Below, one piece after another: positions 1 through 64,000 of a DNA stretch of 64,000 nucleotides (position 1 is its first letter; the number at the start of each line of letters is the position of its first letter). Source of the DNA: an uncultured virus (IMG/VR IMGVR_UViG_3300007512_000010) (Duplodnaviria; Heunggongvirae; Uroviricota; Caudoviricetes); IMG/VR virus record IMGVR_UViG_3300007512_000010, positions 1-64,000 of that record. The stretch is one strand, 5' to 3'. Made by a program: the position numbers and the translations under genes. The notes under the pieces are model-generated. The model made no database searches, was not told the origin of the DNA, and worked only from the letters and a program-made list of their open reading frames with translations.

Positions 1-1
1 G

Positions 2-952
2 GAGGATTATCGAATTACAGCGGCTGAGGGCCTAGAGGATATTCAGGGAATTCGATTGGCTCGGGACGCCTCGGCAAACCGGTTTGATAGTAATCGTCAG
101 AGCATCCTTAGGGGAGCAAGAGAAGCTTCCGAGATGAGTGGGGGTAGCTGGCGTTATACGAATAGGCTTAAACAAGCTGCCGAGAGATACCACACTGGGC
201 GAGGATCATCAACACGCGCTGGCCGTGGCCGGGAAGGGCGGAGCCTGGAGTATAGCGAAGATTGGCATATCGCTGGTAGGCAGGATTTCATGGATACCAT
301 CCAAATCCGCCTGAGAGGATCAGCGCCCGACGCCGAACCCGAAGATAGACGAGCCGCTATTGATGCTGGTGGCATCATGGATATGGATGACTTCTCTAGG
401 CTGTCCGCAGAGTTGTTGGAAGAAGATGATGCGGGCCTTCGGGATCTTGGTCAGGTGGCTGCACAGGCTGGCCGTTACCGACGAGCCTTCCGTACACGGG
501 GAGGAATGGGTAAAGGACGAGATCAGGTAACAGTGGCTGAGGCACTAGGAATTCGATTTACTGGCTCCTCGGCTACTAACGACAGAGCTTTCCTTCGTAA
601 TGAAGACGGCGGCGTCATGTCTATGCAGTTGGAAGGCCAACTAAGGACAATGGCCCGAGATGCTTTACGGGCTACGTCACCAGATGGTCAAGAGGTCACC
701 AACTCTCAGATCGAAACCCGTATGGGTCAGATGATGAGCGCTATCCGAAGCGGACAGGATGATGGTTACGAGACCCTTACCAGACTTCTGTCTACTCAGG
801 GCGCACCGAGCAATCCCAATGCGAGTGCTAATGCGCCTGGGGGTGCGGGTAATACTAGCCAACTGAGTGCACAAAACGCAGCACTTGCTGGTGAGGTCCA
901 GACGTTGATCTCGACCATCCGCTCAATTAACACACAGACAAGTGGGGGCTAA
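2..952 (+). CDS. C-terminal part of a large protein truncated by the window edge; possibly tape-measure-like
   Basis: The frame is open from base 2 (EDYRITAAEGLEDIQGIRLARD...), so the listed start at 56 is probably internal. Helical A/G/R/S-rich composition. The tape-measure call is an inference from composition and context only. Confidence 0.4.
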   Translation, partial: EDYRITAAEGLEDIQGIRLARDASANRFDSNRQSILRGAREASEMSGGSWRYTNRLKQAAERYHTGRGSSTRAGRGREGRSLEYSEDWHIAGRQDFMDTIQIRLRGSAPDAEPEDRRAAIDAGGIMDMDDFSRLSAELLEEDDAGLRDLGQVAAQAGRYRRAFRTRGGMGKGRDQVTVAEALGIRFTGSSATNDRAFLRNEDGGVMSMQLEGQLRTMARDALRATSPDGQEVTNSQIETRMGQMMSAIRSGQDDGYETLTRLLSTQGAPSNPNASANAPGGAGNTSQLSAQNAALAGEVQTLISTIRSINTQTSGG

Positions 953-954
953 TA

Positions 955-1311
955 ATGTTTAACCCATTAAAGCTATCTCTATCTGGCATTGACGCCATTA
1001 GCAGCATTCTTCAGAGCGAGAAGGATAGGAATCCCTCTGCTCCAAAGGAAGCGTTTGAGAACCAAGAGTTTGAGGGAAACCCCCTTGTCGAGTTTTTAAG
1101 TCACGGTGAGGGGCTTAATGAGATTTCGACAACGTACTCTTTTGGGGATGGTACACACCACATACGAGTTCTAAATCTTGCTTCTCCTGATATTATGCTA
1201 GTACATCAGAGTCGTATGGTGGGCTTCTATAAGAAGCTTGGCTCTGGGCGAGAGATTCGCGAAGTACAGCGGGATGTTAAGAACGTACTCGTGAAAGACG
1301 TGCGGTATTAG
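955..1311 (+). CDS. Hypothetical protein (118 aa)
   Basis: ATG directly after the upstream stop; fills the gap in the gene run. Confidence 0.7.
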   Translation: MFNPLKLSLSGIDAISSILQSEKDRNPSAPKEAFENQEFEGNPLVEFLSHGEGLNEISTTYSFGDGTHHIRVLNLASPDIMLVHQSRMVGFYKKLGSGREIREVQRDVKNVLVKDVRY

Positions 1312-1320
1312 GAACTAATA

Positions 1321-3375
1321 ATGGCCACTAAGGAAGAAATACACCGCTTAGCGGACAAGAAGGGCATCCCTTGGGATAATGACCCTAAGTTCAAGAAGTG
1401 GTCTAAGGGCCTTACGGGCACAGCCTGCTTGGACAAGATGTCTCCGAAGCAGCTTGCTAGAGTAAAGAAAGCGTTATTAGCGGCTAGAGCTAGTAAAGAG
1501 AAAACGGCACTAGCTAACGAGACTAAAGAACATGCACTCATGGGTGCTGGCGCTACTGGTGCACTAACCGGGGCCAAGAAATTCCAGTTAGGAGATTTCA
1601 CTGGTAGGTATACGCTTTATCATGGGACTGACCCCCAAACTGCCGCAAGAATTAGAGCGGAAGGGCTCCTCCCGAAAGGGGCTACTGGCCAAGGGGGCAG
1701 TATCAGCAACATCCTCGACCCTGCTACACAGGGTAGGGGGAAGAACTTAGTCTTCGCCACCAATAGGAGCGGTGGGCTACTTAGCTCTATACACCCACTG
1801 GGGGGAGTAGGAACCGCTCGAACCTATGCGGCGCAGCAAACGGTAATAAAGAAGTATCTCGACAGAGGATTGTCCCCCAAAGAGGCCGTACAAAAGGCAA
1901 GAATAGAACTAGGGATGAACCCTGGGCAGTTCCATACCAAAGGTAAAGTAGTAAAAATGCGTGTCCCTCTAGAGGAGATGCGTGCTGCTGGTAGGATAGT
2001 CCCGAACCCCGAGGTGGTTGATCGGATAGCCGACACCAAACTCATGCATGGCGAGGGATCGGCTCTTCATCGGCTCAATAGGTTCTTCTCTGAGCGGATG
2101 ATGGGTGAGAAAGGCGGTACGTACGCCATTAAAGGCGGAGTTCCAACTAAGTACATCCCTGGGTCTGACGACTATAGTCGAGTCACACTAAAAGAGGTTG
2201 CTAAACATATAAGAGCAAACCCAAGGCTTGTTGCTAGGGGTTCTGGTTCTATCGCTTTGGGTCTCGGTGGGACTGCTTTGCTAGCGTCTCAACTAAAAAA
2301 GCGGTCGGACAGAATCAAAGCGAGCAAGGAGAAGACAGCCGGTAGGCTTGCCGAGGTAATTAAAGCCCTAAAAGGGATGCCTAAGGATGAAGCGGCTGTC
2401 ACCGCGCTTGGCGTGGTCGCCCCAGCGCCAGGAACAAGCGTTGTTTTCCCGGCAGTGTACAAAGGTGTTAAAAGCACAATCAAACATGGCCCCCCTGGAT
2501 CTTCACAGCGCGGGATGCACGACGCTATGAAGAAGTTGTTGGCGCAAAAGCAGGCAGACAAGGATTGGGCAGACCTCCTAACTTGGAAGCTAGGTTCTGT
2601 TACCAAGATGGCAGCGACGGAGAGGGTGCCTATTCCTCGGTTTGAGATAGATATGGACGCTATCATGGCACCCCTGCGGGATAGTCTAAATGAGATCACT
2701 ACATCCGCAAAGCCCAAGAAAGCACCTAAGGTAGATCTAAAAGACATCACTGTTGAGCCTAAGTATCGTGGGCGTACCTGGGCTGGGGGCACAGTCATTT
2801 GGAGGATGAAGCACAAGGGCAAAGAGATTGGCAGCATCACTACAAAAGGCAATCAAGTAAGTTTATCTGGTCTTGATGAGGCTTACCGAGGCCAAGGGCT
2901 TGGTCGGCATATGTACAAAGAAGTCTTACGGAATATGCCGGAAGGCAAGATGTACAGCGACACAGTCTTGTCTGACCAAGGAAGGCGTGCGTGGCGGTCT
3001 CTTCATAATAAGGGGGACGCTAAGGTTCTTCGACAACGACAGTGGCTCGGTGTATCGCGTAGTCCGACGAACTTTGGAGGTAGCCCCCAGCACTTTAATA
3101 CCGGGCTTCGGGCTCACTATCGGGCACGCATCCCCAAGGACCAGATGGCGAAACTTGTCGCCGGATCTCCTGAAGCGATTATTCGTTCAAAGATAGCGCC
3201 AACGCTTGGGGAGAACGTTAGACGGATTGGTACAAAATCGCTTATAGGCGCTCTTGCCGCCTCTTATCTAGGTGCTGCTGGTTACGGTATGTACAACGAG
3301 CTTAAACCTAAAAAGAAGCGTAAGACAAAGCAAGCCTCTGGCATGTGGGCTGTTCTGACTGAGGGGGCCGCATGA
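1321..3375 (+). CDS. Basic multi-module protein with an ADP-ribosyltransferase-like domain and a GNAT acetyltransferase domain, separated by K-x-A motifs
   Basis: LYHGT...IRAEGLLP...LVFATN...ARTYA...VVKMRVP (about 1609-2200) fits an ART/PARP-like fold. EIGSI...LDEAYRGQGLGRHMY...SDTVLSDQGRRAW (about 2800-3010) contains the GNAT acetyl-CoA motif RGxGxG. ASKEKTA occurs twice, plus TKMAA and TKQAS. Confidence 0.7.
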   Translation: MATKEEIHRLADKKGIPWDNDPKFKKWSKGLTGTACLDKMSPKQLARVKKALLAARASKEKTALANETKEHALMGAGATGALTGAKKFQLGDFTGRYTLYHGTDPQTAARIRAEGLLPKGATGQGGSISNILDPATQGRGKNLVFATNRSGGLLSSIHPLGGVGTARTYAAQQTVIKKYLDRGLSPKEAVQKARIELGMNPGQFHTKGKVVKMRVPLEEMRAAGRIVPNPEVVDRIADTKLMHGEGSALHRLNRFFSERMMGEKGGTYAIKGGVPTKYIPGSDDYSRVTLKEVAKHIRANPRLVARGSGSIALGLGGTALLASQLKKRSDRIKASKEKTAGRLAEVIKALKGMPKDEAAVTALGVVAPAPGTSVVFPAVYKGVKSTIKHGPPGSSQRGMHDAMKKLLAQKQADKDWADLLTWKLGSVTKMAATERVPIPRFEIDMDAIMAPLRDSLNEITTSAKPKKAPKVDLKDITVEPKYRGRTWAGGTVIWRMKHKGKEIGSITTKGNQVSLSGLDEAYRGQGLGRHMYKEVLRNMPEGKMYSDTVLSDQGRRAWRSLHNKGDAKVLRQRQWLGVSRSPTNFGGSPQHFNTGLRAHYRARIPKDQMAKLVAGSPEAIIRSKIAPTLGENVRRIGTKSLIGALAASYLGAAGYGMYNELKPKKKRKTKQASGMWAVLTEGAA

Positions 3376-5846
3376 GCAAATCCGATAATAACGATAGTGC
3401 TGCTCCCGCATTAGTGGGTGGAGTAGCGGGCGTACTTCCCTTTGCTGGGGCAGTTGGTGACCGGAATGTAATGAGCCCCGCACAGGGTCCACAGGTTAAA
3501 TCGCTTAAGCAGTTGGCTAGTAAGGCCAAGCCCGGTGATGTTCTTATGGCTGGAGCGCCAGGAACAACTGTCCGAGGAGCCTTCAATAAGGCGTTTATCA
3601 ATTTAGGTATTGGTCGACCTGCTGCGTATCACCCCACTATTGTGGAAGGCATTTCTCCTGATGGTCGCCTTACTATTTTGGAGCACGGGCCAAAGGGTGG
3701 TTGGCAACGCAAAACATTATCGGCTAATAGCGCTTCAAGCCTAAGCCTACTTAGACCAAAAGATGGAACGCGTGCCTTAGGCACCGTCCAAACTGCCCAA
3801 CGATACGTCGCTGCCAATGAAAGCTTGGGCAAAGCCCTGGCAGCTAGAGGGTTGTCACCTGAGCAGGTGACTGCTGTACAAAAGAAGGCGTACTCTCACC
3901 GGTTAAATCCGGCCATCGGCTTTAGAGAACTCTTTTTACCTAAGGTTAGTGAGACAGGGCTAAAGGTTCGTGCCCAGCGCAAGGGGGCTGATCAGGCTCT
4001 TCTACACTTTGAGCAAAACATCGACAACATTGCCGATGAGCTTGCTGGCAAGGTGAAGGCTGGAAAGGGCATTAGTGTTTCTGACCTCAAGTGCCTTGGT
4101 GGTGTGTGCACAACGACAGCCGCTAAAGCAGGAGTTCCGGTAAGAGGTGGAACAACACTGTCTCATGCTTCCCCACGGGATATCCTTGCTTCCGGCCAAC
4201 TTACGAATATTGGTCATAAGCCTGCGGAGGGCTCAACTAGATTGTCCCGCAGGATTTTCCACAAGGCACTTCAGCATGGACCCACTGCTGTTCGTGCTGG
4301 CGCTGGGATTGGCTTGGGAACTTTGGCTTACAAAGGGGCCAAGAAGCTTTGGGGTAATGACGCTAGTAAAACAGCGGCTGTTGCTGCCGCCGCTCCTGCT
4401 GCCGCTGGCGCAAGCTACGGTGGTGAGCTTACTGCTGCGGGTGTTGGTGCTGGCTTGATAGCCCCAAGGGCCACGCAACCATTATTTAGTAAAGAAGTAA
4501 CTCGGTACACACCGGGTAAGCCCATTAATATTTATTACACTGATCCTGCACGGGGTAGAGGACACTTCCAACAAGCGCAGAATATTGCCAAGGCACTAGA
4601 GGCTAGAGGGGTTCCCTACAATCTAGTCAATGTAGAAGAGAAGTTCACGTCGCCAGCAGCAAGAAAGAAGCTGATTGAAACCTACGATAAAGTACGAAGG
4701 GGCGAGATATCTCAAGGTGAGTGGAAGCGGGCTTGGACCCAGTTCTATGCGAAAGAGGTAGATAAGGGTGCTTTGAAAGCACACGCTAAAGCGGGTGGTG
4801 GAACCATCCTGACCAATCCCGGACTTGCTCCTTGGATGCGTGGCGCAGGACCGGCGAACGTTGTTATCTCTGATCCTAGTAAGGCGATGATGGAAACGCC
4901 TTTAGGGACCTCTTGGTCTAGAGCGCAAGACATTAAGTATGTGCCCAAGGGGGTTGAAGGCTATACCGGACAACATGTTCGAAGAGTAGCTAACGTCCCA
5001 GTTGACCCAGGCATGTTCCAGAGAGGAACTACGCCCGTCTTTGGTGCGGGAACAGCAAACGTTACTGTCTCTGGTGGTGGCACAGGAACAGATGTAGTCA
5101 AGCAGGTTCAGCAACTACTTCAGTCAAAGACACAAACCATTGGTGGTAAGCCAATCACCATCCACGCGTTATCGGCAAATATGGCCAAACGCGACCCTAA
5201 ACAGTTTGCTGCGCTGCAGGATCTTGCCAGACAAAATCCGGGCAGGATCAAGGTGCATGGGCTGTTGGAGCCAGAGCAGATCAGGAATGTATTCCAACAG
5301 GCCGACATGAATGTTCTTAGGCCTCATGGAACTATGGGCACTGAGGCTATGCTGGCTAAGAAGCCTATGATTCTTACTGCGCGTGGCGGTGTTGGACCCG
5401 GAGGAAATCTCGCGTGGGCACCGGGCATGAACCTTTCCAATGCACGGAGGTTTCAGCAGTTAACTGATGCACCTATGGCGGGACTTGGTGGGCAAACGAC
5501 ACAAGCGAACCTTGGTCAAGTGTTTGATGAGAGCCTTGGAAAGACAGACGAGCTTGCTAAAGGTGTTCAACGAGGAGCTTCTGGAGTAAAAGACACTGCT
5601 ACTGGAATCGTTGATGATATTATTAAAAACCCTAGAGTAAAGGCTCGTGGAAGGATACCCTTCTCCAAGCCGGTCGCTATGGCTGGTGGTGGTTTGATAG
5701 CCGCTGCTGGAGCTAAAGCGCTGTGGGATAGACATCGAGCTAAAACTGCTGAGGTTTATGAGCTAGATGCTGATATGACTGTCGAAGGCTACCAGAGAGG
5801 GCTGAATAAGGCCTCTGCTGTTATGTCCCTTATTAGTGAGGAATAA
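3372..5846 (+). CDS. Basic multi-module protein with a permuted NlpC/P60 (YiiX/YebB-like) domain and a GT-B glycosyltransferase (GT28/MurG/MGDG-synthase-like) domain
   Basis: KPGDVLM...YHPTIV...VCTT...SPRDIL has the His-before-Cys order of permuted papain-like enzymes. INIYY..GRGHFQQAQNIAKAL, VTVSGGGTG and DMNVLRPHGTMGTEAMLAKKPMIL are GT28-type motifs. The modules are separated by SKTAA, and the second ends at AKTAE. Confidence 0.7.
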   Translation: MSKSDNNDSAAPALVGGVAGVLPFAGAVGDRNVMSPAQGPQVKSLKQLASKAKPGDVLMAGAPGTTVRGAFNKAFINLGIGRPAAYHPTIVEGISPDGRLTILEHGPKGGWQRKTLSANSASSLSLLRPKDGTRALGTVQTAQRYVAANESLGKALAARGLSPEQVTAVQKKAYSHRLNPAIGFRELFLPKVSETGLKVRAQRKGADQALLHFEQNIDNIADELAGKVKAGKGISVSDLKCLGGVCTTTAAKAGVPVRGGTTLSHASPRDILASGQLTNIGHKPAEGSTRLSRRIFHKALQHGPTAVRAGAGIGLGTLAYKGAKKLWGNDASKTAAVAAAAPAAAGASYGGELTAAGVGAGLIAPRATQPLFSKEVTRYTPGKPINIYYTDPARGRGHFQQAQNIAKALEARGVPYNLVNVEEKFTSPAARKKLIETYDKVRRGEISQGEWKRAWTQFYAKEVDKGALKAHAKAGGGTILTNPGLAPWMRGAGPANVVISDPSKAMMETPLGTSWSRAQDIKYVPKGVEGYTGQHVRRVANVPVDPGMFQRGTTPVFGAGTANVTVSGGGTGTDVVKQVQQLLQSKTQTIGGKPITIHALSANMAKRDPKQFAALQDLARQNPGRIKVHGLLEPEQIRNVFQQADMNVLRPHGTMGTEAMLAKKPMILTARGGVGPGGNLAWAPGMNLSNARRFQQLTDAPMAGLGGQTTQANLGQVFDESLGKTDELAKGVQRGASGVKDTATGIVDDIIKNPRVKARGRIPFSKPVAMAGGGLIAAAGAKALWDRHRAKTAEVYELDADMTVEGYQRGLNKASAVMSLISEE

Positions 5847-5847
5847 G

Positions 5848-6363
5848 ATGAACCCTTTAGAGAAATACACGGCCAAGAAGAAGCTTATCGAGAAGCTTGC
5901 CGACATAATGGTTGGTCCACGGAATGACAAGGGTGCTGTAACGACCGCTGGCGGAATATTTATCGGCGTTCCCGGAGACAAGAAGGACCCAGGATACGGA
6001 GCAAAAACCCGGAAAGCGGCTGAGAGAATCTCCGAGCTTATAAAAGAGAAGGGTTCGATCCAACGTGCTAGGCAGGCATACGCCAAAGAGAACCCGTCCC
6101 ACTACATTACAGCGGCGTTTAAGCGCGAGAAGAAGCCCTCGTCAGGGTTCCTTGGGTACAAGAAGTTATTCGGCGGGAAGAAATATAAGTCTTCGGTAAG
6201 CTCGTACGCTGACCGGTCCAAAAAACCAAGGATTTTCGTACGGGCTGGCCAAAGTGCGGGCTACCAGCAAAGATCTCTCTACAGAGAGGTGGCCCGAGGT
6301 TTAAGAGACAACGAACTAAATCAACCCCACGTGGCTAAAAAAGACAGGGTGGTATACGTATGA
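5848..6363 (+). CDS. Basic protein with conserved MxxLEKY leader
   Basis: ATG at 5848 gives MNPLEKYTAKKKLIEKLA, matching the N-termini of the 7013 and 7327 products. K/R-rich. Confidence 0.75.
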   Translation: MNPLEKYTAKKKLIEKLADIMVGPRNDKGAVTTAGGIFIGVPGDKKDPGYGAKTRKAAERISELIKEKGSIQRARQAYAKENPSHYITAAFKREKKPSSGFLGYKKLFGGKKYKSSVSSYADRSKKPRIFVRAGQSAGYQQRSLYREVARGLRDNELNQPHVAKKDRVVYV

Positions 6364-7016
6364 GTACCCCAGAACAATACAACGAACACCAGCAAAAGCT
6401 GGGTCTATTTACAAGTAGTCAGGTTGCACATCTTGTCCGGTTTTGGCAGGAAAACCACAATCTCGAAGCAGATGGGTACTGTGGCCCCAAAACACAGGGT
6501 TCTCTTTTAGACGCTATGTACGACACTACCGAAGAGCCAAGTAGTCTTGGTGCTCTGGCGCTCAATGTAGCGATTGGAGAGATCGGTAATGGCGAAGAAG
6601 GAGGAAATAACTCTGGACAGCATGTGGCAAGATATCACGGAATCGATGATGACGGCGATGATGATGACGATGGTGCTTGGTGCGCTAGCTTTGTTAGTTA
6701 TTGTTGCCGCACTGCGGCTTCTCGGCTCGATATTGATCTTCCCTTTCGCTCTTCCCGTGGTGCTAAGTCGTTGTATAAGAAGATAGGCGAGGCAGGCAGC
6801 TACACAACCAATCCGTTACCGGGTGATGTTGTGTGTTGGGATCGGGGCAAACCGGGTTCTTGGCAAGGCCACATAGGCTTCGTCGAAAAGGTAGAAAACG
6901 GTATTCTATACACTATAGAGGGTAATACAGGTCGTTTCCCTTCAACTGTACATCGAATTAAACATGACTTAGATAGGGAAGACCGCCTTATCGGATTTGC
7001 GAGGATGCCAGCATGA
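6360..7016 (+). CDS. Endolysin-like peptidoglycan hydrolase: N-terminal PG-binding domain plus CHAP domain
   Basis: VRFWQENHNLEADGYCGPKT resembles PG_binding_1. AWCASFVSYC, PLPGDVVCW, GHIGFVE and TIEGNT are CHAP catalytic Cys/His motifs. Confidence 0.88.
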   Translation: MSTPEQYNEHQQKLGLFTSSQVAHLVRFWQENHNLEADGYCGPKTQGSLLDAMYDTTEEPSSLGALALNVAIGEIGNGEEGGNNSGQHVARYHGIDDDGDDDDDGAWCASFVSYCCRTAASRLDIDLPFRSSRGAKSLYKKIGEAGSYTTNPLPGDVVCWDRGKPGSWQGHIGFVEKVENGILYTIEGNTGRFPSTVHRIKHDLDREDRLIGFARMPA

Positions 7017-7327
7017 TGACTGCCTTAGAAAAGTATGCCGCTAAGCGAAAGCTTGCCGCCTTGCTCAAGGAAGCGAAGATCCCTGGCTGGGCTAAGCAGT
7101 TCGCAGTCCAAGATGGAAACATTATTAACATTATCAAATGGCCGAAGTCCAAGAGGTTACAGGCTAAGCTGAAGATGCTTCAGCGTGGTAGGGCTAACGC
7201 ACCCCGACACAGGAAAGGCGGATTTAACCCCTCCTTTGCAGGAAAGCCGGGGTCTGGAAAACCGGAGGGCGGTTGGCCAAAGGGTAGCATGATGGACGAA
7301 TGGCGAAGACAGGCGGGTAGACAATAA
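7013..7327 (+). CDS. Small basic protein with conserved MxxLEKY leader
   Basis: (M)MTALEKYAAKRKLAALLKEA followed by a cationic body; ATGA overlap with the endolysin stop. Confidence 0.75.
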   Translation: MMTALEKYAAKRKLAALLKEAKIPGWAKQFAVQDGNIINIIKWPKSKRLQAKLKMLQRGRANAPRHRKGGFNPSFAGKPGSGKPEGGWPKGSMMDEWRRQAGRQ

Positions 7328-7614
7328 TGAACGCTCTAGAAAAATACGCCGCTAAGAAACACTTAGCGAAGGAACTCCAAAAGGTTGCCTTCCTCGGTGC
7401 TGTCATGAAGGGTGTGAAGGCCGCACGCCATGGCCTGACCCGCGCTCTTCCTCTCACCTCCCCTCTTTCTCGGGGCGCAACAAAGGCAACCGCTGCTGCA
7501 GCCGGGGCGACCGGTGGCGCTGCTGCTGTTGGCGCTGCTGGAAAGGCCGGTGACGCCGTGCTTCGTATGAAACGACGCTGGCAACCTGCGAAGCCACCTG
7601 CGGTGGGGAAGTAG
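7327..7614 (+). CDS. Small basic Ala/Gly-rich protein with conserved MxxLEKY leader
   Basis: MNALEKYAAKKHLAKELQKVA followed by FLGAVMKGVKAARHG...; TAATG overlap. Confidence 0.75.
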   Translation: MNALEKYAAKKHLAKELQKVAFLGAVMKGVKAARHGLTRALPLTSPLSRGATKATAAAAGATGGAAAVGAAGKAGDAVLRMKRRWQPAKPPAVGK

Positions 7615-7656
7615 TGATTAGGTATTTTATTGATTGGTGTACGAACTTAACAAATA

Positions 7657-7671
7657 ATCACGTAACGTGAT
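7657..7671. promoter_or_regulatory. Intergenic palindrome, candidate operator
   Basis: ATCACGT-A-ACGTGAT in the AT-rich gap upstream of the AGGAGG ribosome-binding site of the 7695 ORF. Confidence 0.4.
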
Positions 7672-7694
7672 ATACAACAAAACAGGAGGACAAT

Positions 7695-7805
7695 ATGTCT
7701 GAATTTATGTGGGGCGCAGCTACAGGAGCGGTACTTTCTCCCTTTGCTTGGGAAGGTATCAAGTGGTGTTGGCGCAAGTACACGGCTTTACTCGCTAAGA
7801 AGTAA
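7695..7805 (+). CDS. Small 36-aa putative membrane-associated protein (not in ORF track)
   Basis: MSEFMWGAATGAVLSPFAWEGIKWCWRKYTALLAKK*, preceded by a strong AGGAGG Shine-Dalgarno. Confidence 0.65.
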   Translation: MSEFMWGAATGAVLSPFAWEGIKWCWRKYTALLAKK

Positions 7806-7832
7806 AGACCCTTTTTATTAGGAGATAATACT

Positions 7833-8021
7833 ATGGCTATCAAAGATGCAGTTTCGGCACTAGCGGAAGAGCTAGACAACGCTTTAAGCGATTGTGAAAA
7901 ATTCGAGCGAGGCAACGATGCGGCTGGCCGTCGTGTCCGTTCTACCTTGATGAGCATTTCAAAGGCTTGTAAAGAGTTACGCACGGTTATTCAAGAAGAA
8001 CGAAACGCCCGCAAGGGTTGA
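7833..8021 (+). CDS. Hc1-like (histone H1-like) small nucleoid-associated protein
   Basis: KFERGNDAAGRRVRSTLMSISKACKELR resembles the Hc1-family K..KGNKAAG.R.R...L.....KE.R signature; GGAGA SD. Confidence 0.7.
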   Translation: MAIKDAVSALAEELDNALSDCEKFERGNDAAGRRVRSTLMSISKACKELRTVIQEERNARKG

Positions 8022-8040
8022 TTTATTGTAGGGTGTCGAA

Positions 8041-11000
8041 ATGGCTAATGTTCAGTTTTCGTGGCAGAACGTCTCCGAAGGCGTTGCTGATATTTACTAT
8101 GTCAGCGACACCGAGATGGGGTCGTTCTTATTAAAAGTACAGAACGTCACCCTTACGTCTGCTGCCGGTGGAGCAGTCTACGATAATATCGAAGACTCTG
8201 GTGTCGATGTACAAAGCACCCTTATCAGGGTTATGGACAACTCTGCACAGGGGCAGACCATTCCGAAAACGGATGGGGCCAGTCAACACTTTATACGACT
8301 CAATTTTACGCCTGATAGCGGTGCTACAGACATTTGCTTTATGGGTGATTCGTCGTCTGCGGCTACCCCTGGAGGTGAGTCCAGCTTCACTATCTCCTAC
8401 GGCCAAAGTGGAGGGGAGTTTTGTGCGTCTTGGGAGGGTGCGAACGCTAACCCTGACCCCACTGCAATCATCACTGCGCCTACGGCGGGTGCTAGCATTT
8501 CGTCTGGAAGCCCCTTAGGCTTCGATGGTTCAAGCTCCCATGACATGAATGGGGCCACAACGAATCTGAGCTATGCTTGGACTTTCGGTGATGGTGGGAC
8601 GTCAGCCGCTGCTACTGGAAACCACACCTATACATCTGCTGGTGACTACACCATATCCCTGACTGTTACTGACCTTGAGTTAAGCACAACAAACACTGCC
8701 CAAGTAAACATAACTGTTGCCGCTCTAGATTACAGCATCGCCGGTAGTGTTACTCCCAACGACAGTAAGGCTACCTTTTCGATCACTATTGGGGCTGATG
8801 TAGACCATGCCCATATTAACGTTTACAACAGCGATGGTGAGCATTTAGGCAATTACCATGTCGGGCAGACAGGGGAGTGGTCGGCAAACCTCTCCTATGA
8901 GGTTGAGGTAGGTTACGGAACCTTTACCGCGCAGCTTATCCCCACCAACGGTGAGCATCAGGTACTGGGCGACGACATTGAGAATCTTAGCTGGGACCAG
9001 GGCTCAGCCCCTGACGACGTAGCCCCGGTAATCACCCTTACCCACGGTGGTGAAATTTGGTACCAGAAGATTGGGACCGCTTTCAGTGAGCCTGGGTTTA
9101 CCGCAACGGATAACGTAGACGGCGATATTACCGGCGACGTTACGGTTACTGGTTGGGCAGATGGGTCGTCCCCGGCTGGAGATTACTCTGTAAAGTACAA
9201 CGTATCTGATGCCGCTGGTAATGCTGCTACACAGCAAATCCGTAACCTTACGGTCCACTCAGAACCCTCTGTGGATCAAGTAAACACCCAAATCCATGCT
9301 AGCCACATAAGGATTATTGAGGATTGGGATCCGGGAAGTGTCAACGCATACACCATCGTACTTAAAAATAGCGATGGCGGTGAAGTCGCTACTGAGAACA
9401 ACGCAACCGTAGAAAACGGCAACAATATCGATCTGGCTGATAAGCCGATTGGTAACTACACCGTAGACGTCATCCTCAATGTGTCTGCGGAACACCCACA
9501 GCACGACACGGCAGTCCTTCAGTGGACTACCGAGATTATGTGGGCAGGCGTTGTGGACTACACGGTCAGTGTGTCGCATGTCCAAAGCGGTGACGCGACC
9601 ACATTTACGTTTGTCAGAGCTAATGACAATGCCGACTACTCCGGTGGTGATGGTGTAAACCACGTTCACTGGATTTTGTCCGACCAAGAAGCGCAGGGCC
9701 ACGGTCACGAGGCCGGTGTCACGATGATTTACTTCGCACAGTACGCTTTAAGCGCCAGTGTAGAAGTAACCAGTGGGTACGGTGACCATAGGCTCACGTA
9801 TTACGCTGTCGATGGCTCTCACAACATGCTGGGCGATCAGCTTCAGTATGACTATGACGCTGGGGTAGAGAACCAACCCCCAGTTCTTTCACCTATTGGT
9901 GGTTTTCCCAATTACATCCTGAATTGGCATGCGTCAGACAGCTACGTAGACCCAGGGGCTACCGCTGTAGACGGCGAAGGCCATGACATTAGCAACTTCG
10001 TCGCTGTTAGTGGAGACATTCCTACGCTGGATAGGGCGGGTACATACGATGTTATTTACACCGTTTGGGACCTAGACCACAGCCCGTGGGGTACTACTTC
10101 AACTGATGAAAATTGGGCTAATCGCTTATTAAGCGATACTACGACTAGAACTGTACATGTTTCACTGTCCAAGCCAACGGTTTCTGCCGCAGCGGATGCA
10201 AACGACCCACAGGGTAAGATTAACGTTTCATATGTGCATGGTGAGTCTTGGGATGATGGCGATCATGCAGACGGTAATGGTGAGCCGAGCCTAGCGGACA
10301 TCTACCGTAAGAAGAACGTAACATGGCCCTATGACGCAGCTAATGATCCAGGGTGGGACTTAGTTGCTTCTGCGAACGCAGGGTCTTCGGGTACTGAAGG
10401 GAATCCCGTTGTATGGGTGGATACGGATGTAAATCCGGGTTGGACGCTCACCTATATGGTGAAGTCCCGGAGTGACGACTATCAGACATCTGAAGAATCA
10501 GATCCGAGCACACCTGTACAGATCCCGCCTGATCAAGCCCCCGTGTTTGAGTTCACAGCGGGAACGAGCGAAACCCTCGACAAGCAGGCAAATGGTACGT
10601 GGGCTACTCCTTCTGATCCGCCGTGGTCGGCTACTGACCCGGAGGGGTACACCAACTTTACGCTACACACCTCGTACTCAGGACCAGACACAGGGAACCC
10701 TAATTACCCATCAGAGACTGGGCCTGTATTTGGCACACACTCGTTCACGTACTGGGTAACGGAGGACACCAACGGGACCGCTTCTAATCAAGAGGTGTAC
10801 ACACTGTCCCTTATCGATCTTCAACTAGAGGTGGCCACTGGCCCCACAGTCGATGATTCGAGCCTCCCAGCATCAGTAGATTTCACTATCAACGTCGGTC
10901 AAAGCATTGATGGCTGGTTGATGACAATTTACGCCGAAGATGGCGTAACAGAAGTAGATTCGATTGGCGGGACCAATTGGCTGCAGGGGATCGCCCTGGC

Positions 11001-14000
11001 CTTCGATATTACCTCGCCAGGAGAGTACAGTTACATACTCACTGGTACCGGGAATAACTCAAGCGTAGCTGGTGGTACAGGCACGTTCACCGTTAACGCT
11101 GCCGCACTTGAGTTTCACAGCGTTGCGGTTACATCCGACGCCCTTCCTTGGTCGATGGCTAATGTTCGCTGGGGACTGCATGATGGGACCAGTTTGCCCT
11201 CTGACATGCGGGTACAGATTGAGCGAAAGACTGGGTTAGACGGTAATTGGACGGCGATTACCAGTAACCAGATGCCCGATGCAGGGGGTTTAAATGGTAG
11301 TACTGGAACTGGCTACTATGACGAGGGATTAACTCCAGCAACTACGTACTATTATCGATTAATATTCGTAGACACCGAAGGGACACAGAGCAGTTACTCT
11401 GTAGAGGTTGAATACGCCACTATTGCAATCCCCAACCTTGCAACAGCAGACGTAAATACCCGTGGAAAGGTACACCCAGAGTTAACTATTACTGGGGCTG
11501 AAGTTCACGATTGGTACTGGACAACAGAGGCTGTTGCTTCACCAGAACTACGGACCAAGGCCGATTGGGACGCAGACGCTAATGCTCACCATGTTTCACA
11601 GGGTACATGGGGAGTCGTTATGGACCACCTAGGCGCGGGCGCAGGCTCGTCTACAGGTGATCATGCCCCTGGCGCGTATACAGTAATTATTGCTGGCTTT
11701 TGGCATGATGGAACGCCACTAACCCCGAACATGGACCCAGGGAACAATACGGTTTTAGTTGTTCCGTACAATGTGTTTAGGGGCGGAGCCGCTGTTACCT
11801 CTGAGTTTACTTCAAATTTTGAGGTTGAGATTACAGTTACAGAGCCTAACGACTCCTTTGATTGGAGCGGGGTACGCTGGTCTACCCAATCTCCTGTTGG
11901 GGCCGGTCTATCTGATTGGCCAGGAACGTCATACTCATCATGGGGATCGGCATCTTCCGATGGGGCTATCGTAGCCCCAGACCCAGGTGGAACGGGCTCG
12001 GTTACTTATTATGTTGTTCCTGTAAGTGACGAGAACGATGAACGGATCGACGCTGTCTACACCACAACTATCTATAGGTGGTCTGGTCTTAATGGGGTTA
12101 ACGTTACCGTGTCTGGTAATAACCTTAGCGATAACAATGTAACGGCCACCGTTTCTCCAAGCCCAGGGTACGGGCCGCAATGGAGGTACTCCACCGAGTC
12201 GGCTCCTCCAGCAAACAGTTCTCTCAGTAATTGGGGGACACCGGTTACTGACGGAAACACAGTTACGTTTACCAGAAGAAGTCCTGGCGGGGCTACGTTA
12301 TGGGCGCACGCATGTTTCCCAGACGGAACTCCAATTGGCTCGACTATGTCGACCTCTTTTACAGTTTCACTTGCGCCCTACACAGGTTTGACGGACTTAA
12401 CATTTGCTATTGGTGGTGATGACGGAGGCGTAACCCTACAGGCACACGGGTACTTCCCCCAATGGCGGTACTACATTGGGGTACTCCCGATATGGACTGA
12501 GTATGGCCAGCCTATGGCTGGTGATATGGGCGGAACTCCCGTAGACGAAGATCCGGCAATTACTCCTGATGGGCCACCTAGTGAGGTTGGTATTACTGTT
12601 GAGGTAAACAAGCGGGTTGTCATTATTGGTATTGCTACGGATGGCACGCAGCAACAACACATTGTAGGAAAGCCCCTGATTCGGGTCTTGCACATCGCAA
12701 ACAGGACTGCTGCTGAAGAGTGGAAGGTTCGAAATAACAATAGGGCTGATTTCGATGGAAACGATATCCCTGTAGCTGTCCTTAACTCTAAAGAGGTCGA
12801 TGAAAACGGACAACCCACCAAAACTGTCGTCAGCACTACGCTAGACAGGCTGTCTGACGCACTCCCGTGGTGGAGCAGTAAGGGGCTTACGTCAAACGAT
12901 ATGGGCAATTTCTTTGTCCCCGGTGCCAGCACCGAGACCCTCAGAACGGTTGAGAATCTAACTTGGTTGATGCCAAGGGTGTCTGGCCTTGCAGTGAGGC
13001 TCGACGATGACGGGAACGAGATGGGTGTCCGAAACAGGACATTTATTGATTGGGCTAATGATGACGGCGTTACTGCACACATGGGAGTAGACATCAGTGC
13101 TGAGTTGGCTAGTAATTTTGCTGGCGTGGATGACGCACTAGCTACCGTGATCAACGCAGATTTTGGTACGACAATCACCACTATGAAGGACGTCGTAACC
13201 GCTACGGCTGCGATTGACTTGACTGGTAGCTCTACTGGTACAGAAAAATGGCCTGACCGCTTCGTAAAGGAGCGCGTCAAACAACTCAGATACGTCGGGG
13301 CTCTCAATAAGGATACTTACGATGGTCTTCTCTATGGAGCACGCGTGCTCAAACCCAGTACTGATGGGATTAATGCGGACGGGACTGTAGGCGCTGACTT
13401 TACAATCCCTTGGAAGCGTGCCGATATCAGCGAGTGGTACCCAGAGGCTTCCGCCACCATAACGGCGGGTAACCATACTCTTGGTAACGCTAGGGATTTG
13501 GGTGGAAGGATTACCGGCAAGGACGCCTACGAAAAAGGGTATATCTACCCGAAGTTACGTCACGACGGGTATGTAGACCAAGACAACTTCCACAAAAGAG
13601 CCCCGAAGTTTCCCGTAACGAACTTTGTGCGCCCCGACACAGGAATGAACAGAACCCCACCACGGACACCCCAGCAGGGTAATCGTGTGCTGGATATGCT
13701 TAATGATAGAGCCTCTGGCAAGTTCGGGTTTGATACACCAAAGACACCGTCTGAGTTTCTTTCTGACAACGTTCCGGCTGATGCTACCGCTCTTGCTTTC
13801 TTAACTGGCCCAACGCTTATTGTGGACTACACGGGCAGTGGTGACATTATTGAGAAAGTCTCCGACCCAAAAATGACTTTGTTCATTCGCTGGTCGACCA
13901 AGACAGACGATATGGTTCCTTTAGAGATCCTGGCCCGTTACTTGGAATACGGGAACGCTGTTACGGAAGAAACCCTGCAGGCCATCTATGATCTAGAGGT

Positions 14001-14103
14001 TACAGAGGACGTCACCGTACAGGGTACCGGTAGGAATCGTACCGAGTGGAAAAACACTATTACTGATTTTGCCGCGATTATCGGCGTAAATCTAACTACC
14101 TAG
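8041..14103 (+). CDS. Giant (2020 aa) acidic Ig-like/adhesin-type protein with PKD, DUF5011/HYR-like and FN3-like domains; probable virion surface protein
   Basis: PKD: PTAIIT...FDGSSSHD...YAWTFGDG...HTYTSAGDYTISLTVTD. DUF5011-like: APVITL...EPGFTATDNVDGDITGDV...YNVSDAAGNAA, with a second copy at YVDPGATAVDGEGHDIS. FN3-like: YYDEGLTPATTYYYRL. No signal peptide evident. Confidence 0.7.
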   Translation: MANVQFSWQNVSEGVADIYYVSDTEMGSFLLKVQNVTLTSAAGGAVYDNIEDSGVDVQSTLIRVMDNSAQGQTIPKTDGASQHFIRLNFTPDSGATDICFMGDSSSAATPGGESSFTISYGQSGGEFCASWEGANANPDPTAIITAPTAGASISSGSPLGFDGSSSHDMNGATTNLSYAWTFGDGGTSAAATGNHTYTSAGDYTISLTVTDLELSTTNTAQVNITVAALDYSIAGSVTPNDSKATFSITIGADVDHAHINVYNSDGEHLGNYHVGQTGEWSANLSYEVEVGYGTFTAQLIPTNGEHQVLGDDIENLSWDQGSAPDDVAPVITLTHGGEIWYQKIGTAFSEPGFTATDNVDGDITGDVTVTGWADGSSPAGDYSVKYNVSDAAGNAATQQIRNLTVHSEPSVDQVNTQIHASHIRIIEDWDPGSVNAYTIVLKNSDGGEVATENNATVENGNNIDLADKPIGNYTVDVILNVSAEHPQHDTAVLQWTTEIMWAGVVDYTVSVSHVQSGDATTFTFVRANDNADYSGGDGVNHVHWILSDQEAQGHGHEAGVTMIYFAQYALSASVEVTSGYGDHRLTYYAVDGSHNMLGDQLQYDYDAGVENQPPVLSPIGGFPNYILNWHASDSYVDPGATAVDGEGHDISNFVAVSGDIPTLDRAGTYDVIYTVWDLDHSPWGTTSTDENWANRLLSDTTTRTVHVSLSKPTVSAAADANDPQGKINVSYVHGESWDDGDHADGNGEPSLADIYRKKNVTWPYDAANDPGWDLVASANAGSSGTEGNPVVWVDTDVNPGWTLTYMVKSRSDDYQTSEESDPSTPVQIPPDQAPVFEFTAGTSETLDKQANGTWATPSDPPWSATDPEGYTNFTLHTSYSGPDTGNPNYPSETGPVFGTHSFTYWVTEDTNGTASNQEVYTLSLIDLQLEVATGPTVDDSSLPASVDFTINVGQSIDGWLMTIYAEDGVTEVDSIGGTNWLQGIALAFDITSPGEYSYILTGTGNNSSVAGGTGTFTVNAAALEFHSVAVTSDALPWSMANVRWGLHDGTSLPSDMRVQIERKTGLDGNWTAITSNQMPDAGGLNGSTGTGYYDEGLTPATTYYYRLIFVDTEGTQSSYSVEVEYATIAIPNLATADVNTRGKVHPELTITGAEVHDWYWTTEAVASPELRTKADWDADANAHHVSQGTWGVVMDHLGAGAGSSTGDHAPGAYTVIIAGFWHDGTPLTPNMDPGNNTVLVVPYNVFRGGAAVTSEFTSNFEVEITVTEPNDSFDWSGVRWSTQSPVGAGLSDWPGTSYSSWGSASSDGAIVAPDPGGTGSVTYYVVPVSDENDERIDAVYTTTIYRWSGLNGVNVTVSGNNLSDNNVTATVSPSPGYGPQWRYSTESAPPANSSLSNWGTPVTDGNTVTFTRRSPGGATLWAHACFPDGTPIGSTMSTSFTVSLAPYTGLTDLTFAIGGDDGGVTLQAHGYFPQWRYYIGVLPIWTEYGQPMAGDMGGTPVDEDPAITPDGPPSEVGITVEVNKRVVIIGIATDGTQQQHIVGKPLIRVLHIANRTAAEEWKVRNNNRADFDGNDIPVAVLNSKEVDENGQPTKTVVSTTLDRLSDALPWWSSKGLTSNDMGNFFVPGASTETLRTVENLTWLMPRVSGLAVRLDDDGNEMGVRNRTFIDWANDDGVTAHMGVDISAELASNFAGVDDALATVINADFGTTITTMKDVVTATAAIDLTGSSTGTEKWPDRFVKERVKQLRYVGALNKDTYDGLLYGARVLKPSTDGINADGTVGADFTIPWKRADISEWYPEASATITAGNHTLGNARDLGGRITGKDAYEKGYIYPKLRHDGYVDQDNFHKRAPKFPVTNFVRPDTGMNRTPPRTPQQGNRVLDMLNDRASGKFGFDTPKTPSEFLSDNVPADATALAFLTGPTLIVDYTGSGDIIEKVSDPKMTLFIRWSTKTDDMVPLEILARYLEYGNAVTEETLQAIYDLEVTEDVTVQGTGRNRTEWKNTITDFAAIIGVNLTT

Positions 14104-14136
14104 TTATTACAACGTAATTTATGAGGAATATTTTAA

Positions 14137-14247
14137 ATGATGCACTTTATTCATACACGGATGGGACGCGATGACGTCTTCTTCCTAAAGATCCTTATGG
14201 GGTCTTTTATCGCTCACGCCGTTCTCTATTTTGGGTTTGCCGTATGA
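14137..14247 (+). CDS. Small 36-aa hydrophobic protein (not in ORF track)
   Basis: MMHFIHTRMGRDDVFFLKILMGSFIAHAVLYFGFAV*; GAGG upstream; stop overlaps the next ATG (ATGA). Confidence 0.5.
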   Translation: MMHFIHTRMGRDDVFFLKILMGSFIAHAVLYFGFAV

Positions 14248-14600
14248 TCAAACTGGCGTTCATAGTCGCTGTACTAGCCTTTATCCCTGATGGATGTGCT
14301 TCTTATGAAGAGTCTCTTCATGCAGATGCACAGTGTCTTTCGTGGGATTGTGAGTATGGGTGCGGCTGTGAACTCTTTGTGGATCGGTCTGTACCCGAGT
14401 ACGACGGACAGTCATGGCACGAGCGTTATGTGGAAGACCACTGTAATGCGTGCCCAGAGTGCTGCACTAATATGGCTGACGAGGCTGTGTTCTGTACCTC
14501 TGATGTTTGCCCCGGAGTTGCCTGCCCTTGTGTAGAGGGCCTTGACGGGGAGTGGACAATTAACGCCACACTCAGTTTTGACGATTCGGAGGAACCATGA
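14244..14600 (+). CDS. Cys-rich secreted or lipoprotein-like protein
   Basis: N-terminal MIKLAFIVAVLAFIPDGC is signal- or lipobox-like; many Cys in an acidic body. Confidence 0.6.
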   Translation: MIKLAFIVAVLAFIPDGCASYEESLHADAQCLSWDCEYGCGCELFVDRSVPEYDGQSWHERYVEDHCNACPECCTNMADEAVFCTSDVCPGVACPCVEGLDGEWTINATLSFDDSEEP

Positions 14601-14782
14601 AACCTGATTTGCTTAGCCCCTCAACACTCATCGCTATGCGCGAAGAGTTTGAAAATATTTGGACTAAGGAGGCAGCGGAAGTCTCCAAGAAGGTGGCTTT
14701 TGCAAAAAAAGCATCCCTTATTAGTGCTAATATATCCACTGAATCCACTAATATAAGGCAAGCCAGTGTCCCACGTCCTTAG
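14597..14782 (+). CDS. Small protein with several K-x-A motifs
   Basis: MREEFENIWTKEAAEVSKKVAFAKKAS; ATGA overlap with the upstream gene. Confidence 0.55.
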   Translation: MKPDLLSPSTLIAMREEFENIWTKEAAEVSKKVAFAKKASLISANISTESTNIRQASVPRP

Positions 14783-14838
14783 CGACCTTCCTCCCTACAT
14801 AACCCAACTCATAGGATTGGGTACGGAGGTGAGTCGCT

Positions 14839-14961
14839 ATGAACGGTGCGATAATAGTTCTCTTATGTGTAGCAATAGCGTTGCTGTACTGGGAGATGCA
14901 TTTAGAAGAAAAGAAACAGAAGAGTAAGAGCAAGCCTAGGAGAAGAAATAGATGGCCATAG
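14839..14961 (+). CDS. Small 40-aa membrane protein with N-terminal TM helix and basic tail (not in ORF track)
   Basis: MNGAIIVLLCVAIALLYWEMHLEEKKQKSKSKPRRRNRWP*; GGAGGT SD upstream. Confidence 0.6.
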   Translation: MNGAIIVLLCVAIALLYWEMHLEEKKQKSKSKPRRRNRWP

Positions 14962-16691
14962 TCTTAATAGAACCTGATCCATTTATCGGTCTAGGCTCCG
15001 AGGTCGTTTCCTATATCCCCGATTACAGGAATGATAGTGGAGACACGTCAGGCATAAAGGCTGACATAGCCCAAGACACTTTTGGGTTTAACGCCGAAGA
15101 GATCCAGGCTGTTTCTAGGCCCCTTAATGGTATCGCTGTAAAGCCGAATACCCATGCTTTCGTGCAGGTTATTAAGTCTGATAAAACCGTTGTAAAGGTC
15201 TTTAACCAATTAGGCCTACCCGCGTTGTACGCTCAGTCAGGTGAGGGGGTGACTAGTGATGGTATTCAGGAGCTTTTGAAAGGGGGAACAGGCACGCACA
15301 GGCTACACGCAGGTGGCAAAGGCTCGGGCCTTGGGCAGAGCGGCCGTATCGGTGACGCCATAGCGATGAACGCCCGCCTCGCTGCCCAGTCCGGTGGTGA
15401 CAGCACGAAGATTAATTCAGCGAGCGGTATGGGTATCGATGCTGAGGGAAACCCGGCAGCGTCGGCGTGGACAGACTGGATTCTTCAGGGTGTCCGAGAA
15501 GCCCGTATGGAGAAGACCCAGGTCGTAGAGACCTTTGGTGATAGCTACTTGTACGCCTTCGGTGAGAAGCCGAGGGTTCTGGCGTTTCAGGGGCTCTTGA
15601 TGAATAGCGCCGATTACAATTGGCGGGCGGTGTTCTGGGAGAACTGGGATAAGTTCTTTCGGGCGTCCAAGCTTATCCAGATGGATGCTCGAATCTACAT
15701 TGGTTGGGAAGACATCATTGTTGAGGGTTACCCGCTCTCGGCTAACTGCCAAGAGTCGGCACAGAGCCCCAATGCCATGCAGTTTTCGTTCAATTTATAC
15801 GTAACGAACTACTTTAATATGTCCATGGCCAATCGTAGAACGATGGCCTCTCGATCAAAATTGTACTCTTTGGGGATGTCCCGAAGCAGGCCACAAGGCA
15901 CGGATGTCTTCGAAGCTACGTTAACGGATAAACGCTTCTCTACCTACGAGAACATCCTTGGCGCTAACGCAACAGGGTCGTTTTGGGGGAAGCTCGACAA
16001 CGTATCCAGCGATGGCTACGTTCTGGATGCCGATGGGAATAAGACCGATGAGAAGTTGGATGAGTGGCAATTGCTTGGGATACGGTCTGCTAAGAAGGTG
16101 GCGAGCATGGCCACGAAGGTTGCCTCTGGAGCACACATCAGTACGGGAGGCTCCCAGCTACTTAGTTTTTTGAACGCTAACCTTTTGCAGCTTGGTTATG
16201 ACGCAGCCAAGACTGCTTGGAAGGTTGCTGAGGATAAATTAGACAAGGGATGGGGGCCTTTTAGCTCATCGTCCGACTTTAACGCTTGGTTTGGGTACGC
16301 CGGGAACGTAGTTAACAACATCATGGACCAAACCAGTGGCCGTTGGGATGGTACTCGAACGGACTTCGGCGGCGTAGGCAGTAGCCTTTTGGACATGTTC
16401 CGTATGGGGAGCATGGACCGGATTGTCCAAAGGATGTCTTACCAAACGGTTGGTCTACTCGGAATCCCATCCGGTCGCGCACGGGCTTCAACGCTTAGCA
16501 ACGACAATACATCTTCTTTTGAAGCGTGGCCTGGGGCGGCAACCATTATTCACGAACAGACCCCTGATTTTGGGTCTAGTACAGTAGACCTTTCTTCGCT
16601 GTCTGATGCCTTAGACACAGATGTTACTGGGGCGGATCAAGATGCGGATCCACTTGCGGACCCCTTCGGGTTAATTGGGTTATTTGCGTAG
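14952..16691 (+). CDS. Putative tail/baseplate structural protein
   Basis: Core WILQGVREARMEKTQVVETFGDSYLYAFGEKPRVLAFQGLL...IIVEGY...MQFSFNLYV resembles tail-tube/hub-fold proteins; lies directly upstream of the hub-like gene. Confidence 0.5.
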   Translation: MAIVLIEPDPFIGLGSEVVSYIPDYRNDSGDTSGIKADIAQDTFGFNAEEIQAVSRPLNGIAVKPNTHAFVQVIKSDKTVVKVFNQLGLPALYAQSGEGVTSDGIQELLKGGTGTHRLHAGGKGSGLGQSGRIGDAIAMNARLAAQSGGDSTKINSASGMGIDAEGNPAASAWTDWILQGVREARMEKTQVVETFGDSYLYAFGEKPRVLAFQGLLMNSADYNWRAVFWENWDKFFRASKLIQMDARIYIGWEDIIVEGYPLSANCQESAQSPNAMQFSFNLYVTNYFNMSMANRRTMASRSKLYSLGMSRSRPQGTDVFEATLTDKRFSTYENILGANATGSFWGKLDNVSSDGYVLDADGNKTDEKLDEWQLLGIRSAKKVASMATKVASGAHISTGGSQLLSFLNANLLQLGYDAAKTAWKVAEDKLDKGWGPFSSSSDFNAWFGYAGNVVNNIMDQTSGRWDGTRTDFGGVGSSLLDMFRMGSMDRIVQRMSYQTVGLLGIPSGRARASTLSNDNTSSFEAWPGAATIIHEQTPDFGSSTVDLSSLSDALDTDVTGADQDADPLADPFGLIGLFA

Positions 16692-16700
16692 GGGTTTATA

Positions 16701-19700
16701 GTGGGCGACGTCCGAGTACATGGCAGGTTTTTAAAGGTCAAATGCTTTCTTGAGGGCATTGACATCCCCGTTATATCTGCACAGGTACAGGGTGGTGTGG
16801 GGCAGGCATGTGTGTGCAATATCGTTATTCCCTTTAATGACTATGCTCACAAGCTAAAGCCTCGAACGCTTGTACACTTATTTGTGATGGATAGTAGGTG
16901 GGAGCAGGGACAGGTAAAGGGCGCAGGCGGCACAACAAATTTTAAGTCTGAAGAAGAAACAAGCGCGGCTATGCTTGTGGACGCAAACAACCTTCATAAT
17001 TACAAGCTAATGTTTGTTGGGGAAGTATTAGCCTATGAATACACGAAGGTGGGCTCGATCAGGCAGATCACCTTAGTATGCCAGGATTTCACTAAGTACT
17101 GGCAAGACGCCAAATTGTACTGGGGCAGGCGAAACACAAGCTTAACAAGCTACAAACAAGCAATCTTCTCTGGAGCAACACAGTTGTATAGGGGTCGAAG
17201 TGCTGTAGATAGTTCTAATGATTTGGTTACGCTGTTACGAGCACGCCCATCCGCAAACAAGGACATTCCGGGCCTATTGGGTGGTTTGTTAGCGGCCTTA
17301 GAATCAGTTACAGGCGTGTTCTCTCCAGATGCGACCCGTAAGTTCAGGGGCGTAAATGACTATATGAGTCAGGCCGAACTTAGGTTGCATCTTACCCGAA
17401 TGCTTGGCGCAAGTGAGCAGGATGACACTTCTACTACTTTTATTAATAGCCGTTCTTTTCGTCGCTATCTGCGACGGGTCACACGGCAAGTAAAGAGCAC
17501 AGCTTCTTTTTACGATTTGATGGGGTTGGTGCTTGGTAAGTGCTACCAAGTGTGGAACTCAGTTCCGTGCCCACCCTATATCTATGAATCCACAATGAAG
17601 TTCGAATACCTTCAAAGGATTGCGGGCTACAACTTCCGAAATGACCCCGAGGTGAATGCGCTGTACCAAGCCACAGAGGCTACATACAATCGCCTTACAG
17701 AGGAGACCCAAAACGCGTTAATGAACCGTCGAGGGACGGACATAGGCGAGGGCAGGATCCCGGCGAGTGCCGATATGATTCTGAATGAGTCAGACGGCTC
17801 GGGAGGTCGACAACGGGCAGACTCTTCCCACAGCGGCGTCCGTACCCACCTTGGCTCTAATTGGTCAGCAAACCCAACTGTTGCCAGCGGCAACACGGGA
17901 ATGACCGCCTTGGCGGATAGGCTGAACGGAACCACAGCCACCGGATCAGCCAGAAGAGCATCTCGGTTAGCTGGTGATGGTGTTCATCACGCCTCAAATG
18001 CCCTTGACGATCTAGCCACCCTGGAGGATGAGGATATTGAAGACGGACACACTTCAGCACGGTACTCCTCTATACGTAGTAATCTTGGGAACGCCCTAGA
18101 CTCTTTTAGAAGAGCCGCTGGGGCAACGTATAGTCGACAAGAGGTTGAGATGCAGGTCAACTCAAGACTGCATTGCTTCATGTTCCACCCGGACATCTAT
18201 ATGATGCCACCACCTAAATGCAACGTGGTCTTCCCAGACCAAGTACAGTCCATTAGGTTTTCTCGTAAGTGGATGAGCGAAGTGAGCCGTGTTTGGTTGC
18301 ATGGTAGAACGAGCAGTGGGAGCAATACCCGCACTTGCTATTTCTCCCCTAATACAAGCATTTTGGGGGTGGCCGATGCGAATGATGGATCTGATGTTGC
18401 TTCAGAAGCCGTGCGACAAGGGCAGGGGTTTCTTATGCCCCATGAGAAGTTTACCGGGGTTGTTAGCGCTATCGTTGGGTTAGGCGATAACGACATCTTT
18501 AGAAGGCTCCACGTATCTGGGCTGGCCGAGGTAAGGCGGGATGCGAGGGAGGAAGCCACCGCAGCGGGCGAAGATACAGAGGCAATTCGGGAAGCAGCAG
18601 ATCAAGCGCGTACAGAGTACACAGCTACGTCAGAGCTTTCCCCAACTCCGCATATGCAGCGGGCCGCGAACTACATGTTCTTTGAGAACAGGTACAATTC
18701 GAGGGAGCTTCAAGCAACGCTTCGGTACTCCCCACAGCTTGTTACAGGGATGCCCTGTTTGATCCTTGACCCAATGCACGGCGAAAAGAGTCGGATGGTT
18801 GCGGGGGAGTATTCAGAGACGTTCGAGCCAGACACGGCTAATTTTGCGTACAATCCCTATGACTCAAATGCGGCGGCGAGGCTCCAGTCTCGTAGGCCAA
18901 AAGGCACCCATTACGTGGGCATCCTCCATAAGGTGGCGCACGTTCTAAACTCTAGCGGCGGTGCCCAAACAAAGATTATTCTTTCGAAAGTAAGAGAGCA
19001 CAACGAGATACACAATATCTGGGCAACCGATTCTGCGGGCACCTCTTCAGCGAAGATGGTCGAGAGAAAGCGTAGGACCGCTAGAATTAGGCCCTCGGGC
19101 AGTGCCCCCGGAGGTCAGAACGGACTTTCCAATGACGGCAATTTTCTTGCAGCAGACATGGGCAGGGTTGTTGACGGCGAGACGGTTTACGACCTAGAAG
19201 CTAGCCAAATTCTTGGTGCGCAGTGGCGCTCGGGCGCTCGGTATGAAGTTAAAGTTATTCGAGACGACTCCGGTACACCCCTAACGACACACCCTGTGTC
19301 GGGACCGTCCGAAGACATGATGAGTATGACGTACCAGGAGCCAATCCAGCTTCCTTACGTAGTTGATCCGTTTAGTGGTGCGAACTATTGCGCGGAAGGG
19401 GAAGGTACTCCTGCCGTACAGGTTGTTGTGCGTCGAGTTTGGTACGACGCAATTCCACAGAACGTCAACTTTACCTTTGAGCAGATCGCCCGTCCTCCTT
19501 GGATGGCTAACATATATACCGCTAATAGGATTGGGGCTGACTACTATCAACCCATGTTTGGTTGCGGCTCAATCCTCGATGGCAACATCCCCATTTTGTC
19601 CCCAGAGGAAGATTTTACGGATTTTGAAGAAGATCTCCAGGAGCGGGAGGACACCACCAACGCCCCGGTTGGGGATCCGTACACCATGATAAAGATCGAG

Positions 19701-20333
19701 TTCAAAGTTGATGGTGGGTCAGAGGTTCAAGACGTCCTCGTACCATCAGACTTGATGCAGCCAGGGAACACGACACAGGCTGCTGCGGATGCGTTGGCAG
19801 AGGTGTGGATGGGGTTGAAGGAGATTGGCGCTGACGTAAATCGGTTTATCGATACGTACACGCAACGGTCTATGGCTGATATTTACGATATCCTTGGGAC
19901 AGTAAATAAAGGTATGACGTGGCAATCCGCTACCGATATGACAATGGCTAGTCCGGGTCGTTGGTATGGGAATATTAGTGAAACCGATGTAGCGGCTGGT
20001 GCTGGTGGTCCTGTTGAGGGGTTCCATTCATGGGCGTTTGGTCCTTTTACTAGCCTGATGAAAGAAGACACTAACGGTAACGAAGTGCCGATGACCGGGG
20101 CTGACGAGAGGTTGACCACGGTTGCCCCCGGCACAGAACAGCGAGAGGTTAGAGCAGAGACAGATACTAGGCTTGCGCGGCACACGGCGGTATCAGCCTA
20201 TGTTGCCGAAATGCGAAACCTTATGGGTAACCGCACCGGTATTGCTGGTAGTGGTGTTCAAACCGCTAGTGTAGCTACCCCCCAACCACCCGACGGCTGG
20301 GCCGACACCGGTGGCGACACCGAGCTAGCATAG
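16701..20333 (+). CDS. Putative baseplate hub protein (gp27/gpP/VgrG-like N-terminus), 1210 aa
   Basis: CFLEGIDIPVISAQVQGGVGQACVCNIVIP...LVHLF...LMFVGEV...ITLVCQDFTKYW resembles hub N-termini; the later YSPQLVTGMPCLIL...YVGILHKVAHVL...TKIIL resembles the hub C-terminal barrel. Confidence 0.55.
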   Translation: MGDVRVHGRFLKVKCFLEGIDIPVISAQVQGGVGQACVCNIVIPFNDYAHKLKPRTLVHLFVMDSRWEQGQVKGAGGTTNFKSEEETSAAMLVDANNLHNYKLMFVGEVLAYEYTKVGSIRQITLVCQDFTKYWQDAKLYWGRRNTSLTSYKQAIFSGATQLYRGRSAVDSSNDLVTLLRARPSANKDIPGLLGGLLAALESVTGVFSPDATRKFRGVNDYMSQAELRLHLTRMLGASEQDDTSTTFINSRSFRRYLRRVTRQVKSTASFYDLMGLVLGKCYQVWNSVPCPPYIYESTMKFEYLQRIAGYNFRNDPEVNALYQATEATYNRLTEETQNALMNRRGTDIGEGRIPASADMILNESDGSGGRQRADSSHSGVRTHLGSNWSANPTVASGNTGMTALADRLNGTTATGSARRASRLAGDGVHHASNALDDLATLEDEDIEDGHTSARYSSIRSNLGNALDSFRRAAGATYSRQEVEMQVNSRLHCFMFHPDIYMMPPPKCNVVFPDQVQSIRFSRKWMSEVSRVWLHGRTSSGSNTRTCYFSPNTSILGVADANDGSDVASEAVRQGQGFLMPHEKFTGVVSAIVGLGDNDIFRRLHVSGLAEVRRDAREEATAAGEDTEAIREAADQARTEYTATSELSPTPHMQRAANYMFFENRYNSRELQATLRYSPQLVTGMPCLILDPMHGEKSRMVAGEYSETFEPDTANFAYNPYDSNAAARLQSRRPKGTHYVGILHKVAHVLNSSGGAQTKIILSKVREHNEIHNIWATDSAGTSSAKMVERKRRTARIRPSGSAPGGQNGLSNDGNFLAADMGRVVDGETVYDLEASQILGAQWRSGARYEVKVIRDDSGTPLTTHPVSGPSEDMMSMTYQEPIQLPYVVDPFSGANYCAEGEGTPAVQVVVRRVWYDAIPQNVNFTFEQIARPPWMANIYTANRIGADYYQPMFGCGSILDGNIPILSPEEDFTDFEEDLQEREDTTNAPVGDPYTMIKIEFKVDGGSEVQDVLVPSDLMQPGNTTQAAADALAEVWMGLKEIGADVNRFIDTYTQRSMADIYDILGTVNKGMTWQSATDMTMASPGRWYGNISETDVAAGAGGPVEGFHSWAFGPFTSLMKEDTNGNEVPMTGADERLTTVAPGTEQREVRAETDTRLARHTAVSAYVAEMRNLMGNRTGIAGSGVQTASVATPQPPDGWADTGGDTELA

Positions 20334-20352
20334 ATTATTACAGGAAAATATT

Positions 20353-20526
20353 ATGGATACGATTGAGAAAGAGTTGGTAAAAGAGGACATCCCTGATAAT
20401 AAAGACGAGAAACCTGATCCCGGTCTAGCTGCCATGGAAGTTACTTTTGGCAGGGGCCGGAATAAGCGGACTCTTCTTTGTTCCGAGGGATATACGTTGA
20501 AAAAGATTGTGGAGATCTCTAAGTAG
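20353..20526 (+). CDS. Small 57-aa hypothetical protein (not in ORF track)
   Basis: MDTIEKELVKEDIPDNKDEKPDPGLAAMEVTFGRGRNKRTLLCSEGYTLKKIVEISK*; AGGA upstream; fills the gap on the coding strand. Confidence 0.5.
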   Translation: MDTIEKELVKEDIPDNKDEKPDPGLAAMEVTFGRGRNKRTLLCSEGYTLKKIVEISK

Positions 20527-20609
20527 AGAGTTCTTAATTGATATATGTTAGGGCATAATAAACTACGAACAGTTAGCCTTCTGTTCATAAGTATTCGGAG
20601 GAATCATCG

Positions 20610-21452
20610 ATGCGTCAGTTAGAGAAAACAGCCGTTAAACGGGGTCTTAGTACCTCGCTTGGGGCAAGGATTATTGACATTAACGGAGGCCCTCTGGAGA
20701 AAGAGGCGGCGAATGCTGTCGTGGAGGCCCTAAAGGGAACCTTCAGAGCAGCCCTAAAAGAGGGCAAAAAGACCGTCGCTGTTATTAAGGGAAAGAACGT
20801 CGGCTCTGCCCAAAAGAACCTCTCAAAGTCGCAGAAGAAGTTTAAGGCTCATGAGACCAAGCGGGTTGCTGATTCCAAGAAGACCTCTTTGAAGGAAAAG
20901 GTCTTCGGCAAGAGCAAGGCCCGAGAAGCTGACGAGGCGGCGAGCAAGCAGCGAACTAAGGATCTTATTGGTAAGATCAAGTCCAAGGGCGACAAGATTG
21001 ACGTCGAGAAAGCCCGAACTAAGAAGTACAGACGCGTTGCTGGCGCTGGCGTAGGTGTTACTGGCTTGGGTGCCATCGGTTTGGCCGCTAAGGGCGGCAA
21101 ATCCAGCCAAGAAGATAATGCGCTCGCTAAGGCGGCTAGCGGTCGTTTGGCTGCTTGGCGAGAAGGTGCTGAGCAGTTTGCTAAGCGCGTTGTCGGCAGC
21201 AACCAGAAGGGTGCCAGAGAGGCACTAGAGACCGCTAAGTCAAAACGCCCTGTACCCAAAGCCAGAAAGAATAAAGCTGAGTTGGCGAAGGCTGAAAAGC
21301 GGCTTGCGAGCTACGACAAGAGGAGCGTAACGCCCAGAGAAGAGGCGCTCGCTGCTGAGGTGGCTAAGACGCGTAAAGCTCGGCTACAGACTGCTGTCGG
21401 TACGACTGGATTAGCTGCCCTTGGTCTCGGTGCGAAGAAACTTAGTGACTAA
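20610..21452 (+). CDS. Lys/Ala-rich K-x-A family protein with two similar modules
   Basis: Leader MRQLEKTAVKRGL, then LEKEAA and AKAAS. Each module ends in a Gly-rich hydrophobic segment (AGAGVGVTGLGAIGLAAK; AVGTTGLAALGLGAKK). GGAGG SD. Confidence 0.75.
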   Translation: MRQLEKTAVKRGLSTSLGARIIDINGGPLEKEAANAVVEALKGTFRAALKEGKKTVAVIKGKNVGSAQKNLSKSQKKFKAHETKRVADSKKTSLKEKVFGKSKAREADEAASKQRTKDLIGKIKSKGDKIDVEKARTKKYRRVAGAGVGVTGLGAIGLAAKGGKSSQEDNALAKAASGRLAAWREGAEQFAKRVVGSNQKGAREALETAKSKRPVPKARKNKAELAKAEKRLASYDKRSVTPREEALAAEVAKTRKARLQTAVGTTGLAALGLGAKKLSD

Positions 21453-21467
21453 GAAGCGCGTATAATT

Positions 21468-22367
21468 ATGGAGCTTGCCTTGAGTACCGACCCTGTAATG
21501 GATTTCCTGAAGTTCGCTGAACGCAGGACCCGTGTAAGTGCGCATACCCGGCGTACTGGTGGGAAGGTCGTTACCGTCGCAGAGCATGATCGGGCGACAG
21601 ATGACGAGGGGGCACCAACAGCCGCCGAAGCTGTTAGTGGCCACGAGCATCCGGAACTCCAACTCGATACTAAAAAGGCAAAAGAGTTGGAGATGTGGCA
21701 GGCGTGGAAAGATGGCGGAATGGATCCAAAGGATCTTGAACCGCTTCTTAAGAGCTTCCGACCCATGATTAGGTCCAAGTCGAACGTCTACAAAGGGAAG
21801 GTAAAGATGATTCCCGACTCAGCTATAGAGGCTGAGTTTCAACTTCGCTTTGTAGACGCCCTTCGGTCGTATGATCCGACTAAAGGTTCACTTGGGACCT
21901 ATGTGTACCGGTATCTAGACAAGTCGAAACGATTCATTGTCGAAAACCAAAACATCGGGCGCATCCCAGAGAACCGCGTTTACAAGCTAAAACTTTATAC
22001 GACGCGTAGAGATGAACTTACCGAGGATCTTGGTAAGATCCCCTCAGTATCAGAGATGGCTAAAAATCTCGGGTGGCCTCTTGCAGAGGCCAAGCGGATG
22101 GATGCCGAATTACGAAATGATCTTACTACGCAAGGATTTGAGGAAGATCCGTATGCTTTAACCCCGTCCAAGTCAGAGGAAGTTCTTCGTTTGGCGAAGT
22201 ACGAATTAACGGGTAATGAGCGTGCGGTGTACGAACACCTTACAGGGTTTGGGCGACCCCAACTTACGTCCACTAATGAAATCGCAAAGGCGTTAGGTAT
22301 GCCTGATTATCAAGTCAGTCGCCTCAAAAATGCCATTAAGAAAAAATTGGAGAGGTACCTACAATGA
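21468..22367 (+). CDS. RNA polymerase sigma70-family factor (phage-encoded) with N-terminal extension
   Basis: Region 2-like LLKSFRPMIRS...FVDALRSYDPTKGSLGTYVYRYL; region 3 LTEDLGKIPSVSEMAKNLGW; region 4 HTH LTGNERAVY...STNEIAKALGMPDYQVSRLKNAIKKKL. Confidence 0.85.
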   Translation: MELALSTDPVMDFLKFAERRTRVSAHTRRTGGKVVTVAEHDRATDDEGAPTAAEAVSGHEHPELQLDTKKAKELEMWQAWKDGGMDPKDLEPLLKSFRPMIRSKSNVYKGKVKMIPDSAIEAEFQLRFVDALRSYDPTKGSLGTYVYRYLDKSKRFIVENQNIGRIPENRVYKLKLYTTRRDELTEDLGKIPSVSEMAKNLGWPLAEAKRMDAELRNDLTTQGFEEDPYALTPSKSEEVLRLAKYELTGNERAVYEHLTGFGRPQLTSTNEIAKALGMPDYQVSRLKNAIKKKLERYLQ

Positions 22368-23836
22368 CAAGCAAGCTGGCTAATGTAGCGAAAGTAAAGG
22401 CGCTCATGGCGAAAGGCATGGGAGCTAAAGAGGCTATTAAGGCCGCATACCCTGATTGGTCTGATGAGCAGGTTGCTGCTCTAGCTGCCAAGATGGGTGG
22501 CGGGGAAGAGAAGCAGGCGAGTAAGGCGACCTTCTCCCCTGCGATGGACAAGAGCCCTGCCCTTAAAGGCAAGCAGTCCAAGCTCCCTGACAGCATTCAA
22601 GCCGCTATTCTCAAGAAGAAGATGAAGAAGACGGCCAAGCTTAACGTCTCGGACATCGAGGATGAGATTGGTGCGTACTTTGGTGATAAGGATGAGGCTA
22701 AGGTTCGGAACCTGATTGGGAAAGCTCGGGCTAAAAGCTTCTCAATGCGCCACCCAATCCTTACTGGTATCCCGACGTTAGGGATTGCCCCCCACATGGC
22801 GAACGAGAAAGCCAAAGGGAAGATCCTACGCCAGCTTCTCCGAAGCGACCTAAAGCTGCGTAAGGCTCATGGAGCCAAACAGAGCAGAGCGCGTGCTGAT
22901 CGTATTGAGGCGCACAAAATGAATACAGAGCGTCTTAAGGCCACAGAAAAATCTCGTGCTGCTAGGCAGTACGCGATGGCAGCGGGTTCGATTGCATCCT
23001 CCGCTCTCGCACAACGCCAGCGGGAACAAGAGAAAAAGGGCTCCGTAAAGATCGCCAAGAGGGTTAAGTTAACCCAGGAAGAGAGAGATGCTTTGATTCC
23101 AGCCCAGATGCAGGGTCGGACGGACGATCCTCGCTCAAAGGAGCAGGTGATCAAAGACATCCATAAAAAGCGTAAGCAGATGAAAAGGAGAGGCGGTCTT
23201 GGCACCGGCACAAGCATAGCTGGTTTAGGGGCTTTGCTGGGTTCCTTCGTTCCGAAGAACCCTAAGGCACAGTTAGCGTTGGAAGCAGGTGGTCTTGCTA
23301 GTATGATTGCTGGGATAGGGCTGCAATCAAGCGCTAGAGGTAAGGCCCGCTCTCTTCACGGAGACAAGAAAACACTGCTAAACAAAATCATCCAAGAGCG
23401 TGGAAAGGGCAAAAAGAAGAAGGCTTCCGCAGTAGTACACATGGTTCCTGGACACGAGGTCTTGTTTACCAACGGCCTAAGCTTGGCGTCTGGAACGCTC
23501 TACACCCACTACATGGACAAGACCGCAGCCAGCCCGGTATTTCTCGCTAATCTAGGTAAGCGATTTGCTGGCTGGGGAGCTAAAGCTACCCCGCACATCA
23601 GTAAGGCCTGGGGTGGCGTGAAGAGCGGTGGTAGAGCGGTAGCAGAGGGTATTGAGAGCGGTGCCAAAGCAACAAGCGATGCGGCAGCAAGGAACTTCCC
23701 AGAAGCAGCTAAGAAGTGGGCTGCGATGCTTGAGCGTAATCCTGAGCTTGCCAAGACTCTCGCTTCTGCGAAGAAGAACTGGCGACCGCTTGCTGGCGGT
23801 GCTGCTGCTGGTGGTCTCGTAATGGCTGGAGATTGA
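22364..23836 (+). CDS. Lys-rich multi-module K-x-A family protein
   Basis: SKLA, EEKQAS, MKKTAK, SVKIAK, KKKAS and MDKTAA divide the chain into short modules, several with Gly/Ala hydrophobic segments. Confidence 0.7.
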   Translation: MTSKLANVAKVKALMAKGMGAKEAIKAAYPDWSDEQVAALAAKMGGGEEKQASKATFSPAMDKSPALKGKQSKLPDSIQAAILKKKMKKTAKLNVSDIEDEIGAYFGDKDEAKVRNLIGKARAKSFSMRHPILTGIPTLGIAPHMANEKAKGKILRQLLRSDLKLRKAHGAKQSRARADRIEAHKMNTERLKATEKSRAARQYAMAAGSIASSALAQRQREQEKKGSVKIAKRVKLTQEERDALIPAQMQGRTDDPRSKEQVIKDIHKKRKQMKRRGGLGTGTSIAGLGALLGSFVPKNPKAQLALEAGGLASMIAGIGLQSSARGKARSLHGDKKTLLNKIIQERGKGKKKKASAVVHMVPGHEVLFTNGLSLASGTLYTHYMDKTAASPVFLANLGKRFAGWGAKATPHISKAWGGVKSGGRAVAEGIESGAKATSDAAARNFPEAAKKWAAMLERNPELAKTLASAKKNWRPLAGGAAAGGLVMAGD

Positions 23837-23839
23837 TCT

Positions 23840-24091
23840 ATGGGCATTAAGATTCGATCAGAGACTAAAGCGGAATTCCTAGAGGATCTTCGTGTACAGG
23901 TCATTCGATTCTTAACTGCTGAGAAGATGCGACTTCAAATTGAGCGGGAGTTTTTGAAGAAGGTAGCAGAGAATATTAAAGAGGCTGATAGGAAGTATAA
24001 ACAGATAACAGAAGTAGATGTTTACGTGGACGTTGCCACGTTATTAGGCATCGAGAAGCCAGAAACAACGACGGGTGAGTTGGCAGAATGA
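23840..24091 (+). CDS. Hypothetical coiled-coil protein (83 aa)
   Basis: Helical charged ORF filling the gap; ATGA overlap with the next gene. Confidence 0.65.
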   Translation: MGIKIRSETKAEFLEDLRVQVIRFLTAEKMRLQIEREFLKKVAENIKEADRKYKQITEVDVYVDVATLLGIEKPETTTGELAE

Positions 24092-25335
24092 AGGTTAAAT
24101 TAGGAAATCAGGCGGTTCTTCCGTTCTTTGACTCATCTAGTGTCATTGGGGCAGAAGCGTTTGTTGTAGCAGTCGTCGACCCGAATGGGGATGCCGTATC
24201 AACGGTGGACCTTGCAGCGGTTGGTGACGTTCCTGATTTGTACATAAGTGAAGCCGTTCTGTTTTCCTTAGCGGGCCAGTACGTCGCAACGTACACCTAT
24301 GGTGATGATGCTGACACCATCGTTCTGACCAAAACCATCGATGTTGGGAAAGACCCTGTTTCTGATTACCCGAGGGCTGAGGAAGTTACGGTTGCTGTAG
24401 ACCAGCGTGTAGCGGGTGGTGACAGTGAGACTGTAGAACTACTTATCATTGATAGTGATTCTGCTGAGTTTTTAGCCGCTGAAGAGGCTGCGTATGATGC
24501 TGACAGGTCGGATTACTCGACCACCGCCACCTTCAGCGTTGCTGGCCAGTACTTCCTCGTTTGGACCAAGGACGACGGTGGTGGAAACCAGCTACCGTTC
24601 CAAGTAGTTCCTTTACTGATTCTCACCCCATCCGGGGCAGAAACGGTAACGCTTACCGTTGCTACCGAAGAGGGTAACAACGGACAACCCCACACAGCGA
24701 CTACTGTGGTTGTAGCTACTTCTGGTGGCGTTCATGTAGAAGCCACAACCACAGACGTTGATGGTGAGGCGGTAGTAAACCTCGACCCAGGTTCCTACAT
24801 CATCTCCCTCCTTAAAGATGGCGTCGTATTTACAAATAATAACTTTGCCGTAGACATCGTAAATACTAGAGAAATCTCTAACGAGCCTATCTTCTACTCC
24901 GCGTCTAAGTCAGAGGCACAGGTATTTCAGTTAGTCACTGCCTCTGTAACCCCCACGTACACGGCCCCAGCGAAACCGGCAGATATGTGTACGCTGTTTG
25001 CCGACTTGTATATGATGGATGGAAAGCCCCTGATAAAGGCAAACATCCATGTACGACTAATACACACTCCCCAAATTTTTAGCGGTGCCGGTGTATTTGA
25101 TACTAATAAAACCTATAAGACAGATTCTAACGGTCACGTTGAGTTTGATTTGGTACAGGGCATAAAAATTGAAGTGTCTATTGCCCCACTGTCTCTACGG
25201 CGTATTATCGACGTCCCCACAGGAGATGATGCTGTGGCTGATGTGAACCTCCTGACCTTGTTGTCGGGGGCAGATGATGTATTTGATATTATCGCACCGG
25301 AAGTTCCTGCGGCCCCGAGGAGATCGTTAACATGA
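24088..25335 (+). CDS. Acidic beta-rich (Ig/prealbumin-like) putative structural protein; paralogue of 28047-29009
   Basis: ATTTDVDGEAVVNLDPGSYIISL is a carboxypeptidase-regulatory-like motif; C-terminal MCTLFADLYMMDGKPL...YKTDSNGHVEFDLVQG...RIIDVP. Confidence 0.6.
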   Translation: MKVKLGNQAVLPFFDSSSVIGAEAFVVAVVDPNGDAVSTVDLAAVGDVPDLYISEAVLFSLAGQYVATYTYGDDADTIVLTKTIDVGKDPVSDYPRAEEVTVAVDQRVAGGDSETVELLIIDSDSAEFLAAEEAAYDADRSDYSTTATFSVAGQYFLVWTKDDGGGNQLPFQVVPLLILTPSGAETVTLTVATEEGNNGQPHTATTVVVATSGGVHVEATTTDVDGEAVVNLDPGSYIISLLKDGVVFTNNNFAVDIVNTREISNEPIFYSASKSEAQVFQLVTASVTPTYTAPAKPADMCTLFADLYMMDGKPLIKANIHVRLIHTPQIFSGAGVFDTNKTYKTDSNGHVEFDLVQGIKIEVSIAPLSLRRIIDVPTGDDAVADVNLLTLLSGADDVFDIIAPEVPAAPRRSLT

Positions 25336-27155
25336 TCGGTAAACTAGAAGAGCTACGCCTTCGGACAGAGCAGGTGAAGGAACACAAGAAGACCGCCGAT
25401 ATCACCAAAGAGGCCGTAATCCAGCGTCTTGTTAAAATGCTTTCCCGCTCTAAGGCGGAGAAGACCGTTAAGCATGCTGGTAACCGGGGCACTAGTGCCG
25501 AAATGACACGGCAGAAGGAAGAGAAGAGGAAGAAAGCTGACATCATCAAAGAGGGCATCGCCACACAGACAGGGGGGCGTCCTGGTCAGGGAATAACTGC
25601 TATGGGTACCGGCATGGCTCCGTACCAGTTCATGGCACAGCCACAGGTAGCACAACAGTCCGTAGAGATTGCGGGACGAAATCTGAGAACAGCGTGGCCT
25701 GGATTGACCGCTGCAGCTAAGAGTACCTCCCCCATGAAACGAAACCAGGGAAGTATCAAGGCGTCTGTTAAGCGACAGAACCCGACAGCGGCGAAGGGTG
25801 AGCTTTTAAGCCGGTCTGCCGCGCTACAACAGAAAGACCCCGCGCAGCTAATCGACCAAGGCGGTCAGATGAAGGCGGCTTCTGTTAGTTTAGTAGTAAT
25901 GAACCAGCAGGCCGCTTCCGCATTAGCAGGTAATAGCGACATGGAGAAGGTGGCAATTGGTGGCCTTATCCGATTCGGAGGGGCTGCGTGGAAGGCTCTA
26001 CGTCGCGGTGGCGGTCTCAGACGGGCTATCAGTTCTGGCGGTGCAGCACGAACGCACGGTACGCGTGCAACGCGTGCGGCTCGGAGGGCAAGGCAGGCAA
26101 GGTCAGCGCACGACGCTTCGTACCTTCCACGCGGTCGAGAGGCTGCGGAAGCTCTTAGTGGGGCAGGTCACTCTGCAAATACTCTAGCGCACATACGACG
26201 TACCGGCAGACTTCCGGACGTAGTCCGTAATATTCCCGCCGTTCCCGCCAGGACTTCTAGGCTTCTTGATGCTGCCGGTAACCCAATAACCACAGCAGCG
26301 ACAGCAGCGCGTACCGTCACCACTAGAGGAGCTAAAGTTCCAGGGCTTGTTCGAACATCGACAGGCGCAACTACAGTAGCAAAAACCAACCCCGCAGCCA
26401 CTGCAGGTCGCCTTGGTCGAGCAGGCCACCGAATGAAAGAGACCCTAAAGGGCGCTAGACACCGTCTGTTTGGTGCCGGGACCGGAATGAGGAACGTCTA
26501 TAAAACCAAGGACGGCGTAGAGTTCCTAGGCTCTCGTACGGGCGGGCTGGCGAACCTAGTTCCCTTCGGAAGATCCATTCTTAGGCCGGGTAACACTAAG
26601 CGTGGTGTGGAGTTGGTTAAGCGTTGGGATGAGACTGGCGGTATTGTCCCTCGTATGCTTAAGGGCATGGGAAGAGGTGGCACCCGTGGAGGCCTTTTCG
26701 GGTATGGAGCTTCTTATGCGGCTAATCGAGAGGCTGATTGGAATGATCCAATGCGGATGAACATGGCCTTGGGCGGTGCGCTGCTCGGGACCACTTTCCA
26801 TGGCGGTAAGCTTCTTTCCCCGGCCTCGATAGGTGGTACGGGCTTGAATATCGCGGCGGATCAAGGACTTCTTGGTGATCGTGCGCGAAACGCAGCCTGG
26901 GGGAAAGGGCTCGCTGACGCTAGGCCGCTCTATGAACGCCAACAGATACACAACAGACAGCGATATGGAACCAGTGCGATGCGTGCCCTCAGGGGGCACC
27001 AAGGTACCCAACACCGCCGCCGTAACGCGGATCGGCTAGAGAGACAGGGCGTCGGGAACACCGCTGCACAGGCGAACTGGGAGGCACTCCAGCGCCAGCG
27101 AGCAGATAATCTAAATCAGATAGGCGCGGGCAGACAAACTCGTCTAACACGCTAA
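25332..27155 (+). CDS. Arg/Gly-rich highly basic K-x-A family protein (607 aa)
   Basis: KKTAD, TKEAV, MKAAS and MEKVA in the N-terminal third, followed by a strongly cationic body with C-terminal Gly-rich hydrophobic segments. Confidence 0.7.
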   Translation: MIGKLEELRLRTEQVKEHKKTADITKEAVIQRLVKMLSRSKAEKTVKHAGNRGTSAEMTRQKEEKRKKADIIKEGIATQTGGRPGQGITAMGTGMAPYQFMAQPQVAQQSVEIAGRNLRTAWPGLTAAAKSTSPMKRNQGSIKASVKRQNPTAAKGELLSRSAALQQKDPAQLIDQGGQMKAASVSLVVMNQQAASALAGNSDMEKVAIGGLIRFGGAAWKALRRGGGLRRAISSGGAARTHGTRATRAARRARQARSAHDASYLPRGREAAEALSGAGHSANTLAHIRRTGRLPDVVRNIPAVPARTSRLLDAAGNPITTAATAARTVTTRGAKVPGLVRTSTGATTVAKTNPAATAGRLGRAGHRMKETLKGARHRLFGAGTGMRNVYKTKDGVEFLGSRTGGLANLVPFGRSILRPGNTKRGVELVKRWDETGGIVPRMLKGMGRGGTRGGLFGYGASYAANREADWNDPMRMNMALGGALLGTTFHGGKLLSPASIGGTGLNIAADQGLLGDRARNAAWGKGLADARPLYERQQIHNRQRYGTSAMRALRGHQGTQHRRRNADRLERQGVGNTAAQANWEALQRQRADNLNQIGAGRQTRLTR

Positions 27156-27183
27156 CTATGTCTAAGGTTTATTGGAGAAAGTA

Positions 27184-28044
27184 ATGAGCGACATGATTAA
27201 AACAGCACAAGAGGAGACCTGGGGCGTTGCCCTAAATGATGGTATTCCTACTGAGTTGCGCCTTAGATTGGCGAGGGCTTTTAACAAGAAGGCCATGACC
27301 AAGTCTGCTTCCGTACAGGAGAAGGCTTTGGATTGGACTACCAAGGTTGCCTTTATCCAAGAGCTACACGACGTCGACCCAGAGTTTGTGAAGATGGCGT
27401 GGAGAGCGCCGGGTTGGATGAGAAGTGCTGGTAATTTCGTTAAAAATAACTGGGCTGACATTGCTCTCACCGGTGCGATGTTTGTTCCCGGCTTGAATGT
27501 GGCCGCTGGTCTTGGCCGCGCCGCAATGCTCGGTTATCGTGGATACAGAGTAGCAAGGGGTGTTCAAGCAGCCCGTCGCGCAAAACAGGGTCTAACGGGC
27601 GTTAGAGCGTTGTCGTCAAGTGTCCGTGGAATGGGCCGTGCTGCTAAAGCTGGTACACACACATTTGCGCGGGCTCCGGTGAACCCAATTAACCGTCAAA
27701 TCGGGATGCTTGGGTCTAGAGGAACTACTATGACTGGCCGCATCGCTTCCCCAGGTGCACGGACGTGGGGCAGAGGCGCTGGTGGTCAAGGAGCGCAGGC
27801 CTGGAACACCCTGAGCAGAGGTCGCAAGGCACTACGAGGCGGTGCGATAGGCCTTGCTGGGCTGGACTTAGCGATGGCTCCGGGACAAGCCCGAGACACA
27901 GCGAGGGGTCAAGGCGTCATGCGGCAGGCCCTGGGTGGTCGGGCTCCAGGAATCCCACAAGCGCAACAGCGCGGAGGAGCTTACCGACCTAATCAGTACG
28001 GGACAGGCGCGATGAGATCAATCCGGACTACTTCGGGGAGATAG
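27184..28044 (+). CDS. K-x-A family protein with charged leader and Arg/Gly-rich cationic body
   Basis: ATG at 27184 after GGAGA. IKTAQ, TKSAS, TKVAF, VKMA, then about 214 aa with only three acidic residues. Confidence 0.7.
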   Translation: MSDMIKTAQEETWGVALNDGIPTELRLRLARAFNKKAMTKSASVQEKALDWTTKVAFIQELHDVDPEFVKMAWRAPGWMRSAGNFVKNNWADIALTGAMFVPGLNVAAGLGRAAMLGYRGYRVARGVQAARRAKQGLTGVRALSSSVRGMGRAAKAGTHTFARAPVNPINRQIGMLGSRGTTMTGRIASPGARTWGRGAGGQGAQAWNTLSRGRKALRGGAIGLAGLDLAMAPGQARDTARGQGVMRQALGGRAPGIPQAQQRGGAYRPNQYGTGAMRSIRTTSGR

Positions 28045-28046
28045 GG

Positions 28047-29009
28047 ATGGCAGACGTATACGTACATTGCAGGTCAGAGATTGGTGGCGGTGGAGACCCG
28101 CTTGCCAATGTGTACGTATCTCTCCACCTACCTAGCACCTTTGCCGCCATTACAGGCGGATTAACTGATGCAGACGGCATAGTATTTTTAGGAGATCAGG
28201 CGGTAGATGAGTATGAGATTCATCTTACACCGCCCTCTGGAGCCACGATATCTGACGGGAATCTTCAGACCGTTGAGGTGGTCGATACAGATCCCCATGT
28301 ATTTGATGTTGTTATAAATGATACCGCGCTGGCCGTGGCTACAGATGAGCACTTATGTAGATGTTCAGGTTATTTTATCGACCCGTATGGGGTTCCTGTT
28401 CAGGAATTAACGATACGCTTTTCGGAAGCTGAAACAGCACTACCTAATTTAATATACTATGCGGGTAATAGTAGGTCTCACCTGCTCATTCCTCGTGTTC
28501 GGATTGTGAAAACAGACTCGGACGGGTTTGCTTCTGTAGACTTATTGAGGGAAAAATTTTATAGCGTTTACATGGAGGGGTACGAGAATATCTTGAGAGA
28601 GATTCAAGTCCCTGATGCCGCGTCGGCCCATTTACCAGATGTCATATTTCCCGTAGTGGACGGAATAGAGTATACGGTGGTGGACGCTCCAGGTGAAATT
28701 GTTGGGGCTGTATTAACCTATAATACCCCCACTATCGCTTTGAGTGTCGGCCAGACAGCCGAGCTTACGCTAAAAACTACGTATAGAAGTAATCTAAAAC
28801 TTGACGGCGTTCTAGATGTCCTGCTTAGTAACTCTGATGATGAAGTTATTAGCATGTCGTTGACAGACTCTACTCTTATAGTAGAGGGTCTGTCCGCAGG
28901 AACAGCAGAGGTTGAAGTTGCCCGAGTCGAGCCAGGAACAGGAAGTGGAATCACCATCTCCCCTGAGCCTACGATTCGGGGAGCCCTTGGTGTCACCGTC
29001 AGTAACTGA
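28047..29009 (+). CDS. Acidic beta-rich putative structural protein; paralogue of 24088-25335
   Basis: GLTDADGIVFL...YEIHL; LCRCSGYFIDPYGVPV...VKTDSDGFASVDLLRE...REIQVP parallels the motifs of 24088; C-terminal Ig-like (Big_2-like) segment. Confidence 0.6.
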   Translation: MADVYVHCRSEIGGGGDPLANVYVSLHLPSTFAAITGGLTDADGIVFLGDQAVDEYEIHLTPPSGATISDGNLQTVEVVDTDPHVFDVVINDTALAVATDEHLCRCSGYFIDPYGVPVQELTIRFSEAETALPNLIYYAGNSRSHLLIPRVRIVKTDSDGFASVDLLREKFYSVYMEGYENILREIQVPDAASAHLPDVIFPVVDGIEYTVVDAPGEIVGAVLTYNTPTIALSVGQTAELTLKTTYRSNLKLDGVLDVLLSNSDDEVISMSLTDSTLIVEGLSAGTAEVEVARVEPGTGSGITISPEPTIRGALGVTVSN

Positions 29010-29322
29010 TCTAACCGCAGAATACTCGCAGACCTATTCGGGAAGACCAACTCCTTGGTTTATTCGTTTATGGGCTGCTGTTGTGCGTAGAGCGGCGGTG
29101 GATTATGTTCTATACAAAGAACACGAGACGACTAAACTCCGAAAAATAGGTAAGGATGCAGAGCAGTGGATATTCTCAGACGAGACAGACGCGTTAAGTT
29201 CTTTTGAGTCCGTTTGTGACATACTGGACCTAGACTCTAGCTTGGTCAGAAGTAAGATCATGAAGCTGGGTGAGGATGACGCCCGGAGGCTACGCGGCAT
29301 GGAGTTTGGTGATGACTGGTAA
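28990..29322 (+). CDS. Small helical phage protein, possibly DNA-binding
   Basis: GTG start after GGGGAG. LWAAVVRRAAVDY...DAEQWIFSD...SFESVCDILDLD resembles a recurrent small phage protein pattern. Confidence 0.55.
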   Translation: MSPSVTDLTAEYSQTYSGRPTPWFIRLWAAVVRRAAVDYVLYKEHETTKLRKIGKDAEQWIFSDETDALSSFESVCDILDLDSSLVRSKIMKLGEDDARRLRGMEFGDDW

Positions 29323-32269
29323 ATATTCAAGTGAGGAGCTAGATCAGGGAAGGGAAGCACTCTCTACGTCGCTAGAGATCCTAAATCGACGAGGTGTCCA
29401 AAACGCAGATGACCTCGTAGATAGCGCGAAAGACTACATCTACCGGTGTGTAAATTCAGATGTAGACTCTGTTTACGCTCTTTTGGGGCTACACAGAAAT
29501 CGTGAAGTAATCGCCTGCTCTAAGCTGCTTACAGAGCTTTTGGAAGCGGTGCGTTTGTCTTCGTACGCACACCAAGAGGAAGCCACTACAGACCCTAGAA
29601 AGCTTGCGGAAATAGCCTCCCTTATGGAGGAGATAACGACAGCGGGGGCAAAAAGGAGAGACCTGCTTATTGCAGAGCTTGAGACTAAAACTGCTGATAT
29701 GATTCGTAATAATCAGGCTTCCTCTGGGGCCTTGATTATGGGGACTAGCGCTTCTACGGCTAAGGCGAAAATAAAAGAGGTGGCGAGCAAAGTTCGACTC
29801 AACCTGCCGAGTATTGTCGCTGCGGCAAAGAGCTTTACTGGGGGCGTCTCTTCCTACATGAACGCAGACTATGAGTCGGTGAGTTCGTCGTTACAGACGC
29901 GAACCGCCCTCTCTCAAATGGATACTAATATAGTAAATGGGGGAGCAGACCCACAGCAGGTCTTGTTAGAGTCAGCGATCTCTTCGTCGCTTATTAAGCA
30001 CGCCGCTAAACCAAAGAGAGACATAACAGTACCGAAGTACGAAGGGGTGGTTACTACGCTTTCTGGGGACAGTGCTGTTCTCGATGGGGGGACCGACCCC
30101 TTTATCGTGCTCGACGTCGGTGACGCCATGGCCCAGATTTCTGCCGATGGCTCCGGAATACCAAACGTTCGTGTGGAGGCTGCGCTAGCCGGTACGGGTA
30201 GTTTGTCTTTTACGCCCACCCTTGAACGCTCGGAGTCTGGTGCGATGATTGAGGGTCTCGATGCGGTCGATAAAGTAGGTGAGCTACTCCATATGCAGCT
30301 TGTCTATTTAAAGACCCCCATTGTGCCGGGGACTGTCAGAATCATCATTTCAGTAAAGGACGAGGGTACTGGTGACATTCTCACATATGAAGCAATGGAC
30401 GAGTCTGATGGGGAAACCTATCCGGGCGTGCACACAGAAGGAAAGATAGTCTTGATGACGGATCCTTCCGTGAAGATCGGTGGCATCCAGTACCAATATG
30501 GGGCAGTAAGCCTTTCCATCGCCGCTGGTGACGGCGTCTACCAATCCCTAGAAGACATCACCCCCACACACGATTACTACTTTCACGGGAGCGTTCATTG
30601 TACGTATACCTACCTAGCGATAGGGTCGATGGTGAATTGGGAGGCGGCTAATATTACCTCTTGGGAGGACTACATAAACAAGTCTACGAGATTCAATACG
30701 TTTGAAGTTATTGTCGGTAACTACAGGTACGCCGCAGTGATGGACGAGCCTATGGAGGAAGACACTGACTCGTACCCAGTGATGATTAGTACTGTAGAAG
30801 AACTACGGACGCTGCTAAATGATTCGGTGGCAACAACGTGGTTTAAGACAACCTCTACCGGTACTTCTGAAGAAACGGAGTCTCCCGTAGAGTTTTCGGT
30901 CGACGGGGCTAAGTTGGTTGTTACAGCGAAACAGGCGTATGGGGGGAGTGCTGCGCGAGTCACCTTCCCAGAGATTACCCAGTTAGCTGTTAACACAGGA
31001 ATAGAGGCCCCAAGGTATGTGGGGGTTCCCACAACTATCAACGACTTTTTGGGCCTTTCGCATTCTTTGGTTGGCAACCACTTTGGGTCCGATACCCCGT
31101 TTTCTGCACTAGTTCTGGTTGATGCCGATGAGCTTACAAGGCTTACTGTTAATCGGGCCAGGGTAGGTTCTGGGGCTTATGGAACAGCGTATTCTTGGGA
31201 GGAGGGGCTTGATAGTGGTGTTGGGGTGTACTTGATAGAGATTCCTGAGGACACTGCTGTTGGGGATGATGTGTATGAGACCTCCGTTGGGTGGCACAGT
31301 AAAGTTTCCGCTATAGAGGAGGTCGTAGATAGCACCACAGGAGAAAGCACTAAGTACGCTAAGCTTTCTCCCGAACCCCCCTTGTCTATTTCAAGCTCAG
31401 GAACCGCTGTAAATTACTCTGCACAGGTTTCGTGCACGGTAAGGGTTACCAGAGATAAGATACGGCTATCTTCCGTTAACTCGGAATCTGAGAGTGCGTT
31501 AACGGTAGAGACAGAGGCGTTGGGGTTCTCTGGGTCTGAGACGGGGTTTTCTCTGTCGGTGTCCCTTGGGAGTACTGTCAGCTTAACAGACGTAGCAACG
31601 CTCCCCGCATATAACATCAAACCGAGAGACGTAGTATCGGAGGAGGTGGCTCCAGGCCAGTACCGGGAAATCGGTAGCGTTGGGTTTGTTGAGGGGACCA
31701 ATATTACCATTGTAATAAATGATGAGGTGTCCCACCAGTACCCCTTCCAAAATTTACGTATCGAGGCTTTAGGGGCAGCTAGCTTTAACGAGCTACGTCT
31801 GGGGATGATCCAGACCACGTCTGATTTAAGCCAGATCAGCGCGGAGGAGTATGCGGGGTTAGCTAACACATACGCCACTTCCGGTTCTGCGCAGGGACGT
31901 TTTGTAAGCCAAACACTCGCCTTGTTGGACACCATTTCCTCGCTAAGGAATACCTATCTAAAATATGATGCACACGTGGTAAACACGGTAAACATGCTGT
32001 TAGAGTACTTAAAGCAGGAAAAACTGACAGTAATGTCTGACCTGCTACTGGGAGCCAACTTTTCCAGAGTACCTCAGCTAACTCCGCAGGAGATTGCCAG
32101 TCAAGGAGACGTTGAATCTATGCTAGATCAAGCAGCTAATCTATTTGGATCAAATGTGGCTAGCGTTGAGACAAGAGCAGGATTTAATGTTCTTACGGAC
32201 TACGTCCAGAGGGGTGAGGACAATAACGTAGAGATCAAAGGCCCGCCCAGGGACGATTATTTGGGGTAA
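29312..32269 (+). CDS. Large acidic putative baseplate/tail structural protein
   Basis: ATG 29312 after GGAG. Helical ends and a beta-rich core; PIVPGTVRI...GGIQYQYGAVSL motif also appears in the J-like gene; baseplate context. Confidence 0.55.
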   Translation: MTGKYSSEELDQGREALSTSLEILNRRGVQNADDLVDSAKDYIYRCVNSDVDSVYALLGLHRNREVIACSKLLTELLEAVRLSSYAHQEEATTDPRKLAEIASLMEEITTAGAKRRDLLIAELETKTADMIRNNQASSGALIMGTSASTAKAKIKEVASKVRLNLPSIVAAAKSFTGGVSSYMNADYESVSSSLQTRTALSQMDTNIVNGGADPQQVLLESAISSSLIKHAAKPKRDITVPKYEGVVTTLSGDSAVLDGGTDPFIVLDVGDAMAQISADGSGIPNVRVEAALAGTGSLSFTPTLERSESGAMIEGLDAVDKVGELLHMQLVYLKTPIVPGTVRIIISVKDEGTGDILTYEAMDESDGETYPGVHTEGKIVLMTDPSVKIGGIQYQYGAVSLSIAAGDGVYQSLEDITPTHDYYFHGSVHCTYTYLAIGSMVNWEAANITSWEDYINKSTRFNTFEVIVGNYRYAAVMDEPMEEDTDSYPVMISTVEELRTLLNDSVATTWFKTTSTGTSEETESPVEFSVDGAKLVVTAKQAYGGSAARVTFPEITQLAVNTGIEAPRYVGVPTTINDFLGLSHSLVGNHFGSDTPFSALVLVDADELTRLTVNRARVGSGAYGTAYSWEEGLDSGVGVYLIEIPEDTAVGDDVYETSVGWHSKVSAIEEVVDSTTGESTKYAKLSPEPPLSISSSGTAVNYSAQVSCTVRVTRDKIRLSSVNSESESALTVETEALGFSGSETGFSLSVSLGSTVSLTDVATLPAYNIKPRDVVSEEVAPGQYREIGSVGFVEGTNITIVINDEVSHQYPFQNLRIEALGAASFNELRLGMIQTTSDLSQISAEEYAGLANTYATSGSAQGRFVSQTLALLDTISSLRNTYLKYDAHVVNTVNMLLEYLKQEKLTVMSDLLLGANFSRVPQLTPQEIASQGDVESMLDQAANLFGSNVASVETRAGFNVLTDYVQRGEDNNVEIKGPPRDDYLG

Positions 32270-32271
32270 TT

Positions 32272-32691
32272 ATGTCAGACGACGCAACACGACCAGAAGA
32301 AAACCAACGAGAAATTCTCGCTGGCGCATCGGCTGAGTACAAAGCTCAGATGAAAATTGCTTCTATGCTTGAAGACGCGCTCGCGTCAATTAGGGCATAC
32401 GCGAGGACACACGATTATTTCGTGGGGTACTCCTTGGCTGAAGTGATTGACGACAAGCTAAATGTTATCGGGTCAGATGATTCGAAAGACGAGGACTCTG
32501 ATGCCTTTATCCCAGGAACCATTGCCACAAGGACAAAGATATCGCAGGTGAATTATATTTGGGGCCTTCTCTTGGGAACTGATGAGGGGGCAAGCGCCGA
32601 GAGCGGCGGAGCCATAGGTTTAGCAGCAAATGCTGAGAATGTGAGTGACCTCGCCGTTACAGAAGATAACGAAGATTCGGGCGCAGTCTAA
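32272..32691 (+). CDS. Hypothetical acidic protein (139 aa)
   Basis: ORF inside the baseplate gene run; TAATG coupling to the next gene. Confidence 0.65.
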   Translation: MSDDATRPEENQREILAGASAEYKAQMKIASMLEDALASIRAYARTHDYFVGYSLAEVIDDKLNVIGSDDSKDEDSDAFIPGTIATRTKISQVNYIWGLLLGTDEGASAESGGAIGLAANAENVSDLAVTEDNEDSGAV

Positions 32692-33698
32692 TGATTGATT
32701 TGCAAGCAGTTTATGTGCGAGAGGTGGCCGAGTTAACCTCAGTTCGGTTGGGGGTGATGGTTCGGATCGAGGACGTTGCTGTTGCTGGTGTTACTGACGT
32801 TCTTTTAAATGGGGTGTCTTCCGAGTTCTTCGCCCTGTCAGTTAGTTCTTTAATGGTTGCTATTCCGGCGTCTTTTTTGAAGAAAACAGAAGATCACGAC
32901 TTCAGTAGAACCGCTTACGGGTATGTGGCTAGCGGCATTAATAACGTTCAAATTATCCGGGCGTACACAACTGAAGAAGGGGAAGAGTACCAACAAACAA
33001 ATACGATTGTTTGGGATGAGGGGGAGACCGTGTCTACGATGTCTCCTGCTGGAACCCGGAGAATCACTTTGGACACAGGGGTTCTCTACGTAAATGGACA
33101 TAGCCTTGATAAGGCCGTGAGGGTCCGGGTGAATAATAAGGAGATGCCCTTCTTGATTAAGTCTCCATCACAGATTCTGACGACACTTCCGGAGAACGAT
33201 AAAGACATCCACGCTGTTGATGTTATCACTACAGCCAAGAGGATAAATCGAGAGACTTTCTTCGAGTACATGATGGGGGCTGAATTTAGGATTATTCGTG
33301 GCCCGTTTAAGCTGGTACAACAGTTCGTGAAATGTTTACTTACGACACCGGGGTCGGATGTATTTAACAAGAGTCTAGGCGGTAATATGCAGAATTGGGT
33401 GGGGCAACGAGTAAACCCTAAGTCTCCTCAAACGTTGGTAGCTAAAACGATTATGAACGTTGTTCAGGTTGGCCAGCAAATGTCGACAAGACAGATTATG
33501 TCTAATGCGCCTGCGGATGAGAGATTAAGTGATGTACAGGTTCTTAATGCACAGTTGGATCCAAATGATCCGACGATGATGAATTTGTCCATCAAACTCA
33601 ATACTTACGCAGGTAGGGCCGCTTTTTTCAGTATGATAATAAGCGAAGTTGCGGAGTTTGCAGAAAACTACGAATCTTCAGGACCGACCTATTTCTAG
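32691..33698 (+). CDS. Baseplate wedge protein with C-terminal gp25/gpW-like domain and N-terminal IPT-like domains
   Basis: GPFKLVQQFVKCLLTTPGSDVFNKSLGGNM...ERLSDVQV...MNLSIKL is gp25-like; sits immediately upstream of the J-like gene. Confidence 0.65.
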   Translation: MIDLQAVYVREVAELTSVRLGVMVRIEDVAVAGVTDVLLNGVSSEFFALSVSSLMVAIPASFLKKTEDHDFSRTAYGYVASGINNVQIIRAYTTEEGEEYQQTNTIVWDEGETVSTMSPAGTRRITLDTGVLYVNGHSLDKAVRVRVNNKEMPFLIKSPSQILTTLPENDKDIHAVDVITTAKRINRETFFEYMMGAEFRIIRGPFKLVQQFVKCLLTTPGSDVFNKSLGGNMQNWVGQRVNPKSPQTLVAKTIMNVVQVGQQMSTRQIMSNAPADERLSDVQVLNAQLDPNDPTMMNLSIKLNTYAGRAAFFSMIISEVAEFAENYESSGPTYF

Positions 33699-33710
33699 TG
33701 GGTAAAAATT

Positions 33711-36700
33711 ATGGCTATTAAAGATCTAAAAAGATTTATGACCGAGCGGTTGCTCGATTTGGACCCAAACCTGAGTGAGTCCGAGGGCTCGCTTATGTTC
33801 CAGAAGGTCATTAATCCTTTAATGCGGCGTCTAGCTACAGACCCCACTACCGTAAATATTGAGACGTACATCATCTCTAGGTTGGAGGATGAATTTCCTC
33901 ACCTAGACGTAAATTCTCCTGGGTCTGTTCTTAGGGACGTTTTGGTGTCTCCTTTGATCATGCTTATGGAGCCGTTGCGTAGGGAGATTTACTTTCTTAA
34001 GCAGCAGCAATCCTTAGCAAACGCGCCGAGTCTCAACGAGTTTGAGATGGACGCAATACTCTCCAATGTTCTCACAATTCGAAATTACGGAGCAGAGGCC
34101 AGGGGCACAGTAAGGCTTTTCTTCAATACTCCGAGAACCGTGGCTTTAGACTCGTCCACAGTATTTTCCACAGCATCAGGCATCAACTTCCAACCGGATA
34201 TCCCTAAAACGTACTTTAAGGAGACGTTTATTCGCTCTGGGAAGCATTGGTATATCGACGTAGCGGTTTCATCCTCTGCGCCGGATGTTCTTGCCAATGT
34301 GGACAAGAATAAGATTAAGTTCGCAAACGGTATTGATGGGGTAGTTCGGGTAACAAACCTAGCTGCTATGAGCGGCGGGGTAACTAAAGAGACCAACGAA
34401 GACTTTTTAGTCAGAGCCGAGCGCTCGCTGTCGGAACGTTCCCTGAATACCGAAAGGGGTATCGAGACAGAACTGTACAACCAGTACGCAGATTTAGTTT
34501 CTCTTAAAGTTATCGGTTACGGACAACCAGAAATGATGCGGGACATCCTTACGGGTGAACCCATGCTGGATCTTAGTGAGGCTGTCGGTGACTTGATCTA
34601 TATGACTATGGATTGGGCAACCGTGCCTTTGGTGGCCGAGGGGCATGGTTCTACGAGTGAGAGTCTGACCTTCCCCTTCACAAACACCTTTCTCATGAAG
34701 GCCCCTGCTTCCGGGTGGGATGGTGACCTCAAGAACGCGATTAAATCTGCGCGATATGTACGGCTCGCGGATGGGAATCAGTACTTCACGAACAAGCTTC
34801 TTGGCCGAGTCCGTGTGGTTGACGCTGTCGAGGAGCACACGAATGGGGACCTGTATGTTCGTGTAAAAGACTTTGAGATGTACCCCAGGCCCGACTCAAT
34901 ATTTACGTTTAATAGTGTGAACCCGATGCCGGTTTACACCAGTTCCGCTAAGCACGGACTGAACATGCACTCTAAGCAGGGGTCTGATTTCAAGCTAGTC
35001 GGTTCCAACGAGGACGTAGACTATGTTGTTGGCGCACACCTACCCTTTACGGATCACGTTACGACCGACTTCAATGTTTTAGATGTCCCCGCCTCTGTGA
35101 TCCCAGGAAGGGACTTTTTGGTTCTTAGTAGGGAAGACGGACCAGAAACCTCTGAACATCTCCATCCTTACAAGCTGGTCGTTTACCCACTTCTTGACCA
35201 TTACGGGGCAGAAGATTTAGGTATCGCTCGGCAGGACTCGTTCCTCACCAGCAAAGAGAGAATTCTGTACAAGGGTGAAGAGGCCTTTGCTTTCGATCCT
35301 GACCTTGAGTACTCCGCAATGCGGGAGTACACGCACATCTATGAGTTTGGTGGACCGAAGCTCTCCGTTCTTACAGACGAGGGCGAGGAGGTAGCGTACA
35401 GCGGGGTAGATTTCGAAACGTACGGAAGACGCCCAGGGGTTTCCTTAGAGGGTAAGCTGGTCAACGAGACTGGTGCTGGGTCAGCCCCTGACCCTGATGA
35501 CGTGGTTGACGTAAACGCGGACGCATACGAATGCGATCTCATTTTGCACTACAACCAACCAACGTGGGTCAATATGAACATTGACGTTGGCCACTACGTT
35601 GCGTGCACCGCGTACCCCTCCAGATACGCGTTAGCTGGTGACCCAAACAGCTTTTTTGACTACTTAGGCGAACTAGAAGACGCGGGAGACTTGCTCCAGT
35701 GGCAGGCGTGGGGTCGAGTAAAGGCTGTTGGTTACGGTGACCCTTGGAGACTCCGTGTCGAGGGGATGGATTGGTCCAACCTTCAGGAATACCATATCAA
35801 TAGCTTCTCTCCTCAGGCTGAGGCCGAAGTTACTATTGAGCAGCCCTTTTCTCACTGGGGCTATGATGCCAGCCCCTGGGACGTTGGGGCGAAGGTTTCA
35901 TTGCGGTCTGTTCTCAATGGTGTGCATGACGCTGCTGAAGCGGACATCGCGCTGGATCTTACAAGCCAAATTTCTTCTGAGGGGGCTCAAGGCAAAACCT
36001 TCGGAATCACCCTAGACGCGGACCACATCGCGGCACAGCTTGAAGTCCAACTTCCTTTTGGCGCTATTCCCGGTGCTGGGGAGGATATTGGTATTGCCAT
36101 CATTGTTGAGGATCATCGGGAACGTAAGTATGGCTACGTAAACCAAGACGACACTGATGAGTTTATAGTCTTAGGCACGCGAGCAGGTGACGGGGTTACC
36201 GCGATTACGGTAGACGACGTAGTGTCCCTTTTGGACCAAGCACGTGTTCAATTATCGGGTCATCTGGCTGGTGCTGACGGGCAGCACATCGTCACTTTAG
36301 AGTTCAACGAGGACGACACCAACGTATTGGCCGACTTGATCTCCACCGCCACCGTCGCCAGCGATGCAGTACCAATGGACCTTAGGTCTATCTTTTACGC
36401 AGCCTTCGCTGACTCCACCGGTGCTATGAAGGATCATGCCTTTGTAGATATCATCTTTTTTAGTACATCTGATCATAATGACCAGTATTCTTGCGTAGAC
36501 GACAGCAGCGATTCCAAGGTGGCGGCACAAGATTTAATTGATGCTGGTTCCCCCTCGCCTACGGCTATGTGTGAGCATATTATCGCGCAAATAAACGTTG
36601 CACCTCATGATACGTACTTTGAAGCAGAACTAAATAGACCAGTCCCTCTCACTTCGGACTCTTCCTATCTGACAGACCCGTGTGGCTTCATTGTTAAGTC

Positions 36701-39700
36701 CGCGCATCTTGGTGGTAAGGGGAATGGTGGGCACGTTTGGGTATCCCAAACAATGGGATCCACCGGGCCTTCGGATGAAGAAGAAGGTTTCGTCTCGCTG
36801 TCCCTCTGGAACGGGAGTTACACCTCTTACACCGATACCGCCGACTACGGGAACATCAATGGTGGGTTCTCCGGTGGTTTTGGGCCACGTAAACAGGTTG
36901 TTGGTAAGGAGGAATTAGACATAAACGACGCAGACGCAACCTTTGATAATGATGGAGTCGATCAGGTTGACCCCGACCCCGACAACGTCGACAACGTTTC
37001 TGTCCCCGCTCCGTACCTCCCTTTCTTAGATGATGAGGACGTATATGGAGAGGAGTCTCCTTATGAGTTAGCGGTGACAATGGTCGCCTCGGACGCAACA
37101 GCGCTAGACGGACAGATTGACGCGGAAACAAGCGTAATCACTTTCAGTCTTGCAAATACCCCTGTTGCATATCCACTCCTTGTGGGGGAGTCGCCAACTG
37201 TTCGAATCCTTGTTGAGATGATCCTTCCCAACAGAGACTCTGACTACGTTGACCCGACCAGCGCCGCGACTGTTCCACATAGGGTTCGATTGGTTATCGA
37301 GGACGACGGTTCCGGTAATTTGGTTGAGTCCTCTTATTGGACGAATGCTGGTGCTCTTGCAGGTGTCTACGACCTTACCGGTAAGTTCCTAGACACGACC
37401 GGGACAAACGAGATCAACTACGCCACAGGCCAATGCCGCCTGACGTTCCTCTCTACAGGGGACGATGGTTCCGACCCAGGCATCGTGCTTGATGGTTGGG
37501 ACATTACTGGCGGAGGGTCCGAAGACCTTGAAATTGGTGACCTAAAGCCCCTTTACAGCGGTGAGCATGCGGGGAGTACCATCAAGTTCTATGCCGCGTA
37601 CACCTATGTATTTAGTCCCTATAGGCTCTTCTGGACAGTCTATCGAGGCATGACAGAGATGCTGTCCCCTGACGGGGTTGTTCTGCCCTCGTGGGACGAG
37701 TTTCAGTTCCTACCAGCGGCTAAGAACCCCTCTGTAGACCTGGGGACCACTTATGCCCCAATCCACGCTCCCGTAAATGCCCAGTACTTTGGTGATATGA
37801 GCGAGCTAAGTTTAGGAGGCAGTCCTTCCAGCGGGGTTTGGGAAGGAGAGATAAGCGATTTTAGCGGCGGTGCAAACGTATACGCATATGCGAACAGGCC
37901 GATTGGGACACTTACCCCGTTCTCAGGCAACGATTTTAAGGCAGTATGGATTCGTCTGAACAAGCCGTTCAACCTAGACCACGCCAGCATCGGGGGAACA
38001 CCCGCAGAGGCGTGCCTTAGTGCATCGGTTGCTAATTTGGTGGGTACGGTTGGTGACGGTGATGAAGAGTTACGGAGGACTAATTATACGGCCAAGCGGT
38101 ATCTGTATGAGAAGACCGTAGATATCACGCCGTCTGACTCGGACGAAACGTCACTTGTCCAGCCGCTAAGTTTACCGCTAGTTGGTGGGTCAACACGGTT
38201 GTCCGATGTCGATGAGGACACACCAGACGTCGACTTGGCTACGAATTCTTTAGCAAACCTACAGGGCCACGGGGGGTTCCTCATTCCCCATCCTATGGGT
38301 AAGGACTACGACACCCACTTCTCTTCCCCTGCTGCTGCACCAGATTGGTGTGATGACGCAAATGATTTGCTAGAGAACCAAGTGGTCCAGCTATACAACG
38401 CGCACCCAACAACTGGAGATGATGCGCTTATCAATGTGTCTGGTATTCCTGGATCTACTCCGTTTCCGGGGTTCTTTGGTGGCGGTCTATTAGTAGCTAA
38501 TAATGAAGTCCATATCGGCGGAATGACCGATGTATACCTGAAGCCAAGCACATCGACAGATACCACTACGGCCCCTGTGTTCATGCAGCCCGAGGACCCG
38601 TCAACTCTCTTTGAAGAGGGGGGACAGATTTTGGTCGCTGCTAGCGACGGTGTTGTAAACCCGTCTGTACAGCTATCGCATTTCTATAGCGCAGAGCTAG
38701 AAGCCGCATTGGCGAACCAATTTGGGTCATCTCCAAGGCCATTGGACAACCTAGTTCTTGAACTCCTTGATCCACCTTCGGCAGAACTACAGCCTACACA
38801 CTTCAGAATTGTTCACTCTGTCGCTGGTGGGGTTAAGATCGATGGTGCGTTCCCCGAAAGCCTCGGTCTTGGCTTTGAACACCTACGCTTTCGCGTTGTC
38901 GCTGAGTGTTCTACGAACCTTGCAACACCACTGATCGTACTGAAAAAGGGTACGGATCTCATCGTTACTGAGAACTCTCAGTCGGCGTATAGCCCATCTG
39001 GGTACGATTTTGCTGCGGTTCCTGGCTCGGTAGAGATGTTTTTGTACATCGACTCCGAGAAGAATAGGGGTGAGTACAAGATTACGGCGATTAACCTGAA
39101 CACCTTGATTCTTGAGAAGGCAATCCAAGAGTCAGATACAGGAGCGTCTTACCGGATTTACACAAAGCAAGCGACCGCAGTGCAGTACCCGCTTGTTCGA
39201 GTTAAGTCCGTGTCGCTCTCCGACTCAGATAACTCCGGTGTATCCGTGCCGTATCGGCACCCGGTTGATGTTGTTTCCAGTGATTTCACTGGGCTCAATG
39301 ACGACCCGATGACCCAAGCTACCTTTGGTGTAGACGGTGGGCAGCTATCTCTAGAGGCTGTTGATCTTAATCTGGATGGGGAACTTGATACCGACCCAGA
39401 AACTGAAACAGAGTTGGTTAAGCGGGCGTGCTTTACCCTTGAGAACACCATTAACTTAGCCGAGTACGGCGTATCTCTTTATGATGTTCTTCGTCTCGAC
39501 AGCATGGATGAAGAGGACAGGTATTGGTATGTAGAGGGCGTTATCGACGGCCATTGGCCTGTAGATGATTACTTGGATGCGAGCACTACCCTAGCGGACG
39601 CAACCTCGACAGACGCAGGTGAGGTTTATGTATCTGGTGCTTTGACGGTTAGGTCAGTAGACGCGGCTGATTGGAGTGGGACAATTGGCGCAGGGGATTT

Positions 39701-41552
39701 ATTTGTTCTTGATGATTACGCCGAAAACGGGACCTTCTTAATTGAGAGCGTTGACGTGTCTGGTGGGTTCACCTTAATAACCATCGATATCACGAGCAAT
39801 CCAGAGTACTCCGATGATTTGAATGGTTGGGGTGTGGATGCGACCCACCGTGTTCTCCACTATCGCGCCCTTGGTAAGAACAATAAGCTGGTTCTAGACC
39901 GGTACAAAGAGCTTCCAAGGGCGACAGACGCGCTTGAGTTTACGTTAGGCCACCCCTCTATCGGCACAGGGAAAGTCTACTTCAGGGACAAGACGTACTT
40001 TTTGGCGGGACCAGACACTGTATTCACGTACACAAACCCGGCTACCCAGAAAAAGTCGTATTTGCGGCCCTCCCCTGCGGAAAGCGCTGGGGTGTTTAAG
40101 TCGTTGTACAACACCACAGACCTAACGATCAGCAACAGTTTGTTGGCCGACCCAGATGATACGACACGGGTAATCCAATCCGAGCTTGTGGACTTCTTTA
40201 AACACGGAATTCAGCCCGGAGATAAGATCCAGATTTCCTCTAAGGTGATCTGGTCTGACGTATTTCGTGGTGATACGGACCTAACGGGCGTTGAATACGA
40301 GGAAGACGAGAGCCTCATGGTCGGTGGAAAGACCATGGCCGTAGACGTCAACGGGTCAATGCGTACTTGTACGTTTAGTGGACCAAACCCAATGACGTTG
40401 GATGACGTTGTTGCGGATATGAACCGACAACTAGGTGATGTGCTGAGGGCGGATGTGTACGAGTTCGACCCAGAGGGGACGCCCGAGCAATACGTAATCC
40501 GCCTATCTTCCGCTAACGACCTAAAACTTCTTACGCAGGGAACGATTGGGATTCTAGAACAGGACGGTATCCGGTTCGTCACCCAGCGGGACAATACTCC
40601 GGACCCAAGACTCATTCGGGAGTTCACCGTTTCTAAGCTTGAGTACGAAGAGCCCTATACAGACTTTGTCACGGGCGATCTTGTTCCAGCCAAGTACCAA
40701 CTCTGGATGACGAAGGAGTCTGCGTACGGTGATGCCGGGGACGGTAAAATCAAAGAATACATGCAGAACGAGGTTACTGGTGGAGCCTGGGGAAGCTCAG
40801 GTGGTGGCCCAGGAGTCAAGGACTTTGAAGAGGTGTTTATCGAGGTTTATCGAGAGAAGTACCAGGGTGTGTTCCCATCCGAATTAGAATCAGACGATTC
40901 TGGTTTGTTTTCGGCTGTTTTTAGGCTCACTTCTTACGACCCGAACATCACTGGCGGTATCGTTCCAGACGATACGCAGTTAACAGTGGATGGGTACACT
41001 TCTCTTGGGTATGACATCGTAGTCAGCAACGATAACTACTCGTATTCGATGGGCGAGGACTCCAGTCTACGCGTGACGTCGGTCGTGCTTGATGTATCCG
41101 ATGACTCTTTTGAGTTTGTATACGAAGTGGCTGGGTCGTCTGTAGTCATCAATTACGACCGAGCACAGGTCGTACATGATGTACAAAACTACCTTCTCAA
41201 CAAAACGATGAGGGTCGTTTGTAACAACCCACTCGCTCGTCACTTTTTTCCGGCGTATCCGATGATGTCCATCGTCTGTTCTGGTGGGAAGTTAACAAAC
41301 ACCGAGCTAAAGGATTACATCTCTGAGTTTTTGTCATCTTTGTATCCGAACAAGCCTTTAGAGCTATTTGATCTATCGTCGGTTTTGACAAGGCGTGGTG
41401 TGACTTACACGAGGTTTCCGCAGGAGGCGTCTTTCTTGACGTACGGGGCGGATAGGAAGATTAGGGTTGCTCGTAGTAAGGACATCGTCTTTCTGGGAAA
41501 CCAGTACCACATAATGGAAGACCTCACGCTGGTTAAGGTTAACGGAGTTTAG
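33711..41552 (+). CDS. Giant baseplate J/gp6-like wedge protein (2613 aa)
   Basis: N-terminal SPGSVLRDVLVSP...AEARGTVRLFF...VRVTNLAAMSGGVTKETNEDFLVRAERSL are baseplate J motifs; follows the gp25-like gene. Confidence 0.75.
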   Translation: MAIKDLKRFMTERLLDLDPNLSESEGSLMFQKVINPLMRRLATDPTTVNIETYIISRLEDEFPHLDVNSPGSVLRDVLVSPLIMLMEPLRREIYFLKQQQSLANAPSLNEFEMDAILSNVLTIRNYGAEARGTVRLFFNTPRTVALDSSTVFSTASGINFQPDIPKTYFKETFIRSGKHWYIDVAVSSSAPDVLANVDKNKIKFANGIDGVVRVTNLAAMSGGVTKETNEDFLVRAERSLSERSLNTERGIETELYNQYADLVSLKVIGYGQPEMMRDILTGEPMLDLSEAVGDLIYMTMDWATVPLVAEGHGSTSESLTFPFTNTFLMKAPASGWDGDLKNAIKSARYVRLADGNQYFTNKLLGRVRVVDAVEEHTNGDLYVRVKDFEMYPRPDSIFTFNSVNPMPVYTSSAKHGLNMHSKQGSDFKLVGSNEDVDYVVGAHLPFTDHVTTDFNVLDVPASVIPGRDFLVLSREDGPETSEHLHPYKLVVYPLLDHYGAEDLGIARQDSFLTSKERILYKGEEAFAFDPDLEYSAMREYTHIYEFGGPKLSVLTDEGEEVAYSGVDFETYGRRPGVSLEGKLVNETGAGSAPDPDDVVDVNADAYECDLILHYNQPTWVNMNIDVGHYVACTAYPSRYALAGDPNSFFDYLGELEDAGDLLQWQAWGRVKAVGYGDPWRLRVEGMDWSNLQEYHINSFSPQAEAEVTIEQPFSHWGYDASPWDVGAKVSLRSVLNGVHDAAEADIALDLTSQISSEGAQGKTFGITLDADHIAAQLEVQLPFGAIPGAGEDIGIAIIVEDHRERKYGYVNQDDTDEFIVLGTRAGDGVTAITVDDVVSLLDQARVQLSGHLAGADGQHIVTLEFNEDDTNVLADLISTATVASDAVPMDLRSIFYAAFADSTGAMKDHAFVDIIFFSTSDHNDQYSCVDDSSDSKVAAQDLIDAGSPSPTAMCEHIIAQINVAPHDTYFEAELNRPVPLTSDSSYLTDPCGFIVKSAHLGGKGNGGHVWVSQTMGSTGPSDEEEGFVSLSLWNGSYTSYTDTADYGNINGGFSGGFGPRKQVVGKEELDINDADATFDNDGVDQVDPDPDNVDNVSVPAPYLPFLDDEDVYGEESPYELAVTMVASDATALDGQIDAETSVITFSLANTPVAYPLLVGESPTVRILVEMILPNRDSDYVDPTSAATVPHRVRLVIEDDGSGNLVESSYWTNAGALAGVYDLTGKFLDTTGTNEINYATGQCRLTFLSTGDDGSDPGIVLDGWDITGGGSEDLEIGDLKPLYSGEHAGSTIKFYAAYTYVFSPYRLFWTVYRGMTEMLSPDGVVLPSWDEFQFLPAAKNPSVDLGTTYAPIHAPVNAQYFGDMSELSLGGSPSSGVWEGEISDFSGGANVYAYANRPIGTLTPFSGNDFKAVWIRLNKPFNLDHASIGGTPAEACLSASVANLVGTVGDGDEELRRTNYTAKRYLYEKTVDITPSDSDETSLVQPLSLPLVGGSTRLSDVDEDTPDVDLATNSLANLQGHGGFLIPHPMGKDYDTHFSSPAAAPDWCDDANDLLENQVVQLYNAHPTTGDDALINVSGIPGSTPFPGFFGGGLLVANNEVHIGGMTDVYLKPSTSTDTTTAPVFMQPEDPSTLFEEGGQILVAASDGVVNPSVQLSHFYSAELEAALANQFGSSPRPLDNLVLELLDPPSAELQPTHFRIVHSVAGGVKIDGAFPESLGLGFEHLRFRVVAECSTNLATPLIVLKKGTDLIVTENSQSAYSPSGYDFAAVPGSVEMFLYIDSEKNRGEYKITAINLNTLILEKAIQESDTGASYRIYTKQATAVQYPLVRVKSVSLSDSDNSGVSVPYRHPVDVVSSDFTGLNDDPMTQATFGVDGGQLSLEAVDLNLDGELDTDPETETELVKRACFTLENTINLAEYGVSLYDVLRLDSMDEEDRYWYVEGVIDGHWPVDDYLDASTTLADATSTDAGEVYVSGALTVRSVDAADWSGTIGAGDLFVLDDYAENGTFLIESVDVSGGFTLITIDITSNPEYSDDLNGWGVDATHRVLHYRALGKNNKLVLDRYKELPRATDALEFTLGHPSIGTGKVYFRDKTYFLAGPDTVFTYTNPATQKKSYLRPSPAESAGVFKSLYNTTDLTISNSLLADPDDTTRVIQSELVDFFKHGIQPGDKIQISSKVIWSDVFRGDTDLTGVEYEEDESLMVGGKTMAVDVNGSMRTCTFSGPNPMTLDDVVADMNRQLGDVLRADVYEFDPEGTPEQYVIRLSSANDLKLLTQGTIGILEQDGIRFVTQRDNTPDPRLIREFTVSKLEYEEPYTDFVTGDLVPAKYQLWMTKESAYGDAGDGKIKEYMQNEVTGGAWGSSGGGPGVKDFEEVFIEVYREKYQGVFPSELESDDSGLFSAVFRLTSYDPNITGGIVPDDTQLTVDGYTSLGYDIVVSNDNYSYSMGEDSSLRVTSVVLDVSDDSFEFVYEVAGSSVVINYDRAQVVHDVQNYLLNKTMRVVCNNPLARHFFPAYPMMSIVCSGGKLTNTELKDYISEFLSSLYPNKPLELFDLSSVLTRRGVTYTRFPQEASFLTYGADRKIRVARSKDIVFLGNQYHIMEDLTLVKVNGV

Positions 41553-41554
41553 TA

Positions 41555-44500
41555 ATGTCGTTACCGGTCTCAACAAAATGGGATAGGATCGATTACTCCT
41601 TCCGAGCCGAAACGGGTGGTGAGGGGTACACCGAAGGCTCCCGCCTGTTCTCAGATGTGGATTATCATCTAGAGGCAGAGTCCTTTATCCAGTACCCCAA
41701 CGTGCTTATCGAAGAGGGTTTTGTTTATCTAAACGCGTTAACCTCGGAGAGGATTAATGCCGTAAAGGAAGTTTCCTCGGTCGTAACTAGCGCGGAAATT
41801 GTTGGCGGAATCCCCGAGAACTTCACTATTGAGTTCGACATCTATCTCACAGATGACGCGCTACCTAAGTCTTTTACCGACACAGAGAACCGCTTATTTG
41901 TGGGGGCGATAAACGTTCAGGGGTCCTCTGCTGGGTTCTTGTTTTCATACGATGGGATTGCGTACGCGACACACCCTACGGACCCAGCACCTTCCATATT
42001 AGCTGGTAGTAAAAACCTACTGTTCAGTGATGACGGTACGGTAAGAGATGGTGTTTTTCTTCGGGCTGTCCTGAATGGTGAAGATGACAGGATGTATGTG
42101 TACACATCGTCCTCGGACTCCGCCTATCTAACGGCTTCCCCAGAGCAGACAGAAGCTTCATTGATGTGGTCTGTGAAGGCCAGGGCTGCGGGGGGCCAAT
42201 ATTCTGATGCGGTAATCTTTCACGCATCGAGTAGGTCGGCAGCACAGCAGTTGTTCGACAAGCCTGATTTGGTGGAAGCAGAGGGCCAAGACGTATCCTT
42301 TGCCTTGGGCTCCTTCCGTATGTCTGGGTCCAAGGTTCTTCCGGTTGACAGGCCAACAGCCGTTGCAACGGGAGATCTACAGGTTGTGGTCGGTTCCGCT
42401 CTACAACTAGACGGGTTGGGAAGTTTTGACTCGGAGGGGCGACAACTTACCTATGATTGGGAGTTTGAGCTAAAACCTACCGGGAGCAAGGCGCGTATGC
42501 AGGGGGCGGCGTACGCCTCTACGGTTTTGTATCGAGTAGAGGAGGATGAAAGCACCACTGATGTGGTAACGCTTACTTTTGATGAGCCTTCGTCAAAGTA
42601 CAATACCTACAAAGCCGTTGTTACAGTTGGGGAGCCCAACAGTCTGCTGACCATGGATTTAGACCATGAAGCGGAGACCCTTTACATAGTTCTTGGGGCC
42701 GACTCTGACGGCGAAGTCAATGTGTCTGGTTCTGATCTCGTTGAGGGGTTCTATAACTCTAAAGCAGCCGGGTTCAACATAACTATCTCTGGGGGAGAGC
42801 TTTCAGAGGTTGATAGGTCTTCTGAAGATGGCGCAAAGATAGTCGTAAGGCAGTACCCAAGAGAGGTTCGGGCATCCTTAACCGCACCAGAGTCGTCTGG
42901 GCTGGAGATGCTTCAAGCCGGGACGTTCTCTTTCTCCGGTGGGGCGGGGTCTCGGTTGTCGACCCCACTGGTTATTCCGGACGTGGTTGGCTCATATATT
43001 GTTAGCCTCACGGTCTATAACAATGTTCGCTACAGCGATAAGACCAAGCTGGCCTTTTCTGTAACGCTCACAGAGCAGCTTTTAGGGCACAGGCCGAATT
43101 CGGAGTACATTTTTAAGTACCTCCCCGACTTCTGGAACATGGTTAAGGATAAACAACATTTAACCGCGCTTTGGTCGTCTATTACGCAGGTTCTTTCATC
43201 AGAGATGATGTCTCTTTGGCAGAATGATTACGCAAAGGCGCTAAAGGACACTGTCAGAAAGTACCAGCGGAGGTGGATACAGCACGAAATTTCTGAGTAC
43301 TGGCCTGCGGATGAGCCAGCCACGCTGAGCGAGTTCGACGAGTCTATTCTACTAGACCTATCGGTCACTGAGCCGATTGAGGGAACCCACAACACCCTAG
43401 CTACAGTTAGTAGCGCAGAGATTTACCAGCCACTTGTTCCCGGCAAGGCGCTCCTGTACAGCGACATCTCTCCACCAGAGGTAATCGATATTACCAGCGT
43501 TACCTACACAGAGGATGATGATTCTACTTGGGAGATTGTCACCTCTCTCGCTAGTTTCCCTGTGTACAAGCTGATTGATGACCGTACCGGAGGGTACTTC
43601 GTTCGAGACCTGGAGGACATAACGCCGACCACGCCCCTTGTAAGCTCAGTACTGTACGACCCCACTTATCCTTTTGTTCAGATCAATAGTGAGGTAGACC
43701 GGGTTCGTTTGTATAAGACGGATGGGTCCGATGTTGTGGTTTCTGTGACCGCGTACGATGTGGGTGGTGTGAAGAACACCATACGGTTGGATTTGGAAGA
43801 AGATGAAGCCGTTGATGGTGTTGCTAGGAGTTGGGAGCACCTGCGCGTCGCCCAATACACAAAGGTCATCCAGAGTTCCTACATCACCCTCCCCGACACC
43901 AGTTCGTTAAAGGAAACTTACGTAGTTGGTGATTACGTGACTCTCCGAGTTGTCGATCCGTATACCAGTGGGGACATCGATGTAACGTTAACGATCCTCG
44001 CGATAGACGGCCAGGACATCTTTGTTGAGTGGTACGATCTTCTTGTGGCGCTTAATGGGGCTGCGTTGCTTAATGGGGATGAGCGTGTATGGGTCCATGC
44101 CGACCTGCCTGAATTGGACTGGGTTTTTCGGAAGGTAACTATGCACAATCGGACGCACGCGTCTGAGGACCTAGTCAATATCCCCTTCCTCGGCACAGAC
44201 ACGGTGAAAAACGCGGGCGTGTATCGAGAGTTTCTGGATTATGACGTCAAAGACACCCGGATCTATTTTGACAATTTGATTGAGGGGACGGCTTCAATCT
44301 CTGATGGGACCAGGGTTAAGTTGGACCCAAACTTCCTTCAACATGCGCTTATTTCCCCGTACTGCGACACCAAGAAGGTGCTCGATTTTGAAGAAGCAGC
44401 GGGGCTGGGGTTATCCTGTCTAGTTATAGAGAACGGTCCTGCCGGGGTTTACCAAATTCTTGGGTATGACGAGGATACCGGTGAGTTTATTATTAATTCG

Positions 44501-47500
44501 CCTGATTTGAGTAACGTGTCTGATTTGCGCGTTTACGCGCCTAGAATGTGCTCTTACTACCCAGGCCCGGAAAGATTTTGGGCGGAACTTTCCTACTACG
44601 ATAACTCTCAGACGGTAGAAAATAACTTTGGGTTGTTCGTTGGTTTCCCTAAGGAGCTTGTTGATGAGTACGACCCCTCGCTTGATTATTTAAGTGTAAT
44701 AAAATCGATGTGGTTTGCTTTCATGAGCGGCCCGCACTTCGATAACCTACAGCTAGCTGTACAAGCTCTATTCAACCTCCCGTACACAGAACAACCCGGC
44801 AGGGTTTTGTACGCTCAAGAGGCGACTTCTGAGACTGAGGGGCGAATTATTCTTGTAGACGAGGATGAACGGCAACAGGTCTTTGTGCTCCCTGCTGGGA
44901 CCTCGCTAGCGACAAACCCACGGACGGGGAGAACGATTAAGGGCTTTACGTTTACCGATGATCTTGAGGGGCTTACAGACGAGCAGCTAGAAGATAGAGA
45001 GGATTCGATTTTAGACGCTTACGTAAAGCTTGTAGACGTCGTTAAGATTGATGACTACATCTCCGATGAGGACATAATAAACAAGCAGTTCGGCGGGAAC
45101 GTACGACAGTTTGTAGACGACGATGGGGTTATTCATGAGGTGGATATTTCCCCGACTATTATCGAGAAATATCATACCTTTTTAGTAAACGTCCCTCTGG
45201 AAATCACCCACAGTACGTCTGTGTTTCCGCTGGTTCAGCAGTTTCTTAATGAGGCCAAGCCTGCGTACACCAACTTCATTCTTGTTGGCTCATTAAACTT
45301 TGTGGACGAGGTGAGTGTGCTTGAAGAAGCCATTCTCATGCCCACAATTATCCTGCGAGATACGCCGCACACTGCCCCTTTTATGGCTCGATACGACGGA
45401 GAAGGGTTGTCGTACACAACCATCCTTCCAGCATTGGACGAGACCGGTGCACCCGTTATTGACGCAGATACCGGCCTACCTACCTACACAGAGCAAACAG
45501 TTGCACAGGCAATCGTTACCGCTGAACGACAGGCTAGTTTGTGGCCCACCTATAAAACTCTTGAGAAGGTGGCTGTTATTGATGACTCACCCCTTGTTGA
45601 CGAGTTTGAGTACAAGGTTTTAGGCAGGATTGGTCGCGGAGATATGCTGGACTGGCCCTATGAAACGTACAGCACCCCCGAAGAGGAGTTGAATAATTCC
45701 TGGACTCCTTCGACTGGGTTTTTCACAGAAGACCCTACGTTGGCAGGCCTAACGCTAGGGGAGGCTGGCGTTTCTGAACGTACAATAGACTTTTGGCGTA
45801 GCTCACACTGGGATGTGTGCTTCGTGGTCATGAAAGATGATCTTCCGTACGAGTACACAACAGAAACACCCGTGCTGGGGTATAGAGTTACAGATGCGTC
45901 TGAGGGGACGGTCTCCTGGGTACTTTCGGAGATGTTTGCGAATTTGGTGGGTAACAACACCGAGTTTACGACAACCTTTAACCACCAACAGATTTTCGCT
46001 TTACGGATAAAAGACACCCCGCACTTTATGTACGTCACCCCGGAAGGCGGCGCATTTATCCTTGATTTTGATAATGCCATTACAGACGGGGATATACAGA
46101 CAATAGAGATCGTTGGGTACCGTTTCGGCCTTCCGCTCGGTAGGAACTTTTATCAGGACCCAGACACCGAATTAGCTGATGGGGAATCTCCTTCTTTAAA
46201 CCCCCTTTCTAGGTGGTATCGGGAGGGTGAAGGTGCTTTAGCCCTTTGCGATGTCTACTTTTGGGGCGACGTAAACGGGGACGGAATTCATGATCGCTTC
46301 GTGTTGGACGAGGATGGGGTGTCTACAGGTGTTGCGAAGACTATCGAGGATATACCCAAGCCTGAAGTCACTTACTGGGACATGGATGATGTCTTTGAGA
46401 AGTATGAGGCTGGTTACTGTGAAGGCGTTTTGGATGATTACTCTGGGGATGGTTCATGGAACAAGGCGCGTACGACTCTTGACATGGTCAACACTTGGAA
46501 TTCGGATCTCGACGTGGTCCGGTCCAAGGTATGGGTTCCTGTAGAAAAGACCATCACTAGCGACGAAGATGCTGAATTTGTTCTCGGGGAAAAGCTCTCC
46601 GTTAGGTTTCAAGGCGCGGAGGTGGAGGGACATATTTGGAATGCTGCCCCGCCCGTGGTGGACCATGTAGGCTCTGGAGGGCATCCCAAGGTTCCGTTCG
46701 GCGTGGTCTCCCCACAGAATGCGCACGTACACACGTATTTATTGTTTGGGTTTGAGGCTACGTACGAATTCACTCAAGAGGCGTTGAGCCTTAAAGAAGA
46801 CGAGTCTGAGGAGTTACTTCCCAACAATTATGCGAACGAGTCCAGGCTTGATTGGTACAACCATCTTTACCAATGCTTGGTTGATGCTGAGCTACTTGTC
46901 GCCCCTGATCCGCTTGACCCGACAGACGTCACTTTTGTGGGGCTCACGTCAGGGGCAGTAGCAAAACTGGCTGTAGATGGGATTGCAGCGTTTGACACGT
47001 TTGGCCCCGACGAGGATGCAACAAAGAGTTACTACCATCTAGAAACCATCTGGCAGCAGGACAAGCTTATTGAGTACGGCCCTGTATCCGACCCAGACAT
47101 TATTATCACAAAATATATCCCTCTCGGAGGAATGACCATTGCCGACTATCAAGCTTCTAGTTTTTGTTTTAATCCTGGCGGGGGAATTTCAGATGATCCT
47201 TCTGTCCCTCCTGCGTTCGTGCCGGTCGTTCCTTTTACGTATAAAGAAAATCCTCATTGGTCATATGGTGACGAAGACGACGACGGCGTACTAGATTTAG
47301 ATCACCATACTCGGACAAGAATTTCCGAGGCACAAGCGCACTACTACAACCTTGAGGCGCAGTGTCACGTACCCGACCTAACCATCTCTTCCAATGAGCA
47401 GTTCTCACCAAGCTTTAGCCCCGGCTACTTTACTTGGTGGGATAATGTTCCTGTACCGACTACGGTAGATGGTGTTGGCTCCGGGATTGTGCCCGCTTCA

Positions 47501-48232
47501 GAGGTCCTTCCTCTGTTAGTTTGGGGGTACGCAGACCAAGGGAAACTATCTGCGGCTAATCCTGTAGCGCATACAGGCTGGGAGCCCCCCGCTGAAGCGA
47601 CCGCATTGCAGAATGTTCATATCGGGATGAAGGTAAAAGCCCGTAAAACAAAGCACCTTACGCACGGGTTCACAGAGTTTTACATCCCTGCCCCAACGAT
47701 TAAGATGATTGTACCGGCGTCCTCTGGTTACGACCTTCGTGTCTGTGGCTTCTATTTCTGCAATGACGACCCAACCAGGGTTGAACTACCGACAGAAACT
47801 ACACACGATGGCAGTATCGGGGGTAGTTGGGTATTTATGCGTAATTCAGTAACCAAAGATGAATTTTTAGTTACGGACTGGAGCTTTGAGACAGGTGTAC
47901 ACGAGGGTAGACATATCGTCCCAAAAGGCCCTTTACGGGACGGTCTATCGACGTGGGTACTTGGCAGAGAGCCAGACCCAGCAGATGCGAGCGATCCCGG
48001 ACAAAGAAGTGATGGTCACATCATTGAGTTCAACATTCCAACACTGAGTGAAGAAGGATATTATGATGTCATCGTGCGAAATTATAGGCCTTGGTACATG
48101 GGGTCTGATGTTTCCGAGGAAAAGCGTAATGTCCACATCGATACAGTTATTGCAGAACGTGCATATTACTATTCAACTGAAGGATTCGGAGGAGCCTCGT
48201 GGGGTACTTCGCCTTGGGGTAGCACGGAATAG
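41555..48232 (+). CDS. Giant baseplate wedge/tail protein (2225 aa) with an interrupted PKD-like domain
   Basis: Position after J. IFKYLPDFW, GPHFDNLQLAVQALFNLP and FLNEAKPAYT resemble gpI/gp7-type wedge motifs. PKD-like halves at about 42350 and 42959. Confidence 0.55.
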   Translation: MSLPVSTKWDRIDYSFRAETGGEGYTEGSRLFSDVDYHLEAESFIQYPNVLIEEGFVYLNALTSERINAVKEVSSVVTSAEIVGGIPENFTIEFDIYLTDDALPKSFTDTENRLFVGAINVQGSSAGFLFSYDGIAYATHPTDPAPSILAGSKNLLFSDDGTVRDGVFLRAVLNGEDDRMYVYTSSSDSAYLTASPEQTEASLMWSVKARAAGGQYSDAVIFHASSRSAAQQLFDKPDLVEAEGQDVSFALGSFRMSGSKVLPVDRPTAVATGDLQVVVGSALQLDGLGSFDSEGRQLTYDWEFELKPTGSKARMQGAAYASTVLYRVEEDESTTDVVTLTFDEPSSKYNTYKAVVTVGEPNSLLTMDLDHEAETLYIVLGADSDGEVNVSGSDLVEGFYNSKAAGFNITISGGELSEVDRSSEDGAKIVVRQYPREVRASLTAPESSGLEMLQAGTFSFSGGAGSRLSTPLVIPDVVGSYIVSLTVYNNVRYSDKTKLAFSVTLTEQLLGHRPNSEYIFKYLPDFWNMVKDKQHLTALWSSITQVLSSEMMSLWQNDYAKALKDTVRKYQRRWIQHEISEYWPADEPATLSEFDESILLDLSVTEPIEGTHNTLATVSSAEIYQPLVPGKALLYSDISPPEVIDITSVTYTEDDDSTWEIVTSLASFPVYKLIDDRTGGYFVRDLEDITPTTPLVSSVLYDPTYPFVQINSEVDRVRLYKTDGSDVVVSVTAYDVGGVKNTIRLDLEEDEAVDGVARSWEHLRVAQYTKVIQSSYITLPDTSSLKETYVVGDYVTLRVVDPYTSGDIDVTLTILAIDGQDIFVEWYDLLVALNGAALLNGDERVWVHADLPELDWVFRKVTMHNRTHASEDLVNIPFLGTDTVKNAGVYREFLDYDVKDTRIYFDNLIEGTASISDGTRVKLDPNFLQHALISPYCDTKKVLDFEEAAGLGLSCLVIENGPAGVYQILGYDEDTGEFIINSPDLSNVSDLRVYAPRMCSYYPGPERFWAELSYYDNSQTVENNFGLFVGFPKELVDEYDPSLDYLSVIKSMWFAFMSGPHFDNLQLAVQALFNLPYTEQPGRVLYAQEATSETEGRIILVDEDERQQVFVLPAGTSLATNPRTGRTIKGFTFTDDLEGLTDEQLEDREDSILDAYVKLVDVVKIDDYISDEDIINKQFGGNVRQFVDDDGVIHEVDISPTIIEKYHTFLVNVPLEITHSTSVFPLVQQFLNEAKPAYTNFILVGSLNFVDEVSVLEEAILMPTIILRDTPHTAPFMARYDGEGLSYTTILPALDETGAPVIDADTGLPTYTEQTVAQAIVTAERQASLWPTYKTLEKVAVIDDSPLVDEFEYKVLGRIGRGDMLDWPYETYSTPEEELNNSWTPSTGFFTEDPTLAGLTLGEAGVSERTIDFWRSSHWDVCFVVMKDDLPYEYTTETPVLGYRVTDASEGTVSWVLSEMFANLVGNNTEFTTTFNHQQIFALRIKDTPHFMYVTPEGGAFILDFDNAITDGDIQTIEIVGYRFGLPLGRNFYQDPDTELADGESPSLNPLSRWYREGEGALALCDVYFWGDVNGDGIHDRFVLDEDGVSTGVAKTIEDIPKPEVTYWDMDDVFEKYEAGYCEGVLDDYSGDGSWNKARTTLDMVNTWNSDLDVVRSKVWVPVEKTITSDEDAEFVLGEKLSVRFQGAEVEGHIWNAAPPVVDHVGSGGHPKVPFGVVSPQNAHVHTYLLFGFEATYEFTQEALSLKEDESEELLPNNYANESRLDWYNHLYQCLVDAELLVAPDPLDPTDVTFVGLTSGAVAKLAVDGIAAFDTFGPDEDATKSYYHLETIWQQDKLIEYGPVSDPDIIITKYIPLGGMTIADYQASSFCFNPGGGISDDPSVPPAFVPVVPFTYKENPHWSYGDEDDDGVLDLDHHTRTRISEAQAHYYNLEAQCHVPDLTISSNEQFSPSFSPGYFTWWDNVPVPTTVDGVGSGIVPASEVLPLLVWGYADQGKLSAANPVAHTGWEPPAEATALQNVHIGMKVKARKTKHLTHGFTEFYIPAPTIKMIVPASSGYDLRVCGFYFCNDDPTRVELPTETTHDGSIGGSWVFMRNSVTKDEFLVTDWSFETGVHEGRHIVPKGPLRDGLSTWVLGREPDPADASDPGQRSDGHIIEFNIPTLSEEGYYDVIVRNYRPWYMGSDVSEEKRNVHIDTVIAERAYYYSTEGFGGASWGTSPWGSTE

Positions 48233-48246
48233 AGGAGTTTCTAACT

Positions 48247-51200
48247 ATGGCTAAGCTTTATATCCAACACCCCCTGGGCTCGAAAGATCGCGTACTTTAC
48301 GACGTTAACGCGACCGTTTCGAGCCAATGCCTCGTCACCTTCGAAGACGACGAAGGAAACCAAGCGGAGTGGACAGGGTCCTCTACAACAATAGATGCGG
48401 GTGGCGACATCGGCTCGATTGAGGTTTACGAGGACGTAGGTGGGGAGTCGGCTCTAGGTAAATACGTCCTTGACGCAGACTCATGGAAGCTCTTCGGCCC
48501 AGATGGGCCTGCCAGAGTTTTGTCCGACGCGGGTCCGACAGATATCGATGGCGTTGAGTGGAACCCTAAACAGTTTCAGGCCGTCACCCCCGGTCGTTGG
48601 CTTATTCGAGTACACGGCCATCTGATTGAGCAGGAAACCGATACAGGCGCTGGGTACAACGTGGCCTCTGAAGAGGTAACGGCGTTTACTGCGCTTCTTG
48701 AAATCGAAGACCCCCATGTAATTGGGAACATCGATGGTGGGCACCTAGAGACGAGCAGCGGTTCAATTGGAACCTCGTATGTTGCCCCAACCGAAGAGGT
48801 TGAGTACGACGCTGACGAGGGTTGGTCTCGCAGCGCGGAGCGTTATTTTTCTACGCTCTCAAAGGGGATGAGTTTCCGTAAGATTGCTTCCGGGGCGGTC
48901 ACAACGAGTACGGTGTCCTTTGGGACCTTGCTTACGGTGACTAACGAGGAGGAATATAAGCAATGGCATGACTCATTGGTTGGGACAGACTTAGTTGATG
49001 GTGGTGAAGAGGTTTATTACTACAACTATGCTGTACAGGTTCGGCCCATTGTCGCGGCTGACTTAGAGAGCCCGTCGTTGGCGGAACTCCCAATCTTCAT
49101 TAGTTTAGGGACGACGACTTCGATTGGGGATCGGGTGTACATGTTGGTAGAGGGAACCCTCCCAATGGACACCAGTGGTATCCCTACCATCGACGCCATT
49201 ACAGGTAATAACACTAGGCTGTTTATTCAGCCTACGGCTGTTCTAGGGGCTACGCAGCCCAGTACGATGGGCCTTGGCTATTACGACCGTTATGTCGGAC
49301 ACGTACTACGGGGCCAGACCTCGGACGATGTTGAGACCCCTGGAGCCGTTTACTTCCATGGACACACTTCATGGTTGCCTGGGGTGGTTACTGGCCCATT
49401 AGAGAGCACGGATAAGGCCCTTGTTCGGTGGGATGGCACCACTGGGGAATTGATCCAAAATAGTGCTGTACAGGTTCTGCACTACCAAACGACAACAAAC
49501 ACCACAACAACTGACGACTACGACGATATTGGTTCTGTTGAGCTTGTCACCGTCGATCACAGAGACGCTGGCGAAGCCACGGACACCGACCTACGAATCA
49601 CTACTCAACCATCGGAGGGTAGACAGGCTGGTGGGATCCACATCCTCCCCGGAGAGTCCTCCACAGGCTCCCCTGCGGAGGTGTACATCACTAGTGGTGT
49701 TGGGGGAAGCGCTGGTGGGGATCTTCACCTATCCGCTGGTGCGCCAGTAGACCCCACAAGCCCCGCGACGGCTTCTGGTTCTGTAAACATAGGTACGCAA
49801 GCTTGTATGCAAGCCGGTGATATAAACATCAACGCAGGCTTGTCAGACGATATTCCTGGCGGAGATATACATCTTACGGCTGGTGGTGCTACTCGCGCTG
49901 ACGCGGGCAACTTAACCGTTACAGCAGGAAACTCTGCCGACGCCGATGGTGCTGGGACAAAGGGAGGCGATGTAACTATCGCCGCAGGAACAGGGAATCC
50001 AGGCGGGACTGTCTTCATAGACGGCGGTGCGAAGCTAAGCCCAGGCTCCCTGGATGGAGACGTGTTGCTGGCCAATACCACAGGGAAGGTTGGTGTTGGT
50101 GGCGCTGCCCCGCTGGATGCGGATGATGAGGTTTTTCAAGTAACCGGGGATTCCAAGTTTATCGGAGATCTCCATATTACTGAGAAATTAACGGTAGACG
50201 GGGTCATTGACCCGATTGCGCTCATCTTGACCACTGACGCAGCGGATATGATGGAGGCGGCACCTACGACGGAAATAGCTGCTGATGAAGGTGCCCTCTT
50301 TGTTTCTTCTGGTTCTGGGCAGGATCACCTTGGTGACGCCTTGGTGGCCAACGAGTTGTATTACAAGTACGCGCATGGGCACGATGGGGTAGACGAGAAG
50401 ATTGTAAGCCTCTCGACGGGCGCAGGACTGACAATTCCAGGGCCTCTTGCTAACAGCACGTACGCTCATGCAATCGCTAAGTGGGCAGATATTAATGGGG
50501 ATACCTTAGAAAATTCTAAGGTTCTCGTGGACGCAGAGTCTGGCCCGTTTACGGTTGAATTTGCGGATATGTCCTCACTCTCAACTGTTGTTGACGCGAC
50601 TACACGAACTATAGAGGGCGTTCCTGTTACAACAAGCTTTCCGTTGTTAATTACAACAGGCTCTTCCCCTGCGGCTTCTGGTACCACAGCGGGGTCTATT
50701 CGAATTCAGCCGGGGTCGTCATCTCATGCGCATTCCGGAAATGTGTACGTTTTTGGGGGCGAGTCTGAAGTTGATGGCAGTAACGGGGGGTTTGTTGATT
50801 TAGTCGGTGGTGCTGTGGGCAAAACGGCTGCTGATTTTACTCACGCCGGTGGGTACGTCCACGCAATTGGTGGGCAGAACCACTCCGGAACCACCCCAAG
50901 CCCCAACGATTGGGAGAGGCGTGGCCGAGGCGGAAACGCCGATATGCATGGTGGAGACGGTAACGATGGTGGCGCTGTCTACATTGGTGGGGGAAATTCA
51001 TACGACTTCACTGGCTCTATGCATGGGCACGGATTCGGCGGCTCCGTCGACATCACAGGCGGTATAGCGGGCCTCGATACGACTGGGACTAAGGCATCTT
51101 TAGAGGCGGGAATTACAGACATCGCTGTTCGTGGTGGAGACATCACGCTTGCGGGCGGCAGTACTTACCAAGCTCCCAACGGCGACCCTGGAGATCCGAC

Positions 51201-52845
51201 TTGGACCGTTCAAGGGCCTAGTGGTGGTGACGTTACCATTTCTGGTGGTAGCGCAGGCGTTGGAACAGGCGGAGGAATGGCTGGCGGCACTGTCCGTGAA
51301 CACACGCTGGGGGCGTTTGTTGACGAGTCGCATATCTTATACAAGAACGCGGGAAATCATCAGTTCCACGGGAGGGGTGGAAGCGTATTCATCACAGGAG
51401 GTGCTGGTGATCATACAGGCGGCTCGGGCTCAATCATCATCCAGACGCTTCACTCTAATGAGGGCTGGGATGCTGCATCAGGCGCTCCTGACTATGACGG
51501 CGGGTTAGGCCATGATCCTCTTGCTGGGCATGGCCCCGTAGGGGACATCTTAATTAGAGGTGCGGACTCTATTGCACGAGTAAACTCAGGGGTTGTCGGC
51601 GGTAATGTAACCATCCAATCTGGTGTAGCTGGTGTAGGGACAGCAGCAGACCCCAGTCATGTCACTATCATCCCTGGTGAGCCTGATTGGCCCCGGCATA
51701 TGGTCGATACTAGCGACCCTCCTGACGGGAATCCTGACACGGAGGTGGTACAGACTGGTCCCGACGCCCAAGAGTGGGACCTCCCCGCTGGGGCGATGGT
51801 TTCTATCCCGTGGCCAGTTGACTTAGCCCCAGGAGGCGGTGGACCTCCCGAGCTAATTGGCCCAGCCCCAGGAACGGTATCTATAGACCCGGATAAGCGC
51901 GGTGTCCTGATGGTAGGGGCCATGTCGTTCGACAAGTCCGCTCACCTCTGTCTAGCTGCGACTATGCCGCAAATGGTGGTGGAGGGTGACCTCAAAGTCA
52001 CCGGGATCGTAGACCCAACGGGCCTACAACTTACGAAGACTGCAGATAATCCAGGTAAGGCCGCTATTATTGCCAACGGGGGAGATCCGGCAGACTGGAC
52101 AGACCTACTGAATACGGTCGTCTGGCTTCGAGACCCTGACGGGGCTTTGATGCTTGGTGACGACCTGCTCACCGCGTCAGGCTCGACGGTGGATAATCCA
52201 GACGACGCAGTTGATTACGAGGTTCCGTACTTAGCGTCGGATGGGTCGCTTCAAGCCCCAAAAATTGCTGATCCTAAGATCAAATTCTTGTCCGACCCCA
52301 ATGGTACGCTTACCGGGGTAATCACTAGTGGCTCCTCCTCGGTGTCACTTACGATGCATTTCTTTGATTCCGCGAACAACCAGAAGGTAGACCGTTTTGA
52401 CAATGACGGGAATCTACTTGGGGTCGATTTCATTCGTGATATTGGGGCGTCAGAGAACATTGTTAAGGCAGACCTAGTTTCTGTCATTAATGACGACGCT
52501 GTACGTGGAGGAGACTTTGATCCCTTCACAGATGAGTGGGGGAATTTCCCAGCTTCGGGGGCGAGACTTGTGCTTGTTCTTCCGCCAGTAGCAGACAGCT
52601 TTGATACGGTTACGAACACCGGCCGAAAGATCGTGATCAAGGATTCCCAAGGATTTTCCAATAAGGATGGGGTCTATCCGATGGTTGTGGTGAGAGCGTC
52701 CGTAGGAGATGATGGGACCGGAGAGTACATTGATGATATTGGATCTGTACAGACCAGCGGTGATATTCCTGATGCAGCGTTATTGCCTGACCCTTGGTCG
52801 TCTTTGACGTTGGTTTGTGATGGGGAACGATGGCTTATTATCTAA
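48247..52845 (+). CDS. Gly-rich tail fibre-like protein (1532 aa)
   Basis: Many GG[DN][IVL]x[IL]x[AG]G repeats. Repeated ALVRWDGTTGELIQNS / AIAKWADINGDTLENS and VDGVIDP / VTGIVDP. C-terminal LVLPP...GRKIVIKD...SLTLVCDGERWLII resembles fibre-tip domains. Confidence 0.65.
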   Translation: MAKLYIQHPLGSKDRVLYDVNATVSSQCLVTFEDDEGNQAEWTGSSTTIDAGGDIGSIEVYEDVGGESALGKYVLDADSWKLFGPDGPARVLSDAGPTDIDGVEWNPKQFQAVTPGRWLIRVHGHLIEQETDTGAGYNVASEEVTAFTALLEIEDPHVIGNIDGGHLETSSGSIGTSYVAPTEEVEYDADEGWSRSAERYFSTLSKGMSFRKIASGAVTTSTVSFGTLLTVTNEEEYKQWHDSLVGTDLVDGGEEVYYYNYAVQVRPIVAADLESPSLAELPIFISLGTTTSIGDRVYMLVEGTLPMDTSGIPTIDAITGNNTRLFIQPTAVLGATQPSTMGLGYYDRYVGHVLRGQTSDDVETPGAVYFHGHTSWLPGVVTGPLESTDKALVRWDGTTGELIQNSAVQVLHYQTTTNTTTTDDYDDIGSVELVTVDHRDAGEATDTDLRITTQPSEGRQAGGIHILPGESSTGSPAEVYITSGVGGSAGGDLHLSAGAPVDPTSPATASGSVNIGTQACMQAGDININAGLSDDIPGGDIHLTAGGATRADAGNLTVTAGNSADADGAGTKGGDVTIAAGTGNPGGTVFIDGGAKLSPGSLDGDVLLANTTGKVGVGGAAPLDADDEVFQVTGDSKFIGDLHITEKLTVDGVIDPIALILTTDAADMMEAAPTTEIAADEGALFVSSGSGQDHLGDALVANELYYKYAHGHDGVDEKIVSLSTGAGLTIPGPLANSTYAHAIAKWADINGDTLENSKVLVDAESGPFTVEFADMSSLSTVVDATTRTIEGVPVTTSFPLLITTGSSPAASGTTAGSIRIQPGSSSHAHSGNVYVFGGESEVDGSNGGFVDLVGGAVGKTAADFTHAGGYVHAIGGQNHSGTTPSPNDWERRGRGGNADMHGGDGNDGGAVYIGGGNSYDFTGSMHGHGFGGSVDITGGIAGLDTTGTKASLEAGITDIAVRGGDITLAGGSTYQAPNGDPGDPTWTVQGPSGGDVTISGGSAGVGTGGGMAGGTVREHTLGAFVDESHILYKNAGNHQFHGRGGSVFITGGAGDHTGGSGSIIIQTLHSNEGWDAASGAPDYDGGLGHDPLAGHGPVGDILIRGADSIARVNSGVVGGNVTIQSGVAGVGTAADPSHVTIIPGEPDWPRHMVDTSDPPDGNPDTEVVQTGPDAQEWDLPAGAMVSIPWPVDLAPGGGGPPELIGPAPGTVSIDPDKRGVLMVGAMSFDKSAHLCLAATMPQMVVEGDLKVTGIVDPTGLQLTKTADNPGKAAIIANGGDPADWTDLLNTVVWLRDPDGALMLGDDLLTASGSTVDNPDDAVDYEVPYLASDGSLQAPKIADPKIKFLSDPNGTLTGVITSGSSSVSLTMHFFDSANNQKVDRFDNDGNLLGVDFIRDIGASENIVKADLVSVINDDAVRGGDFDPFTDEWGNFPASGARLVLVLPPVADSFDTVTNTGRKIVIKDSQGFSNKDGVYPMVVVRASVGDDGTGEYIDDIGSVQTSGDIPDAALLPDPWSSLTLVCDGERWLII

Positions 52846-52884
52846 TAATATTTGTACTCTATTGTTTATTGGGAGACACCAAGA

Positions 52885-55377
52885 ATGACACTCAGACAGA
52901 GAGCGCTGACAGTCGGGAACCGACGAGTTGCCTCTCTTGAGGCGTTAAAAAAGCTCCCGACAAAAGGAATCGCAGACGTAACCGATGGGCAATTTGTCAT
53001 TGTTTCCACTGTTGAGTATTCAGCAATGGTTGGGGCGACGAACTACGTCTCACTTCCTGAACAAAGCACGGTATGGTCTGGGCCTAGTTCTGGGTACGCC
53101 TCTTTAGACGGGGGCTCCCAAGATTTAGCGGCCTCTTGGACAAAGGATGAGGTCTCCCTTGTTGGTGGTGCTGGAAACGTAATTTCGGTGTGGTTCAAGT
53201 TAGACGAGTTGGTTGACTCTACGCTGTTGCATATACCCACCCTTGAATCGGCGGGAACGGGTAACACAAGTAATCCATACGGTATTCGCGGGCTGTCTCT
53301 AAATGTTGGGAACCCTGTAGACCTGAACCCTAATTATGACATGCCGGGTAACCCAACGAACGTATTCAACCTTTACGTTTCTGCGAGTCTTTCGGTTGTC
53401 GCGAACAACCAAACGTCAGCCATCCAGTTTTCCAGGCAGACCGGATATGAATTATTATCGGATAAATGGTACAACGTTGTACTAAAGATGGACAACGCAG
53501 CTAAGACGTTGACCATATTTATTAATGGTAATGAGGTGTATTCGAATAACTTAGCGTACGACGCAGAGTTATCGGCAGTGTATGAGCTTTTGGGAATTCC
53601 GCAGGTAGATATTGAGCAGATTAAATTCAACGGCGAGAACTTAATAAATACGCATAATCTATATCTGGGCTCTCATACAGACGAGGAGGGTACCAAGGGT
53701 GGGTTTTTTCCTGGCTCCATTGATGAGTTTTTCTATTTTAATAGAAACGTAAGCGCCGATGAGGTCTCTACGTCTTTTTGGGCGAATGGCTCACCTACCA
53801 TCGGCATGGTGGATTTATCACAGTGTGCACATTATTGGTCCATTGGCGACACACTCCCTATACCAACAGAGACGAACAAGGTCAGATTTGAGGGGTTAAC
53901 CTCTTCATCGGTATTTCTAGAAACGCAAGAAGAGACCAAGGTTTACAGGGAAGAGACGTTTGAGACACAAATTGTTGTACGCACTTTGGGAGAAACACCG
54001 GCTGATGGTTTTGCGGAGACCAAGTCTTACGTCCCGTTGTCAGCCAGCTTTAAGGGAACAGAGTTCTCGTTGGGGTCTGATGGCGGGTTCGGCGTATTAG
54101 TCTCTAATAGTTCCTCATCTGATTGGGATAACTTTACGGATTGGACCAAGGGGACGATAGCTATCCCCTTTTATGTGGATGCTTCTACTCTTGTGGGTAA
54201 TCAGCCCACAGGAAAGTCGTGTTTGTTTAGTTTTGGGTATGAGGCGACTACCTCTAGCGACGAAAACGGGATCAGGGTGTACCTTTCTGGTACTTCGGCT
54301 GGTGGGTTGTCTCTCCATGTTGAGTTGGTTGATACAGGGGGAACCGTTTGGTCGTTAAGCGCACTGAATAAAATTGAGAATCTAGCGTGGAACTTCTGTG
54401 TTCTAAGCTTCGATTTTACTAGGGACGATATTCCTGAAGCGGTGTCTTTGTACCTGAATAAAGAGGTGGCGGATGTCCGATACTCCGCTTCTACAGATAC
54501 GTCCGTGCGAATCACCACGTCAGCACCCACGTTTAAGCGTATTTGTTTGGGCGCGATACCTACCGAGGATAATGGGTCAATTACCTATAAGAGCCCCTTC
54601 TACGGGAAGCTTGATCAGGTTATTCTTTCTGCGCACGGTGACCCAAGTGAGCACGGAACGAACATTTTGTTTTCTGAATCTGATACAGCGTTTGAGCCGG
54701 GAAATCTTCTTAGCCACTGGAAGTTCACCGGCCAGGATTCTCTGGGTATCAACGGGGTATATGGGCCGGAAAATCGTGTAGAGAACAGTGTGTACCCAGG
54801 CACGCCGAACACCATCGAAGGCCCAGACTCTTTTGGTTTAGATCTGTTTGGTTTGGGCGTAGATACCGTTGATACGACAACATTGGTGGTCTCTGAGGGA
54901 CACAGTGGGACTACTCTCCCTGTTCCGAGGGCGGTTCCCGACAACTGGGGAACTTATTATTTCGACAAAGACCGAAAAGATTTTTCAGAGGAGTATTCCA
55001 ATGAACCCGACTATGGCTTTATAGTAGTAAGACCAGACGACAGAGATTCCGAGCAATCGGGGCGCTGGGTCTCGGTTATATCCTACTCCGTATGGACTGC
55101 ATATCTATTTGGGTCTTCACAAGCTGACCTCCGAATTGAGGAGGGTCATTTAGCTAATGTAGAAGAGGGCGACTTAGCGGTTTTTAATCGCGACGGTAAT
55201 ATCGTTCCTATCGAACCAGTAGAGCAGTGGGTCAGTCCAACCTTTTTCGCAAATGCGGTACCTCTCCCGAATAGTTCGGGGTTAAAAGGTCAACGGTGTT
55301 ATGACGGCACATATATGTATGAGTGCGTAGCTCCTAATACGTGGGTGCGTTATCCAATCACGAACGGTTGGGAATAA
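52885..55377 (+). CDS. Tail fibre/receptor-binding protein with two LamG (concanavalin A-like) domains
   Basis: ISVWFK...KWYNVVL...IFING...FFPGSIDEFFYFNRNVSADEV and a second AWNFCVLSF...FYGKLDQV...SHWKF. C-terminal PNSSGLKGQRCYDGTYMYECVAPNTWVR fibre motif. ATG 52885 after GGGAGA. Confidence 0.7.
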   Translation: MTLRQRALTVGNRRVASLEALKKLPTKGIADVTDGQFVIVSTVEYSAMVGATNYVSLPEQSTVWSGPSSGYASLDGGSQDLAASWTKDEVSLVGGAGNVISVWFKLDELVDSTLLHIPTLESAGTGNTSNPYGIRGLSLNVGNPVDLNPNYDMPGNPTNVFNLYVSASLSVVANNQTSAIQFSRQTGYELLSDKWYNVVLKMDNAAKTLTIFINGNEVYSNNLAYDAELSAVYELLGIPQVDIEQIKFNGENLINTHNLYLGSHTDEEGTKGGFFPGSIDEFFYFNRNVSADEVSTSFWANGSPTIGMVDLSQCAHYWSIGDTLPIPTETNKVRFEGLTSSSVFLETQEETKVYREETFETQIVVRTLGETPADGFAETKSYVPLSASFKGTEFSLGSDGGFGVLVSNSSSSDWDNFTDWTKGTIAIPFYVDASTLVGNQPTGKSCLFSFGYEATTSSDENGIRVYLSGTSAGGLSLHVELVDTGGTVWSLSALNKIENLAWNFCVLSFDFTRDDIPEAVSLYLNKEVADVRYSASTDTSVRITTSAPTFKRICLGAIPTEDNGSITYKSPFYGKLDQVILSAHGDPSEHGTNILFSESDTAFEPGNLLSHWKFTGQDSLGINGVYGPENRVENSVYPGTPNTIEGPDSFGLDLFGLGVDTVDTTTLVVSEGHSGTTLPVPRAVPDNWGTYYFDKDRKDFSEEYSNEPDYGFIVVRPDDRDSEQSGRWVSVISYSVWTAYLFGSSQADLRIEEGHLANVEEGDLAVFNRDGNIVPIEPVEQWVSPTFFANAVPLPNSSGLKGQRCYDGTYMYECVAPNTWVRYPITNGWE

Positions 55378-55440
55378 TATATGGCCCCAAAGCTAGACAG
55401 CGTAGAATTTTATTCGAGTAACGACCGAGCACTTTATACG

Positions 55441-55461
55441 AACGGGAGACCGTTTTTTGTT
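55441..55461 (+). terminator. Possible intrinsic terminator
   Basis: AACGG-GAGA-CCGTT (5-bp stem, GNRA loop) followed by a T-run, downstream of the LamG gene. The stem is short. Confidence 0.45.
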
Positions 55462-55563
55462 GCCCAAACCCCCCTAATATTAGGGTTCGTTGAGATAGTA
55501 GGTCTTTCTCCTGCTGTCTTGTTTGTAAACGGCCTTGAATCAATAACACAGGAGATACAACTC

Positions 55564-58377
55564 ATGGCTTTTAATTTAGCGGACTATTCAGTCCAAATCA
55601 AAGACCAGCTAGACGACGCGGTTGGGGGCATTACAGTAGCCTCAATCGACGAAGTCAGCTTAGAATCGGCAGACGTACACTGCTTGATCGATCCGAGTAC
55701 CAAACTCGGAACGAAGAAGCTTGTTATTACCACGCAATCAGGCGTGTTTAGCAAGGATCATGCAGCGATCTGTATTCCCAATGACCTTCGTTCCTTTTTC
55801 CCTTCGGAAGCTGGCGCTCGGGATGGTGCCCCCGGTGGTGATGGCGTTCTTCCATACCAACCCGGTGGGAGCCCCACTCTCTCTTTGAGTGGTTTCGGGA
55901 TGTACCACCTCAACAACGGCATCTTTTCTGCCGCTGGCTTGGGTATTCATCAGCCAGGGGTTTCTGGCCAAGCCCAGGGTTGGGTATCCGGGGCCTTGTC
56001 GGCCGGGAGCCTTGACTTTGCCGCTGGTGCTCAGATCCCGCTTATGGTCGATATTATGGACCACGCGACTGGTAACCTAAATACACTCATTGAGGTTTCT
56101 AGTGTGACCGTAGCTGGTAGGGATCAGGCTGATCGCCTCGCGGCATCTGCTGCGCTGAGCATCCCTGCTTCCGACGCGATGGCCAACTCACTGCTTCCAG
56201 AGGGCAAGAAGGACTACTCTGTCCGTCTTCGCGCTTGGGACGGTAATACTGCGTTAAGAACGGCTGTTTCGAAGAATGCGGGTGATCCCGGTGATGCACT
56301 CGCGTTTCAGATTGCTCTGGAGCCGATTGCTTCGGCTACTGCAACGATTGTTGACGCGACTGGTAGTGCTGTTGCCCTTGCGGCGGCTGATCTGACTGCG
56401 GGCGTAGGTGGAACTAGAGACCTCACGGTCACATGTGCTGCCGCTGGTTCCCGTGCGTGTCTGGGGACTCAATTGGGTCACGGTGTTACCATCACTCACG
56501 ATGTGTTCACTAGTAAGGCGTTCAACGTCAGTAACAAAGCAGTGGACCCTATTGATGCGACCGGTAAGATCCTGTCGTGTGAGTACAGCATCCCAGCCGA
56601 TTCCCCTCAGGGAACTTGGAACGTTAAGGTCTTTGGTGACCAAAACGGTGCTGGTATTGGGGTAACGGTTGGTCAGGTAACGCTGTCGGCGCAGGATATT
56701 GTCGTTAACGTCACTTCTCTCAACATCGCTTCGGTGGCCCCTGGTCCATTTGACGCTGCTGATAACCAAGCCCAAGAATGGGGCGAGATGGCTTCGTGGG
56801 CACTCGAACTGGCTGCTGGGGCAAACCTTCCCGGCGCTGGAGAGGGAACCGCTCTTTGGGGTTATCTCAAGAAGGAGTCGGGTGGAGCTACGTTCACACT
56901 ACCTCTGGAAAATGTTGCCATCATTGATGATGACTCCATGACCTTTGACGTAGACCTTCGTGCCGCTAACGATGCAAACCATCTGAATGGCGCGGACCTA
57001 GATCGTCTGAAGCACACCGGTGTCTTTACGTTGGTACTTGATGTGTATGAGCACGAAGACACTGACGCTGCTGCGGAAGAATTGTGGGGCGAGCCTGATG
57101 AGGGCGCAACCGCACTGTCTTCGGGATCGTATGATTCGGTGTTCATCACTTGTGAGAAGCCTGCTCCTCTTAATATTGCTGATACCACCCTTATGAGTGG
57201 CGCTGCAGCAGAGTACGCTGGTGTTCGAACTGCTGAGGCCGACCGTTGGGTTCAGGCGGGAACTGATTCCGCACTGGGTGCTTCTCATGATTTCGTCTAC
57301 GTTGGTGTCAACATGGCGGAAGCCGCTTACGAGGCTGGTGTAGATAACGACCCTGTTGCTGAACTTATCCAGGTCGGTTGTGAGATCACGAAGCAGGTCG
57401 ACGATGGTGCAGGCGGATGGACCACGGAAGTGGTGTCCTGTACTGTGGCTGATGACTTGGTTGCACCGCACGGTACGGGAGACAAGCTCTTCCTTATCAA
57501 TTCGGTGTTTGCTAGTGATGGCTCAACCTACAAGGAAGTCGATGGTCGGGAGCAGCGGGGTCTGAAGACTCAACTGACCCTGTCCGTGCAAGCGGTACAC
57601 GAAGTAGGCCAGTACGCGGCCAACGTCAGTACTGGTATTGAGTCTTCGCTTGACGGTGCCGGTGAAGAGGTAGAGGGTTCTCGATACGATGTTCGTATCA
57701 TGACTCGTGCTTGCGACTCCGACCAGTTCGCTGACAATGAGGCTTTGTTCTTTTCGGGAGACCGCTCGTTCTACACCTTCCCGTCCGCTATCCAGGGCGC
57801 TGATTTGGTTGATGCTTTGCTTGAGGTCGACGAGAGCGCCGCTCTTGAAGAGATCATTCAAATCGTCAGTGCACGCGGCCTCTACCCGGCACACGGCAAC
57901 GTGTTGCGGATTGCGGAACTCGCAAACACTGATATGCGTCTTTCTGGAGGAGCACCTTCCAAGATTGTCGGTGACGGCAGCGATCCCGTAAATGTTGCTG
58001 TTTCAGATCTCACCGGTGCTGTCAGCGCGGGCGTTGCGGATGTCGTTGATCTCTTTGCGCACGTTAGTGGTATCGAGATTGATTTCGTAGAAGCTGCGTC
58101 TTATGAGACTGAGGCTGGAAATCAGTTTGACGACGTTGTGAAGATGTGGATCCTTGATGTCGACACGGAGGGCTACACCGATGGTGAGCTTCTGACGGCT
58201 ATCAACGGAATGGCAGAGTACACCGGCCTTACGTCAGAGCACATTCTCCATGAGGATGCTGGCGGTAGTGAACTCATCACCTTCCAAACCAACCCGCAGG
58301 GTCTTGAGGATATTCGTATCGTCATGTTCTGCGATGGTACGGGTGGTGCCAACAGCGGTGGTGACAACATTGCGTAA
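55564..58377 (+). CDS. Acidic Ala/Gly-rich Ig-like structural protein
   Basis: ATG 55564 has a CAGGAGA SD (the track starts at 55381). IPT/Ig-like segments CEYSIPADSPQGTWNVKV and NVAIIDDDSMTFDVDL. Followed by a strong hairpin. Confidence 0.6.
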   Translation: MAFNLADYSVQIKDQLDDAVGGITVASIDEVSLESADVHCLIDPSTKLGTKKLVITTQSGVFSKDHAAICIPNDLRSFFPSEAGARDGAPGGDGVLPYQPGGSPTLSLSGFGMYHLNNGIFSAAGLGIHQPGVSGQAQGWVSGALSAGSLDFAAGAQIPLMVDIMDHATGNLNTLIEVSSVTVAGRDQADRLAASAALSIPASDAMANSLLPEGKKDYSVRLRAWDGNTALRTAVSKNAGDPGDALAFQIALEPIASATATIVDATGSAVALAAADLTAGVGGTRDLTVTCAAAGSRACLGTQLGHGVTITHDVFTSKAFNVSNKAVDPIDATGKILSCEYSIPADSPQGTWNVKVFGDQNGAGIGVTVGQVTLSAQDIVVNVTSLNIASVAPGPFDAADNQAQEWGEMASWALELAAGANLPGAGEGTALWGYLKKESGGATFTLPLENVAIIDDDSMTFDVDLRAANDANHLNGADLDRLKHTGVFTLVLDVYEHEDTDAAAEELWGEPDEGATALSSGSYDSVFITCEKPAPLNIADTTLMSGAAAEYAGVRTAEADRWVQAGTDSALGASHDFVYVGVNMAEAAYEAGVDNDPVAELIQVGCEITKQVDDGAGGWTTEVVSCTVADDLVAPHGTGDKLFLINSVFASDGSTYKEVDGREQRGLKTQLTLSVQAVHEVGQYAANVSTGIESSLDGAGEEVEGSRYDVRIMTRACDSDQFADNEALFFSGDRSFYTFPSAIQGADLVDALLEVDESAALEEIIQIVSARGLYPAHGNVLRIAELANTDMRLSGGAPSKIVGDGSDPVNVAVSDLTGAVSAGVADVVDLFAHVSGIEIDFVEAASYETEAGNQFDDVVKMWILDVDTEGYTDGELLTAINGMAEYTGLTSEHILHEDAGGSELITFQTNPQGLEDIRIVMFCDGTGGANSGGDNIA

Positions 58378-58401
58378 GTGATGTAGCCATCTAATAAAAC
58401 C

Positions 58402-58429
58402 GGGGAGGGGGGATTTTTCCCCCCTCCCC
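58402..58429. terminator. Perfect 12-bp GC-rich hairpin (terminator or mRNA-stabilising stem)
   Basis: GGGGAGGGGGGA-TTTT-TCCCCCCTCCCC, 25 nt after the 58377 stop. A-run upstream; only a weak U-tract downstream. Confidence 0.7.
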
Positions 58430-58570
58430 AACCTTATTATCTTGTAATGAAAGACTGAGACCATTTTTATACTGCTGCTTTTCAACCCAGGTCTTGGGAT
58501 ATATGATAAAAGCTGTTAGAGAAATAGGTACTTCACGCGCAGTATCTAAGTTATTTACAAGGACGCAACT

Positions 58571-59227
58571 ATGCTGTTATCCGATAAACTCGACCCGACA
58601 ATAAACGTAGCGATCGCTGTTATTAAGGATGGGAAACTAATTGAAGAGCGTTTTGGGCACAACGTCTTCACAAACACCGGGCGCAGTTGGTTGGCCAAGA
58701 TCATTGGTTCCGATAATTACAGCCAAGACCCCCCGAGCCCACACAACACAGACAAGATCAAGTACATCGGTTTCGGTTGTGGTGGAGCCCTACAAACAGA
58801 CACCGACTTTGCGACAGGCCAGACTGAATTAGTTACAGTAACGGCTATCCAAGACCCAATCCCGATTAGCGTTGATTTCGACCAGAGGCTATACCTGAAA
58901 CAGGTAGACAATCAATCGAATGATAGTGTCTATTTTCCGGGTGATTTTCGTACTAGGTTTATCTGTGATATTGCTGAGGATGAGCTATCTTTTGCTGGGA
59001 ACGTTACGAGGGTGTCTAATGTGGAAGTGGGAACGAGCGTTCCCATCACAGAGGCTGGCTTGTATTTGAGTTCCGCAAATCCGAGGTACACGCATGAAGC
59101 CAACCCGCCTCTCCCAGAAGAGGCAGATCCTGCAGCGTCTAATTACCTAGTCGCGTACAATATCTTTGATCCTATTCACGTGACGCCAAATGTTATTCTT
59201 CGCGTAGAGTGGGAAATTCGTTTCTAG
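58571..59227 (+). CDS. Tail-collar/fibre-attachment-like protein
   Basis: HNVFTNTGRSWLA...YIGFGCGG...ITEAGLY...LVAYNIFDPIHVT...LRVEWEIRF resembles phage tail-fibre N-terminal/collar proteins. Confidence 0.6.
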   Translation: MLLSDKLDPTINVAIAVIKDGKLIEERFGHNVFTNTGRSWLAKIIGSDNYSQDPPSPHNTDKIKYIGFGCGGALQTDTDFATGQTELVTVTAIQDPIPISVDFDQRLYLKQVDNQSNDSVYFPGDFRTRFICDIAEDELSFAGNVTRVSNVEVGTSVPITEAGLYLSSANPRYTHEANPPLPEEADPAASNYLVAYNIFDPIHVTPNVILRVEWEIRF

Positions 59228-59233
59228 GAGCAT

Positions 59234-62200
59234 ATGATGTCCTATAAGTATTTTGGGCGGTTAGTTGGGAAGGTATCTACGGGCGAGAAGGCACTAACCG
59301 AGTCTGCCCCAGCAAATACACTTACCCCGTTCGACCCACAGCAACCGGCCACAAAGTTTATGGCCTATGGGGAAGACGCTACTAGTCTAGCGTTTAACCG
59401 GGCTCTTGCAGCATTAGCGACTAATATCGAATCTATTAGTTCGGTACTAAATGCGATCACGCTAAAGAGCGCCGTGATCTCTCCCATGCAACTCTGGAAC
59501 GACGACGATTTCATGTCCGGTGGTTGGACCGGCGAAATTCTGTGGATGCGGGGCTCAGTCGTACTTAGCGATAATCACGATGTTGGTGATCAAGCCGACA
59601 TGATGAATGCGGCACTTACCACCAGCGATGATTTGGTAAGAACCGGTAAGACGGATTTACACCTTTCTGGTGGGACTAACGCAAGCGGAAGAGTCCCCGC
59701 TCAGTGGGTATACGTTGGGCAGACCCCCAACGAACTTCAAAGGCACGTCAAATTCCATAGGGTAGAAGGACAGTACGGTGGGGGAGTCCCCGGTGGCGGA
59801 GGTGCCGTACACCCAGAAGGGGCCACGGACTTATCTGTAGTTGCGAACCCCAATGAGACTGGTGGCCTCCAGCCTATCCAAGATACGCACCACACAGTTT
59901 GTCCTAGCGACGTATTTGAGAACGATACCGAGTACAACAGCGGTACAGGGTATTCGTACCACCAACCAAAGTACAAGAATCAAGAACAGCGCTTTTTGAC
60001 CAGCCAAGCTGCGTCAGGAATACCGCTGTATATCCCCCCAGTTAAGCGCATTAAAACAGACCTTCCGCCCTATAGTGGAAACGAGCGATATGCACGTATT
60101 GCCGAATGGGACACAGACGGCTTGTACATCAAAGACTACTCCTTTGATGAGTTGTATCTGAAGCCAGGGTGTTTCGTTGAAATCACCGGTGACGGTGCTG
60201 AGGGAGCCCAGGCAGGTAATAATGGACTTTTTCAGATTGCCGAAATTGTACCGGCTGACGCGAAACCGCCTACCGGAACCGGGTCAAAGGTCATCCTTAC
60301 ACGCGGGGGCCTCCATAAAGTAACTGTTCGAGATTACATGCAGTTTATGGAGGGGGAGTTTGTCTCTTGGAGAACCGCCCCGTATCACCAAGATTCGGGT
60401 GATCCTACAGATCCTGAAAGTACGGCGCTGAACCCGGCGCTTAGATCGAACTTTGCGCACATCGCGTTTGTCGTCCCACGCCCCGATCTCCTCAGAGATG
60501 ATCGCCCCGATGAGCGACCTGGAGACCTGTACCTGTCCGCAAGTACGGATACCACCAGATTCGTAACGAAAAACTACGACGGTGCTGACGGTTCTTACGA
60601 TTGGTCTCGCGGTGTTGCTCATGCTAGCGGTGGGGTAACGACGTACAACAGGTACGGCGGGCAACGCTCACGAAACAGCGTCGGCCTCCCCGATAAGGAG
60701 GACGGCGCGGAACAAAACTGGGGCCTCCTTCCCGGCACCTTCTTATTCCACGGACACGCACACATCTGGCCAGAAGACCACTCCGCAGGAGAGTGGGGCA
60801 TGGCCGCAGCTATCGGAGATATCAAGTTTGGCTCCGATGTTTTAGGTCCAGATGATGGTGTTCATAATGGCGTTGTTGCTGCTGGTGAGCCAGTCCTGTT
60901 CTCTTTGGAAACTGCTCCCGGCCTAATCTATGGTTGCGCTCCGTCTGGGTTTATTCTGAACCCTGTCCTTACCTTCCAAGACGGGAAGTCTTTTTATAGT
61001 GGTTCGTACCAAGCGCACATCAAAACCCTAAGCACCGTTCGAGAGAACCTGCTGTCAGCGATTAAGCCTGACTTCTTTACTGAGGGTCTAAACTTAGACG
61101 CAGGGCTTGATTTTGCGGACGCTATGAAGCTCCGAGGGTGGCAGTCGTTTCTACGCACAGGAACAGACGCCGAGATTGATAAGCAAACTACCGTAGAGCT
61201 TCCTTTGGGCGTTGGGCCTGGGATACCACACCCAAGAAATGATGGGTTGAACACGACGGACTCCCCAACCGCCCAGATACTTGGGAGTAGTTTGTGGGAG
61301 CTATACGTCGAGTGCACGGTTGCCGGTAAGCCTACGCTCACAGAAGCTTGGGAGGATAGTACGTGGGGCTGCTGGGGTGACTGGGTTCGGTTTGAGCACC
61401 CAGATAGTAATGTAGGTACTCATAAATTCCGCAGATATGCCGGGAAAATAATTTCAGCCGTCGCTGATCCAAACAACGATCAATGCGGAACAATCATTGT
61501 CGGGAGCGTTCACGCAGAACCTGAAGACGATGGCCCCGAACACGATCACCTAACTTTAGTGGGTCCAGGCGGATACCCATTCCAGGCTACTGACCAGAAT
61601 GGTACGCATGGTGATGCCGCTGGCGGCAGTACTTTTTACACAGATGGTGGCGATACTTGGCAGGTTAAGTACATCACCAAGGCCCCCGTTGTAACTAATT
61701 CTGAGGGTGTTAGTTTCGTTCCGTCACACGGACTGAATGCTGCTTACCACAACAACTTCTCTGCTAACGAGAATATGCGGTATTCGGGGCTAGTGAGCCC
61801 CGTGGACGGGCGAGCGGTTCAGTCTGCTACCGGTAACACCATCTATGAAAACCCGATGCGGCCGTTCACACTTGTTTTGCCAAACTGGCAGGACTGGGAA
61901 CGCTTTATCTGGCTTAGGTCCGATGCTGACCATGTCACCTTGGTCCGTTTGGACAGCAAACACCATGACTATGACGACGTTTGGTCTACCAACACCGAGC
62001 GCGAACAGGGGGCTCGGGTACGGATAGGGTACGGAAGGCTTAACGCTATTGCTCCACGGAAACAGGTGGATGATGACGGGGATAGCGAGATCGACACGAT
62101 CAAGTCCCAGGACGATTCCCTGACCTGGGCTAGTTCTACAGGTTATCACTACAACGTCTTTGGATTGGATAATTGGTACGCCTGGGCGCATGGCACTGTT

Positions 62201-64000
62201 TTTGGTAGTGAAACCATTACCGCTACACCCCCATGGTACGACGAAGATATTGGTTGGAATGTATACGATAGCGAGGGCGTCACCCTTGAGGTTGGGGGAA
62301 TAGACCCAGACCTCGTTCGAAGAGATATCCCTTTAGAAGGGATGGTCAGTGCGGCAGCTAGAGATGATGGTGGCGATAAAAACCCATCTTTAAAGCAGGC
62401 AGCTTTCGACCACTCTACGACGCCGCAAGAGAGCCAAGACAGGTCTATTCTTGGATCTATCGAAGCCACGGTGCTCGGTAACTACAACCACGACCTTGTA
62501 AATGAGGCAACCAGGAAGCTATACGGGCATGAGACAGTAACTATTGGCGAAGCCTACATGAAGACAGAGCACCAATTTGGTGTTCTTTCTAATGGTGTTA
62601 TTACCGGTGGATATTGTTTTTCTTTGGTGAATGAGAATGCCGGGGAAATCTTCCCTTCGGACACTTTGTTTGACCGGCTAAGTTACCATGATTTTGGTGA
62701 TTGGACTGCGGATGACGCGGATGGCGCTAAGCGTGGGCTTGTGTTTTGCGAAGCTTACGTTCTTCTTGGTGGGGCGAAGTGGCATATTCCTGCTGACGTG
62801 TACAATCTAGAGGATTACTCGGACGACCTAGATAGCCGGGAGTTCATGGTTTGGTTTGACGCACGAGCCCGAAAAGTTCTAATTAAGCCAATTGGCTCGG
62901 CTGCTGATATGCACTCATCCCCAGCCGCTGCTGACCCCTGGTTGTGGAGTCAGTACGATGAGGCGCATATTGTCCCGTTTGCAAAGGTGGTTACGGATAA
63001 CGACGGTTTTATCGAGGCCGTAATAAACCTTAGAAAGCCGATTTCGCGTGTCGATGAACGAACCAACCTATTGGTGGGGACCACCTCTACAGAAGAGCTA
63101 GCTTCACACATGAAGTTGGTGGATAGCGCTCCGGGCGAAGGCCACTCCCAGTTTGGTGTAGACGCACACACACAGGCACAGCTTCATTTTAAGAACGTAG
63201 GTGAGGCCCTTGTTTACATCGAGCACATGGATAACACCCAAGCGTACAAAGGGCGTAAGTGGACAATTGAGGTAGTTGGCTCTTGCCATGAGTTCGATCA
63301 CGAGGCCAGAGGGATCACGCTCCCCATGCGGTTCCCTGTGCACGGTATCAATCTCATCGGGCACAAAGGCGCAGACCAGTCCTGGCTGCATAACCGGGAA
63401 ATGAGGACAGCATATACCCACCCGACAGAACCAGCATCAGCGGAAGGGGTGTGGATGTCTTGGTGGCATGGTGCTGCAACCCCGACCGATGACGCAGTAA
63501 ATGACGACGGATGGCTCAGAATCCACCCAGGACATGGACCAGTAATTTATTGGTCTGAGGGTAAGCCGCTGTTCGATCTAAACAGCCGACAAGGTGTCAC
63601 TGTTAGAGATGTCAATCTCCGCTTCATCGGTGTAGACCACGGTCTAGACGAAGAGGCGTTTGCTGGGAACTATTGGGACACCGGCTGGGACACCGGTGTC
63701 GAGGACGGCCATAACACTCGGCCGAATGTTGCCGCCTTCATCTGCACCCGCAAGGATGGGGACCTGTCCATCCCAGCCATGGATCAGGATCGGGGAGGCA
63801 TGTGGACGGCTATTTACGGGTTACAGAGGCCCAACGCCGCTTTCTCAGGGAACTACTTATTTGAGGGGGTCACCCTCCACAATGGTGGAATCCTTTGTGA
63901 TTTCTACAACCCCACGACGTACACAAGAACCACCGCATCGTTGGACAACATTACCCTACGGAATTGTCGGGCTATCAATGTTACCCACGGTTTAGCGGCC
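59234..64000 (+). CDS. Very large putative tail fibre/spike protein, truncated by the window end (at least 1589 codons; not in ORF track)
   Basis: AGGAG SD then ATG 59234: MMSYKYFGRLVGKVSTGEKAL...YGEDATSLAFNRALAALATN. The same frame reads open where I spot-checked (near 60000 and the final codons NCRAINVTHGLAA); not verified codon by codon. Acidic and beta-rich. Confidence 0.75.
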   Translation, partial: MMSYKYFGRLVGKVSTGEKALTESAPANTLTPFDPQQPATKFMAYGEDATSLAFNRALAALATNIESISSVLNAITLKSAVISPMQLWNDDDFMSGGWTGEILWMRGSVVLSDNHDVGDQADMMNAALTTSDDLVRTGKTDLHLSGGTNASGRVPAQWVYVGQTPNELQRHVKFHRVEGQYGGGVPGGGGAVHPEGATDLSVVANPNETGGLQPIQDTHHTVCPSDVFENDTEYNSGTGYSYHQPKYKNQEQRFLTSQAASGIPLYIPPVKRIKTDLPPYSGNERYARIAEWDTDGLYIKDYSFDELYLKPGCFVEITGDGAEGAQAGNNGLFQIAEIVPADAKPPTGTGSKVILTRGGLHKVTVRDYMQFMEGEFVSWRTAPYHQDSGDPTDPESTALNPALRSNFAHIAFVVPRPDLLRDDRPDERPGDLYLSASTDTTRFVTKNYDGADGSYDWSRGVAHASGGVTTYNRYGGQRSRNSVGLPDKEDGAEQNWGLLPGTFLFHGHAHIWPEDHSAGEWGMAAAIGDIKFGSDVLGPDDGVHNGVVAAGEPVLFSLETAPGLIYGCAPSGFILNPVLTFQDGKSFYSGSYQAHIKTLSTVRENLLSAIKPDFFTEGLNLDAGLDFADAMKLRGWQSFLRTGTDAEIDKQTTVELPLGVGPGIPHPRNDGLNTTDSPTAQILGSSLWELYVECTVAGKPTLTEAWEDSTWGCWGDWVRFEHPDSNVGTHKFRRYAGKIISAVADPNNDQCGTIIVGSVHAEPEDDGPEHDHLTLVGPGGYPFQATDQNGTHGDAAGGSTFYTDGGDTWQVKYITKAPVVTNSEGVSFVPSHGLNAAYHNNFSANENMRYSGLVSPVDGRAVQSATGNTIYENPMRPFTLVLPNWQDWERFIWLRSDADHVTLVRLDSKHHDYDDVWSTNTEREQGARVRIGYGRLNAIAPRKQVDDDGDSEIDTIKSQDDSLTWASSTGYHYNVFGLDNWYAWAHGTVFGSETITATPPWYDEDIGWNVYDSEGVTLEVGGIDPDLVRRDIPLEGMVSAAARDDGGDKNPSLKQAAFDHSTTPQESQDRSILGSIEATVLGNYNHDLVNEATRKLYGHETVTIGEAYMKTEHQFGVLSNGVITGGYCFSLVNENAGEIFPSDTLFDRLSYHDFGDWTADDADGAKRGLVFCEAYVLLGGAKWHIPADVYNLEDYSDDLDSREFMVWFDARARKVLIKPIGSAADMHSSPAAADPWLWSQYDEAHIVPFAKVVTDNDGFIEAVINLRKPISRVDERTNLLVGTTSTEELASHMKLVDSAPGEGHSQFGVDAHTQAQLHFKNVGEALVYIEHMDNTQAYKGRKWTIEVVGSCHEFDHEARGITLPMRFPVHGINLIGHKGADQSWLHNREMRTAYTHPTEPASAEGVWMSWWHGAATPTDDAVNDDGWLRIHPGHGPVIYWSEGKPLFDLNSRQGVTVRDVNLRFIGVDHGLDEEAFAGNYWDTGWDTGVEDGHNTRPNVAAFICTRKDGDLSIPAMDQDRGGMWTAIYGLQRPNAAFSGNYLFEGVTLHNGGILCDFYNPTTYTRTTASLDNITLRNCRAINVTHGLAA

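Follow-up and report, generated by a model that had tools for sequence, protein, structure and literature searches.

Two adjacent genes near the start of the 64,000-nucleotide stretch of DNA analyzed here (the window) encode chains of enzyme-like domains, and the question that they raise is whether each chain works whole or is the precursor of separate enzymes. The genes, ORF1 (1321-3375, plus strand, 684 amino acids) and ORF2 (3372-5846, plus strand, 824 amino acids), lie where a first-pass annotation of the DNA had placed them, and all of the segments quoted in that annotation were found in the numbered translation. The last 12 residues of ORF1 and its stop codon occupy 3337..3375 (plus strand), and the stop overlaps the start of ORF2 as ATGA, with a GAGGGGG run immediately 5' of the ORF2 start. 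Because the relative P0004 has the same terminus as ORF1 (79% identity), the split between the two ORFs is not a one-off sequencing error. The description of the locus as two effector polyproteins holds insofar as both ORFs are present, but relatives show a single polyprotein of which ORF1 and ORF2 are the two halves. We consider it reasonably probable, from sequence comparison, that together they make up a modular cargo polyprotein, encoded by an uncultured tailed phage, that is cut by the head protease, packaged, and delivered.

The source contig comprises 118,970 bp with 88 ORFs and is about 67% complete; relatives span 173-181 kb. ORF1 and ORF2 come straight after the head module, with terminase, protease-like, and capsid-like genes upstream, and ahead of a CHAP hydrolase followed by tail and baseplate genes. 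We count this late/virion-gene position in favor of the cargo reading. Searching 50,697 phage records with ORF1 and ORF2 by tblastn returned no match. Immediately downstream, a small basic protein of 175 amino acids (5836..6363, plus strand) carries an N-terminal tag with L-E-K-Y-T-A, of the tag family seen in the small genes of L004-L008. Two further small proteins, of 104 and 95 amino acids (7013..7614, plus strand), have N-terminal tags ending L-E-K-Y-A, and the 95-residue protein also has a Gly/Ala run and then a basic end. The small proteins at 7013..7614 were recovered by a matrix trained on the tags of other genomes alone (scores of 11.0, 13.2, and 14.5).

The order of parts across ORF1 and ORF2 is a 63-residue leader, an ART-like module, a small linker module, a GNAT module, a papain-like module, a GT-B module, and a tail. 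The usual cassette consists of a site ending in K-x-A, a Gly/Ala-rich and weakly hydrophobic segment, an enzyme domain, a Gly-zipper-like segment, and a basic stretch. The repeated cassette grammar that had been described for this locus is real, but its four modules become five, plus leader and tail. The leader (ORF1 residues 1-63; 1321..1509, plus strand) ends in K-T-A at residues 61-63 (nt 1501-1509) and is modeled by AlphaFold as three helices (pLDDT 87-97). It is N-terminal in nine other proteins at 49-73% identity, with 13 invariant columns; it heads the polyproteins P0004-P0008, and in the IMG/VR relatives L004-L008 it is a separate gene of 145-177 amino acids.

The ART-like module (ORF1 64-340; 1510..2340, plus strand) has a Gly/Ala run at its N-flank (residues 72-85, nt 1534-1575) and a C-flank run at residues 307-323 (nt 2239-2289), which is followed by a basic stretch (326-336) and K-T-A at 338-340 (nt 2332-2340). 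Its relatives form a wide family of stand-alone proteins of 250-300 amino acids, with 381 matches at E ≤ 1e-3 for ORF1; other ART-like matches lie within longer proteins at 19-296, 197-483, 389-691, 633-920, and 701-962. None of the 10 clusters of relatives that we looked up is named beyond "hypothetical protein." Alignment of 41 sequences revealed invariant G95, H101, G115, and E231 and nearly invariant R96, Y100, and A166; the candidate residues are His101 (nt 1621-1623, plus strand), Tyr169, and Glu231. Pfam matched PARP in 13 of the 41 sequences and Tpt1/KptA in 11, all below cut-off (best E 0.003), and ORF1 itself has no Pfam PARP or Tpt1 match. When compared with PDB sequences, the family profile matched Tpt1/KptA at E 0.0013 over just 25 positions around LYHGT. 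The ORF1 model, with pLDDT <50 over residues 77-164, is too poor for a fold search of this part. These sub-threshold but convergent matches suggest that residues 64-340 are ART-like, of the H-Y-E clade (Tpt1/PARP-like).

The small linker module (ORF1 341-431; 2341..2613, plus strand) contains a hydrophobic run at residues 358-380 (nt 2392-2460), whose 19-residue Kyte-Doolittle mean of 1.60 is the highest in ORF1, and ends in K-M-A at 429-431. It supplies the leading hydrophobic segment that the first-pass annotation had found lacking ahead of the GNAT domain; the segment sits in this separate 91-residue module. The linker is mobile as a unit, matching P0005 at 597-695 and P0006 at 60-163, where it comes before the papain-like module and not GNAT. 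The GNAT module itself (ORF1 432-672; 2614..3336, plus strand) carries R-G-Q-G-L-G at residues 523-528 (nt 2887-2904, plus strand), a C-flank run at 640-658 (nt 3238-3294), a basic stretch at 662-670, and K-Q-A at 670-672 (nt 3328-3336). With a weak Pfam match and a weak fold match, GNAT is a weakly supported assignment for residues of about 470-600.

The first module of ORF2 (residues 1-335; 3372..4376, plus strand) has an N-flank run at residues 9-29 (nt 3396-3458), a C-flank starting R-A-G-A-G-I-G at 308-320 (nt 4293-4331), and K-T-A at 333-335 (nt 4368-4376). Homologues occur in P0005-P0008, P0012, and P0106 (E 1e-30 to 1e-45) and also in L009 and L011. H87 (nt 3630-3632) and C246 (nt 4107-4109) are invariant in seven sequences, and in the ORF2 model, where local pLDDT is mixed, strands at 87-129 come before a helix (245-252) with its start at C246. 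The C-terminal, His-bearing half of the CHAP profile matches this region in two of six relatives scanned (E 0.0018 and 0.084). The module of ORF2 has no Pfam match at E ≤ 10, a PDB sequence profile search with it found nothing relevant, a search of the genome for PF05708 found no match, and alignment with the window's own CHAP protein gave an hhalign probability of 0.3. Language-model scores of 0.81-0.82 are a lead only, and the fold-search results for ORF2 were taken up by the GT-B domain. We regard residues of about 40-290 as a candidate permuted papain-like domain (NlpC/P60 clan; C92/LRAT-like).

The GT-B glycosyltransferase module (ORF2 336-793; 4377..5750, plus strand) is preceded by Ala/Gly runs (334-365, nt 4371-4466) and ends with a C-flank run (767-781, nt 5670-5714) and K-T-A at 791-793 (nt 5742-5750). 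Its modeled core (380-758, nt 4509-5645, plus strand), with G-R-G-H at 395-398, confirms a two-Rossmann-domain GT-B fold, and its nearest language-model neighbors are lipid-acting GT28-type families, which makes GT28 (MurG/MGDG synthase) a candidate family for it. A conserved C-terminal tail (ORF2 794-824 plus stop; 5751..5846, plus strand) completes the chain; its Y-Q-R-G-L-x-[KR]-A also terminates P0005, P0006, P0007, and P0008 and occurs once in this genome. Four folds had been named for this locus: GT-B stands, GNAT is weakly supported, the ART-like domain stays at sub-threshold but convergent matches, and the permuted papain-like domain is a candidate. Three of the four enzyme assignments score below family thresholds.

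Homologues with shuffled module order, proposed earlier as a check on the layout, were found: relatives shuffle, add, or split modules. The seven relatives P0002-P0008 show seven different module orders or contents, with K-x-A at every junction. P0005 consists of leader, ART-like, HExxH, linker, and papain-like modules and tail; P0006 of leader, linker, papain-like, and GNAT modules and tail; P0007 of leader, papain-like, and GNAT modules and tail; and P0008 of leader, HExxH, papain-like, and GNAT modules and tail. P0004 has leader, Gly-zipper module, linker, and GNAT; P0002 has GT-B, GNAT, a further module, and InPase (PF18823, E 2e-36); and P0003 is GT-B alone. The ART-like and HExxH modules are each encoded by a gene of their own in IMG/VR relatives, and those genes carry tags ending in K-x-A. 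A GNAT cassette in P0027 is fused ahead of a homologue of the 656-residue late-region protein, and the alignment begins precisely with the F-E-K-V-A-A site that the late-region protein has at its own N-terminus. Sister polyproteins carry InPase, LigD-phosphoesterase, and ligase domains, and Pfam also identifies GNAT, SET, and KTSC domains in relatives. ORF1 and ORF2 contain no HExxH, the genome's only two matches lying in giant tail-region proteins, and no homologue of the relatives' HExxH peptidase was found on the 118,970-bp contig (about 67% complete). Zincin self-processing in cis is therefore unavailable here.

The K-x-A triplet by itself is frequent: ORF1 has 10 sites, ORF2 has 8, and genome-wide it occurs 238 times versus 194 ± 15, being a short motif in Lys/Ala-rich sequence. 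K-T-A occurs just four times in the two ORFs, at the positions given above, and each of these is no more than 5 residues from a homology breakpoint that was mapped independently by BLASTP against relatives; K-M-A and K-Q-A mark further module boundaries in ORF1. The junction site here is mostly [S/E]-K-T-A. Across the 88-ORF proteome, EK[TY]A was found 9 times versus 1.2 ± 1.0 in shuffles, and EK.A 33 times versus 11.6 ± 3.2. Stand-alone versions of the modules stop at the point where fused forms have K-x-A, and an N-terminal tag ending in K-x-A is present in 50 of 147 such proteins (10.6 ± 3.1 in shuffles). Of 19 internal C-flanks, 15 have a K-x-A after them between +20 and +55, compared with 4.7 ± 1.8 for random windows (0 of 1,000 trials reached 15). 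A matrix built from 45 N-terminal tags detected 17 sites in the genome versus 2.5 in shuffles and no ORF1 or ORF2 junction site; the junctions have no hydrophobic residue at -5. Internal sites may therefore be of a different class or uncut.

A homologue of head-maturation proteases is encoded at G000 112674-114359 (phrog_18299, E 1.5e-12); the assignment comes from PHROG only, the protein having no Pfam match at E ≤ 0.01 and no PDB sequence match at E ≤ 1. The capsid-like protein is a weak assignment (phrog_2522, E 1.4e-4). The motif is found at residues 24-27 of the capsid-like protein, at residues 430-433 of the protease-like protein, at five sites in the scaffold-like protein that adjoins the protease (three in the E-K-T-A form), and in three small neighbor proteins, as well as at the ORF1 and ORF2 junctions. 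Since it is enriched genome-wide and present in the capsid-like, scaffold-like, and protease-like proteins, K-x-A is probably a head-protease site. The earlier suggestion that K-x-A is a processing signal thus gains indirect support from the tag ends of stand-alone modules and from these head proteins.

Because each module ends in this probable head-protease motif, the most likely fate of the modules is that they enter the capsid, are separated by cleavage, and reach the host along with the DNA. The precursor would be incorporated into the prohead alongside the head proteins, and the head-maturation protease would cut its K-x-A sites as it would those of the scaffold-like and capsid-like proteins. 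Cutting would free separate enzymes, which would remain in the head and exit with the DNA at infection. Cleavage, packaging, and ejection of the modules are steps that we infer.

An improbable alternative is that the chains are uncleaved polyvalent proteins, packaged or active whole, in which the basic K-x-A stretches serve as linkers, flexible or helical, or survive as relics from N-terminal tags after gene fusion. Such proteins would agree with the AlphaFold model of ORF1, where one continuous helix (residues 318-351, pLDDT 73-83) spans the 338-340 junction, and with junction sites that depart from the consensus of the N-terminal tags and escape detection by the tag matrix; some polyvalent proteins, for example, the N4 virion RNA polymerase, are reported to be packaged unprocessed (PMC5512222). 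Relics should decay, however, and the sites are retained at every junction in relatives of 30-55% identity and in more distant ones such as L009; the three E-K-T-A sites of the scaffold-like protein also argue against this. Cutting by something other than the head protease, for example, a zincin-type peptidase module or a host protease, appears very improbable to us. The P0005 and P0008 polyproteins do include an HExxH module, and PMC5512222 proposes such peptidases as a processing device, but ORF1/ORF2, P0004, P0006, and P0007 keep the sites without one (with the contig about 67% complete, a trans copy is possible), and the occurrence of the motif in scaffold-like and capsid-like proteins favors the head protease. 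It is also quite improbable that the proteins are not cargo at all but are made late and inserted into the membrane of the infected cell, for envelope remodeling, phage exclusion, or lysis, with K-x-A otherwise employed. Gly/Ala-rich hydrophobic segments followed by basic stretches, the lipid-type glycosyltransferases near GT-B, and the CHAP hydrolase next door would suit this role. It fits poorly with the tag ends shared by capsid-like, scaffold-like, and protease-like proteins, with the joining of a GNAT cassette to a late-region protein at its tag, and with sister polyproteins that contain LigD-phosphoesterase and ligase domains as well as InPase, which is typical of virion-delivered polyvalent proteins (PMC5512222); moreover, ordinary co-translational insertion would call for flanks more hydrophobic than these.

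Head-protease-cut cargo leaves the role of the flanks to be explained. The hydrophobic flanks described in the first-pass annotation are real and conserved, but they are weakly hydrophobic and too short or weak for a transmembrane-helix call on sequence alone: most comprise 12-19 uncharged residues with a 19-residue hydropathy of 0.6-1.3, and of the 16 windows of 19 residues that we listed, just 2 reach 1.6 on the Kyte-Doolittle scale. Membrane tethering therefore remains tentative. The flanks do not appear to be packed in the folds, since in two AlphaFold models most fall below a pLDDT of 50 and are not part of the matched fold; for GT-B, the match is limited to ORF2 380-758, with the flanks outside. 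The exception is the GNAT C-flank (ORF1 640-658), modeled as helices with block-mean pLDDT of 64-70. A C-flank start of R-[FA..]-x-x-G-x-G, seen also in ORF2 and in L009/L011, has 52 occurrences across 157 related proteins versus 3.8 ± 1.9 in shuffles, and for 33 of the 52 the distance to the protein end is 25-62 residues (median 34). That this start is common to unrelated modules, that hydropathy is mostly under the classical threshold, and that other head-region proteins of the genome end in similar runs favor another reading, which we find doubtful overall: the Gly-rich segments and basic stretches, which could bind DNA, would serve retention or assembly in the head, through contacts with its shell, with the scaffold, with DNA, or among themselves, and would not be membrane anchors. 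Against it, Gly-rich flanks border the ART-like, GNAT, papain-like, GT-B, and HExxH modules, whereas the InPase and LigD/ligase modules of sister polyproteins, themselves cargo-type, have none, which would make a general loading tag unexpectedly selective. The same absence lends tethering some support, and the lipid-acting families nearest to GT-B also bear on it. The conserved C-flank sequence is equally suited to a specific protein contact, and an enzyme placed between two membrane-crossing segments would have an awkward topology.

That retained flanks position the enzymes on the host membrane once they have entered the cell is a possibility that we hold tentatively, below an even prospect. 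A fuller version, in which the cassette is a self-contained deliverable unit that the protease arms, whose weakly hydrophobic ends insert into the host inner membrane and whose modules swap, we judge unlikely. Arming would consist of a K-x-A cut that exposes a segment rich in Gly/Ala close to the newly made N-terminus, with the conserved Gly-zipper and basic stretch staying at the C-terminus. Insertion after ejection would be post-translational, by analogy with the proteolytically primed fusion peptides of enveloped viruses. The cofactor-dependent ART-like, GNAT, lipid-type GT-B, and LRAT-like acyl/amidase enzymes would then be held at the cytoplasmic face by the entry site. The lineage would swap units freely between genes and polyproteins, and soluble InPase and LigD/ligase modules, directed at nucleotides or DNA, would share chains with them without membrane ends.

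Head-packaged effectors are known from other phages. In T4, IPI-III and Alt carry a capsid targeting sequence that is cut by the prohead protease gp21; the cut falls after Glu in L/I-x-E, and the packaged, injected proteins include an ADP-ribosyltransferase. As in T4, a short N-terminal tag here ends at the probable head-protease motif, which recurs in the scaffold-like and capsid-like proteins; the genome has a head-maturation protease gene (by PHROG) and a motif common to head proteins and to cargo N-termini and junctions. Unlike in T4, the motif ends K-x-A, and T4 cargo comes from single-domain genes without hydrophobic flanks, whereas the chains here are multi-enzyme with internal sites. 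The motif of the giant phages SPN3US and phiKZ also places the cut after Glu, unlike K-x-A. P1 Dar antirestriction proteins and MuF-linked polymorphic toxins are head-packaged effectors with swappable enzymatic parts, but they use other carriers (DarA/Hdf and MuF) and have no repeated cassette grammar, and the tblastn search of 50,697 phage records with ORF1 and ORF2 revealed no sequence relation to them; P1 processing is mentioned in PMC5512222. The head proteases SPN3US gp245 and phiKZ gp175 process giant-phage ejection proteins, and the similarity extends to many internal head proteins, a dedicated protease, a short motif, and some host-entering enzymes (PMC10052503). Among the 14 SPN3US cuts mapped in that paper, 13 remove N-terminal propeptides of eight head proteins and the 14th the C-terminal propeptide of the protease, so that, unlike here, none separates several enzymes.

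Along with the T4- and phiKZ-type internal proteins, the closest precedents are the polyvalent proteins, multi-enzyme phage proteins for which processing and injection have been proposed (Iyer, Burroughs, Anand, de Souza, and Aravind 2017, PMC5512222). The first-pass annotation knew of no described system with this layout; polyvalent proteins were already in print, but the flank-plus-site cassette was not found in that paper, in whose main text "transmembrane" and "glycine" are absent and "prohead" occurs once, and whose supplementary architectures might list such proteins. Shared features are at least two unrelated catalytic or effector domains in one late/virion-gene polypeptide, mosaic order among homologues, proposed delivery with the DNA, and processing to single units; InPase (PF18823), a phage-type polyvalent-protein domain listed in PMC5512222, is present in the sisters here. 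Processing by a built-in zincin (MPTase) peptidase is proposed there and not demanded of every member. Here, by contrast, there is no zincin in cis, a probable head-protease motif marks the junctions, and most modules are bracketed by conserved Gly-rich flanks.

If this interpretation is correct, large uncultured phages would possess a plug-and-play way of loading enzymes into capsids, with an address-and-cut signal, optional membrane-type ends, and interchangeable cores. The polyvalent-protein idea would gain a concrete processing rule, distinct from the cut after Glu of T4 and phiKZ, and a wide family of orphans, in which the ART-like module alone has hundreds of metagenomic relatives, would gain its first functional context. 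The cassette would also be a natural design for putting foreign proteins into phage heads. Finally, early membrane-proximal modification of the host, through ADP-ribosylation, acetylation, and glycosylation or deacylation of lipids or envelope precursors, may be a strategy of these phages.

The window spans positions 1-64,000 of G000, a single contig of 118,970 bp deposited as a linear IMG/VR virus record (CheckV completeness of 67), and nearly all long ORFs of the window lie on the plus strand. ORF1 (1321-3375, plus strand, 684 aa) and ORF2 (3372-5846, plus strand, 824 aa) overlap at an ATGA, and a purine-rich run precedes the ORF2 start. Upstream of ORF1, across the contig end, are genes for a large terminase (phrog_675, E 5e-68), a 561-aa head maturation protease-like protein (G000 112674-114359; phrog_18299, E 1.5e-12), an acidic scaffold-like protein of 217 aa, and a capsid-like protein of 397 aa (phrog_2522, E 1.4e-4). 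Downstream of ORF2 come small basic proteins and a CHAP hydrolase, followed by giant tail-region proteins and baseplate genes. Three small basic proteins (5836-6363, 7013-7327, and 7327-7614) carry near-identical N-terminal tags, L-E-K-Y-A or L-E-K-Y-T-A, and many small tagged genes like these occur in the relatives' contigs L004-L008. The CHAP-domain hydrolase (218 aa; 6360-7016; Pfam E 1.5e-12, with a weak peptidoglycan-binding match) sits among the cargo genes without an N-terminal tag and is conserved in L004. Positions 1-8100 contain 8 promoter-like sites (5.9 ± 2.4 expected) and 14 terminator-like sites (7.7 ± 2.4 expected).

By tblastn of the terminase, cultured phages all fell below 28% identity, and the phage therefore has no cultured model. 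ORF1 and ORF2 had no tblastn match in 50,697 phage records and no PHROGs family, and IMG/VR scans with ORF1, ORF2, and the related protein P0007 as queries returned no relative. PDB sequence searches with both ORFs gave nothing relevant, and a word-based search of ORF2 against shorter proteins found no homologue.

All segments quoted in the first-pass annotation were present in the numbered translations of ORF1 and ORF2. K-x-A is frequent in the two proteins (18 sites), and K-T-A occurs only four times, at residues 61-63 and 338-340 of ORF1 and 333-335 and 791-793 of ORF2. We compared both proteins by BLASTP with seven relatives found by sequence search and used the ends of the aligned blocks as breakpoints. 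Blocks ended at 63-68, 336-340, and 429-434 in ORF1 and at 329-333 and 792-794 in ORF2, such that every K-T-A falls on a breakpoint. K-M-A at 429-431 marks the further ORF1 boundary, and the GNAT block is closed by K-Q-A at 670-672. The ART-like and GNAT parts are separated by a linker module of 91 residues with its own hydrophobic run (358-380), which explains why no leading hydrophobic segment had been seen on the GNAT. ORF1 begins with a conserved leader and ORF2 ends with a conserved tail. In the relatives P0005-P0008, leader and tail stand at opposite ends of a single protein, which makes ORF1 and ORF2 the two halves of a divided polyprotein. The relative P0004 has the same split, its end matching that of ORF1, and we therefore rejected a sequencing error as the cause.

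The repeated module layout read from the sequence alone was matched by homologues with shuffled module order: seven relatives differ in order or content. P0005 consists of leader, ART-like, HExxH, linker, papain-like, and tail modules; P0006 of leader, linker, papain-like, GNAT, and tail; P0007 of leader, papain-like, GNAT, and tail; and P0008 of leader, HExxH, papain-like, GNAT, and tail. P0004 contains the leader, a Gly-zipper module (Pfam Gly-zipper_YMGG, E 7e-5), linker, and GNAT; P0002 contains GT-B, GNAT, an unassigned module, and InPase (PF18823, E 2e-36); and P0003 is GT-B alone. A full HMMER scan with ORF1 yielded 381 proteins at E ≤ 0.001. Among the matches, the ART-like module was found mostly in stand-alone proteins of 250-300 aa, but its place also varied within longer chains (640-1270 aa), whose other domains include InPase, DUF5661, DnaJ, SUKH, and permuted papain-like C92. 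The leader is a separate gene of 145-177 aa in five IMG/VR relatives (contigs of 89-181 kb, four of them 173-181 kb), as are the ART-like module in L005 and the HExxH module in L004. A metagenome scan with A5, the alignment of papain-like modules, recovered three short contigs with the same grammar and no head genes on them. Two further chains came from the ORF1 scan: P0106 (1617 aa) runs from the leader through LigD 3'-phosphoesterase and ligase OB domains to the papain-like module, and in P0069 (1333 aa) an intein, with Hint and LAGLIDADG matches, lies within a chain also bearing InPase and a GNAT-like module.

Stand-alone modules share a simple grammar. They begin with a short N-terminal tag ending in K-x-A, most commonly M-N-K-Y-L-E-K-I-A (L-E-K-Y-A in the small neighbors of ORF2). 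Behind the tag come a Gly/Ala-rich run and the enzyme core, then another Gly-rich run and a basic end. The tag lies within 40 residues of the start in 50 of 147 Met-starting proteins (10.6 ± 3.1 when shuffled). The start of the second run, or C-flank, is conserved as R-F-A-K-G-x-G in the ART-like family and R-A-G-x-G in the papain-like family, with 52 sites in 157 proteins against 3.8 ± 1.9. At 33 of these 52 sites the protein ends 25-62 residues on (median 34). Where the chain continues, K-x-A follows at about +25 to +50 in 15 of 19 cases, compared with 4.7 ± 1.8 in random windows from the same proteins, and none of 1000 random-window trials reached 15; two of the four exceptions are likely chance matches to the C-flank pattern. 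K-x-A thus marks the precise point at which a stand-alone module would stop and the following N-terminal tag start, and such placement is what fusion of tagged genes with retention of the site would be expected to produce. Amino acid composition as the sole source of the K-x-A pattern was rejected, both against shuffles and against the random windows.

The neighboring head protease is the candidate cutter. Across G000 as a whole, EK[TY]A was counted 9 times (1.2 ± 1.0 in shuffles) and EK.A 33 times (11.6 ± 3.2 in shuffles). The scaffold-like protein has five motif sites, the capsid-like protein one (24-27), and the protease itself one (430-433); several late proteins have one site near the N-terminus. 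A matrix trained on 45 tags from other genomes only found 17 sites in G000 against 2.5 ± 1.5 when shuffled. In the related protein P0027, from another metagenome, a GNAT cassette is fused before a homologue of an unassigned 656-aa late-region protein (G000 100713-102683; L003 713-2683), and the alignment (E 2e-54) begins exactly at that protein's N-terminal F-E-K-V-A-A site. Against cleavage, the tag matrix misses all ORF1 and ORF2 junctions, whose residue at position -5 is not hydrophobic, and AlphaFold predicts a continuous helix across the first ORF1 junction. The head-protease assignment comes from one PHROG match, and its sequence had no relative among PDB sequences at E ≤ 1. Self-processing in cis, as proposed for polyvalent proteins, is unavailable here, since neither ORF1 nor ORF2 encodes an HExxH peptidase and the G000 contig lacks a homologue of that of the relatives. 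Weighing these observations, we somewhat favor reading ORF1 and ORF2 as modular capsid cargo that is probably cut by a protease.

The flanks had been proposed to tether the released enzymes to membranes. In both AlphaFold models, most flanks fall below pLDDT 50 and sit beyond the matched cores rather than packed in the fold; the exception is the GNAT C-flank, with helices at pLDDT 64-70. The flanks are short (12-23 uncharged residues). The classical hydropathy threshold over 19 residues is 1.6, and only two flanks reach it, ORF2 10-28 (1.75) and ORF1 358-376 (1.60); C-flanks score 0.64-1.28. The conserved flank sequence would fit contact with a protein as well as with a membrane. In sister polyproteins, InPase and LigD-phosphoesterase/ligase modules have K-x-A sites and no Gly-rich flanks; such flanks are found on the ART-like, GNAT, papain-like, GT-B, and HExxH modules. 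This selectivity leans towards a module-specific job over a general loading tag. Membrane association of the modules through their flanks after ejection seems to us rather doubtful.

The AlphaFold models are mediocre (ORF1, mean pLDDT 64.2 and pTM 0.31 from 121 sequences; ORF2, 57.1 and 0.35 from 9 sequences). Fold searches with ORF2 were filled by GT-B rows; the ORF1 model gave no Foldseek row at E ≤ 0.001, its ART-like part being too poor to search. H101 and E231 are invariant across 41 ART-like sequences, which also gave sub-threshold matches to PARP (13/41) and Tpt1/KptA (11/41), and over 25 positions the family profile matched Tpt1/KptA chains (E 0.0013); the ART-like assignment is no more than suggestive. 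The GNAT is weakly indicated by a Pfam match of 18 bits, below the cut-off (one relative passes), a CoA-loop motif, and weak fold rows. In the candidate papain-like module, H87 precedes C246, both are invariant, and the cysteine is at a helix start in the model. CHAP half-matches appeared in two of six relatives' modules, and language-model neighbors scored only 0.81-0.82. The A5 profile returned a single unrelated PDB row (E 0.3), PF05708 had no match on the genome, Pfam had none for this ORF2 module at E ≤ 10, and hhalign of A5 with the window's CHAP protein gave a probability of 0.3.

A single 2077-aa gene outside the window (G000 92433-98666; L002 8433-14666) fuses RNA polymerase beta and beta-prime parts, with Rpb2_6 (E 1e-55) and Rpb1 domains 1, 2, 3, and 5, and its two strong PHROG matches (E 1e-120 and 5e-85) are both to families of unknown function. 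A 406-aa head-module protein (G000 110737-111957; L003 10737-11957) matches histone-H1-like Hc1 (PF07432, E 3.8e-9, above cut-off), has a tag-type site at residues 47-50, and may condense DNA in the head. Within the window, a sigma-factor-like gene (21468-22367; phrog_351, E 1.3e-13) lies between two proteins with cargo-like ends. The first (20610-21452) has an N-terminal tag ending L-E-K-T-A and closes with a Gly-rich run plus K-K-L-S-D, and the second (22364-23836) ends in a Gly-rich run; 20610-23836 may be a second cargo cluster. Of the giant ORFs at 8041-14103 (2020 aa), 33711-41552 (2613 aa), 41555-48232 (2225 aa), and 59234 onward (2883 aa), the 2613-aa ORF has an N-terminal baseplate wedge subunit match (phrog_6, E 8e-14), and the other three had no family match at E ≤ 0.001.

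In function, the closest analogues are the T4 capsid targeting sequence and T4 Alt. The phage and plasmid polyvalent proteins described by Iyer et al. 2017 (PMC5512222) have 2-15 domains, InPase among the phage-type ones, and are proposed to enter at invasion and to be processed into units by a zincin peptidase; the words "transmembrane" and "glycine" are absent from the main text. For phage SPN3US, PMC10052503 describes 14 mapped head-protease sites in nine substrates, of which 13 remove N-terminal propeptides, and unlike the cuts proposed here, none separates enzymes. Neither a K-x-A rule for head proteases nor enzyme cassettes bracketed by such flanks turned up in the literature searched. 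The layout noticed in the first-pass annotation was borne out and sharpened. Its interpretation was supported in part: modular, probably protease-cut capsid cargo is somewhat more likely than not, and membrane tethering is rather doubtful. As judged from sequence, the system is akin to polyvalent proteins and to capsid-targeted, protease-processed internal proteins. What makes the ORF1 and ORF2 cassettes interesting is that their rule is simple and can be tested, and that the orphan family is a wide one.
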